This document shows, in pieces, positions 1 through 39,215 of a DNA stretch of 39,215 bases (positions are counted from its first letter, which is position 1; each line of letters begins with the position of its first letter). Made by a program: the position numbers and the translations under genes. The notes under the pieces are model-generated. The model had not been told where the DNA came from, made no database searches, and saw only the letters and a program-made list of their open reading frames with translations. Source of the stretch: Acidobacteriota bacterium (GTDB taxonomy: Bacteria > Acidobacteriota > Terriglobia > Terriglobales > Acidobacteriaceae). Where the stretch lies: positions 1 to 39,215 of the forward strand of contig JAZKAG010000101.1 in the NCBI GenBank assembly GCA_040389265.1. The letters run 5' to 3'.

Positions 1-2919
1 TGGCGTGAATGGGAAACCCGACTGTAACGTCACGATCGAGTTTGCGACCCAGCCGCCGAAGAGTACGTTTTGAATTCCTGAAGCCTCTTTCAGGTACCGC
101 TTGCCGTATCCGAAAGGCAGATCGTAAGTCGCGCTGATGACGCCAAGGTTTCTCACGTCATACGTCGCGAGACCATGGTCTGCCCGCAGATCGAATGGGT
201 TCGACACCAGTCCAGGAGCGTTGCCGGCCGTAGTGGCATTCAGCGAGTCGCCATCGTCCAGTGCCTTCGACCACGTGTACACGCCGCGCAGCGCAAGCCC
301 GTTGCTGTAGCGGTGCGTTAAGTCCACCTGCAGCGCATTGTAAGAACTTGTCCCGACCGCAAACCATGCCCACGCTGCGCCCAGCGCCGGATTCGCGAGC
401 GGCGTTCCAGCGGGAATGTAATACGCGCCCGTCGGAATAGTTGCGCCCGCCAGCGGAACGGGAAAGTTGGCAGGGTAGTTGGCGGGGCACGGCGACCCTG
501 GACACACCGTCGGAGTCGGCTCGTTGTCGTCCAGACTCAGCATCTGATGATATCCGTGCGAACCAACATAACCCACTCGCAGAACCGTGTTCGCAGAGAG
601 CTCCTGTTCAATCCCCAGGCTATAGGAGATGAGAGTCGGCGTCTTCATGTCTGGCTGAACACCCGCAGGCAGAACCTTTGCCTTCGTGGGGACCGGCGAA
701 GTTGGCAAAGGAAGCTCTGACACCGGCAGTGCTGAAACGCCATACGTCGGATTGAACGGGGCGTTCTGGTCCATCCGATATCCGAGCGCATCCTGCAGAT
801 CGTTGTACATTCCGAACCCGGCCCGCAAAACCGTGCCGTAGCCGAACGGGCTCCACGCGATGCCGATGCGCGGCTGCGGAAGGAATTTCGCGTTGTTCAC
901 GGTGAAAGCGGAATTCGCAATTCTCGGCTGAGTCTGAATCACGTGATCCACGAATACAAAATTTGCCGCACGACCATGCGCTTCATTCCAGCCAGTCGTA
1001 AATTCATCGCGAAATCCCAGCGACACCGTCAACTTCGGCGTCACCCGAATCACATCCTGCGCATAGAGCGCACCTAGCCACGACCGCCAGTTCATTTCGG
1101 TCGGAGCTGGATCGTAGACGAAGTTTCCGACGGTTCCTGTAAGGAATTGCTGCAAGCCAGTAAACGTGGCTTGACCGAATTGGCTGAGTGCGAGTTCTTC
1201 GTTCGATTGGAGGCGCTGAAACCATCCGCCGAAAGTGAATTGATGACTTCCGTTGGTCCATGTGACGCGATCCTCGTAAGTGAACAGATTCCGCCTGACA
1301 TGCAGGTTGCTGCCATTGTTGCTTCCTGCAAGGCTCACCTGCGCCGCCGGATTCGACGCCGAGCTTCCGCCGACCACAACGGCGCCGACCGGATGGCTGT
1401 CCACAAATCCGGGCAGGTCCGCAGCCGGGGTTCCCGGTGAAGGCTCTCCGGTAAAGAAATAGCCAGCACGCGAAAATCCCAGGCGAGCTGTGTTCAGCAG
1501 GGTCGGCGTAAAGACATGAATCTCGTCGAGGCTCAGCACCTGCTCGCGCAAGCCTTCCAAATCGGTGCTGTATAGATTGCTACTGGTGGGCGTCACGTCC
1601 GCGCTGTCGTCGATGGTGTAGACAGAACTGAACGAATCGCTCTGGGAAAATGTGCGATCCAGCCGGACGGTGCCGAAATCGTCTCGAATAGTTTGCAGCG
1701 GATTGTTATACGCCACAGCGATACCGCCGTAGTCAGGAGCATTAGGAGTCTGCACCGGCCACAAGGCAAAGAGCGGCTCAACACCCGGCGCGAGCCCGAC
1801 ATCGACCAGGCCGGAGGGAGGGCACGGATTCGGCGCGGGCGTCACCAGCTTGCATGGCAAGAATCCTTGGCGCGCGTTGTTGTCAGGAACCAGATCCACG
1901 CCGGTCTGGTGCAGGTGTTGCCGAAACCCCTCATAGTTGCCGAAAAGAAACGTTTTGTTCCGTTGCACCGGTCCGCCCAGAGCCGCTCCAAACTGGTTGC
2001 GCTGGAACGGAGGCGCCGATCCCTGGTCAAAAAAGTTGGGAGAATCGAATGCATTGTTCCGCAGGAATTCATAGGCACTTCCATGCACTTGATTCGATCC
2101 TGAGCGAGTAACGATCAGGACCTGGGCTCCCGGTCTCTTTCCATATTCCGCTCCATAAGAATCGCGCAGAACATTGAATTCCCGAACCGCTTCGACGCCG
2201 AGCAATTGCTGGCTGACGCCGCCCGGCTGCATGTTGTTCTCTGCCGCGCCTGTAAATTCCACGCCGTTCATCAAGAACAAATTCTGTTGCGGCCGATTGC
2301 CGGAGACCGCAAAATTATTTCCTACTGTGGAGTTAGATACGCCGACTCCGCCAGTTTTCTCGGATGTAAAATTTACAATCCCGGGGTTCAGGGTCAGCAG
2401 TTCATCATAGCTGCGGCCGTTCAGGGGTAGATTCTGGATCTGTCTTTCCCCCACCAGACCTGAAATGTCACCTGTATTGACGTTCACAAGGGGAGCGTCT
2501 GCATGCACAACCACCTGTTGGCTGACGTCTCCCACGCGCAGACGGAAATCAATCGCCGCTGCCTGGTCGACCGCCAGGTGGATGCCGGTCCTGACCGCTT
2601 CTGTGAATCCGGCTTTTTTGACGCTGACCTCGTAATCGCCAACAGCCAAAGATAGAACCTGAAACCGGCCGCTTGTATTCGTGATGTCGCGGCGAACGGA
2701 TTCCGTGTTGATATTCCGTATCGTGACCGATGCGGAAGCAACGGCGGCGCCCGATGCGTCGGTGACCGTGCCTGACAATGATGCAGTCACCTGCGCAGCT
2801 CCCGAAGGCACATACACGACCGCCAGAATCAGGAGAGCGAAGGCCAAAGTGCTCCACGCGCGCAGAATTCGTTGTTTGCGACTCGACAAGTCCGGCGCAG
2901 CTGGCGAAAGAGTCTCCAT
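1..2919 (-). CDS. TonB-dependent receptor with N-terminal carboxypeptidase-regulatory-like domain (C-terminus lies beyond the window edge)
   Basis: The ORF track does not list it because there is no stop inside the window. The track has no minus-strand fragments in the frame of 2919, which fits one open frame from the ATG at 2919-2917 to base 1. My translation gives METLSPAAPDLSSRKQRILRAWSTLAFALLILAVVYVPSGAAQVTASLSGTVTDASGAAVASASVTIRNINTESVRRDITNTSGRFQVLSLAVGDYEVSVKKAGF..., a signal peptide followed by a CarboxypepD_reg-like fold. A plug-like region follows (...ERQIQNLPLNGRSYDELLTLNPG...). Barrel segments follow, e.g. YNALQVDLTHRYSNGLALRGVYTWSKALDD, which parallels YNSLQAQIRKRMTYGLEFNFNYTWSHFLDD in the TBDR at the other window end. 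Confidence 0.85.
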   Translation of the reverse strand, partial: METLSPAAPDLSSRKQRILRAWSTLAFALLILAVVYVPSGAAQVTASLSGTVTDASGAAVASASVTIRNINTESVRRDITNTSGRFQVLSLAVGDYEVSVKKAGFTEAVRTGIHLAVDQAAAIDFRLRVGDVSQQVVVHADAPLVNVNTGDISGLVGERQIQNLPLNGRSYDELLTLNPGIVNFTSEKTGGVGVSNSTVGNNFAVSGNRPQQNLFLMNGVEFTGAAENNMQPGGVSQQLLGVEAVREFNVLRDSYGAEYGKRPGAQVLIVTRSGSNQVHGSAYEFLRNNAFDSPNFFDQGSAPPFQRNQFGAALGGPVQRNKTFLFGNYEGFRQHLHQTGVDLVPDNNARQGFLPCKLVTPAPNPCPPSGLVDVGLAPGVEPLFALWPVQTPNAPDYGGIAVAYNNPLQTIRDDFGTVRLDRTFSQSDSFSSVYTIDDSADVTPTSSNLYSTDLEGLREQVLSLDEIHVFTPTLLNTARLGFSRAGYFFTGEPSPGTPAADLPGFVDSHPVGAVVVGGSSASNPAAQVSLAGSNNGSNLHVRRNLFTYEDRVTWTNGSHQFTFGGWFQRLQSNEELALSQFGQATFTGLQQFLTGTVGNFVYDPAPTEMNWRSWLGALYAQDVIRVTPKLTVSLGFRDEFTTGWNEAHGRAANFVFVDHVIQTQPRIANSAFTVNNAKFLPQPRIGIAWSPFGYGTVLRAGFGMYNDLQDALGYRMDQNAPFNPTYGVSALPVSELPLPTSPVPTKAKVLPAGVQPDMKTPTLISYSLGIEQELSANTVLRVGYVGSHGYHQMLSLDDNEPTPTVCPGSPCPANYPANFPVPLAGATIPTGAYYIPAGTPLANPALGAAWAWFAVGTSSYNALQVDLTHRYSNGLALRGVYTWSKALDDGDSLNATTAGNAPGLVSNPFDLRADHGLATYDVRNLGVISATYDLPFGYGKRYLKEASGIQNVLFGGWVANSIVTLQSGFPFTP

Positions 2920-3020
2920 TCCAGTTCTCCATTGACGGATCAGGATGAAAAGCAGTGTGTTGTGGGATTCAATAGGCGTGCAATGAACGATGAAACTATA
3001 CGATTTAATGTTGTAGAAAA

Positions 3021-3029
3021 ATTATAGCA
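3021..3029 (-). promoter_or_regulatory. Candidate extended -10 element (TGCTATAAT) for the TBDR gene
   Basis: The reverse complement of attatagca is TGCTATAAT. It lies in the only AT-rich patch of the 2920-3216 intergenic region, about 100 nt upstream of the ATG at 2919. There is no convincing -35, and promoter rules in this phylum are poorly known. Confidence 0.25.
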
Positions 3030-3216
3030 ATACGAGTTAGCACGATTCACCCCGGCACAACCCTTTGCGGGCATCGCGATTTTGGGCGTTGGATGACAAT
3101 GAAGGCGTTGTGCAGGACTCGGCGCAAGCCAGGTATTTCGGCGGCGTCGGCGGTTTCGGTTGTTCTGCGATGTTGCAGCTTTTGCCGTGGCTCGGCCGCA
3201 GGAAAGAGACGTCCGG

Positions 3217-4542
3217 TTACGAGTGCAGCGCGTCGTGAACGATGCGGCCTTCGCTGATGGTCATCTGGATGCGTCCGGGTAATTTGGCTCCGTCGAACGG
3301 AGAGTTCCTCGACTTCGATTTCGATTCACTCGCGCGAAATTGCCAATCGTCATTGGGCCGGAATAAAACGATATCCGCGAATGAACCCGTTGCCAGCGAT
3401 CCGCGATCTTTCAAACGCAACACCTGGGCCGGCTGACTGCTCAGCAGCGCCAATACCCGCATCAGCGGCATGCGATGCTGGCGATGTAGAACTAGCAGAG
3501 ACAAGCCCAGCGCTGTTTCCAGTCCGATGATGCCGTTGGGCGCTCGCTCAAATTCCTGTTCCTTTTCATGCAATGCGTGTGGAGCGTGGTCGGTGGCGAT
3601 GGCATCCACGGTTCCGTCCAGAATGCCGCTGATCAGGGCTGCACGATCTTCTTCGCTGCGCAGGGGCGGGTTCATTTTCGCATCGGTATTGTAGTCGCCG
3701 ATGGCCGTCTGCGTTAAAGCAAAATGATGCGGCGCCACTTCGCAGGTGACATGCAGCCCGCTGCGTTTTGCACGACGCACTGCCTCCAGCGCTTTTGCCG
3801 TTGAGAGGTGGGCCACATGAAGATGTGCGCGGCTGGAGGGATCGCCTTTGCGCATTCGCGACAGCAACTCAATATCGCGTTCTACTATGCCGCTTTCGGC
3901 ATCGACCGACATGCCACGCAATCCCAGACGAAATGAGAGAGCGCCGGCGTTCATGCTCGCTCCGTGCGTGATTCGTGTGTCTTCTGCATGCTGAATCACA
4001 GGCAGTCCGACGCGCGCCGCCTGCACCAGCGACTCAAACATGACGTTGTTTTCCAAGATCGGCTTGCCGTCATCCGATACGGCAACCGCACCAGCAGCCT
4101 GCAGTGCTTTGTAATCCGCAACCGCTTCGCCACGACTTCCCAGCGTGGCCGCGGCAATGGGAAATACACGCACAACAGCTTTGCGATCCGCGGCCTGCAT
4201 CCATCGCGTGGTCTCAGGCGAATCATTTATCGGCGATGTATTCGGCATCGCGCAGACGCTGGTAAATCCGCCCGCGGCCGCCGCCTGCGTTCCAGTTTCA
4301 ATCGTCTCTTTATAGGATTGGCCAGGTTCCCGCAGATGCACGTGGATGTCGACCAGTCCGGGCGCGACCACCATTCCGGTTGCATTGATGACAGTCGTCT
4401 TTTCCTTCTTGGCCAACGCGGTCAGCTTGCCGGGCATTTCCACTTCGGTGATGCGACCGTCGCGCACATACACGTCACGTCTCTCGTTCGTTCCAGTGGA
4501 AGGATCGACAACATGGCCGCCTTGAATCAACATTGCTGTCAT
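3217..4542 (-). CDS. pyrC: Dihydroorotase
   Basis: 441-aa ORF with DIHVHLREPGQ (HxH metal site), AMPNTSP and ATDHAPH motifs typical of amidohydrolase-type DHOase. Its start overlaps the pyrB stop by 4 nt (ATGA). Confidence 0.93.
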   Translation of the reverse strand: MTAMLIQGGHVVDPSTGTNERRDVYVRDGRITEVEMPGKLTALAKKEKTTVINATGMVVAPGLVDIHVHLREPGQSYKETIETGTQAAAAGGFTSVCAMPNTSPINDSPETTRWMQAADRKAVVRVFPIAAATLGSRGEAVADYKALQAAGAVAVSDDGKPILENNVMFESLVQAARVGLPVIQHAEDTRITHGASMNAGALSFRLGLRGMSVDAESGIVERDIELLSRMRKGDPSSRAHLHVAHLSTAKALEAVRRAKRSGLHVTCEVAPHHFALTQTAIGDYNTDAKMNPPLRSEEDRAALISGILDGTVDAIATDHAPHALHEKEQEFERAPNGIIGLETALGLSLLVLHRQHRMPLMRVLALLSSQPAQVLRLKDRGSLATGSFADIVLFRPNDDWQFRASESKSKSRNSPFDGAKLPGRIQMTISEGRIVHDALHS

Positions 4543-5771
4543 CGATTCTTACTCGATTGTTCATTTCTTTTGGGATGTGCATCCAGTGCGCGCGCCACCA
4601 GCGCCATGCGGATGATCGAGCCGTGATACACCTGCTCCGCAATCACCGAGTTCGGCCCATCTGTAATTTCGCTGGTGATTTCCAGTCCCCGAATCACCGG
4701 CCCCGGATGGAGAACGATCGCTTCCGGCGCCAACGTAGTCAGGCGCTGATTATGTAACTGATACTGTTCTATATAGTCTTCCAGGTCGATCTCGAGGCCA
4801 GCCAGCCGCTCTTTCTGGATGCGCAGCATCATCACAACGTTCGACTGCTGCAACGCGCGATCAAAATTCCGTTCGATCTCCACCCTGGGCCCAATGCCCG
4901 CTGCATAGCCCGGCAACAAGCTCTCCGGCCCGCAGAAAATAACCCGCGCACCCAGCCTGGGCAGCAGCAATGCGTTGGAGCGCGCCACGCGGCTGTGCAG
5001 GATGTCGCCGACAATCGTGACTGTAACTCCCTGCAATGTGCGTTCGTGGATCAAGTGATTTCGCTTGTTCGCGGCTCGCGCGCTTGCCGGCAGATGGGCC
5101 AGAATGGTTCGCAAATCCAGCAGCGCCTGGGAAGGATGTTCGTGGCTTCCATCGCCTGCATTCAAAACCGGCAAGCCGGTGTAGCGCGCCAGCACATAGG
5201 GCGCACCAGAATTTGGATGCCGCAGAATAATGCATTCCGCCCCCAGCGAGCGCAGCGTGATTCCCGTATCCTTGAGCGATTCACCTTTCTCAATGCTGGA
5301 AGATAACGAGCTCACCAGGGTCGTATCCGCGCCAAGAGATTTTGCTGCCAACTCGAATGAGGTTCGAGTGCGCGTGCTTGACTCGTAAAACAGCAGCGCC
5401 ACGCGGCGCTTGGAATAGCGTTGCGCACGGCGTTGCGCCGGCGTCGCTTCCATTTCCGCAGCTTCCGTCAGGATGCGAGCGACATCCTCCAGCGTGAAAT
5501 GGGTGACTGAGATGGATGAACCCGGATGGACATACCCCAGCGGAACAGTTGCGTGGAATTGCGGCACCGAAATTGTGTGCCGCGGTGCGATGCTCGGAGA
5601 AATTTCAAGAGGCAGAAGAGGACGTGTCGAAGAGGAATGGCTGTTGCCCGCTCCGTCGCCAGGGATCTTGGCAAGGGCCGCCTTTATATTCGTTTTCCTT
5701 GTCGCCGTCTTCCGTTTGATTGCCATACTTCCGTTCAACATCATCCGACTGCCGTGGCAAAAAGGAGCCAC
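4539..5771 (-). CDS. pyrB: Aspartate carbamoyltransferase catalytic subunit; the start codon is uncertain and the ORF carries about 80 non-canonical N-terminal codons
   Basis: Motifs FYESSTRTRTSFE (STRTR), HPSQALLD (HPxQ) and LHPGP are present. The canonical ATCase core begins near ...THFTLEDVARIL at residue ~90 of the ORF. The longest ORF starts at GTG 5771; alternative in-frame starts are ATG 5744, ATG 5726 and GTG 5567. Confidence 0.88.
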   Translation of the reverse strand: MAPFCHGSRMMLNGSMAIKRKTATRKTNIKAALAKIPGDGAGNSHSSSTRPLLPLEISPSIAPRHTISVPQFHATVPLGYVHPGSSISVTHFTLEDVARILTEAAEMEATPAQRRAQRYSKRRVALLFYESSTRTRTSFELAAKSLGADTTLVSSLSSSIEKGESLKDTGITLRSLGAECIILRHPNSGAPYVLARYTGLPVLNAGDGSHEHPSQALLDLRTILAHLPASARAANKRNHLIHERTLQGVTVTIVGDILHSRVARSNALLLPRLGARVIFCGPESLLPGYAAGIGPRVEIERNFDRALQQSNVVMMLRIQKERLAGLEIDLEDYIEQYQLHNQRLTTLAPEAIVLHPGPVIRGLEITSEITDGPNSVIAEQVYHGSIIRMALVARALDAHPKRNEQSSKNR

Positions 5772-5778
5772 GCAGGGT

Positions 5779-6363
5779 TCATCCGTCGACTCTTTCCATC
5801 AGCAGGACTTGCTCGTTGTCATCAATTTCATCCAGCTTCACTTCGATAATTTCACGGTCCGTGGTTTGGATGGTGCGGCCGACAAAGGTCGCCTCAATCG
5901 GCAATTCACGATGTCCGCGATCAACCAATGCCAACAATCTCACCCGTTTCGGCCGACCGTGATCAATCAGGGCATCCAGCGCGGCGCGCACTGTGCGTCC
6001 GGTATACAACACATCATCGACCAGCACAACATCGCGACCTGTCACGTCGAATTCGAGATCGCCCGGGTTTACCACGGGACGGGGTCCGCGGGTGGTCAGG
6101 TCATCGCGGTAGAAACTGATATCGAGAGTCCCCACATCGATTGGCTTATTCTCGATTGTCTCCAGCAATTTCGCCAGCCGCGTCGCCAGGGGAACACCAC
6201 GCCGGTGAATTCCGACCAGCATCAGATCGTCGGTTCCGTTATTCTTCTCGACGATTTCATGCGCCAGCCGCACCAGGGTGCGCTCAATCTCCGACGAAGA
6301 CATCAGGCGGGATTTTTCCCGCAGCAACGGGGTGGATTGCATCTCTTTGGCCGTCTTTTTCAT
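5779..6363 (-). CDS. pyrR: Bifunctional pyrimidine operon regulator / uracil phosphoribosyltransferase PyrR
   Basis: PRTase motif VVLVDDVLYTGRTVRAAL and the PyrR-like N-terminus ...SSSEIERTLVRLAHEIVEKN... are present. The track ORF reaches 6603, but that extension is basic and low-complexity and overlaps the opposing fasciclin gene. ATG 6363 (MKKTAKEMQ...) gives a normal ~194-aa PyrR; ATG 6342 is also possible. Confidence 0.85.
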   Translation of the reverse strand: MKKTAKEMQSTPLLREKSRLMSSSEIERTLVRLAHEIVEKNNGTDDLMLVGIHRRGVPLATRLAKLLETIENKPIDVGTLDISFYRDDLTTRGPRPVVNPGDLEFDVTGRDVVLVDDVLYTGRTVRAALDALIDHGRPKRVRLLALVDRGHRELPIEATFVGRTIQTTDREIIEVKLDEIDDNEQVLLMERVDG

Positions 6364-6461
6364 GTTCTTCGCTTGATCATACGAGCCCGGTTGGCGGCGC
6401 ACAAGCGCAACCGTCACTCGGCATAGGAAAAGTTTCCTGCGCCGCTTCCTATTGTAGAACT

Positions 6462-6520
6462 GCGGTGGATTCAGAGTTTCATCCGGGTCACGTCCACCGC
6501 GGCCTCTGGCTTGTACTAAG
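6462..6520 (-). promoter_or_regulatory. Candidate PyrR-responsive leader hairpin upstream of pyrR
   Basis: The minus-strand RNA reads GUACAAGCCAGAGGCC-GCGGUGGA-(23 nt)-UCCACCGC. This is a perfect 8-bp stem preceded by a CCAGAGG element that resembles the conserved UCCAGAGAGG core of PyrR-binding loops. No U-tract terminator follows. Confidence 0.25.
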
Positions 6521-6565
6521 CGATGCATCAACTGCGACGCATCCATTGAAAGCAACAAATCCTCA

Positions 6566-7120
6566 ATGAAGAAAAATTTGCTTACCCTCCTGGTGGCACT
6601 CACATTCGCCTGGTTCGGCCTTCACGCCAACCCGCAAAAGGATCCTATGGTCGGCGGAGCTGCCGTGTACCCGACGAAAAGCATCTTCGAAAACGCCGTC
6701 AATTCCAAGGATCACACCACCCTGGTCGCCGCCGTCAAAGCTGCCCGCCTGGTCGATACGATGGAAGGTCCCGGCCCATTCACCGTCTTCGCTCCCATCA
6801 ACGAGGCCTTTGCCGCGCTGCCTGCGAGCAGCGTCGACAACCTGCTGAAGCCGGAAAATAAACCAACGCTGGTGAAAATCCTTACCTACCATGTGGTGCC
6901 GGGAAGAATCATCACAGGGATCTGAAAAAAAATGATCAAGCAGGGTGGCGGCAAAGCTGAATTGAAGACGGTTCAGGGCGACACGCTGACCGTTTCCATG
7001 AAGGACGGCAAGTACACGCTTGGCGATGAGAAAGGCGGCATGGCGACGATTACCATTCCCAATGTCATCCAGTCCAATGGAGTGATTCAAGTTGTCAATG
7101 CCGTCTTGATACCAAACTGA
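6566..7120 (+). pseudogene. Fasciclin (FAS1) domain secreted protein interrupted by an in-frame TGA at 6923-6925 (halves 6566..6925 and 6926/6932..7120)
   Basis: Signal peptide MKKNLLTLLVALTFAWFGLHA, then FAS1 hallmarks DHTTLVAAVKAARLVDT, GPFTVFAPINEAFAALP and LTYHVVPG in the first ORF. The FAS1 C-terminal hallmark SNGVIQVVNAVLIP sits in the second ORF. Both ORFs are in the same frame, and neither half is a complete domain. Confidence 0.8.
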
Positions 7121-7149
7121 TTGACTGACTCTCTTGTGTACCATTGAAA

Positions 7150-7176
7150 GGGCGTCCCGACGCGGACGCCTTTTCT
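7150..7176 (+). terminator. Rho-independent terminator after the fasciclin gene
   Basis: GGCGTCC-cgacgc-GGACGCC forms a 7-bp GC-rich stem with a 6-nt loop, followed by TTTTCT. It lies 30 nt after the stop at 7118-7120. Confidence 0.7.
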
Positions 7177-7257
7177 GCATTCATGATTTTTTGTCCACCC
7201 GCTGAGCCGTCGGTGTACCATGCCAAATTATATTGATCGTTTTCGAGGGAGACTCAC

Positions 7258-7740
7258 GTGTTTGTTGTTAGTTTGAAGCGCACAATCTTCGCCATTTCAG
7301 CGCTTGGTTTTTTGATCCTGAGCGCGAGTTCCATGTCTGCAAAATCGGATGACTATCCGATGCGCCTGCAAGTGATTCACTCCCGGTGGCATGGCCGCCA
7401 CGGTTATGCCATCGGATATGGCCATGGCAATCTAATTACCAACCAACCTGGACAGCCTGCGAAGCAGGGCATGGATTTTGAATATTCATGCAGCACTCCG
7501 GTTCGCCACACATTCGCGCCGGATACGTATCCGGCACGGTACGGTAAGAACAATTTGGAAGTGGTCGTGCTGCTGCCGGAACTGGGCAGCGACAAGGAAC
7601 AGAAGTGCACCCTGAAGATCGAGATGAAGGATTTTGTATATCAGGGAGGGAAAGGCGGCACTCTGTGGTCGGTTCCTCTGGCAGGCGGTCAGCCGTCCCA
7701 GATTCAGGAAGATGGAGGCACCGGCGGCAATGATCAATAA
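7258..7740 (+). CDS. Hypothetical exported protein
   Basis: GTG start preceded by GAGGGAG 7 nt upstream. The N-terminus MFVVSLKRTIFAISALGFLILSASSMSA looks like a signal peptide. No family motif recognised. Confidence 0.6.
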   Translation: MFVVSLKRTIFAISALGFLILSASSMSAKSDDYPMRLQVIHSRWHGRHGYAIGYGHGNLITNQPGQPAKQGMDFEYSCSTPVRHTFAPDTYPARYGKNNLEVVVLLPELGSDKEQKCTLKIEMKDFVYQGGKGGTLWSVPLAGGQPSQIQEDGGTGGNDQ

Positions 7741-7822
7741 TCCATCGAGCGGGAACTGCCTGACCTGACCTCGACCCACTTGGCCTCAAACATTCCTGGC
7801 TGTATGTCGAGCGATCTTCACC

Positions 7823-9052
7823 CTATTGCTGGCCGCCGCCTCCACCACCACCGCCACCGCCTTGTCCGCCCAAATTCCACGAGGCGCTGAACAAGTTCTG
7901 GCCTGCCGACGCATCCAGAATTGGTTCCACGCCAGCCAGCAGCGTGCACGCCGTCAACGAGCCGGGCGCAACCTGCGTTGCTACGATCATGACCGCTTCC
8001 CCCTTATGCAGGTCGGGTAGCTGGATCATGGGTGCATGCTGCAACATCTGAGTCACGCTGCTTCCATGGTGTGTCCCGCCTGCCTCGGTAGTGACTTGGG
8101 CTGCACCAGCCGGGGCGGTTGCGGAAGTTGTTGCCGGCGCACTCGCTTGGTGAGCCTGTCCACCCTGTCGGCTGCCGGCGTGCGCTCCTGTCTCGCCCTT
8201 GCCTCCGGATGGTTTCAGGCGTTCCGCGATCGCTTGTGCCATGGCTGGGTCGAGTTTATGCAACTGCGAGTCTGCATTCAGGTGAATGACGACCGGCTTT
8301 TTAGTTTCAAAGTCCTTTACCGTCACCGCATTCGCGGCCGCATCGGTAGAAATCACAGACCCGGCAAGATTGCGGAAGCTGCCGGCAACAATTTCTTCCG
8401 CCTGCAACTCCGCGCCATCTGCGCTTCGTTCTCCCCGGGCACGAAGCTGGTCGCCGGGATGGATTTGATCCACAGTGGAGACCTTGGTATCGCTGAACTT
8501 GATGGAACCGGGCTCATACCGTCGCACCACCGTCTTAGGAGTGGTATGGATTGTCACCGCGGTGTTCAGGTGATTAACCGTCACCGTCCCGGCCGCCGCG
8601 TCGACCGTCTTTACAATTCCCCCCACGCCGCGCCGTTGCCAGTCTGCCTCTTCGGCCTGGTGTTCTTTCGCAATATCTGCCTCGCGCATGGCGATCACCG
8701 TTGTCGCCGTCGGACCAGATCCATCCGCGGCGGCTCTCACCGCGACCAGTACACGGTCGCCAGCCGCCAGATCGGTCAGATGAATCGGTTTCGCACCGGC
8801 AATCGTTTTTGCTCCGGGCGTCGTTTCCAGCACGCGCGCCGAATCGGCCACTGTTACTGTAGTCGGCGGTCCAGTATCCGGCTTTACGGTGAGCGATTGA
8901 CCATTAACCGAAACTACCGCCCCGACTAGTCGGCTCACGGGAGCAGATTGAGGGTTGGCTTGTTGCGCCAGGAGGTTGCAAGCAACAGGCGGCACGATGG
9001 CAGTCAGTCCGCCGATCAGAGCAAGTGAACCGAGGAACCGGAATGAGCCCAT
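7823..9052 (-). CDS. Exported protein with three DUF5666-like beta modules and a poly-glycine C-terminal tail
   Basis: ATG 9052 is preferred over the track start at 9094: GAGGAG lies ~10 nt upstream and it yields the signal peptide MGSFRFLGSLALIGGLTAIVPPVA. Three repeats follow the pattern G.V.sVd....lTVk....v.v... plus ..GD.v.v.g....g...A..I.ag. The protein ends in ...GGQGGGGGGGGGGQQ. Confidence 0.7.
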   Translation of the reverse strand: MGSFRFLGSLALIGGLTAIVPPVACNLLAQQANPQSAPVSRLVGAVVSVNGQSLTVKPDTGPPTTVTVADSARVLETTPGAKTIAGAKPIHLTDLAAGDRVLVAVRAAADGSGPTATTVIAMREADIAKEHQAEEADWQRRGVGGIVKTVDAAAGTVTVNHLNTAVTIHTTPKTVVRRYEPGSIKFSDTKVSTVDQIHPGDQLRARGERSADGAELQAEEIVAGSFRNLAGSVISTDAAANAVTVKDFETKKPVVIHLNADSQLHKLDPAMAQAIAERLKPSGGKGETGAHAGSRQGGQAHQASAPATTSATAPAGAAQVTTEAGGTHHGSSVTQMLQHAPMIQLPDLHKGEAVMIVATQVAPGSLTACTLLAGVEPILDASAGQNLFSASWNLGGQGGGGGGGGGGQQ

Positions 9053-9172
9053 GAATATCCTTTCTCCTCGCATGTCACAGAGCAATCTGCACATGCGTAT
9101 CTGTTCTGTAGAAGGTGACGTTCTGGCCGCCGGAAGGTTTCACGAATCGAGCACATACTATAACCTTTTTGG

Positions 9173-9859
9173 ATGAGTCGGCTATTTCGTCCGAGAAGGG
9201 AGCGATTGCGAAGCGCACTTGGCTTGAAGCAGCTTCTTCTCCTGGCTCTTTTGTTTGGATTTACTTGCGGAGTTGCTCCGTTTCTTGTCGCGCAAACGTC
9301 GCATCGCGATGGCGAAACCATCGTGATGATTCGCCATGGAGAGAAGCCCGCCGCCGGTCTGGGGCAGTTAACCTGCAGAGGATTGAACCGGTCGCTGGCG
9401 CTGGCACCCCTGCTACTTGCCCGTTATGGTAAGCCCGACGCACTCTATGCGCCCGACCCCGCATTCGAGGTCAAGGAAGGTATTTTTGGGCCGCGCTACT
9501 CGTATGTGCGTGCCCTGGCAACCATCGAGCCCACCGCGATTCTCGCCGGGATGCCGGTCAACACCCAGATCGGCTTCGACCAGATTGACCAATTGCAGCA
9601 AGCTCTGCTGCAGCCCAGCTACGTCCACGCGCTGATTTTCGTTGCCTGGGAACATGATCATCTCCGTCTCTTCGCCAAACAGCTACTGCAGTCCTACGGT
9701 GACGGCGCGTCGTTCGTGCCGCCGTGGGCCGGCGAAGACTACGGCACCATATATGTCTTTCAGGTCACGCGGCCGAAAGACGGCGGCAAGCCTCACGTCA
9801 CACTCAGCATTCAACAGGAAAACCTGGGCGGAAAGCTGAGCAATTCCTGCCCACACTAA
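9173..9859 (+). CDS. Histidine phosphatase superfamily protein, exported
   Basis: Hydrophobic N-terminus LLLLALLFGFTCGVAPFLVAQ, then the catalytic IVMIRHGEK (RHG) motif and a later WEHDH. An alternative TTG start at 9206 has a GGGAG Shine-Dalgarno (SD). Confidence 0.72.
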   Translation: MSRLFRPRRERLRSALGLKQLLLLALLFGFTCGVAPFLVAQTSHRDGETIVMIRHGEKPAAGLGQLTCRGLNRSLALAPLLLARYGKPDALYAPDPAFEVKEGIFGPRYSYVRALATIEPTAILAGMPVNTQIGFDQIDQLQQALLQPSYVHALIFVAWEHDHLRLFAKQLLQSYGDGASFVPPWAGEDYGTIYVFQVTRPKDGGKPHVTLSIQQENLGGKLSNSCPH

Positions 9860-9961
9860 TGCTTTCCCGCACCTTTCCCCGCCACCGGCACAACCGGGGA
9901 ACTTTGATCTCCCGCATGACGTACCTCCAATCGACAGAGGTTTTCAATTGGAGTGAGCACG

Positions 9962-10570
9962 ATGATGATAGCGACACACCGGAAATGTTCCACCCCTGCG
10001 ATGGTTCTGTCCGTCGCCATTCTCGCCGCCTGCAGTGCCGCCTGCATGGCTCAAAATTCGGGCGCGAAAAAAAATTCCGACTTCAACCTTGCGCTGCACG
10101 CGAACACCCATGTTACGGCCGCCGACATCGGACTGCCGGAGTATCCGGAAGCCGCACCCTATAAAAATCCCGACAATAAAGATTCCGACTCCGCGGTCGA
10201 CCTGGGCTTCAGCTTCGGCAATGTCCATTTCGTTGTGAAAGCTGCCAGCTATGTCACCCACGATTCTCCGCAGCAAGTTCTGGATTTCTATCGTAAGCCG
10301 CTGTCGCATTATGGGCAGGTTCTGGAGTGCGATCATGGTCGTCCCGTGGGTTCGCTAAAGCAGACTCCCACCGGCCTTACGTGCAACGACAACCCAAGCA
10401 TCCACACGGATTCCAGCGGCGATTCTTCCAGTGATCACGAACTTCGGTCCGGACGTCCCGATCGTTACCGCCTGGTGGGGATTGATGAAACGCATTCCGG
10501 ATCGACCCGCTTCGGCATGGCCTACATCGAACTTCCTAAAGATAAAGACGAGAATAACCAGACCGATTAG
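9962..10570 (+). CDS. Hypothetical lipoprotein
   Basis: ATG 9962 has GGAG 9 nt upstream; the track start is GTG 9953. The lipobox-like sequence is VAILAAC. The pattern GLPEYPEA...YVTHDSPQQVLDFYRKPL resembles the widespread uncharacterised 'lP.YPGA ... T.Ds...V..FY' small exported protein type. Confidence 0.62.
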   Translation: MMIATHRKCSTPAMVLSVAILAACSAACMAQNSGAKKNSDFNLALHANTHVTAADIGLPEYPEAAPYKNPDNKDSDSAVDLGFSFGNVHFVVKAASYVTHDSPQQVLDFYRKPLSHYGQVLECDHGRPVGSLKQTPTGLTCNDNPSIHTDSSGDSSSDHELRSGRPDRYRLVGIDETHSGSTRFGMAYIELPKDKDENNQTD

Positions 10571-10680
10571 CCTGTCTCGCCTATGATGGAGAGGATTCCA
10601 TTCAAGGCGATCATGCGCCCGTGCAATTCTAATTGCGTTGTCGTTCAGACCGGCTGCTTTAGTAGCGCCGCTGCCGCTAC

Positions 10681-10986
10681 ATGTGCGGAGATGAACCGGT
10701 GATCCGGCGCTGGCTCGGCTGGCTGATTCGATACTTTCCAGTTTTCGTCGGTCTCGTTTTGCTCCTATACATCGGAGATTGGGCGGTTTTTGAAGTTCGT
10801 GTCGCGCAGGGCACCCCCTACAGCACAGTCGAAGTACATCACTACCTGGCTACCGCTCTGAAAGGGCAGAAGACGGAATACGACCTGATGGGATCGACCC
10901 AGGAAACCTGCAGTCGCTCGATTTTTCCTCAGAAATGGAACCCTCCGTGCTGGTGGTTGAAACGGCACACATCCAGGTGGGAATAG
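10681..10986 (+). CDS. Small hypothetical membrane protein (one TM helix, Cys/Trp-rich tail)
   Basis: The TM segment is WLIRYFPVFVGLVLLLYIGDWAVF. A possible GTG start at 10699 has GGAG 9 nt upstream. No recognised family. Confidence 0.5.
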   Translation: MCGDEPVIRRWLGWLIRYFPVFVGLVLLLYIGDWAVFEVRVAQGTPYSTVEVHHYLATALKGQKTEYDLMGSTQETCSRSIFPQKWNPPCWWLKRHTSRWE

Positions 10987-11096
10987 ATTCACAATCATTT
11001 CTTCGGGTTACAGAGCCCGCCAATCAATTCAATGGTTTTCCAGCGCAACTCATTCGGCTTACAGGCGTCTAATCAGGTATTGTTTCCGCTCTGGAC

Positions 11097-12275
11097 GTGA
11101 CGTGCATGATGCATCTGCCAAAACTCGAACGCCGTCCTGAACTGGATGCCCTGCGTGGTCTCTTCCTGGTATGGATGACGTTGACGCACCTTCCAACGCG
11201 GTTCAGCGATCTCGTCAACCAGCCCATCGGGTTTGTCACCTCCGCCGAGGGATTCGTGTTTCTTTCGGCGCTGCTGGTGGGTCGGCTTTACGTGCGCGAA
11301 TTGTTGCAGGACGAGCCGCGGGTGCGACGCAAGCTCTGGAGACGCTCGCTGAAGATTTATGGCTATCACCTGCTGCTTTTGGGTTTTGCCTTTACCCTTG
11401 CGGCTGCGTTCGCGGTCCACAGTCACAAAGCGGCGCTGACGAATCTTCTCGATTTTTACCTGGCCCATCCCGGCGTGGCGATCGTATATTCCATCCTGCT
11501 GATCTATTGCCCCCCGCTGCTCGATATTCTGCCCATGTACGTCACCTTCCTGTTCTTCACGCCGTTATTGCTTTCGGCATCGTGGCGCTACGGGTGGAAG
11601 AGGATTCTGGCAGCCAGCGGGTCAGTATGGTTGCTGGCGCAGTTTGGACTGCGAGACCTGGCGCATAATGCCATCGTCAGTGTCACCCACCTGCGGATTC
11701 CCCTGCAGGAGATGGGTGCATTCAACCTGTTTGCCTGGCAGGCAGTGTGGGTTGCAGGATTGTGGCTGGGCGCGAAGTCCGCAGTAGGCGATGTTCCGCT
11801 GCGAAAAATCCCCAGTTGGGGAGCCGCCGTCGCCGCCTCGGTGTGCGTGTTTTTTGTGGGGGTTCGCCATAGCTGGCTGGGGCCGCACCTGACCCAGCAG
11901 GCCCTGGGAATGTGGCTGGACAAATGGCAGATCGGTCCGCTGCGGGTGCTGAACCTGCTCGCCTTTCTGGTCGTCTTCTATTGGCTGCGCAAGTACGTTC
12001 TCCGCGCGGTAGCCGTTGAACCGTTTCTCACCCTGGGAAAAGCTTCCTTGCAGGTGTACTGCGCACATCTGTTCTTTGTCTTCGCCGGCCTTGCATTGCT
12101 GTATGGCGAAGTGGAACAACTCCACGGCATGGTGGCGATTTCGCTGGTGGCCATCACCTTTGCCGTGCTGATTCTGGTGGCGTTGAATGAAGCCCGGAAG
12201 CGCCGCCGCACCCGCGAAGCCAAATTGCGCCATCCCACGGACGCAGTCTCTGTCCCTGCGAGTGAAGCCGCCTAA
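11097..12275 (+). CDS. OpgC-like / acyltransferase-3-like integral membrane protein
   Basis: N-terminal RRPELDALRGLFLVWMTLTHLP and GFVTSAEGFVFLSALLVG match the OpgC pattern, and there are about 10 hydrophobic segments. The start may be GTG 11097 or ATG 11106. The stop overlaps the glmU stop by 4 nt (convergent). Confidence 0.78.
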   Translation: MTCMMHLPKLERRPELDALRGLFLVWMTLTHLPTRFSDLVNQPIGFVTSAEGFVFLSALLVGRLYVRELLQDEPRVRRKLWRRSLKIYGYHLLLLGFAFTLAAAFAVHSHKAALTNLLDFYLAHPGVAIVYSILLIYCPPLLDILPMYVTFLFFTPLLLSASWRYGWKRILAASGSVWLLAQFGLRDLAHNAIVSVTHLRIPLQEMGAFNLFAWQAVWVAGLWLGAKSAVGDVPLRKIPSWGAAVAASVCVFFVGVRHSWLGPHLTQQALGMWLDKWQIGPLRVLNLLAFLVVFYWLRKYVLRAVAVEPFLTLGKASLQVYCAHLFFVFAGLALLYGEVEQLHGMVAISLVAITFAVLILVALNEARKRRRTREAKLRHPTDAVSVPASEAA

Positions 12276-13681
12276 CTATCTTTCTTCTTCTGCTGGGCTG
12301 CCCGCCGCTGCTTCACCCATCCCGGCTTCACCGCCTGCCGGGCACGGCCCAGCGCCAATGCGCCCGCAGGAACCGGCTCGGTAATGCAGGAGGCTGCGGC
12401 CACGTAGCTGTCGTCTTGCACTGAGACCGGCGCGACCAGGGTGGAATTGCTGCCCACAAAAACACGATCCCCAATCTGCGTGGGATGTTTATTCACGCCG
12501 TCATAGTTGCAGGTGATCACGCCTGCACCAATATTGCAGCCGGAACCGACGGAAACATCGCCAAGATACGTGAGATGATTCGCCTTCGACTTTTCGCCTA
12601 AACGAGCATTCTTGGTTTCGACAAAATTGCCGACATGGGCCGCGGGCCCAATCTGGCTGCCAGGACGCAGGTGAGCAAACGGCCCGATAAAGGCACAATC
12701 GCTCACGGCCGCTCCGTCCAGGATGCAGCCGTTGCGAATCAGGACATGGTCGCCGATCTTCGAATCTTGAACTACCGAATACGACCGAATCCGGCAATCC
12801 TCGCCCACCTGGGTCATGCCCAGCAGCTGCACAAACGGTTCCACGATGGTGTCTGCGCCCACCGTTACGTCCGAATCGATGACACAGGTTTCAGGACGAT
12901 GTATCGTCACGCCTTGCGCCATCAGCGCTTCCGCCGCCTTCATCCGCAACGCGCCTTCCAGCTCCATCATCTCGGCGATCGTGTTGGCCCCCAGTACTTC
13001 GGTTGCATCAGCCACCTCATAGGCCACAACCCGTTCGCCGGCGGCGCGCAGAATGGCTGCCATGTCGGTCAGGTAATATTCTCCGTGCGCGTTGTTCGAT
13101 TGCAGCGCATCGATATGCTGATACAAGGTGTCGATGTGAAATACATAGATGCCGGAGTTGATCTCTCCAATATGCTGTTGCTCTGCCGTCAACGATTTCT
13201 GCTCGATGATTGCACCGACCTCTGGACTGGTCGGCTCGACGCGAACCACGCGTCCATATCCAAAAGGATTGCCAGGCCGAGCCGTCAGAATCGTCATGGC
13301 CGCCTTCTGCGCCCGGTGGAACTCGCGCAGATGCTCGATCGTTTCTGGCCGGATAAGAGGTACATCGCCAGACAGCACCAGGAGATCTCCCCGCCCGCGT
13401 ACCGACTCGCGCAGGCACTGCACCGCATGTCCGGTGCCCAGTTGCTGCATTTGCGGGACAAAATGGACTCCAGCGGCGGAGACAGCGCGTTCGACCTCCT
13501 CCGCCTGATGACCGACCACCACAAAAACCTGGTCCGGGGAAGTCACCTTGAGGACAGCGTCCAGTACGTGCCGCAACAGCGGCTTGCCGGCGATAGCGTG
13601 CAGCACCTTGGCGAGCTTGGACTTGAGCCGCGTACCTTTTCCCGCGGCAAGAATAGCTGTGGCAAACGGTTGTGATTCCAT
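12272..13681 (-). CDS. glmU: Bifunctional UDP-N-acetylglucosamine pyrophosphorylase / glucosamine-1-phosphate N-acetyltransferase
   Basis: N-terminal ILAAGKGTRLKS...KVLH..AGKPLL, a C-terminal left-handed beta-helix hexapeptide region, and SD GGAAGG upstream of ATG 13681. Confidence 0.95.
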   Translation of the reverse strand: MESQPFATAILAAGKGTRLKSKLAKVLHAIAGKPLLRHVLDAVLKVTSPDQVFVVVGHQAEEVERAVSAAGVHFVPQMQQLGTGHAVQCLRESVRGRGDLLVLSGDVPLIRPETIEHLREFHRAQKAAMTILTARPGNPFGYGRVVRVEPTSPEVGAIIEQKSLTAEQQHIGEINSGIYVFHIDTLYQHIDALQSNNAHGEYYLTDMAAILRAAGERVVAYEVADATEVLGANTIAEMMELEGALRMKAAEALMAQGVTIHRPETCVIDSDVTVGADTIVEPFVQLLGMTQVGEDCRIRSYSVVQDSKIGDHVLIRNGCILDGAAVSDCAFIGPFAHLRPGSQIGPAAHVGNFVETKNARLGEKSKANHLTYLGDVSVGSGCNIGAGVITCNYDGVNKHPTQIGDRVFVGSNSTLVAPVSVQDDSYVAAASCITEPVPAGALALGRARQAVKPGWVKQRRAAQQKKKDS

Positions 13682-13861
13682 AACCTTCCCATCGTCTCAC
13701 AGCTATGAGATCAATATTTATGGTCCGATTGCAAACCCACAGGGGTCGGCGCTGGTATACGCTGAGTCAAAGTCCAGCTATTCTGCGAGAGAGCTGCATC
13801 CAACATGCAACGATCAGGCTCCCCGACGATCTACGAGACAGGTTTTGTACAGGAGTGAAGA

Positions 13862-15622
13862 ATGCGCCTACGTCTTCCAAATGGTATTCGTGCAATGTCC
13901 GGTTTGCTGGTATTGAGTGTTGCCTGCACCGTCGGATGTAATGGCTGCAGTTCCAGCAACAATTCCTCCACCACGGGGACAACCGGCACGTCCGGAACGA
14001 CGGGCACCACGGGCACGACTGGCACCACGGGCACGACTGGTACCACGGGCACGACTGGCACGACGGGCACAACCGGTACGACAGGAACGACGGGCACCGG
14101 GGGTTCCGGCGTCTCGGTGATGACGTATCACAACGACAACACCCGCGAAGGCGAGAATACCCAGGAAACCGTTCTGAACACTACCAACATCAACTCCGCG
14201 ACCTTCGGCAAGGTCGGATTCTATCCAACCGACGGCAAAGTGGATGCCGAGCCCCTGTACGTGCCTGGAGTCATGATCGGCGGAGCCGCCCACAATGTCC
14301 TGTATGTCGTCACGGAAAATGATTCCGCCTACGCCTTTGACGCCGACTCGGGCACAGTTCTATGGCAGGTCTCGACCCTGGGAACAGGCGAGACCGTCAG
14401 CGATCCTCGCAGCTGCGGCCAAGTCTCGCCGAAAATTGGCATGACCTCCACTCCCGTGATCGATCCCAAGCAAGGCGCGCATGGAACCATCTATATGGTC
14501 GCGGCCAGCAAAGACGGCGGCGCCAACTACCATCAACGCCTGCACGCGCTCGATCTGACAACCGGGGCGGAGCAGTCCGGCAGCCCAGTCAGCATCCAGG
14601 CCACCTTTCCCAGCATGGGGCCGGAAAGTTCGAATGGCCAGGTGGTCTTCGATCCCAAGCAATATAACGAACGCGCCGGGCTTCTGCTGCTCAATGGAGT
14701 GGTGTATCTCGGCTGGTCCTCGCACTGCGACATCGAACCCTACACCGGCTGGCTGATGGGATATAACGAGGCTTCGCTGGCACAGACCAGTGTTTTGAAT
14801 CTAACGCCCAACGGCTCGGAAGGTTCCATCTGGCAATCGGGTGCGGGGCTGGTGGCAGATTCCTCCGGCAACATCTATTTCCTGGATGCCAACGGAAGCT
14901 TTGACACCACCCTCAACTCCAACGGAATGCCTGCCAACGGCGATTATGGCAACGCATTTATGAAAGTCTCCACCAGCGGCAACAAGTTGACCGCGGCCGA
15001 TTACTTCACCATGTCCAACACAGTAGCGGAGTCGAATGCCGATGAAGATCTGGGTTCCGGCGGAGCCATGTTGCTGCCCGATGAAACGGATTCCACCGGC
15101 GCCGTGAAGCATTTGGCGGTCGGCGCCGGCAAAGACGCAAATATTTATGTGGTAGACACGGGCAACATGGGCAAGTTCAGCTCCAGCGGCAACAATATTT
15201 ACCAGGAACTGGGCGGCGCGCTGTCAGGGCAGGAATTCGGAATGCCTGCCTATTGGAATAGCACCGTCTACTACGGCGGAGTTGGAGATTCCATTCGCGC
15301 CTATCCCATTACCCAGGCAAAACTGGCCACCAGTCCCAGCTCGAAGACGGCCCATCATTTTCCGTATCCGGGAGCGACACCGAGCCTCTCCTCAAACGGC
15401 ACCGCGAATGGAATTCTATGGGCGGTCGACAACAGCAACCCAGCCGTTTTGTATGCGTATGACGCGACGGACCTGACCAAGGAACTCTACGACAGCAGCC
15501 AGGCGGCAAGCGGCCGCGACCAGTTCGGACCAGGAAATAAATACATCACGCCGATGATTGCCAACGGCAAAGTGTACGTCGGTACACAAACCGGTGTGGC
15601 CGTCTTTGGAGTGCTGCCATAG
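13862..15622 (+). CDS. Lipoprotein with Thr/Gly-repeat linker and PQQ-like (BamB-like) beta-propeller domain
   Basis: SD AGGAG is present, along with a signal peptide and Cys lipobox (LLVLSVAC / TVGC) and a (GTT)n linker. These are followed by VMTYHNDNTREGEN..., VLYVVTENDSAYAFDADSGTVLWQ and ...ANGKVYVGTQTGVAVFG, typical of PQQ-like propeller repeats. Confidence 0.8.
   Translation: MRLRLPNGIRAMSGLLVLSVACTVGCNGCSSSNNSSTTGTTGTSGTTGTTGTTGTTGTTGTTGTTGTTGTTGTTGTTGTGGSGVSVMTYHNDNTREGENTQETVLNTTNINSATFGKVGFYPTDGKVDAEPLYVPGVMIGGAAHNVLYVVTENDSAYAFDADSGTVLWQVSTLGTGETVSDPRSCGQVSPKIGMTSTPVIDPKQGAHGTIYMVAASKDGGANYHQRLHALDLTTGAEQSGSPVSIQATFPSMGPESSNGQVVFDPKQYNERAGLLLLNGVVYLGWSSHCDIEPYTGWLMGYNEASLAQTSVLNLTPNGSEGSIWQSGAGLVADSSGNIYFLDANGSFDTTLNSNGMPANGDYGNAFMKVSTSGNKLTAADYFTMSNTVAESNADEDLGSGGAMLLPDETDSTGAVKHLAVGAGKDANIYVVDTGNMGKFSSSGNNIYQELGGALSGQEFGMPAYWNSTVYYGGVGDSIRAYPITQAKLATSPSSKTAHHFPYPGATPSLSSNGTANGILWAVDNSNPAVLYAYDATDLTKELYDSSQAASGRDQFGPGNKYITPMIANGKVYVGTQTGVAVFGVLP
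13970..14092 (+). repeat. Coding tandem repeat: 9-nt (Thr-Thr-Gly) units, including three near-perfect 18-nt copies ACCACGGGCACGACTGG(C/T)
   Basis: Read directly: ...acc acg ggc acg act ggc acc acg ggc acg act ggt acc acg ggc acg act ggc..., which encodes TTGTTGTSGTTG(TTG)n. Confidence 0.95.
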
Positions 15623-15632
15623 GTCTCCTGTT

Positions 15633-16382
15633 TCACAAATTTCCCATTCCGCCGTCGATCATCAACTCTGCGCCGACCATGTAGGCCGATTCGTCAGAGG
15701 CCAGATAGACGGCCGCGGACGCAATCTCATCCGGATTTCCAAATCGCCCGGCGGGCACCTGGCTCTGGATAGAGGTCGACACTGCCTTGAGTTCCGCTTC
15801 AGACAGGCCAAGCTTACCGTACAGGGGCGTATTGACGGGTCCGGGGCTGATGGCGTTCACCCGAATACCGCGACCAATCAATTCGCCTGAAAGTGTGCGA
15901 GTCAAAGAAAGCAAAGCAGCCTTGCTGGCGCCGTACACGCTGGTGTTCGCCATTCCGATATGCGCATTCACAGAGGCATTCAACACAATGGAGGCCGGAT
16001 TGGCAAAGATCGGGAGCAACGCCTGGATCAGGAAAAAAGGTCCCTTGAAGTTGGCGTCGAAGGTGCGATCGAAGCCGGCCGCATCCCATTGCTCCACCGG
16101 GCGCAGATCCGCGATCCCGGCGTTGACAAAGAGAACGTCCAGCTGATTGAACTTGGCGCGAATGGCCTCCGCAACTGCCCTTTGTGCGGCTGCGTCACTC
16201 GCATCCGATGCGAGGGCCAGGACCTCACTGCCCAGTTCCTTGCGCGCAGTTTCGAGAGTCTCCGGATTTCGTCCCGTGACAGCAATGCGAGCACCCTCCT
16301 TCAAAAATTGACGAGCTGTTTCCATTCCGATTCCACTGGTTCCACCCGTGATCAACGCCCGTTTACCCTGAAGCCGGTTCAT
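15633..16382 (-). CDS. Short-chain dehydrogenase/reductase (SDR) family oxidoreductase
   Basis: TGGTSGIG cofactor motif, NAG, and the YGASKAAL catalytic YxxxK. ATG 16382 (MNRLQGKRALITGG) is preceded by AAGGAGG, so the longer track ORF to 16508 is unlikely. Confidence 0.9.
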   Translation of the reverse strand: MNRLQGKRALITGGTSGIGMETARQFLKEGARIAVTGRNPETLETARKELGSEVLALASDASDAAAQRAVAEAIRAKFNQLDVLFVNAGIADLRPVEQWDAAGFDRTFDANFKGPFFLIQALLPIFANPASIVLNASVNAHIGMANTSVYGASKAALLSLTRTLSGELIGRGIRVNAISPGPVNTPLYGKLGLSEAELKAVSTSIQSQVPAGRFGNPDEIASAAVYLASDESAYMVGAELMIDGGMGNL

Positions 16383-16573
16383 GCCATCCTCCTTGCCTCG
16401 GACATTGTAGCGTCCTGGACCATGAGTATGTTGCTTGCCTTCGCCACATTTTCTAGGCCGCCTTTTGCGGGAATGAGGCCACGGAGAATAAAAATCTTGA
16501 ATGGCCAAAAATAGTCGTCATAACGAGCATCGAATCCGAAATCCACGCATCCATAATAGGCAGAAAAGGAGAA

Positions 16574-17110
16574 ATGCCTATGCCGCCCCTCACCTATGAA
16601 ATTGATCCAACCCACTCTTCGGCTCATTTCAGCGTCCGTCACTTAATGGTCTCCAACGTTCGCGGGGAATTTACCAAAGTCTCCGGCATCGTCAAATTTG
16701 ACCCGGAAAAGCCGGAAACCTCCAGCGTCGAGGCCAGCATTGACGCCAACTCCATCAGTACTCGCGATGCACAGCGAGACGGACACCTGAAGAGCGCCGA
16801 TTTCCTGGATACCGAAAAGTTCCCGGCCATTACATTTCGCAGTAAGAAGGTTGAACTCGCGCGTGGCGGAGGAAAAATCACAGGCGATTTAACGATTCAC
16901 GGAACGACCCGCGAGATTACGCTGGACGTCGAAGGTCCCAGCCCGGAAATGAAAGACCCGTGGGGCAAGCAGCGCGTAGGCGCCTCTGCTACGACCAAGC
17001 TCAGCCGCAAGGATTTTGGCCTGGTCTGGAATGCGGCCCTGGAAACAGGCGGCGTCATGATTGGCGACGAAGTGAAGGTCAATATCGATGTGGAGTTTGT
17101 CCGCGGATAA
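16574..17110 (+). CDS. YceI family polyisoprenoid-binding protein
   Basis: YEIDPTHSSAHFSVRHLMVSNVRGEF, ...RDGHLKSADFLD... and TIHGTTREITLD are classic YceI motifs. AAAGGAG lies upstream. Confidence 0.9.
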   Translation: MPMPPLTYEIDPTHSSAHFSVRHLMVSNVRGEFTKVSGIVKFDPEKPETSSVEASIDANSISTRDAQRDGHLKSADFLDTEKFPAITFRSKKVELARGGGKITGDLTIHGTTREITLDVEGPSPEMKDPWGKQRVGASATTKLSRKDFGLVWNAALETGGVMIGDEVKVNIDVEFVRG

Positions 17111-17216
17111 CGGATCCCGCACGGGTATGGGGAGTAGTCACCGCCTGAAGGCACGAGGCGCGAAGCTTTCCTTATGCCTCTGAGCAGAGCATGCCCTGTG
17201 ACGAAGGGGTCTGGGG

Positions 17217-18464
17217 CTATTCCGTCCAGCGACGGAAGATCAGCGCGCCGTTGGTGCCGCCGAAGCCGAAGGAGTTCGACAGGGCAATATCGATCTTGTG
17301 GGGAGCCGGCTTGTTGGGAGTGTAGTCCAACGTGCAGGCAGGATCGGGATCGACCATGTTCATGGTGGGCGGCAAGGTGCTGTGTTGCATCGCCATCACC
17401 GTGATGCCGGCTTCCAGGCCCCCGGCGCCCCCCAGCAGGTGACCGGTCATCGATTTGGTCGAACTGATCTTGAGCTTATGACTGGTGGCATGTTCGCCGA
17501 ACACATTGGCGATCGCCGTCGACTCCAGCGCGTCACCTAACTGCGTGGAAGTGGCGTGGGCATTCACGTAGTCAATTTCGTGCGGCTGGATACCTGCGCT
17601 TCGAATCGCATTCTGCATCGCGCGCGCGCAGCCTTCGCCTTCCGGCGCCATGCTGGACATATGGTAGGCATCGGCGCTCATTCCGTAGCCGATAATCTCC
17701 GCCAGAATCTTCGCGCCCCGCGCCTTGGCATATTCCAGGTCTTCGAGAATCAGGATTCCGGCTCCCTCGCCAATCACAAAGCCATCGCGGTCTTTGTCGA
17801 AGGGGCGGCAGGCGTGCTTGGGGTCGTTATTGCGCGTGGACAGGGCACGCATGGCAGCGAATCCACCCACTCCCATGGGAGTAATGGCCGCTTCCGATCC
17901 ACCCGCAAACATCACGTCAGCGTCCCCGCGCTCAATAATCCGATACGCATCTCCAATGGAATGGGCGCTGGTGGTGCAGGCCGTCGCGGTTGCCTCGTTC
18001 GGACCCTTGGCGCCGTAACGGATGCTGACCTGTCCGGCGGCCAGATTCACAATGGCTGCGGGAATAAAAAATGGTGAGATTTTGCGGGGTCCGCCAGCCA
18101 GCATGGCACTGTGTTCCCGCTCGATGATGTCGAATCCGCCGATACCGGAGCCGATATGCACGCCCACGCGTTCAGCATTTTCAGCCGTGATCTTTAATCC
18201 AGAGGATTCCACGGCCTCCTGAGCGGCGGCCAGCGCAAAGTGGATAAATCGGCCCATCTTGCGCGCTTCTTTTTTTTCGATGAAGAGGTGCGGATCAAAA
18301 TTCTTCACTTCCGCCGCGAACGTCACCGAGAAGCCTGTCGTATCAAAGGCTGTGATGGGCGCCATGCCGCTTTCGCCCGCCAACAGATGATTCCACACCT
18401 CGCTTGCGGTTTTACCCACTCCGCAAATGAGGCCGATGCCTGTGACTACGACACGCCGCTTCAA
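17217..18464 (-). CDS. fabF: Beta-ketoacyl-ACP synthase II
   Basis: N-terminus MKRRVVVTGIG (TTG start), active-site ACTTSAH, NAHATST and TGHLLGGAG. It starts 2 nt after the acpP stop. Confidence 0.95.
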   Translation of the reverse strand: MKRRVVVTGIGLICGVGKTASEVWNHLLAGESGMAPITAFDTTGFSVTFAAEVKNFDPHLFIEKKEARKMGRFIHFALAAAQEAVESSGLKITAENAERVGVHIGSGIGGFDIIEREHSAMLAGGPRKISPFFIPAAIVNLAAGQVSIRYGAKGPNEATATACTTSAHSIGDAYRIIERGDADVMFAGGSEAAITPMGVGGFAAMRALSTRNNDPKHACRPFDKDRDGFVIGEGAGILILEDLEYAKARGAKILAEIIGYGMSADAYHMSSMAPEGEGCARAMQNAIRSAGIQPHEIDYVNAHATSTQLGDALESTAIANVFGEHATSHKLKISSTKSMTGHLLGGAGGLEAGITVMAMQHSTLPPTMNMVDPDPACTLDYTPNKPAPHKIDIALSNSFGFGGTNGALIFRRWTE

Positions 18465-18466
18465 GA

Positions 18467-18709
18467 CTAATTGCCGCCTTTACCATTCTTTTTGATGTAG
18501 TCGATCGCCTGCTGCACCGAGGTGATCTTCTCGGCTTCTTCATCCGGGATTTCCAGATCGAATGCCTCTTCAAACTGCATCACCAGTTCGACCACATCCA
18601 ACGAGTCCGCCCCCAGGTCTTCCTGGAAGGATGCCGTTGGCGTTACTTCTGCTTCATCGACCTGCAACTGCTCCACAATAATCTGTTTCACTTTTTCTTC
18701 AACGGCCAT
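18467..18709 (-). CDS. acpP: Acyl carrier protein
   Basis: 80 aa with [14 protein letters not shown] (phosphopantetheine Ser). SD AGGAGA lies upstream. Confidence 0.95.
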
Positions 18710-18732
18710 GTCTTTCTCCTAAAACCTTTGTT

Positions 18733-18750
18733 TGAACGTCAAAACGTTTA
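18733..18750. promoter_or_regulatory. Imperfect palindrome TGAACGT-caaa-ACGTTTA, 24-41 nt upstream of the acpP start (candidate operator)
   Basis: The core AACGT/ACGTT inverted repeat is visible directly in the sequence. No cognate regulator was identified. Confidence 0.2.
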
Positions 18751-19022
18751 CTGCACTGCCAGGATCGAATCGGCACTATGCGTCCTTTGTGGAGACCGCA
18801 TGCGTTGGCAATCGCGCTTCGGGCACCTTATTCAGAGTACAGCCAAACCGCAATGACGGCACACGGTTCCCCTGCAAGCATTTATGCTCGAAATTCGAGT
18901 GTACTGAGGGCCTGTGTCAGTGTAAAGCCGCACGGGCGTTTTCGCACTTGTCGGTATCAAAATCGAGCAGAATTCCGCTCCGCACCGCGGCAAGGGTACA
19001 GTAGGGCAGAGGCAAATTTGGG

Positions 19023-20435
19023 ATGAATATCGCTCCAATCATGGGGATGGTCGGGCTCGCAGTTTTGGGCCTCTTGCTGGGCTGGTGGCTGGGAAATCGA
19101 TCCGGAGAGTCGGCAGTGGAGCGCCTGCGCGGCGAGCGAGAAACGTTGATGGCTGATCGCATCCGCTTTCAAGCCCACGCATCGCTGCTTGGACAGCAGG
19201 CAGATGTCCAGAAAGCAGAACTGGAGCAACTTCGCAGCCATTGCGCGGCGTTGGCAACTGAAATCGCACGAGCCCAGGAGCAATTGAAAGCAGGGCAAGC
19301 AGCTTTGGTCAATGAGCGTGAATTGTTGACGGCGATGGGCAAGCAGTTAAAGGACGAGTTCAAGCTCACAGCCAATGCAGTTTTGGAAGAAAGCAACACC
19401 CAATTTCTCGGACTGGCGAATCGGCAATTTGCCACGAAACAGGAAGCGATCGACGCGCTTCTCAATCCTGTCAAGGAAACTCTCGGTAAGTTGAACCAGC
19501 AGACGCAGCAGCTTGAGGTGAAGCGCGAAGGGGCGTATACAGAGGTGCTGACCGAGATTAAGAATATCCAGCGCACGCACGAGACCCTGCGCATGGAAAC
19601 TACGCAGTTGGTGCAGGCGCTGCGGGCTCCGAAAGCGCGCGGCAACTGGGGAGAGTTGCAATTGAAGCGCTGCATCGAATTTGCCGGCATGGTCGAGCGG
19701 TGCTCCTTCGACGTAGAAAAACACATGAAAGGCAACGATGTGGATCCGGCGCAGCGCCCGGACGTGGTGGTGCAGTTGCCCAATGGCCGAGCGATCATTA
19801 TCGACGCCAAAACGCCGCTCGATGCATATCTATCCGCGATGAGCGCGACCGATGATATCCAGCGAACGATCTTCCTGAAGGCGCACGCCACGCAGGTTCG
19901 GACGCATCTGACCCAGCTTGGCGGCAAACAATATTGGCAGCGTCTGCAAACTTCGCCTGATTTCGTCGTATGCTTTCTGCCCAGCGAAGTCCTATTCAGT
20001 GCCGCACTGGAGCAGGACCCCAGCCTGATTGAAGTGGGTAGCCAGATGAACGTGATTCTGGCGACGCCAACGACTTTGATCGCGTTGCTGAAAGCGGTCG
20101 CGTACGGGTGGCAGCAGATGGAAATTACCCGTAATGCGATCGCCATCTGCAAAGCGGGAGAAGACCTCTACAAAAAATTAGCCGGCACCCAAAGTTATTT
20201 CACGAAGCTGGGGAATGCGTTGAATAGCTCCGTAAAACAGTTCAACGATCTGGTCGGAGCGGTCGAAGGTCGTGGCAGCGTCTTTTCCCTGGCATCCAAA
20301 CTGCATGAACTGAAGATCGGCCAGGATGAGATTCCTGAGGTATTGCCGATCGAGAGTACCACCCGCGGATTGCAGTCAGACCATTGGGATGAGCCGCTGG
20401 CGCTGGCCGCCGCGGAAGAAAGACAGGAAGAATAA
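19023..20435 (+). CDS. rmuC: DNA recombination protein RmuC
   Basis: N-terminal TM helix, long coiled-coil region, then RGNWGELQL...PDVVVQLPNGRAIIIDAKTPL, the RmuC nuclease-like core. Confidence 0.9.
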   Translation: MNIAPIMGMVGLAVLGLLLGWWLGNRSGESAVERLRGERETLMADRIRFQAHASLLGQQADVQKAELEQLRSHCAALATEIARAQEQLKAGQAALVNERELLTAMGKQLKDEFKLTANAVLEESNTQFLGLANRQFATKQEAIDALLNPVKETLGKLNQQTQQLEVKREGAYTEVLTEIKNIQRTHETLRMETTQLVQALRAPKARGNWGELQLKRCIEFAGMVERCSFDVEKHMKGNDVDPAQRPDVVVQLPNGRAIIIDAKTPLDAYLSAMSATDDIQRTIFLKAHATQVRTHLTQLGGKQYWQRLQTSPDFVVCFLPSEVLFSAALEQDPSLIEVGSQMNVILATPTTLIALLKAVAYGWQQMEITRNAIAICKAGEDLYKKLAGTQSYFTKLGNALNSSVKQFNDLVGAVEGRGSVFSLASKLHELKIGQDEIPEVLPIESTTRGLQSDHWDEPLALAAAEERQEE

Positions 20436-21124
20436 TGCAAGCCAAGGAAGCACACCGGATTAATCGTGTTGGCTGGTTGCGCGCCGCTGTGCTGGGCGCA
20501 AATGACGGAATTCTTTCCACCGCCAGCCTGGTGCTGGGCGTGGCGACTTCCCATGCTTCGCACAGCAATGTTGTCGTCGCTGGCGTTGCCGGGCTGGTCG
20601 CAGGCGCCATGTCGATGGCGGCGGGAGAATATGTATCGGTGCATTCTCAGGCCGATACCGAGCGCGCTGAGCTTGATATGGAACGGACGGAGTTGAAGAC
20701 CGACAATAAGGGCGAGCATAAGGAACTGGCAGCGATTTATGTGGAGCGTGGTCTCGACCCAGCGCTGGCGAAGCAAGTTGCGCAGCAGTTGATGGCCCAC
20801 GACGCGCTGGAAGCTCACGCGCGCGATGAGTTGGGGATTACCACAACCAACAAGCCCCGCCCCATTCAGGCTGCACTTGCCTCGGCAGCCAGCTTTGGAA
20901 TCGGCGCAGCCCTGCCGCTTGGGGTTGCCGCCTTAACTCCTGGCTCCATGTTGCTGTACCTGGTGGCTGGCACTTCGCTTATATTCCTTGCCGGACTGGG
21001 GGCGCTGGCCGCTCGAGTTGGCGGCGCCAGAGTCTTGGCCGGCGCGCTTCGAGTCACGTTTTGGGGGGCACTTGCCATGGCCATCACCGCGGGTGTCGGC
21101 GCATTATTCGGAGCCGCTGCCTGA
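20435..21124 (+). CDS. VIT1/CCC1 family Fe/Mn transporter
   Basis: WLRAAVLGANDGILSTASLVLGV, MAAGEYVSV, a central acidic helical region and C-terminal TM helices. Its ATG shares one base with the rmuC TAA (TAATG). Confidence 0.88.
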   Translation: MQAKEAHRINRVGWLRAAVLGANDGILSTASLVLGVATSHASHSNVVVAGVAGLVAGAMSMAAGEYVSVHSQADTERAELDMERTELKTDNKGEHKELAAIYVERGLDPALAKQVAQQLMAHDALEAHARDELGITTTNKPRPIQAALASAASFGIGAALPLGVAALTPGSMLLYLVAGTSLIFLAGLGALAARVGGARVLAGALRVTFWGALAMAITAGVGALFGAAA

Positions 21125-21177
21125 GCGAGTCAAAACTCGAAGCCATTCCGTCGCATCCATCTGTTGAGAGGATTTTC

Positions 21178-22518
21178 ATGGACCATCCAGGCGAGGCATC
21201 CCCTAGAAGTACTGAAGGCAACTCCAAAAAACATCGCAGGTGCGGGACAGGAACACGAGCCCTCGCCGTGGTCGGCGCGGGGGCGCTGCTGGTCTACGGA
21301 GCCCGGGTGCTGATCAACCTGTTCGGCACTACACTGCCATATTCCATGAGCGAATGTCCCGGCGGTTCCAACGATACGGCGGAGTTCCTGGAGTTCCTCA
21401 GCCTGGTCACCGATGCACCCGTTCGTCACGCGCACATTGAGGTGCTGAAAAATGGTCCTGAGTTTTACCCGCAGGAGGTCGCCGCGATTCGCAGGGCTCG
21501 CCGCGCCATCGACATGGAGTTTTATGAGTTCAAGGAAGGCAAAGTTAGCCGCGTCTTTCTGGAGGCGCTCACGGAACGCGCGCAAGCCGGAGTCGAAGTT
21601 CGCGTCGTGCTGGACGCCATCGGCAGCTTGACCACCCGTCGGTCTTACTTTAAGGAATTGAGGGCGGCCGGCGGACAGATGTACTGGTATCATCCGCTGC
21701 GTTGGAACACCTGGCAGTTTGCCAACAACCGCAGCCATCGCAAGATGTTGCTGATCGATGGGGAAACCGCGTTTGTGGGCGGTGCTGGCGTGGCGGATCA
21801 CTGGATGACTGAGACTCGGCAAGGGCCCCCCTGGCGCGACTCCGTCTTTCATCTGCAGGGCGATGCGGTCGGCGGCCTCATCTCCACCTTTTCTGAAAAT
21901 TGGCTGGAGGCCTCCGGCAAGATCTTAAGCGGTCATCAACAATTTGAATTTCACGTCGGTCATCGCGGCGTTCCCTCGCTGGTTGTCTCCAGTACCCCCA
22001 GCGGAGGCGGTACGCATGCTCGCATCTTGTTTCAGGCGCTGATCCAAAGTGCGAAGAAAAGTATCGTCATTACTACTCCGTACTTCCTGCCCGACCGCAG
22101 TGCGCGCCGCGCGTTGGAGCAAGCCAGCCGGCGCGGTGTGAAGGTTCGCATCCTGGTTGCAGGCCCTCACATCGACCATCCCGCCGTTCGACGCGCGAGT
22201 CGCCATGATAGCCGCCATCTGCTGGAGGCCGGCGCGAAGATTTACGAATATCAGCCCTCGATGATTCACGCCAAAATCATGGTTGTCGACGATCGATGGT
22301 GTGTTTTCGGATCGACCAATTTCGACCATCGCTCCTTCGCCTTGAATGACGAGATCAACGTCGCAGCCATCGACCGGAAGTTGGCGGAAACCCTGCTCGA
22401 CCAGTTTGAGGATGACCTAACGCAGAGTAAATTGCTGACGCTGGAGATGCTGAAAAATCGCAAGCTCGTCAGCCGTGCCGAATTGCTCGCCGGAGCGTTA
22501 CTGGAGAGCGAAAGTTAG
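21178..22518 (+). CDS. cls: Cardiolipin synthase-like phospholipase D family protein (two HKD motifs)
   Basis: HKD-1 is HRKMLLIDGETAFVGGAGVADHW and HKD-2 is HAKIMVVDDRWCVFGSTNFDHRSF, with one N-terminal TM helix. ATG 21178 has GAGAGGA upstream; the track start at 21061 would overlap the VIT gene. Confidence 0.85.
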   Translation: MDHPGEASPRSTEGNSKKHRRCGTGTRALAVVGAGALLVYGARVLINLFGTTLPYSMSECPGGSNDTAEFLEFLSLVTDAPVRHAHIEVLKNGPEFYPQEVAAIRRARRAIDMEFYEFKEGKVSRVFLEALTERAQAGVEVRVVLDAIGSLTTRRSYFKELRAAGGQMYWYHPLRWNTWQFANNRSHRKMLLIDGETAFVGGAGVADHWMTETRQGPPWRDSVFHLQGDAVGGLISTFSENWLEASGKILSGHQQFEFHVGHRGVPSLVVSSTPSGGGTHARILFQALIQSAKKSIVITTPYFLPDRSARRALEQASRRGVKVRILVAGPHIDHPAVRRASRHDSRHLLEAGAKIYEYQPSMIHAKIMVVDDRWCVFGSTNFDHRSFALNDEINVAAIDRKLAETLLDQFEDDLTQSKLLTLEMLKNRKLVSRAELLAGALLESES

Positions 22519-22540
22519 GCGCGTCCCTCTTCGTCGCCGC

Positions 22541-23938
22541 TCACGAGATGGGTGGCGGAACAAACCCGAACTCGCGATCGACTGCTTCTGCGATCCCAAG
22601 CACGATTTCATCGTCAAATGGGCGGCCTGCGATTTGAACTCCAATCGGCAAGCCTTCCGCCGATTTGCCGACGGGAACCACCGCCGCCGGTGCACCTAAT
22701 GAGTTGAACCATTGGGTATACCGCATCGCATCCAGATAGTGGACCTGCTGTCCTTCAATCATCCAGGACCGTTCGCCATGACGAAACGCAGGCACGGCGC
22801 ACACGGGACAAAGCAAAATAGGAAATGACTGCATCTCCTGCAACATCTGGCCGCGTGCCTGGTCGAGTTCCGCCCATGCCCACAGCAATTCCTCTCCGCC
22901 CAGCGGCGGTTCGCGATGCGCGATGGCGAGAAACTCGAGCAACACCGGACTCAGGCGCTCGTGCCTGCCGTCGACGATGGATTCGACAAACATCGCTCCG
23001 CAGCGCACAAAAAATTTCCACCAGAGTTGCCGCATCGTCTCCAGCGCTTCAGGTCGAAACGGTCGTAACGAAAATCCTTGCTCCTGCAGTGCGCGAACCG
23101 CCGCCCGGACCGCGAATCGCGTCTCCTCTGTCACTGGCACAAGCCCATCATCTTCAAAATAGCCGATTGGAATTTGCTTCAACTCGCTGAGACTCAGCCG
23201 ACGCAGTGCGACCGGCGGGCTGAGCGGATCCGTCGGATCAGGCTCACTCAGCGTCTCAAATAACAAACGGACATCCTGCATGGTGCGAGCCATGGGACCG
23301 AGCGCGCCAAGCACGGAGAAAGGCCCAATGCACGGAGGTTCGTGGCCGCTTGTCGGAATGCGTCCCGGCGTCGGCTTCAAACTGCAAATCCCCGTGAAAT
23401 GAGCCGGCGTGCGCACTGATCCTCCACTGTCGCTGCCAACTCCTCCGGCCGACGTTCCCGATGCAATCGCCGCCGATTCTCCGCCGCTCGAGCCGCCGGA
23501 GCTGTACTCCGGATTCCAAGGGTTGCTCGTCTGACCGTGCAGGCGATTGTCGGTTTCATACGCCATCAGGTATTCCGGGCAATTGGTCGTGCCAAGAATA
23601 TTCGCGCCCGCCTGTCGCACACGGGAAACCACGACGGCATCTTTTTCCGCCCGGGTGCCACGCCGCAGCAGGCTCCCCACTTCGCAATGCAGTCCCGCGA
23701 CCGCAATGGAAGACTTGATGGTCATCGGCAACCCGTACAAAGGTCCACGCAGTCCCGACTTCTCCATCAATGCGCGAGCCTGGGTACGGATGCGCTCGGC
23801 ATCTTGATCATCAAAATTCACAATGGCGTTGAGTTGAGGATTCAGCCGGCGGATTGCCCCGAGATGCTCCTCCGCCAACTCCAGTGGAGAGATTTTATTA
23901 GCGCGAAGCAATGCGATCTGCTCCGTCGCGGACAGCAT
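22541..23938 (-). CDS. Amidase-signature family amidase
   Basis: GGSSGGESAAIASG signature and an N-terminus MLSATEQIALLRANKISPLELAEEH typical of the family. TTG 23953 is an alternative start that would overlap the upstream gene's TGA. Confidence 0.88.
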   Translation of the reverse strand: MLSATEQIALLRANKISPLELAEEHLGAIRRLNPQLNAIVNFDDQDAERIRTQARALMEKSGLRGPLYGLPMTIKSSIAVAGLHCEVGSLLRRGTRAEKDAVVVSRVRQAGANILGTTNCPEYLMAYETDNRLHGQTSNPWNPEYSSGGSSGGESAAIASGTSAGGVGSDSGGSVRTPAHFTGICSLKPTPGRIPTSGHEPPCIGPFSVLGALGPMARTMQDVRLLFETLSEPDPTDPLSPPVALRRLSLSELKQIPIGYFEDDGLVPVTEETRFAVRAAVRALQEQGFSLRPFRPEALETMRQLWWKFFVRCGAMFVESIVDGRHERLSPVLLEFLAIAHREPPLGGEELLWAWAELDQARGQMLQEMQSFPILLCPVCAVPAFRHGERSWMIEGQQVHYLDAMRYTQWFNSLGAPAAVVPVGKSAEGLPIGVQIAGRPFDDEIVLGIAEAVDREFGFVPPPIS

Positions 23939-23949
23939 TGTGACCTGGT

Positions 23950-26900
23950 TCAATTGGCGCCCTGCATACCTTGGTTGTTTACCGCGACAGAAGTCGAAGG
24001 CCTCGGATCGATCGGCGTCGCGTGACTCGGCACATAGTGGAATAGATATTCCTGCGGGCTATCTCCGGAGTTGAAACGATCATTCCACTGCAAGCGATAT
24101 TGCAATGCTGCAGGATCCATGGGATACGCGGTGGGTTTGGAATACGGATATGTCTTCATCCCATGGAACGGCATTTCGTTCACGGTGAAGGGAGAGGCCT
24201 CATAAAAGTCCATGTCCTTCACGTAGCCGTTCGCGTAGAAAAAGTAATCGCGCTTCCATCCCGCCGGTAAAGGCGGCAGCGCGGCCGCACTGAACTCTGC
24301 ATCAATATCTTCGCCACTTCCGAAAATTACGAAGTGGTTGTCAATGGATTTCAGCAGCGGGGTGACATTGCCGTAATGTGTATACGATCCGCGCTCGCGA
24401 GCGAAGGGTCCGGTGGCGCTGATGCGATCGTAGCGATAGGTCAAGTCCCCGGGACTTTGCCGTTCGATCTGTTCCGGATAGCCGCGAAATTCAAGCGTAG
24501 ACAGCGCCAGCGGCAGTTCTGTTCGATGGATTTCCGCAGCGCGATCCGTTCCGTTATCCACCAGGATCTGGTCCCAGTAAATCTGCAGATTGGTCACGAT
24601 GCGCAGCCGCCTCGTCCCAGCCGACAGCTTGCCCGTGAGATCGACAGTGATGGTTCGCGGCAACCCCGCCGGAAATCCCATGTCCGGCAGAATCGTTTTC
24701 CAACTTCCGTTTGACATCTGCGCCTGCAGCACCGGCGGCTCTGGCTTAAGGCCCGCCTGCCACGCCGCATACATTGACGACGCGCTGAAATATTCCACGT
24801 AGCCGTGCAGCAACAACCGCAGTGGATTCTGTGGCGTCCACGCGCCAATATCGAGCGTCAGCGTGTGGGGATTCGCAAACCCTGCATACGATAGGTCGGC
24901 AAAGTCGTGTACATAGCGATGATCGCGGGCGAGCAGCAGAGAACGCACGTCCTCACCATGATTGTTCCAGGCCGCGGCTACCGGTTTGGCAGCGCTGCTA
25001 ACAACTACTTTGTCCGCGGGGAATGGAGGAGCTTCTAGAAAACGCGCATTCGGATACACGTCCGTCCCATCAGGATGATCGATAGCCACGAGTCGCAACT
25101 GGTCGATGAAATTCACTTCTTCCATCGGCTCGCCAAAGCGCAGGCTAAGGTAGCCGTGGTGCGGCTTTAACTCATCTCCAGCGACCTTGATCCATTCTTC
25201 TGGATCGGGAATGTTCCTCGATGTCGGCGATATCCAGTGGCCTACGACGCCTGCACCGATCACATCTGTGATGAATTGATATTGTTTGCCGTTCCAGGCA
25301 AACAACACTGGGCAGGAACTGCCGCGGCGATCAATTTCACTCAGCGGCGTGTATGCATCGGCCGGAACTTTCAACTCATCCTGCAGCACTCCGGTGGGCC
25401 ACAGCATGCGCACAATATCCACGTGGGTTTGATTGCCGAGTCCCGCCAGAATCTCCGGCGAGCCTTGCCCCATGTATCCGGTGGCTCCCGCGACTTCCCA
25501 CTTCTGCCAAAGACTCCCAGAAAAGATTTCTACCTTGGTGCCGAGCGCCGACTTGTTGTCCGCCAATCCTTTGAACGACAGCCGCACCCAGTGATTTTTG
25601 TTGCCACCATCATTGCGCAGCAGCACCGGCGGTCCATCCAATTGCGTCACGACCAGGTCAGCATCGCCGTCGCCATCCATGTCGCCGGCAAGTATGGCGC
25701 GTGGATGATCGAGCTTCAGCTTCGCCAACCCCACATCCGCGGTCACGTCTTGAAATCCTCGCGGACCGCAGTTGCGAAGAATTCGCAGCTCAGCACCCTG
25801 TGCCGTGTCGATCAGCACAGCCAGATCGATCCAGCCGTCATTGTCGATATCGATGGCGGTCAGGCCCCAGCCGCGCGTTGCGTGCAGGTCCGGAAGCGAC
25901 ACCCGCTCGAACCGCTTGCCGTCGACATTGCGCCACAGCGTCACACCGGGCGTACCCGCATGCATAACCGCGACATCCATCCATCCGTCTTTATTAAAGT
26001 CGAAAACGTAGACCCCATTCGTCGGGGGCAGCTTTGCATCGCTATACAAGGAAGTCGCATGAAAGTTGCCCTCCCGCGGATTGGCATAGAAGGTCGGCGA
26101 AGGCTCTGAGCCAGTTACGACAAGATCGACCGCGCGGTCATTATTCAGGTCGGAAAGAGTCGCATTCCGGGTGGCGTCGTGGCCGCCCAGCCCGGTCGCG
26201 GCGGTCACGTTGGTAAAGGTTTGGTTGCCGTTATTCCGCCACAAGACGTTCGCATTGCCCGCCGCCAAGGGCTGGCCTGTGACAAATAGGTCCAGGTCGC
26301 CATCGTGGTCGTAGTCCACAAAGGTAAGGCCGGCAGGTTCGTTTTCCGGGGTAATTCCGACAGCTTTGGTGACCTCAGAGAATTTTCCATGCCCCAGGTT
26401 TCTGAAAAGTACGACGCGGTCGCGCAGCGAAAGCGCGATATCCGGAAGTCCATCGTTATCGAAGTCGCCCACCGTGCAGGCCCGCGCATCGCCGCTCACA
26501 TCCAGTCCCGTGTCGCTGGCCGGTACTTCCCGGAATCGATCGCCCAGGTTGCGATACGCATGCATCGCGTGTGCCCCAGCGCTCAGCGAAATCAGGTCGG
26601 CCTTTCCATCACCGAAAAGATCTACCATGCAGGCGCCGCCACCGGCTTGCTCGGCCTGGGTTGCACTCTTCAACGTGTTCGCTTCGCTGCCAATCGGCTG
26701 TCGCACGAAGCGGATCGGAATCATCGTACCCACCACTGGCTCTGCCACATGGATCGATTGCGCCATGGAGTAGCGGCCCATTTCTCCGTAGGAAATCGTC
26801 ATTGGAGAACCCAGCTTTTCGCTGGTGATGTGCTGAAATCGCTGGAATGCCTGCCTGGCTTTATCCGCCGCTCCCGTCTCCTGATACGCCCGCGCCAATC

Positions 26901-27420
26901 CGAACTCTGCCGATGCATGCAACGGATTCAGTTCGAGCGCGGCCTGATACTGCAGGATGGCATTTTGATATTCCTTATTTTGTTGATACCCGCTGCCCAA
27001 CAAATAGTGAGTGTCCGCATTGTTGGCATCCAGCTCAACCGCATGCTTGAAATCTTCAATCGTTTCTGCCGTGTTGCCGTTTTTACGCGCCACCAATCCC
27101 AGGTTGTACCAGGCCGCTGTGTTCTTCGGATCCTGTTCGATCACCTTGCGCAGCTCTTCGCTCGCCTGCGGCAGTTGTTGAGAATTGAGCAGCGCGATTC
27201 CACGATTCAGGTGAGCCATCAGCAATGTGGGATCCTTCGCGATCGCCGCAGAAAACAGTTGCTCCGCGCGAGCGAAGTTCTGCTGGTTCATGTACGCCAC
27301 ACCCAGATTGTTCAAATGAACGGCGTCCCCTTGCGGGATGGGGGCGGTGTCAGCCCAGGCGAAGGAGAGGAGGAGAAGAGAAACACTAAAGACCAGGGCG
27401 ATCCGGACTCGCGGAAGCAT
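23950..27420 (-). CDS. Secreted multidomain protein: TPR repeats + FG-GAP/VCBS beta-propeller + UnbV/ASPIC domain + ~460-aa unassigned C-terminal region (CRTAC1 family)
   Basis: ATG 27420 gives the signal peptide MLPRVRIALVFSVSLLLLSFAWA. TPR-like helices include NLGVAYMNQQNFARAEQLF and AAWYNLGLVARKNG. Repeated D.DGDG.D / FDNDG.PD loops include GDFDNDGLPDI, DYDHDGDLDL, DIDNDGWIDL and DMDGDGDADL. The UnbV-like segment is NHWVRLSFKG...LGTKVEIFSG...VDIVRMLWPTG. Confidence 0.85.
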   Translation of the reverse strand: MLPRVRIALVFSVSLLLLSFAWADTAPIPQGDAVHLNNLGVAYMNQQNFARAEQLFSAAIAKDPTLLMAHLNRGIALLNSQQLPQASEELRKVIEQDPKNTAAWYNLGLVARKNGNTAETIEDFKHAVELDANNADTHYLLGSGYQQNKEYQNAILQYQAALELNPLHASAEFGLARAYQETGAADKARQAFQRFQHITSEKLGSPMTISYGEMGRYSMAQSIHVAEPVVGTMIPIRFVRQPIGSEANTLKSATQAEQAGGGACMVDLFGDGKADLISLSAGAHAMHAYRNLGDRFREVPASDTGLDVSGDARACTVGDFDNDGLPDIALSLRDRVVLFRNLGHGKFSEVTKAVGITPENEPAGLTFVDYDHDGDLDLFVTGQPLAAGNANVLWRNNGNQTFTNVTAATGLGGHDATRNATLSDLNNDRAVDLVVTGSEPSPTFYANPREGNFHATSLYSDAKLPPTNGVYVFDFNKDGWMDVAVMHAGTPGVTLWRNVDGKRFERVSLPDLHATRGWGLTAIDIDNDGWIDLAVLIDTAQGAELRILRNCGPRGFQDVTADVGLAKLKLDHPRAILAGDMDGDGDADLVVTQLDGPPVLLRNDGGNKNHWVRLSFKGLADNKSALGTKVEIFSGSLWQKWEVAGATGYMGQGSPEILAGLGNQTHVDIVRMLWPTGVLQDELKVPADAYTPLSEIDRRGSSCPVLFAWNGKQYQFITDVIGAGVVGHWISPTSRNIPDPEEWIKVAGDELKPHHGYLSLRFGEPMEEVNFIDQLRLVAIDHPDGTDVYPNARFLEAPPFPADKVVVSSAAKPVAAAWNNHGEDVRSLLLARDHRYVHDFADLSYAGFANPHTLTLDIGAWTPQNPLRLLLHGYVEYFSASSMYAAWQAGLKPEPPVLQAQMSNGSWKTILPDMGFPAGLPRTITVDLTGKLSAGTRRLRIVTNLQIYWDQILVDNGTDRAAEIHRTELPLALSTLEFRGYPEQIERQSPGDLTYRYDRISATGPFARERGSYTHYGNVTPLLKSIDNHFVIFGSGEDIDAEFSAAALPPLPAGWKRDYFFYANGYVKDMDFYEASPFTVNEMPFHGMKTYPYSKPTAYPMDPAALQYRLQWNDRFNSGDSPQEYLFHYVPSHATPIDPRPSTSVAVNNQGMQGAN

Positions 27421-27718
27421 GGAGATAAGGCTGACCTCGGTTCGCTGCGATTGAAACCACCGATCTTTAAGTCTACAAGACACAGATTCGACAGCCGCAT
27501 CGCGCAACGGTCGTTTTGATATCTATTGACAGGAGAAAATGTACACGCACACTTTTGCAGCCCTGCCGATGAAATTCGTGCATGATTAACGAATTGAACT
27601 CGCCCGCCGTAGTTCGTAACGTGGCATGAGGGAGCCATCGAATTCTCGCCCGTTTAAAAGATGAATTTCACGAGCTGACTTTGTTTAATTTGCAGCGGGA
27701 CGACGCTAACATTTTTGC

Positions 27719-29647
27719 ATGACGATTCCCGTTCCGAGGCCGGCGCTTTGCTCCCATCCAGCCCACTCAATCGGGTACAATCCATCGCAGTGGGGAGTAT
27801 TCTTGCGGCGTCGTTGGCTGTTTCCGTACGTTTTGATTTCGTTTGTGACCGTGGTTGCGTTACCTCGATCGGCACATGCAGCCCCTCCGCCGCAGAGTGG
27901 CATGGCGAGCGGTCCACCCTCCAAAGCCGTGTACGATGCGCAGCATCGCCCCATCACCGCGGGTGGTTTCGTTAAGTCCGGTCCAATTGTTTTTATGGAT
28001 GTTGCCGAGAAGGCTGGGCTGACCACCTGGCATCACACCGCCGGCACACCCGAAAAGAAATACATTCTTGAAGCCAAGGGTCCCGGCGTTTGCCTGCTCG
28101 ATTACGATAACGACGGCTGGCTCGACATCTATCTCGTAAACGGTTCCACCTATGCCGCCCTTGACGGCAAAGCCGCTGCGCCACAGGCGGCGCTTTTCCA
28201 TAACAACCACGATGGAACCTTCACCAGCGTGACCGCGAAAGCAGGCGTAGGCAACGGTCGCTGGGGCTTCGGCTGCACCGTCGGAGATTTTGACAATGAT
28301 GGCTGGCCCGATCTGTACGTCACCAACTACGGACAGAACCGCCTCTACCGCAACAACCATGACGGCACCTTCACCGATGTTGCCGCAAAGGCGGCCGTGA
28401 CCGTTGGTACCTGGTCCACCGGTGCGACGTTCGGCGACTACGACGGCGACGGCAAGCTCGATCTTTTTGTCGATGGATATCTTCACTACGACTACAAAAA
28501 TCCGCCGGTCTCCGGGTCGAAAGCGGTCGACTACAAAACCTGCGCCTTCCGCGGAACTCCCGTGATGTGCGGCCCCGCGGGTCTTCCTGGGGAGCAAGAT
28601 CATCTCTTCCACAACAATGGCGATGGCACTTTCACCGATGTCAGCAAGCAACTCGGAGTCAGCGATCCGTCCGGATATTACGGGCTGGGAACCTTGTTCG
28701 CTGATGTGAATAACGATGGCAAGCCGGATCTTCTGGTCGCCAACGACACCACGCCGAATTACCTCTACATGAACAAGGGTAACGGTACATTTTCCGACGA
28801 AAGTCTGGAAAGCGGTTACGCGCTGAATGCCGACGGCCGCGAAGTTGCAAACATGGGCATTGCCGCCGGCGACTACGAAAACAATGGGCACCTGGATATC
28901 GTCAACACCGACTTCGGCGATGACTACGATGTGGTCTTCCGCAACGACGGCACCGGATATTTTACCGACGTCAGTTACGAAACTGGGATTGCCGCGCCCA
29001 CGATTCCTTTTGTCGGTTTCGCCGATGGTTTTCTCGATTACGACAACGATGGCTGGAAAGATCTATTGATCGTCAACGGCCATGTTTATCCCAGCGTCGA
29101 TCAACATCCGGATTGGGGGACCAGTTACGCCGAACGCTCGTTGCTGTTTCACAATCTGAAGAATGGCAAGTTCGACCTCGTCCCCGCGGTGGAGGGAACT
29201 GGGCTCGCAGTCGTCAGCGTCGGCCGCGGAGCCGCATTTGGCGACCTCTTCAACGATGGCAAAATCGACGTCATCATCAACAACATGGATGGCGTACCGG
29301 TGCTATTGCGCAACGTCAATCCCGACCATCACCACTGGGTTGAGCTGAAGTTGATCGGCGGAGCGAAGAGTCCCCGCGACGCGGTCGGCGCGACCGTCTA
29401 CCTGAATGCTGATGGCATGCGCCAGCGCGGCGATGTGCTCAGCGGAGGCAGCTATCTCTCTTCCAACGACATGCGTGTTCACTTTGGTGTCGGCGCCGCC
29501 GCCACCATCAACAGCGTTGAAATCCATTGGCCCAGCGGGGCTAAGGAGACACTCAAGCTGGGCGCCGTCGATCGTATCTATACCATCACGGAAGGCAAAG
29601 GCATTACCGCCGCAATGTGCGATGGCAAGGCGTGCCCAGCCCAATAA
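27719..29647 (+). CDS. CRTAC1 family protein (FG-GAP/VCBS repeats + UnbV/ASPIC), secreted
   Basis: Motifs LDYDNDGWLDIYLVNG, GDFDNDGWPDLYVTNYGQNRLYRNN.DGTFTDV (recurring) and HHWVELKLIG...AVGATVYLNADG...SGGSYLSSNDMRVHFGVG...VEIHWPSG. The true start may be TTG 27803, which has SD GGGGAG and gives MRRRWLFPYVLISFVTVVALPRSAHA. Confidence 0.88.
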   Translation: MTIPVPRPALCSHPAHSIGYNPSQWGVFLRRRWLFPYVLISFVTVVALPRSAHAAPPPQSGMASGPPSKAVYDAQHRPITAGGFVKSGPIVFMDVAEKAGLTTWHHTAGTPEKKYILEAKGPGVCLLDYDNDGWLDIYLVNGSTYAALDGKAAAPQAALFHNNHDGTFTSVTAKAGVGNGRWGFGCTVGDFDNDGWPDLYVTNYGQNRLYRNNHDGTFTDVAAKAAVTVGTWSTGATFGDYDGDGKLDLFVDGYLHYDYKNPPVSGSKAVDYKTCAFRGTPVMCGPAGLPGEQDHLFHNNGDGTFTDVSKQLGVSDPSGYYGLGTLFADVNNDGKPDLLVANDTTPNYLYMNKGNGTFSDESLESGYALNADGREVANMGIAAGDYENNGHLDIVNTDFGDDYDVVFRNDGTGYFTDVSYETGIAAPTIPFVGFADGFLDYDNDGWKDLLIVNGHVYPSVDQHPDWGTSYAERSLLFHNLKNGKFDLVPAVEGTGLAVVSVGRGAAFGDLFNDGKIDVIINNMDGVPVLLRNVNPDHHHWVELKLIGGAKSPRDAVGATVYLNADGMRQRGDVLSGGSYLSSNDMRVHFGVGAAATINSVEIHWPSGAKETLKLGAVDRIYTITEGKGITAAMCDGKACPAQ

Positions 29648-29662
29648 GTCGAAGGAATAATC

Positions 29663-30895
29663 TTGTTGGTATCATGGGTTGTCATGCCTGCAAAAAGACG
29701 GATTGCCGCATTTTTACTGGCCTTTCTCACGACGTCTCCGGCTTTTTCTCAGGCAGTTTCTTCCCATGCCGCGCCCAGTCGCCAGGCCCAGATAAAACAG
29801 CATTCTCAGTTGGCGCAGCAGCATCTTGCGGAGCGTCGACCTGATCTGGCGATCCCTGAATTGAAAGCCGTTGTTGCACTCGACCCCAAAAATCTGGATG
29901 CACGCGCCAACCTTGGAGTGCTTCTTTTCTTTCGCGAACAGTATGCCGACGCGGCTCCTCAGCTCCGCGCAGCGTTAAAGCTTCAGCCGGATTTGTGGAA
30001 GATCCAGGCCCTGCTCGGTATGTCGGAACTCCGGCTCGGTCAACCGACCGAAGGACGGCATGATTTAGAGACTTCGTTTCCTCATCTGGAGGACGAAAAA
30101 ATCAAGATGCAAGTCGGCCATGCGCTGATCGATAGCTACACTTCCACCGGCGATCTTGCCCCGGCCGCAACCGTCGTTTCCGCGCTGCTCAAGTTGGAAC
30201 CCACCGACACAGGTCTGCTTTACACTGCCTTCCGGCTATATTCCGATTTGACGGACGAAGCCATTTTGACGATGGCCATGACCGCGCCCGACAGTGCGCA
30301 CATGCATCAGATGATGGCACGTGTGCTGGTGCGCGAAGGTGACTCGGCTGCGGCCATCAAGAATTACCGCGAAGCGATTCGCATCAATCCGAAAATTGCC
30401 GCGTTGCATTTTGAGCTGGCCCAGTTGCTGTGGGCGACGGATACAGTGGATGCCCAGAAGGAGGCTGTTGCAGAATACAAAACCGCATTGGAATTGAATC
30501 CTCTGGACGAGAAGGCTGAGTCTGAGCTGGGTCGAATCGCAGCGCAGAATGGCGACACCAAAGAAGCTTTTGCGGACTATTCAAAAGCCGTGCAGATGCA
30601 GCCGGACGATGCCGTAGCACTCACCGGACTCGCCGGTGTTCTCATCTCACAGCAGCAACAAGCGAAGGCGCTGCCGCTGCTGGAGCGCGCCGTGCAATTG
30701 GATCCGACCAGCGCTTCCGCTCATTTTCGCCTCAGCACCTTATATCGGAATGCGGGTCGAACCGACGACGCCAAGCGGGAACTTGCCGAATACCTGAAAT
30801 ACAAGAAGATGCAATCCGACCTCAGCGCTATCTTCAAACAGATGCGTTTGCCTCCAGCGAAAGATCAGACGGGAGACGCCGATGCCCCCAGATAA
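29663..30895 (+). CDS. Secreted tetratricopeptide (TPR) repeat protein
   Basis: Signal-like sequence AKRRIAAFLLAFLTTSPAFSQA. Multiple TPR units are present (ELKAVVALDPKNLDARANLGVLL, EAIRINPKIAALHFELAQLL, KAVQMQPDDAVALTGLAGVL, RAVQLDPTSASAHFRLSTLY). TTG 29663 has AAGGA upstream; ATG 29684 is an alternative. Confidence 0.85.
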   Translation: MLVSWVVMPAKRRIAAFLLAFLTTSPAFSQAVSSHAAPSRQAQIKQHSQLAQQHLAERRPDLAIPELKAVVALDPKNLDARANLGVLLFFREQYADAAPQLRAALKLQPDLWKIQALLGMSELRLGQPTEGRHDLETSFPHLEDEKIKMQVGHALIDSYTSTGDLAPAATVVSALLKLEPTDTGLLYTAFRLYSDLTDEAILTMAMTAPDSAHMHQMMARVLVREGDSAAAIKNYREAIRINPKIAALHFELAQLLWATDTVDAQKEAVAEYKTALELNPLDEKAESELGRIAAQNGDTKEAFADYSKAVQMQPDDAVALTGLAGVLISQQQQAKALPLLERAVQLDPTSASAHFRLSTLYRNAGRTDDAKRELAEYLKYKKMQSDLSAIFKQMRLPPAKDQTGDADAPR

Positions 30896-30934
30896 TTCGG
30901 TAGGTGCGTCTACCCATCATGCTGCGGATTCAGC

Positions 30935-32710
30935 ATGGCGCGCTTGAGATTGCATAACACCGCGGCCTTGCTTCTGCTGATGTTGGCTGCTGGCGTTGTA
31001 GCGGCATGGGGCCAAAACGCAACCGCGCACGCATCGACGGCGCCCCCGCTAATGGCGACCACACCAGTTCCAGCCGCGTCCGCACTGCCGCAACTTGTCG
31101 ACATTACCAAATCCACCGGGATCAATTTCAGCCATCTCTCCAGTCCTGAAGCAAAATATGTCGTCGAGTCGATGAGTGGTGGCGTCGCCCTGATTGATTA
31201 CAACCGCGACGGGTGGCCGGACATTTATTTCACCAACGCGCCCAGTGTGGAGATGGCGCTGGCCGGCAAAAAGGCCCGTAGCGCGCTCTATCGCAACAAT
31301 AAAGATGGCACATTTACTGATGTCAGCGACTCGGCCGGAGTCGCCACTCCGTGCTGGGCCATGGGCGCATCCGTCGGCGACTACAACAAGGATGGCTGGC
31401 CTGATTTGCTGGTGACCTGCTTCGGTGGCGTGGTGCTCTACCGTAACAATGGCAATGGAACATTCAGCGACGTCACCAAACAGGCCGGTCTTGGCAACGA
31501 TACGCTGTGGGCCACAGGCGCGGCCTTCGGCGACTATGACAAGGATGGCCGGGCCGATTTGTTCGTCGACCACTATGTGGATTTGAACCTGAACGATCTG
31601 CCCACCTTCGGCTCTCGCCCCACATGCAAATATCACGCCATCGACGTGCAGTGCGGGCCGCGAGGATTGAAAGGTTCGCCCGACAATCTTTACCACAACA
31701 ACGGCGACGGCACGTTCACCGACGTCTCCAGCCAAGCCGGCGTTAACGATGCGCAAGGACTGTATGGGCTGACCGCCGTTTGGCATGACTTCAACGCGGA
31801 CGGTCGCCTCGATCTGTTTGTCGACAATGACGGGGAACCCAACTATCTCTATCGCAACGACGGCAACGGCCATTTCACCGACATTGCTTACAGCGCAGGC
31901 GTGGCTGTCGATCAGGACGGCAATGCCCAGGCCAACATGGGCACCGCGCTCGGCGATTACAATCACACCGGTCGTTTTTCTATCGCAATCACGCATTTCA
32001 ACGAGCAGTACACGGCGCTATTCCGCAACGATGGAAACATGAACTTCACCGACATCTCCTATGCTTCCGGAATCGCGCAGAGTACCACCACCTATGTCGG
32101 GTGGGGCGACGAATTTATCGACCTCGATAACGATGGCTGGGACGATTTCTTCATGGTGAACGGCCACGTGTATCCGCAGGTGGACAGCATCGGCATGGAT
32201 TCCAAATTTCGCGAGCCCAAATTGCTGTTTCAAAATATGCACGATGGGAAATTCCAGGACGTCAGCAAGCAGGTAGGGCCGGCGATTCGGGAACTGCAGG
32301 TCAGCCGCGGAACCGCCATGGGCGATCTGTTCAACGATGGCAAAGTCGATCTGGTCATCGAGAATCTCGAGGGCGCTCCGATGATTCTTGCGCCACAAGG
32401 TGGTCCGCCAAACCACTGGATCAGCCTCCAGCTGGAAGGGACAAAAAGCAATCGTCTCGCCTTGAATGCCCGCGTGACCGCGACTGCAGGCGACCTGGTG
32501 CAGACCAAGGAAGTGCTCAGCGGTGGCAGCTACTTATCGCAGAATGATTTGAGGATTCATTTTGGTCTGGGTGGCCATACTCATGCCGACAAAGTCGAAA
32601 TACTTTGGCCCGACGGAAGCAAGCAGACGTTTACCAACGTGACCGCCAACCGTTTTTATCAGTTGACGGAAGGAAAAGACCTCGCACCGGTCACCTATAC
32701 CCATCCATGA
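30935..32710 (+). CDS. CRTAC1 family protein (FG-GAP/VCBS repeats + UnbV/ASPIC), secreted
   Basis: Signal peptide MARLRLHNTAALLLLMLAAGVVAAWG. Motifs include IDYNRDGWPDIYFTN, GDYNKDGWPDLLVT, LYRNNGNGTFSDVT and NHWISLQLEG...ALNARVTATAG...SGGSYLSQNDLRIHFGLG...VEILWPDG. Confidence 0.9.
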   Translation: MARLRLHNTAALLLLMLAAGVVAAWGQNATAHASTAPPLMATTPVPAASALPQLVDITKSTGINFSHLSSPEAKYVVESMSGGVALIDYNRDGWPDIYFTNAPSVEMALAGKKARSALYRNNKDGTFTDVSDSAGVATPCWAMGASVGDYNKDGWPDLLVTCFGGVVLYRNNGNGTFSDVTKQAGLGNDTLWATGAAFGDYDKDGRADLFVDHYVDLNLNDLPTFGSRPTCKYHAIDVQCGPRGLKGSPDNLYHNNGDGTFTDVSSQAGVNDAQGLYGLTAVWHDFNADGRLDLFVDNDGEPNYLYRNDGNGHFTDIAYSAGVAVDQDGNAQANMGTALGDYNHTGRFSIAITHFNEQYTALFRNDGNMNFTDISYASGIAQSTTTYVGWGDEFIDLDNDGWDDFFMVNGHVYPQVDSIGMDSKFREPKLLFQNMHDGKFQDVSKQVGPAIRELQVSRGTAMGDLFNDGKVDLVIENLEGAPMILAPQGGPPNHWISLQLEGTKSNRLALNARVTATAGDLVQTKEVLSGGSYLSQNDLRIHFGLGGHTHADKVEILWPDGSKQTFTNVTANRFYQLTEGKDLAPVTYTHP

Positions 32711-32878
32711 GGACTAGTGTGAGCGCCGTGACTCCCTCTTGCCCGGCAACTGTCCCCGCCGCGGATGTTGCCGCACCAGGCTCTTCCTCGGTCGCTGCCG
32801 CGGCGAAGGAGAAAGCGCACAGAAGCCTGGGACGCAGGTCACGAAACAGGCTTGTCGGCGATGCGATTGGGCAAACTA

Positions 32879-35824
32879 CTAACGGGTTTGAATCGAATAG
32901 AGCGAGCTATGCGTCAGGATGAATAGCGTCTTTCCGTCTTTGCCGCCAAAGATCAGGTCGATGGGACGCTCGGGAACATCGATGGTTCCAATTTGTTTGC
33001 CGCTGGAGTCATAGATAAAGATGTTGCCTGCCGCCAGGTACACATTTCCCTTGCTGTCCTGGATCACACTTTCACCGCCCTCTTCTGTAAACAGCTTCAG
33101 GCTGGAAAGCGTGCCATCCGGGTTGATGCTTCCGGAGTAGGTTTTCTGCTCGGACTCTTCGCTGACATAGAAGGGGCGTCCCGGAACGACTTTTGCCAGG
33201 CTGAACGCGCGCAGAACATCGGACATTTTCACGCCCCACATCATCGTTCCATCGATAAAATCCTTTCCCGCGGGAATAAACGTAGTCCCATCCGGGGAAA
33301 TAAACTGGTAGGGTCGCGGCCTCGTTACCTGCTGTACGAAATCGTGGCTGCCCCAGTAATCGACGGGAAGAACCGCTGTCATTCCCGGGCGCGGAGCTAC
33401 CGCTACCGGCTGGATGAAAGTAATTCGATCATCGAGCGCGTCAGGCCGGAAGGTATACACCGTGCCCTTACCGGCATAGGAAACCACAATTAGATTTCCT
33501 GCGCGATCCATTGCCAGCTGAGTCGGTTGCAGGGAATTGTCACGGAGAATCTTCAGGTCGTGCATTTCCGGCGTCCAGCGATAAATCCTCCGCCAACGTG
33601 TGTCGATGAAATAAAGCCGTCCTTGCGCGTCGACAGTTGCGCCTGAGATCGTAAAGAATCCACCGCACAATTTCTCCAGCTTCGCGCCTTCAGCGAGTAC
33701 CGGCGCGGGTGCAACCGGCCGCGGCTCAGGTTTCTTTCCAGAAATCGAAAGTGACGCCAGCTCGCTAGAGCGAACCTGCACGCCATACGTCTGATCGAAG
33801 ACCGAGTTATCGAATGCAACTTTGCTGTTGCTGTTCACATGCAGATTCTTCAACTGAATATCGCTGGACCGCGCAACACGCACCGCATAGGGAAAGGGTT
33901 GATAGCTGGCGATCACGCGATACGAGTGGAAGTTGGCGACCGTAATATGGCTGGAGTCGTCGATTTCAAGTGGCAGCGCGAAGGGACCCTCCCCCCACTC
34001 TTCTTCCGTCTGCAGAGAATCAATCTCCCAGTTGGAAACATGTCGCAGCACAATTTCGTTGCGCACGTGATGCTCGCTGGAAAGCTCATACACATGCCCC
34101 GGAGTCGACGTGTTGGAGATGTACATGCCCGCCTGCGCGTACGTGTCCGGCGTCCAAATGTCGGCGAATGTCCCACCGCCACCATTCGTGATCCACAGGC
34201 TGGGATATTGCGCATCCCATTGGCGATGAATGTCCGGGTCAGCAGTATGGGTGTTGTTGTAGGGATTGACGCGCGTTCCATCGATGCGATTGGTGCCATG
34301 GCCGCCCAGAAATCGAACGTCATCCATCAATGAATTTTCCCCGGCCATCCACATCACACCTGCAGCACGGCTGTTGATGCCATTGGTGTAGATGCCAATA
34401 CCGGTCACGATATTGGTTCCACCTTGAGGAGTCTCCAACAGAGGCTTCGGATTTCCAACGCCCTGAAATCCCGCGGTGGAGTCCGGCAGGATCAACTGTG
34501 TCGCACTGGGATGCAGCCCGATCAGGACAGTGTCTGGCTTCAGCCGCAATGTATCGCTGACGATATAGTGCCCCGAAGGAATATAAATCGTGGCATGCTC
34601 GTCGATCGCCCGCTGAATTGCGGCGGTATCGTCGGCCGTTCCGTCGCCCTTCGCACCCAGGGTATGCAGGTTCACCCACGTGTCACGCGGGGGAAGATTG
34701 CGAATCACTGGCGCCCCCGCAGGCGGCAACGCGGTTAGTGGCGCCGTCTGGAACGAGGTTTCAATCTTTGCCGGTGCATCCAAATCGGCGATGGTCAGCC
34801 CATGGGAAAATACCTGGACTCGGTACATCGCTGCAGGCCCAGCAAGCTTTTTTCCAGTCTCGCGAAACTCCGCGAACTGCGGCACATGCTTGCAAATGAT
34901 TTCCTTCAGGTTGATTTCCGTCCGCGGATTGTTCTCGTTGCTGACGATCACCGCTGGACCGCTGATATCCTCGAATCGAGAATTCTTTACCCATAGCTCA
35001 TCGGGATACTCAGGATCGATTGCAATTGCCGTCGGCACATTCCGGAACACATCGTGATCGAGCGTCAAACCGGCTTCATGCTCCTGGATTGCAGCCACAG
35101 TCTGGCCTTCAAACGTGGAATCCAGCAGCGTGAATTGCCACCCGGGGGAAGGCCTCTCGGTGATGATTCCGTACTGGCCCCCGTAAAAATGTAAATCTTC
35201 GGCCTCGTTGCCAATGTCCTTCAGCGCCGCCAGCCCCGAGCCAAGATGAAAATCCATGTGGGTCAGAAAACAATGCTGCGCCACGTGAAAGCGAATTCCA
35301 ACAGCAGCCGGATTGCCATCCTGAATTTCAAAGTCGATGTTGCTCATCGCGGAGTAAAACGTTCCCGGATTGGCATCCTCCACTTCCGTTGCCGGCACTG
35401 TCCCCGGGAAAGGGCCAGTGTGACGGTACGGATGCCTGCCGCCTGCGAACATCACCATGTACCCGATGCCCTTCTGAAAGCCGGGAGTATTTTTCCCCAG
35501 CAACAGCACCGGTCGCGTTGGCCCATAGCCAATGACGCGCACCGCCGGCCAAACAAAAATGGTTTTGCTGATTCGATATCGGCCGGAAGGAATAAAGACG
35601 ATGCCTTGTTTGCGCGTTGCCTCGACCTGGTCAATGGCTTGTTGAATTGCCATGCTGTCGTCGGCGACACCATCCCCATGAACAGGAAATTTGTCTGGCG
35701 TCAGGTACACCGCCGTCGGATCATCCAGGCGAACAGGGTAGTAGGAGGCAGCCAACGATGGCGCCGCGAACAGCGATGCCAGGATCAACAACACAGCAGA
35801 CTGAATCGATCCAACCTTCATCAA
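32879..35824 (-). CDS. Secreted GH55-like tandem beta-helix (two pectate-lyase-3-type modules) fused to a C-terminal SMP-30/gluconolactonase/LRE-like beta-propeller
   Basis: SD GGGAGG and signal peptide MMKVGSIQSAVLLILASLFAAPSLA. Module 1: HGDGVADDSMAIQQAIDQ...IVFIPSGRYRISKTI and GIRFHVAQHCFLTHMDF. Module 2: LGAKGDGTADDTAAIQRAIDEHATIYIPSGHYIVSDTL. The last ~270 aa (32882..33691) read ...SGATVDAQGRLYFIDTRWRRIYRW...DRAGNLIVV...NVYLAAGNIFIYDSSGKQIGTIDVPERPIDLIFGGKDGKTLFI, which is SGL-like. Confidence 0.75.
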   Translation of the reverse strand: MMKVGSIQSAVLLILASLFAAPSLAASYYPVRLDDPTAVYLTPDKFPVHGDGVADDSMAIQQAIDQVEATRKQGIVFIPSGRYRISKTIFVWPAVRVIGYGPTRPVLLLGKNTPGFQKGIGYMVMFAGGRHPYRHTGPFPGTVPATEVEDANPGTFYSAMSNIDFEIQDGNPAAVGIRFHVAQHCFLTHMDFHLGSGLAALKDIGNEAEDLHFYGGQYGIITERPSPGWQFTLLDSTFEGQTVAAIQEHEAGLTLDHDVFRNVPTAIAIDPEYPDELWVKNSRFEDISGPAVIVSNENNPRTEINLKEIICKHVPQFAEFRETGKKLAGPAAMYRVQVFSHGLTIADLDAPAKIETSFQTAPLTALPPAGAPVIRNLPPRDTWVNLHTLGAKGDGTADDTAAIQRAIDEHATIYIPSGHYIVSDTLRLKPDTVLIGLHPSATQLILPDSTAGFQGVGNPKPLLETPQGGTNIVTGIGIYTNGINSRAAGVMWMAGENSLMDDVRFLGGHGTNRIDGTRVNPYNNTHTADPDIHRQWDAQYPSLWITNGGGGTFADIWTPDTYAQAGMYISNTSTPGHVYELSSEHHVRNEIVLRHVSNWEIDSLQTEEEWGEGPFALPLEIDDSSHITVANFHSYRVIASYQPFPYAVRVARSSDIQLKNLHVNSNSKVAFDNSVFDQTYGVQVRSSELASLSISGKKPEPRPVAPAPVLAEGAKLEKLCGGFFTISGATVDAQGRLYFIDTRWRRIYRWTPEMHDLKILRDNSLQPTQLAMDRAGNLIVVSYAGKGTVYTFRPDALDDRITFIQPVAVAPRPGMTAVLPVDYWGSHDFVQQVTRPRPYQFISPDGTTFIPAGKDFIDGTMMWGVKMSDVLRAFSLAKVVPGRPFYVSEESEQKTYSGSINPDGTLSSLKLFTEEGGESVIQDSKGNVYLAAGNIFIYDSSGKQIGTIDVPERPIDLIFGGKDGKTLFILTHSSLYSIQTR

Positions 35825-35871
35825 CTTCCTCCCACAACCGTTGCATGCGCTCTTACGAATCGCCCGGCAGT

Positions 35872-37278
35872 CTACCAGACATAGGTCGCAACATCACCTT
35901 CGGGCAGCGTCGCTGTCATTGCCTTGCCGTGATAGCTCACGTTGAACGTCGTCGGAAAATTCCCCGTATTGGAAACAATCAACACCATTTTCCCGTCCGG
36001 CGTCCGGAATGCCACGTTCGCCAGTTGTTCCACGTCGTTCGAGTCGACGCGAACCGAGCCAGCCGGAACAAATTTCGAGGCCTGCGCGATCACGTAATAC
36101 GCGACATTCAACGTGGCCTTGTCGCCATCCAAGGTGATGGCTCCAATACAGGAACCGCACCCGCCGTCATTCGTGTGTGGCCCGTTTTCCGGATCCGCCG
36201 CCAGGTTCCACAGCAGGACGTTCTTGCTCCAGTTCCGTGTCGCTCCAATCACCACATCGCTGACAGGCTCTGAGATGTCGATGCTGGTTTCGTTGTGGCC
36301 GTAGCCAATCGACTGCTCCGTGAAATAGATGTTCTTGTTGGGAAACGCATCATGCACTTTCGTCAAGGCCGTGATGGACCCGCCATATAAATGCCAGGCC
36401 GATCCGTCTACGTACTTGCTCGCGTCCGGATCTTTCAAGATCGAGAGAGCGTACGAAGTCACGTCAGGATTGTGGTCATAGATCAGGATCTTGGTCCTTA
36501 TATGTGCTTTCCTGAAAGCCGGCCCTAACGCATTTTTGATGAAGTTATCTTCCTGCTGGGCAAACATCACCATGCTCGGCGTGTTCTTCGGATTCAGCGG
36601 CTCATTCTGCACCGTGATGGCGTCAATCGTGATTCCCGATGCCTTCATGCCTTGCACATACTTCACAAAATAATCTGCGTAGGCTTTGTAGTACTCCGGC
36701 TTGAGCGTGCCTCCCTTGGACTTGTCGTTGGTCTTCATCCACGCAGGAGCCGACCATGGCGAGCCCAGGATTTTAATCTTCGGATTCAGCGCCAGAATTT
36801 CTTTCAACGCTGGGATCACATCCCCTTCGTCAGGAGCCAGGCTGAAATTCGCCAGCGTCGGATCCGTTTCTCCCGCCGGCATATCGTCGTAGGAGTAAAC
36901 CGTGGCATTCATGTCCGAGGACCCGATGCTCACGCGCAGATAACTCACTCCAATTCCATCCCCATCCGTCGAAAAAAGTTGTTTCAGCAGGGAAGCTCTC
37001 GCTGGGGCCGACATATGCATCAGTAACTGCGCGCTGCCGCCGGTCAACGCAAACCCGAATCCGTCGATGGTCTGAAACTTCTTCGCATCGTCCACCGTAA
37101 TGGTGGGCACATCTTGTTTCGGCTGAGAAAATTCCAGCCCATTGGGTTGCTGCACCACCAGCGAAGATTTATCCGGAGTGGTCAGCCAGACGCTCGCTGT
37201 TTGTGCCATCAACGTGCACGCCGCAAAGGGTACCATAGCCGCCATGGCGAACAGACCTGCCATCGATTTTGTTTTCAT
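35872..37278 (-). CDS. Glycoside hydrolase family 30 (beta-1,6-glucanase / glucosylceramidase-like), secreted
   Basis: SD GGGAGG and a signal peptide. Motifs IDGFGFALTGGSAQLL, GSPWSAPAWMKTN, ITVQNEP (acid/base Glu context) and IYFTEQS (nucleophile context). Confidence 0.88.
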   Translation of the reverse strand: MKTKSMAGLFAMAAMVPFAACTLMAQTASVWLTTPDKSSLVVQQPNGLEFSQPKQDVPTITVDDAKKFQTIDGFGFALTGGSAQLLMHMSAPARASLLKQLFSTDGDGIGVSYLRVSIGSSDMNATVYSYDDMPAGETDPTLANFSLAPDEGDVIPALKEILALNPKIKILGSPWSAPAWMKTNDKSKGGTLKPEYYKAYADYFVKYVQGMKASGITIDAITVQNEPLNPKNTPSMVMFAQQEDNFIKNALGPAFRKAHIRTKILIYDHNPDVTSYALSILKDPDASKYVDGSAWHLYGGSITALTKVHDAFPNKNIYFTEQSIGYGHNETSIDISEPVSDVVIGATRNWSKNVLLWNLAADPENGPHTNDGGCGSCIGAITLDGDKATLNVAYYVIAQASKFVPAGSVRVDSNDVEQLANVAFRTPDGKMVLIVSNTGNFPTTFNVSYHGKAMTATLPEGDVATYVW

Positions 37279-37467
37279 TAGAGCCTCCCATTCCCGCCCG
37301 CTGGGCAGTATGAATTGTAGTGTGACGATTTACGAAACCCTTGCGGTGTTGTAATCACTCTTCAACTCGCGCGATGAGTCGCAGGGATTTGCAACCTTGC
37401 CGCGAGAACCTCCGCATCCTGCGCGTCACAATCCAGACGCGCAACGCCCCATACAGCATCGCTGCAA

Positions 37468-37499
37468 GTGAAAAGGACGGCGACATTCACCGTCCTTTC
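37468..37499 (-). terminator. Rho-independent terminator downstream of the TBDR gene
   Basis: The minus-strand RNA GGAAAGGACGG-UGAAUGUCG-CCGUCCUUUUCAC forms a 9-bp stem followed by a U-run. It begins ~25 nt after the stop at 37523-37525. Confidence 0.65.
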
Positions 37500-37522
37500 C
37501 AAGGTTGAGGATTGCTCCCAAC

Positions 37523-39215
37523 TTAGAAGGTCAGGCGACCGCTGATCTGCATGGTTCTGCCGCCGACCGTTGTGTTTGTGATCTGCCCCACTTGCGAACC
37601 GCCAATATTGTTATCCGGCTGCGAGAAGCTGGGATGATTCAGCACATTCGTGGCATCACCGCGCAACTGGAAGACTACCTGCCGCCAGATGGTGAAGTTC
37701 TTCCCTAACGAAGCATTGACATTGGTAAGACCTGGTCCGCGTAAGCTGTTTCTGCTTGAATTGCCGAACGTTCCAGGAGCAGGTTGCGCAAAAGCAGCTG
37801 GGTTGAACCATTCCTTGTGATTGTGTGGTCCAGAATTTGGATCACCGACTACGTTTGGATATTGGGCGAAGCCGTTGCCTGTCTCACCGCCCTGGCTGTA
37901 GGAGTTGTCGCTGTTCATCTGCGCGGTGAACGGGTTTCCGCCCTGTACCTGAATTGTTGTCGAGGCCAGCCAACCGCCTATCAACACATCCAGAATGTGA
38001 TTGTTGTTGACGAATCTACGTCCCTTGCCGACCGGCAACTCCCAGATGACGTCTCCCTTGAACATATTTGTGATGTCGAAGTTGGACGGACCGTAATTCG
38101 CCGATGGGTCGTAGCCGATCTGCCACGGAGTGTTTCCGCCGCGACTGCCCCATCCGGAGGAATCCTGATCGTCCAGGAAGTGCGACCAGGTGTAGTTGAA
38201 GTTGAACTCCAGGCCATAAGTCATGCGCTTTCGTATCTGCGCCTGGAGGGAGTTGTAATTGGACCGTGCATTATTCGTGCTTCCGTTGATTCCCTGGAAT
38301 AGCGGATACGGCCGGTAGGTTGGATTATCATTCGGCCCAAGAAACTTCGCGTGGATCTGGTTCAGATCGGTAACGAAGTTCAAATTGCTTCCAACACTGC
38401 CTACGTAAGCCACCGTGGCGACCATATTGGTGCCCAGTTCACGCTGGACTTCAAGGTTGTATTGCCAGATTTTCGGAACTGGCGTGTGGTACTGGTTATA
38501 ACTCACGGTCTGCCCGTTGCGCGCATCCGGGGTTGTCGGAGAATCAAGGTACAAAGAATTGATGCTTTGGCCGTTGAACTGGCCCACTCCGCAGCCCGGG
38601 TCAGTGGTATCTGGTGTTGAACCATCGGAACTCAATTTCACGACCGGGCATAAGCCATTGGTTGCGTCGTTGGAAGTGCCGCTGCTGCCAAAGGCATTTC
38701 CCATTCCGGCGCCGTAGGTGTCCTCGCTCCATGTGTACGCGTAGAGTCCGACTCCGCCACGCACCACTGTAGTTGGCAGCGCCTGCCACGAGAAGCCAAT
38801 GCGCGGCAGGAACGTGTCCCATACCCCCGCCTGCAGACGCTTGCGCCCGTTTGCATGGCTGAACCCATACCACATCGCTCCCGGCGTATTATTTGCGGGA
38901 TTGATCACGGTAGGATCGAAGACCGCCTCGTTGCCCTTCACTTCCGACCAACCAGTCATCCCCTGCCAGCGCAAGCCCAGGTTGATGACCAAGTTCGGAC
39001 GCACCGTGATGTCATCCTGAACGAACGCCTGTGGCAGCTTGATTCTTCCGCCGAATTCCGGGGTGACCTGGGCATTCCAACTCTGTGTTTGGCCCAATAG
39101 GAAATCCGCGTAGCCGAAGCCCGATACCGCCGGTACACCGGCAGGCGGAGGATTCAGCGCGCTGACGCCTGTCGCCGACGTGTAGACCGGATTGTAGGTC
39201 ATGGTGCCGGCGTTC
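37523..39215 (-). CDS. TonB-dependent receptor, C-terminal barrel portion (N-terminus lies beyond the window end)
   Basis: The track ORF starts at an internal Met (39202), but the frame stays open to the window edge (...NAGT-MTYNPVY...). The C-terminal ...TMQISGRLTF* ends in the aromatic residue expected of an outer-membrane barrel. The barrel motifs are paralogous to the TBDR at 1..2919. Confidence 0.88.
   Translation of the reverse strand, partial: NAGTMTYNPVYTSATGVSALNPPPAGVPAVSGFGYADFLLGQTQSWNAQVTPEFGGRIKLPQAFVQDDITVRPNLVINLGLRWQGMTGWSEVKGNEAVFDPTVINPANNTPGAMWYGFSHANGRKRLQAGVWDTFLPRIGFSWQALPTTVVRGGVGLYAYTWSEDTYGAGMGNAFGSSGTSNDATNGLCPVVKLSSDGSTPDTTDPGCGVGQFNGQSINSLYLDSPTTPDARNGQTVSYNQYHTPVPKIWQYNLEVQRELGTNMVATVAYVGSVGSNLNFVTDLNQIHAKFLGPNDNPTYRPYPLFQGINGSTNNARSNYNSLQAQIRKRMTYGLEFNFNYTWSHFLDDQDSSGWGSRGGNTPWQIGYDPSANYGPSNFDITNMFKGDVIWELPVGKGRRFVNNNHILDVLIGGWLASTTIQVQGGNPFTAQMNSDNSYSQGGETGNGFAQYPNVVGDPNSGPHNHKEWFNPAAFAQPAPGTFGNSSRNSLRGPGLTNVNASLGKNFTIWRQVVFQLRGDATNVLNHPSFSQPDNNIGGSQVGQITNTTVGGRTMQISGRLTF

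Follow-up and report, generated by a model that had tools for sequence, protein, structure and literature searches.

A conserved module of exported TPR and CRTAC1-type propeller proteins in an acidobacterial locus, with a possible link to TonB-dependent glycan uptake

What role could four adjacent genes play whose products all carry export signals and are built around TPR and CRTAC1-type (FG-GAP/VCBS plus UnbV) modules? The genes lie in a 39,215-nt stretch of contig JAZKAG010000101.1 from an Acidobacteriota bacterium; this whole stretch is referred to here as the window. A sequence-only reading had described them as a divergent cluster, and all four open reading frames were confirmed, with minor start corrections for two of them. 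On the minus strand lies a gene for a multidomain protein, here called the long form (ORF 23950..27507), and its probable ATG at 27420 (gene 23950..27420) yields 1,156 aa, identical to a product in the protein collection (P0121). On the plus strand follow a short CRTAC1-type gene, CRT-A (27719..29647; 642 aa from its ATG), a stand-alone TPR gene (29663..30895; 410 aa) and a second short CRTAC1-type gene, CRT-B (30935..32710; 591 aa). For CRT-A, the TTG at 27803 (614 aa, as in the relative L021) appears more likely as the start than the ATG, and for the TPR protein the ATG at 29684 (403 aa) is the more likely start. Promoters presumably lie in the intergenic region (27421..27802) from which the long form and CRT-A diverge; a simple scan detected no sigma-70-like site there. 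The claimed operon-like gaps on the plus strand were reproduced (15 nt between CRT-A and TPR, 39 nt between TPR and CRT-B), and a sequence scan of both revealed no terminator-like site.

The signal peptides proposed for all four proteins were likewise recognized, by eye, at the N-termini (MLPRVRIALVFSVSLLLLSFAWA, RRRWLFPYVLISFVTVVALPRSAHA, MPAKRRIAAFLLAFLTTSPAFSQA, MARLRLHNTAALLLLMLAAGVVAAWG). These signals are plain Sec-type, that of the stand-alone TPR protein included, and none has a lipobox, which gives no support to a surface exposure of the SusD/SGBP kind. By contrast, the amidase whose gene ends the long-form operon (22541..23953, minus strand; 470 aa; Pfam Amidase, E 2e-94) shows no export signal at its N-terminus; there is a 4-nt overlap between its start and the stop codon of the long form. 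The description of the cluster as consisting only of TPR and CRTAC1 modules was therefore too strong: the modules are present, but so are this translationally coupled amidase and a large extra domain in the long form.

The long form begins with a TPR domain (26821..27333; aa ~30-200; ten helices; Pfam TPR_1, TPR_2 and TPR_16), whose helices were modeled by AF2 with high confidence (H30-H200, pLDDT >90). A linker (26656..26820; aa ~201-255) leads to a seven-blade-type FG-GAP/VCBS propeller with UnbV_ASPIC (25354..26655; aa ~256-689), for which Pfam reported FG-GAP_3 in six stretches (E 2e-42) and UnbV_ASPIC (E 1e-12). The top Foldseek match was murine CRTAC1 (9etn; E 2e-19, TMt 0.67, 505 columns), and the next-best structural matches to the propeller were the fungal GlcNAc lectins 4tqj and 5mb4 (TMt 0.53-0.54). 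In the full-length AF2 model (pTM 0.61) the packing of TPR against propeller has no confidence. Since the linker is conserved, with invariant (Y211, G212, G215 and M233) and near-invariant columns in a 99-sequence alignment (A2), its sequence suggests that it fixes the TPR-propeller geometry and is not floppy.

The remaining C-terminal domain (23953..25323, minus strand like the rest of the gene; about 430-457 aa, all-beta) had been flagged as an unknown region, and Pfam gave no match for its ~457 aa even at E<=10. Modeled alone, it consists mainly of strands (AF2, pLDDT 84.9, pTM 0.88). Foldseek returned no match to the whole domain (TMq <=0.23), and its sub-domains weakly resemble galactose-binding-like jelly rolls (APC10, CBM6/16, discoidin; E about 1e-2). 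The domain was found in 3,533 cluster representatives, nearly always at the C-terminus of proteins of 1,100-1,200 aa, and family length stays constant (1,130-1,220 aa) even at 54% identity. The combination of TPR, propeller, UnbV and C-terminal domain is an old, populous family. Additionally, the long-form propeller shares 32% identity with CRT-B, and its TPR domain shares 25% with the stand-alone TPR protein over ~130 aa, a generic likeness only. The Rosetta-stone argument drawn earlier is thus valid at the level of domain families only; the long form is not a fusion of its neighbors.

The short proteins belong to the same propeller class. CRT-A and CRT-B are 48% identical, and Pfam assigned FG-GAP_3 and UnbV to both (E 1e-55 and 1e-18 for CRT-A; 5e-44 and 6e-23 for CRT-B); the stand-alone TPR protein matches many TPR families (E about 1e-29). 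Both CRTs also match PDB 9etn by sequence (E 1e-13 and 2e-20, respectively). Conservation across 83 short CRTAC1 proteins is confined almost entirely to Ca-loop and structural FG-GAP motifs, and no catalytic set stands out; no glycan-binding residues were identified. Lipoprotein signals occur on both CRT and TPR proteins in Rhodothermales and Marinicella, which fits anchoring in the outer membrane.

In a CRTAC1-centered survey that spanned about 12 phylum-level groups and 79 genome loci, a TPR-only gene immediately adjoined the CRTAC1 gene in 46 loci (58%, against an expectation of about 2%), and 13 loci carried TPR-CRTAC1 fusions. The background rate of TPR genes, taken from genes more than three genes away, was 4/346 (1.2%). 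Of the same-strand TPR/CRTAC1 gaps, 27 of 51 measured 0 nt or less; overlaps of 1-4 nt are frequent and suggest that the paired genes are coupled in translation. Adjacency and fusion recur in Acidobacteriota, Acidimicrobiia, Rhodothermales, Gammaproteobacteria, Poribacteria, Verrucomicrobiota, Gemmatimonadota, Latescibacterota and Bacteroidota; loci of Flavobacteriales contain further TPR proteins that phmmer overlooked. Adjacency is hence conserved well beyond close relatives, and the central claim of the sequence-only reading, that the two module types work together outside the cytoplasm, is supported by this recurrence. These comparisons support TPR and CRTAC1-type modules as putative functional partners in that compartment. 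We found neither literature on such a partnership nor experimental support for it; the pairing of exported TPR proteins with Ca-type CRTAC1-like propellers is nonetheless widespread.

Further genes in the window point to a possible context. Convergent with CRT-B, a minus-strand operon (32879-39215) opens with a TonB-dependent receptor (TBDR)-type outer-membrane barrel (37523..39215; Pfam OMP_b-brl_4, E 5e-133; N-terminus cut by the window end). It continues with a GH30 glycoside hydrolase (35872..37278; 468 aa; Pfam Glyco_hydro_30, E 4e-50) and a GH55-like double beta-helix protein with a C-terminal SGL propeller (32879..35824; 981 aa). The top PDB match of GH30 is 5ngk (E 2e-85), which we take to be the Bacteroides BT3312 endo-beta-1,6-glucanase. 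The GH55-like protein matches Pect-lyase_RHGA_epim (E 1e-38) and SGL in Pfam, and the beta-1,3-glucanases 5m5z and 3eqn in the PDB (E about 1e-10). The barrel is most similar to TBDRs that directly precede TPR-CRT pairs in L006-L009 (E 1e-110 to 1e-170), and its L006 orthologue combines CarboxypepD_reg with OMP_b-brl_4.

The same genes surround orthologues of the module. Orthologues of the stand-alone TPR protein (43-92% identity) have a TBDR ahead of them and a CRTAC1 gene behind them. Among the CRT-B orthologues (64-74% identity), those in L007-L009 occupy the third position of TBDR-TPR-CRT cassettes, those in L031 and L032 lie immediately upstream of TBDR-TPR, and that in L006 closes an operon of the order TBDR-TPR-GH55-like-GH30-CRT, an arrangement shared by L094. 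CRT-A orthologues are confined to the closest relatives. A TPR-centered survey covered 31 orthologue loci, 25 of them assessable for a downstream CRTAC1 gene, which was present in 17. A TBDR was located immediately upstream in 12 of the 31 and elsewhere within the locus in six more; GH30 occurred in eight and GH55-like genes in three. CRTAC1, TBDR, GH30 and GH55-like genes were all absent from 15 control loci chosen by generic TPR similarity. In the CRTAC1-centered survey, a TBDR lay within three genes of CRTAC1 in 27/79 loci (25/44 in Acidobacteriota; background 5/346). The TPR/CRT-B pair is orthologous to the second and third genes of TBDR-TPR-CRTAC1 operons. With the amidase coupled to the long form on the other side, the picture of a closed four-gene system does not hold. 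The closest relatives sharing the CRT-A-TPR-CRT-B layout (L001, L002, L021, L085-87) lack TBDR-GH30-GH55-like genes in the flank, which indicates that the linkage to a transporter is not obligatory.

The four genes make up one local example of a conserved envelope module, in which TPR proteins and CRTAC1-type proteins are both exported and a long form joins the two and adds a C-terminal domain rich in jelly rolls. As our leading but tentative explanation, to which we give a little less than an even chance, we propose TPR-docked, lectin-like envelope propellers that assist the TonB-dependent uptake of a glycan, probably a beta-glucan. All four proteins would be exported by Sec, possibly Tat, to the periplasm or the outer-membrane zone, where docking adaptors in contact with the propellers could be provided by the stand-alone TPR protein and by the long form's TPR arm. 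The propellers, and likewise the CBM-like C-terminal domain, would be lectin-like binding modules, and together they may capture substrate or hand it over to a TonB-dependent outer-membrane transporter. Binding is preferred over catalysis because of the lectin matches, the Ca-loop and structural character of the conserved columns, and the CBM-like sub-domains. Since orthologous operons and the adjoining operon hold GH30 (beta-1,6-glucanase-like) and GH55-like (beta-1,3-glucanase-like) genes, a fungal-type beta-glucan is the likely substrate as far as gene content can tell. Nutrient capture is most likely, rather than a free-standing matrix system, because in soil Acidobacteria the module usually adjoins TonB-dependent importers and glycan-cutting enzymes.

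Other partners suggest other readings, and the long form travels with the amidase, multihaem-TPR proteins and a nucleotide-sugar trio, which weighs against a transporter-accessory role. The trio (Polysacc_synt_2, the UDP-GlcNAc 2-epimerase Epimerase_2 and a DegT aminotransferase) lies between the long form and CRT-A in L002 and L085-87 and adjoins the long form in L080-L082; the L081 long form is embedded in an EPS-type locus with Poly_export and Bac_transf. Together with the lectin-like structural neighbors and the missing TBDR flank in the closest relatives, this would suit a free-standing secreted scaffold with the cell's own surface polysaccharide, glycoconjugate or matrix as its ligand and with no uptake role, much as the sequence-only reading had proposed. 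However, the trio is missing from the window, L001 and L021 and could be an unrelated neighboring operon, whereas orthologues of TPR and CRT-B reside overwhelmingly in TBDR/GH loci. The scaffold thus stands as one of several readings, with some support from the trio but less than the TonB-dependent uptake link has, and we consider it unlikely. Still somewhat less probable is a periplasmic redox or enzymatic pathway, in which the propeller would be a substrate-binding or catalytic subunit alongside c-type multihaem cytochromes, the product would be imported and finished by the cytoplasmic amidase, and the window's version would have lost its haem partner. In L038-40, L042, L050, L060, L070, L082, L083 and L084, the gene immediately upstream of a short CRT encodes a multihaem-TPR protein (about 940-1,010 aa) that has five CXXCH motifs, a TM segment and TPR at its C-terminus, and 7-haem cytochromes occur in the TBDR-TPR-CRT loci L011-13, L016, L022, L093 and L109. 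Such a pathway would also accommodate the FGE-sulfatase-like gene between TPR and CRT in Poribacteria, the RRxFLQ Tat-like signals on some CRTs, and a CRTAC1-family gene reported to sit between hydrazine-synthase-like subunit homologues (PMC12758564). The amidase, too, is coupled to the long form in seven lineages (a long form or CRT overlaps it by 1-4 nt also in L001, L021, L080, L082, L083 and L084), but it is a cytoplasmic enzyme and its gene may be a passenger; the window has no haem protein, and conserved catalytic residues are absent from the 83 short CRTs.

The recurring triad of barrel, TPR and propeller, and the PD40+TPR proteins downstream of TBDRs in L028, L030, L045 and L048, would also be expected of a helper in outer-membrane biogenesis or maintenance that serves large CarboxypepD_reg-type barrels by analogy with BamB/BamD or TolB/CpoB. 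We judge this improbable: no homology to these four proteins exceeds family cut-offs, many CRT/TPR pairs in the 79-locus survey have no barrel gene, and paralogue expansion with variable partners better fits substrate-specific roles. Chance clustering of two abundant paralogous families with no functional link is barely credible. TPR and FG-GAP/UnbV genes are indeed numerous in Acidobacteria, and ASPIC/UnbV is listed among the expanded paralogues of Solibacter (PMC3174227), but the excess of adjacency over expectation, its conservation, with stop and start codons that overlap, across about nine phylum-level groups, the 13 independent fusion-bearing loci and the negative control (0/15 with a CRTAC1 neighbor) effectively refute it in both surveys.

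The preferred reading, uptake-linked propellers, can be set against known systems. Vertebrate CRTAC1 (ASPIC; 9etn) is likewise secreted and has an FG-GAP Ca-loop propeller followed by UnbV_ASPIC; it acts in the extracellular matrix and as a Nogo-receptor antagonist. The bacterial proteins, at about 19% identity, lack its EGF-like domain, their genes accompany TPR, TBDR, cytochrome and amidase partners, and the long form is extended by a TPR at its N-terminus and by the C-terminal domain. The vertebrate function is no direct guide to the bacterial role. The fungal integrin-like propeller lectins AAL2 (4tqj) and PAL (5mb4), which bind terminal GlcNAc according to their PDB entry titles, share the seven-blade FG-GAP-type propeller; at 18% identity, however, they have no UnbV domain, and nothing indicates that their sugar-binding pockets are conserved here. 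BamD/BamB and CpoB/TolB also pair an exported TPR protein with an exported beta-propeller at an outer-membrane barrel or the envelope, but the propeller class differs and there is no sequence-family membership; NCBIfam TPR equivalogs matched the module proteins only far below cut-off. Further, the arrangement recalls the polysaccharide utilization loci of Bacteroidota (SusC-type TBDT, SusD, surface glycan-binding proteins and CAZymes), in that genes for an all-helical TPR-type and a beta-rich binding-type protein come after that for a TBDR with an N-terminal CarboxypepD_reg domain, GH genes are found next to them, and the partners in Rhodothermales are lipoproteins. Unlike those loci, the system described here has no homologue of SusD/RagB, the signals of the acidobacterial TPR and CRT proteins are of the Sec type and not lipoprotein signals, and the TPR/CRT pair is also found in loci that have no TBDR.

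The cluster comprises four genes, and the coordinates and strands in the ORF list are identical to those of the sequence-only reading (23950-32710): the long form on the minus strand (ORF 23950..27507) and, on the plus strand, CRT-A (27719..29647), the stand-alone TPR gene (29663..30895, 410 aa) and CRT-B (30935..32710). Pfam profile annotation also bore out the domain content assigned to them. Six FG-GAP_3 stretches each were found in the long form, CRT-A and CRT-B (144-186 bits against a cut-off of 26.9), with UnbV_ASPIC following the propeller in all three (48-81 bits, cut-off 23.4). TPR_1, TPR_2, TPR_11 and TPR_16 scored far over the cut-off in the long form and in the stand-alone TPR protein, which carries TPR families only. 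The long form most likely starts at ATG 27420, giving 1,156 aa, and exactly this product is present in the protein collection (P0121). CRT-A probably starts at TTG 27803 (614 aa, matching the relative at locus L021), and the TPR gene probably at ATG 29684. Export signals, as had been claimed, are visible by eye at all four N-termini. The reported gaps of 15 and 39 nt between the plus-strand genes agree with the ORF list, and neither contained a terminator-like site in our scan; the sigma-70 and terminator scan of the intergenic regions revealed nothing useful. The order CRT-A, TPR, CRT-B is kept in ten related loci from other genomes and metagenomes (L001, L002, L004, L005, L021, L024 and L085-88). 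With one strand, short gaps, a terminator-free interior and a conserved order, these three genes form a predicted operon.

By sequence, the three CRTAC1-type proteins match the solved CRTAC1 structure 9etn (E 8e-09, 1e-13 and 2e-20). A full-length AF2 model of the long form (99 sequences; pLDDT 75.6, pTM 0.61) contains a TPR arm (helices H30-H200, pLDDT >90) and a propeller that are each confident, with no confidence in their mutual arrangement. The best structural match of this model (Foldseek) is the same murine CRTAC1, 9etn (E 2e-19, TMt 0.67, 505 columns); after it come, for the propeller, AAL2 and PAL, which are fungal GlcNAc lectins, and then integrin alpha. The linker between TPR arm and propeller (aa ~201-255) contains invariant residues, which suggests that the arm may be held at a fixed geometry to the propeller. 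Across 83 aligned short CRTAC1 proteins, nearly all columns with at least 85% conservation belong to DxDxDG-type Ca loops or to the L..N.G.G.F repeat core, and no obvious catalytic constellation is present. This pattern speaks for binding or scaffolding rather than for a conserved enzyme; we set the enzyme aside on the absence of invariant catalytic-type residues, which is weak evidence. A Cys-containing insertion between blades (TC...CGP.GL.G) is common to the short proteins (CRT-B aa 229-250, about 31619-31684, with an equivalent in CRT-A) and missing from the long form. NCBIfam returned no match for CRT-A or CRT-B; for the TPR parts it gave only sub-threshold generic TPR equivalogs (PrsT, MamA, PilW), and no curated family was assigned.

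The C-terminal region of the long form, which had been described as unknown, indeed comprises ~457 aa without any Pfam match, even at E<=10. Modeled alone (AF2, 81 sequences), this C-terminal domain (CTD; 23953-25323, minus strand; ~430 aa) is nearly all beta, with a pLDDT of 84.9 and a pTM of 0.88. Foldseek found no whole-domain relative in the PDB (TMq <=0.23). Sub-domain matches at E ~1e-2 repeatedly fell on galactose-binding-like jelly rolls, namely APC10/Doc1, CBM6, CBM16, discoidin and the ephrin ligand-binding domain. The model thereby hints at carbohydrate- or ligand-binding modules, with no CBM assignment.

The sequence-only reading had taken the long form, lying next to split TPR and CRTAC1 genes, as a Rosetta-stone fusion. 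CRT-A and CRT-B share 48% identity, the long-form propeller and CRT-B 32%, and the TPR arm shares 25% with the stand-alone TPR protein over ~130 residues, a similarity generic to TPR repeats. Judged by these identities, the three CRTAC1 modules are old paralogues. With the N-terminal 700 aa of the long form as query, 7,545 of the 8,000 candidates that were scored matched at E<=1e-10; the best 120 matches are nearly all 1,130-1,220 aa long and carry TPR, FG-GAP_3 and UnbV, at identities as low as 54%. The CTD alone retrieved 3,533 cluster representatives (50% identity), of which 1,299 scored E<=1e-30, so that homologues of the module number in the thousands. In nearly every case the CTD occupies residues ~700-1,160 of a protein in this same size class; two copies were found in a few proteins of 2,200-2,550 aa. 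The four-part architecture is shared by Acidimicrobiia, Latescibacterota, Kangiella and further classes of Acidobacteria (L040, L041, L056, L059-61, L070). The long form therefore appears ancient and fixed rather than a local fusion of its neighbors, and the low identities, together with a constant-length old family, led us to reject a recent local gene fusion or fission. The long form also differs from the adjoining split genes by its extra domain, and the fusion claim thus holds only at the level of domain families. There it is still informative, since a long form, a TPR-bearing protein and a short CRTAC1 adjoin each other in many lineages (L038-40, L060, L061, L070, L082-84). The cluster is solidly real; its Rosetta-stone framing is weaker than first appeared.

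We then surveyed gene neighborhoods at 79 genome loci coding for CRT-B relatives (27-91% identity) from Acidobacteriota, Acidimicrobiia, Poribacteria, Rhodothermales, Bacteroidota, Planctomycetota, Gammaproteobacteria, Gemmatimonadota, Chloroflexota, Verrucomicrobiota, Latescibacterota and Ignavibacteria, labeling ORFs by phmmer/hmmsearch with the window proteins as queries. A TPR-only gene directly adjoins a CRTAC1-type gene in 46 of the 79 loci, 13 loci contain a TPR+CRTAC1 fusion, and 54 have either a fusion or a TPR gene at most two genes away. Among 346 genes lying more than three genes from any CRTAC1 gene, only four code for TPR proteins. Pfam additionally found TPR proteins of ~1,040-1,060 aa in two Flavobacteriales loci that the phmmer screen had overlooked. 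The association extends over nine phylum-level groups; the adjacency is therefore not confined to close relatives, an outcome by which the sequence-only reading would have been refuted. At 27 of 51 same-strand TPR/CRT junctions the gap is 0 nt or less, mostly through overlaps of 1 or 4 nt, the pattern expected of translationally coupled partners.

Three genes convergent with CRT-B adjoin the cluster on the right. The first encodes a GH55-like double beta-helix with a C-terminal SGL propeller (32879..35824; PDB beta-1,3-glucanases 5m5z and 3eqn, E ~1e-10) and the second a GH30 enzyme (35872..37278), whose best PDB match is 5ngk (E 2e-85), which we take to be the Bacteroides BT3312 endo-beta-1,6-glucanase. 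Look-ups of the exact CRT-B and GH30 sequences, intended to carry the locus beyond the window, returned no record. The third encodes a barrel of the TonB-dependent receptor (TBDR) type, cut by the window end (37523..39215; OMP_b-brl_4, E 5e-133). A second receptor of the CarboxypepD_reg + OMP_b-brl_4 type is cut by the left window edge (1-2919, minus strand), its downstream genes falling outside the window. CRT-B orthologues with 64-74% identity were placed as follows. In L007-L009 they come third in a cassette, behind TBDR and TPR (397-400 aa); in L006 the orthologue closes a TBDR-TPR-GH55-like-GH30-CRT operon, and in L031 and L032 it lies directly upstream of TBDR-TPR. The TPR protein of L006-L009 is the orthologue of the window TPR protein, and the window TBDR is closest to the TBDRs of these loci (E 1e-110 to 1e-170, vs. 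1e-15 to 1e-48 for other TBDRs). All five components, TBDR, TPR, GH55-like, GH30 and CRT, form a single operon in L006 and L094, and GH30 lies beside TBDR-TPR-CRT in L007, L008, L090, L104 and L109. In total, 27 of the 79 loci, and 25 of the 44 from Acidobacteriota, have a TBDR no more than three genes away from a CRTAC1 gene (background 5/346).

In order to avoid selection on CRTAC1, metagenome contigs were also scanned with the TPR protein as the center and annotated in the same way. A TPR orthologue (43-96% identity) was present at 31 loci; CRTAC1 follows it directly downstream in 16 of the 25 that could be assessed and later in the operon in one more. A TBDR lies directly upstream in 12 of the 31 and elsewhere in the locus in six more; GH30 was found in eight and a GH55-like gene in three. 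None of these four partners occurred in 15 control loci with generic TPR proteins (24-35% identity). Both sets of counts place the window TPR/CRT-B pair in a TBDR-centered locus type rich in GH30 and GH55-like genes, and the window appears to hold this gene set divided into two convergent predicted operons. TBDR, CAZymes and exported accessory proteins are thus clustered across lineages, as in a TonB-dependent nutrient locus in the broad sense.

We tentatively propose that the envelope TPR-docked CRTAC1 module is an accessory device for substrate capture or hand-over at TonB-dependent transporters, a possibility that we rate a little short of evenly balanced. TPR proteins would dock Ca-stabilized, lectin-like CRTAC1 propellers in the envelope, the long form would add its CBM-like CTD, and the complex would capture substrate or hand it over to the transporter, which in the window is probably the adjacent beta-glucan-type TBDR-GH30-GH55-like system. 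The data show the homology and fold, the conserved adjacency, fusion and coupling of the genes, and their association with TBDR and GH genes; physical contact between TPR protein and propeller, the ligand and the location are what we infer.

Chance clustering of TPR and CRTAC1 genes is hardly credible and was rejected on the 79-locus counts against background and on the TPR-centered control. The sequence-only reading had envisaged a surface-glycan or matrix scaffold, which we consider unlikely. It draws on a trio of nucleotide-sugar genes (Polysacc_synt_2, UDP-GlcNAc 2-epimerase and DegT aminotransferase) that lies between long form and CRT-A in L002 (3344-6433) and L085-87 and flanks the long form in the more distant L080-82; the trio is absent from the 382-nt long-form/CRT-A intergenic region of the window and from L001 and L021. 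The closest relatives do not have the TBDR-GH30-GH55-like flank. In the closest of them, L001, the right flank (11801-21773) has instead genes for gluconate-2-DH subunit 3, a GMC oxidoreductase, two Peripla_BP_6 proteins, a DAHP-synthase/NeuB-like protein, two beta-propeller proteins and another CRTAC1.

A haem-linked periplasmic pathway with the amidase as its final step would account for a different set of partners. An amidase-signature enzyme (22541..23953, minus strand) overlaps the long-form stop codon by 4 nt, and an amidase is the last gene after a long form or short CRTAC1, with 1-4 nt overlap, in L001, L021, L080, L082, L083 and L084 as well; this predicted coupling is conserved in seven Acidobacteriaceae lineages. 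The window enzyme is cytoplasmic and has no export signal, and its assignment as GatA was rejected, the best NCBIfam matches being generic amidases below cut-off. In Acidimicrobiia and several Acidobacteria, a membrane-anchored protein of ~940-1,010 aa with five CXXCH motifs, a C-terminal TPR and weak Cytochrome_C554/MtrC-like Pfam matches lies directly upstream of the short CRTAC1, often overlapping it (L038-L040, L042, L050, L060, L070 and L082-L084; e.g., L083:11504-14317). Four-CXXCH versions occur in Rhodothermales (L049, L053). Seven-haem c-type cytochromes of ~400-430 aa were found within or beside TBDR-TPR-CRT loci, either divergent from the TBDR (L011-L013, L016, L022) or after the CRT gene (L093:6869-8140, L109:8135-9394), which is unexpected for a glycan-uptake locus. 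We nevertheless hold this pathway to be quite improbable, and more so a role of the pair as a BamB/BamD-like helper of outer-membrane barrels, for which we see very little likelihood.

Other features of the relatives vary. Poribacteria carry an FGE-sulfatase-like (SUMF1-like) gene between TPR and CRT (L035:4993-5964, L055:10670-11566), and both partners carry lipoprotein signals in Rhodothermales and Marinicella. The N-terminus of CRT-A (27803-) bears RRRWLF, and twin-arginine motifs of the type RRxFLQ open the short CRTAC1 genes L012:450-2210, L017:1275-2984, L028:9956-11752 and L045:9956-11743; such motifs may mean that Tat exports these proteins folded or with a cofactor. The multihaem, sulfatase and nucleotide-sugar partners and the Tat-like and lipoprotein signals complicate a single-function account. 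PD40 (TolB-like) + TPR proteins of ~820-840 aa are encoded downstream of the TBDR in L028, L030, L045 and L048 (e.g., L045:1475-3997), divergent from a TPR (570-640 aa)-CRTAC1 pair. In the left part of the window, VIT1 and a PLD-type enzyme (19023-22518, plus strand) are kept beside the amidase/long-form operon in L001 and L021, and RmuC lies farther left; a functional link of the three to the cluster is not apparent. A 586-aa protein (13862-15622, plus strand) gave two weak matches, one to a collagen triple-helix repeat that stays below cut-off (E 1.5e-5) and one PQQ_2/BamB-like.

By Pfam, PDB sequence and fold, the long form, CRT-A and CRT-B are members of the CRTAC1/ASPIC-UnbV family in its bacterial sense. 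Vertebrate CRTAC1 carries a C-terminal EGF-like Ca-binding domain, whereas Pfam scans of the three proteins returned no EGF family. A full-text literature search found no study of a bacterial TPR-CRTAC1 system and only passing mentions: ASPIC/UnbV is an expanded paralogue family in Solibacter (PMC3174227) and an abundant repeat protein in Poribacteria (PMC3909097), and a CRTAC1-family gene lies between hydrazine-synthase-like homologues (PMC12758564). The right flank of L001 recalls the HZS-like/CRTAC1/ABC-binding-protein cluster of the last study.

Pfam detected no SusD/RagB in any scanned neighbor, and the TBDRs are of the CarboxypepD_reg + OMP_b-brl_4 type; the locus is therefore not a Bacteroidota polysaccharide utilization locus (PUL). 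Acidobacteriota, which rank with the most abundant bacteria of soils, possess many large CarboxypepD_reg-type TonB-dependent receptors but, to our knowledge, encode no SusD. A conserved TPR + CRTAC1 pair right behind the receptors and beside beta-glucanase genes is a concrete candidate for the missing function in polymer capture at the outer membrane. The pair would also offer a first functional approach to the bacterial relatives of vertebrate CRTAC1, and to a large domain without a Pfam model. In its widest form, the proposal would make TPR-CRTAC1 pairs and the long form phylum-spanning, unrecognized TonB-transporter accessory binding complexes that do in Acidobacteriota and other non-Bacteroidota what SusD and surface glycan-binding proteins do in Bacteroidota, serve again together with multihaem cytochromes in further envelope processes, and carry in the CTD a new carbohydrate-binding family. 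We regard this wider claim as doubtful. In its logic the locus does resemble a Bacteroidota PUL, combining a SusC-like CarboxypepD_reg barrel, a helical repeat protein, a beta-rich binder and CAZymes. The window cluster thus belongs to a module that is conserved and widely distributed, and its putative setting is a TonB-dependent nutrient locus with a non-SusD accessory pair.
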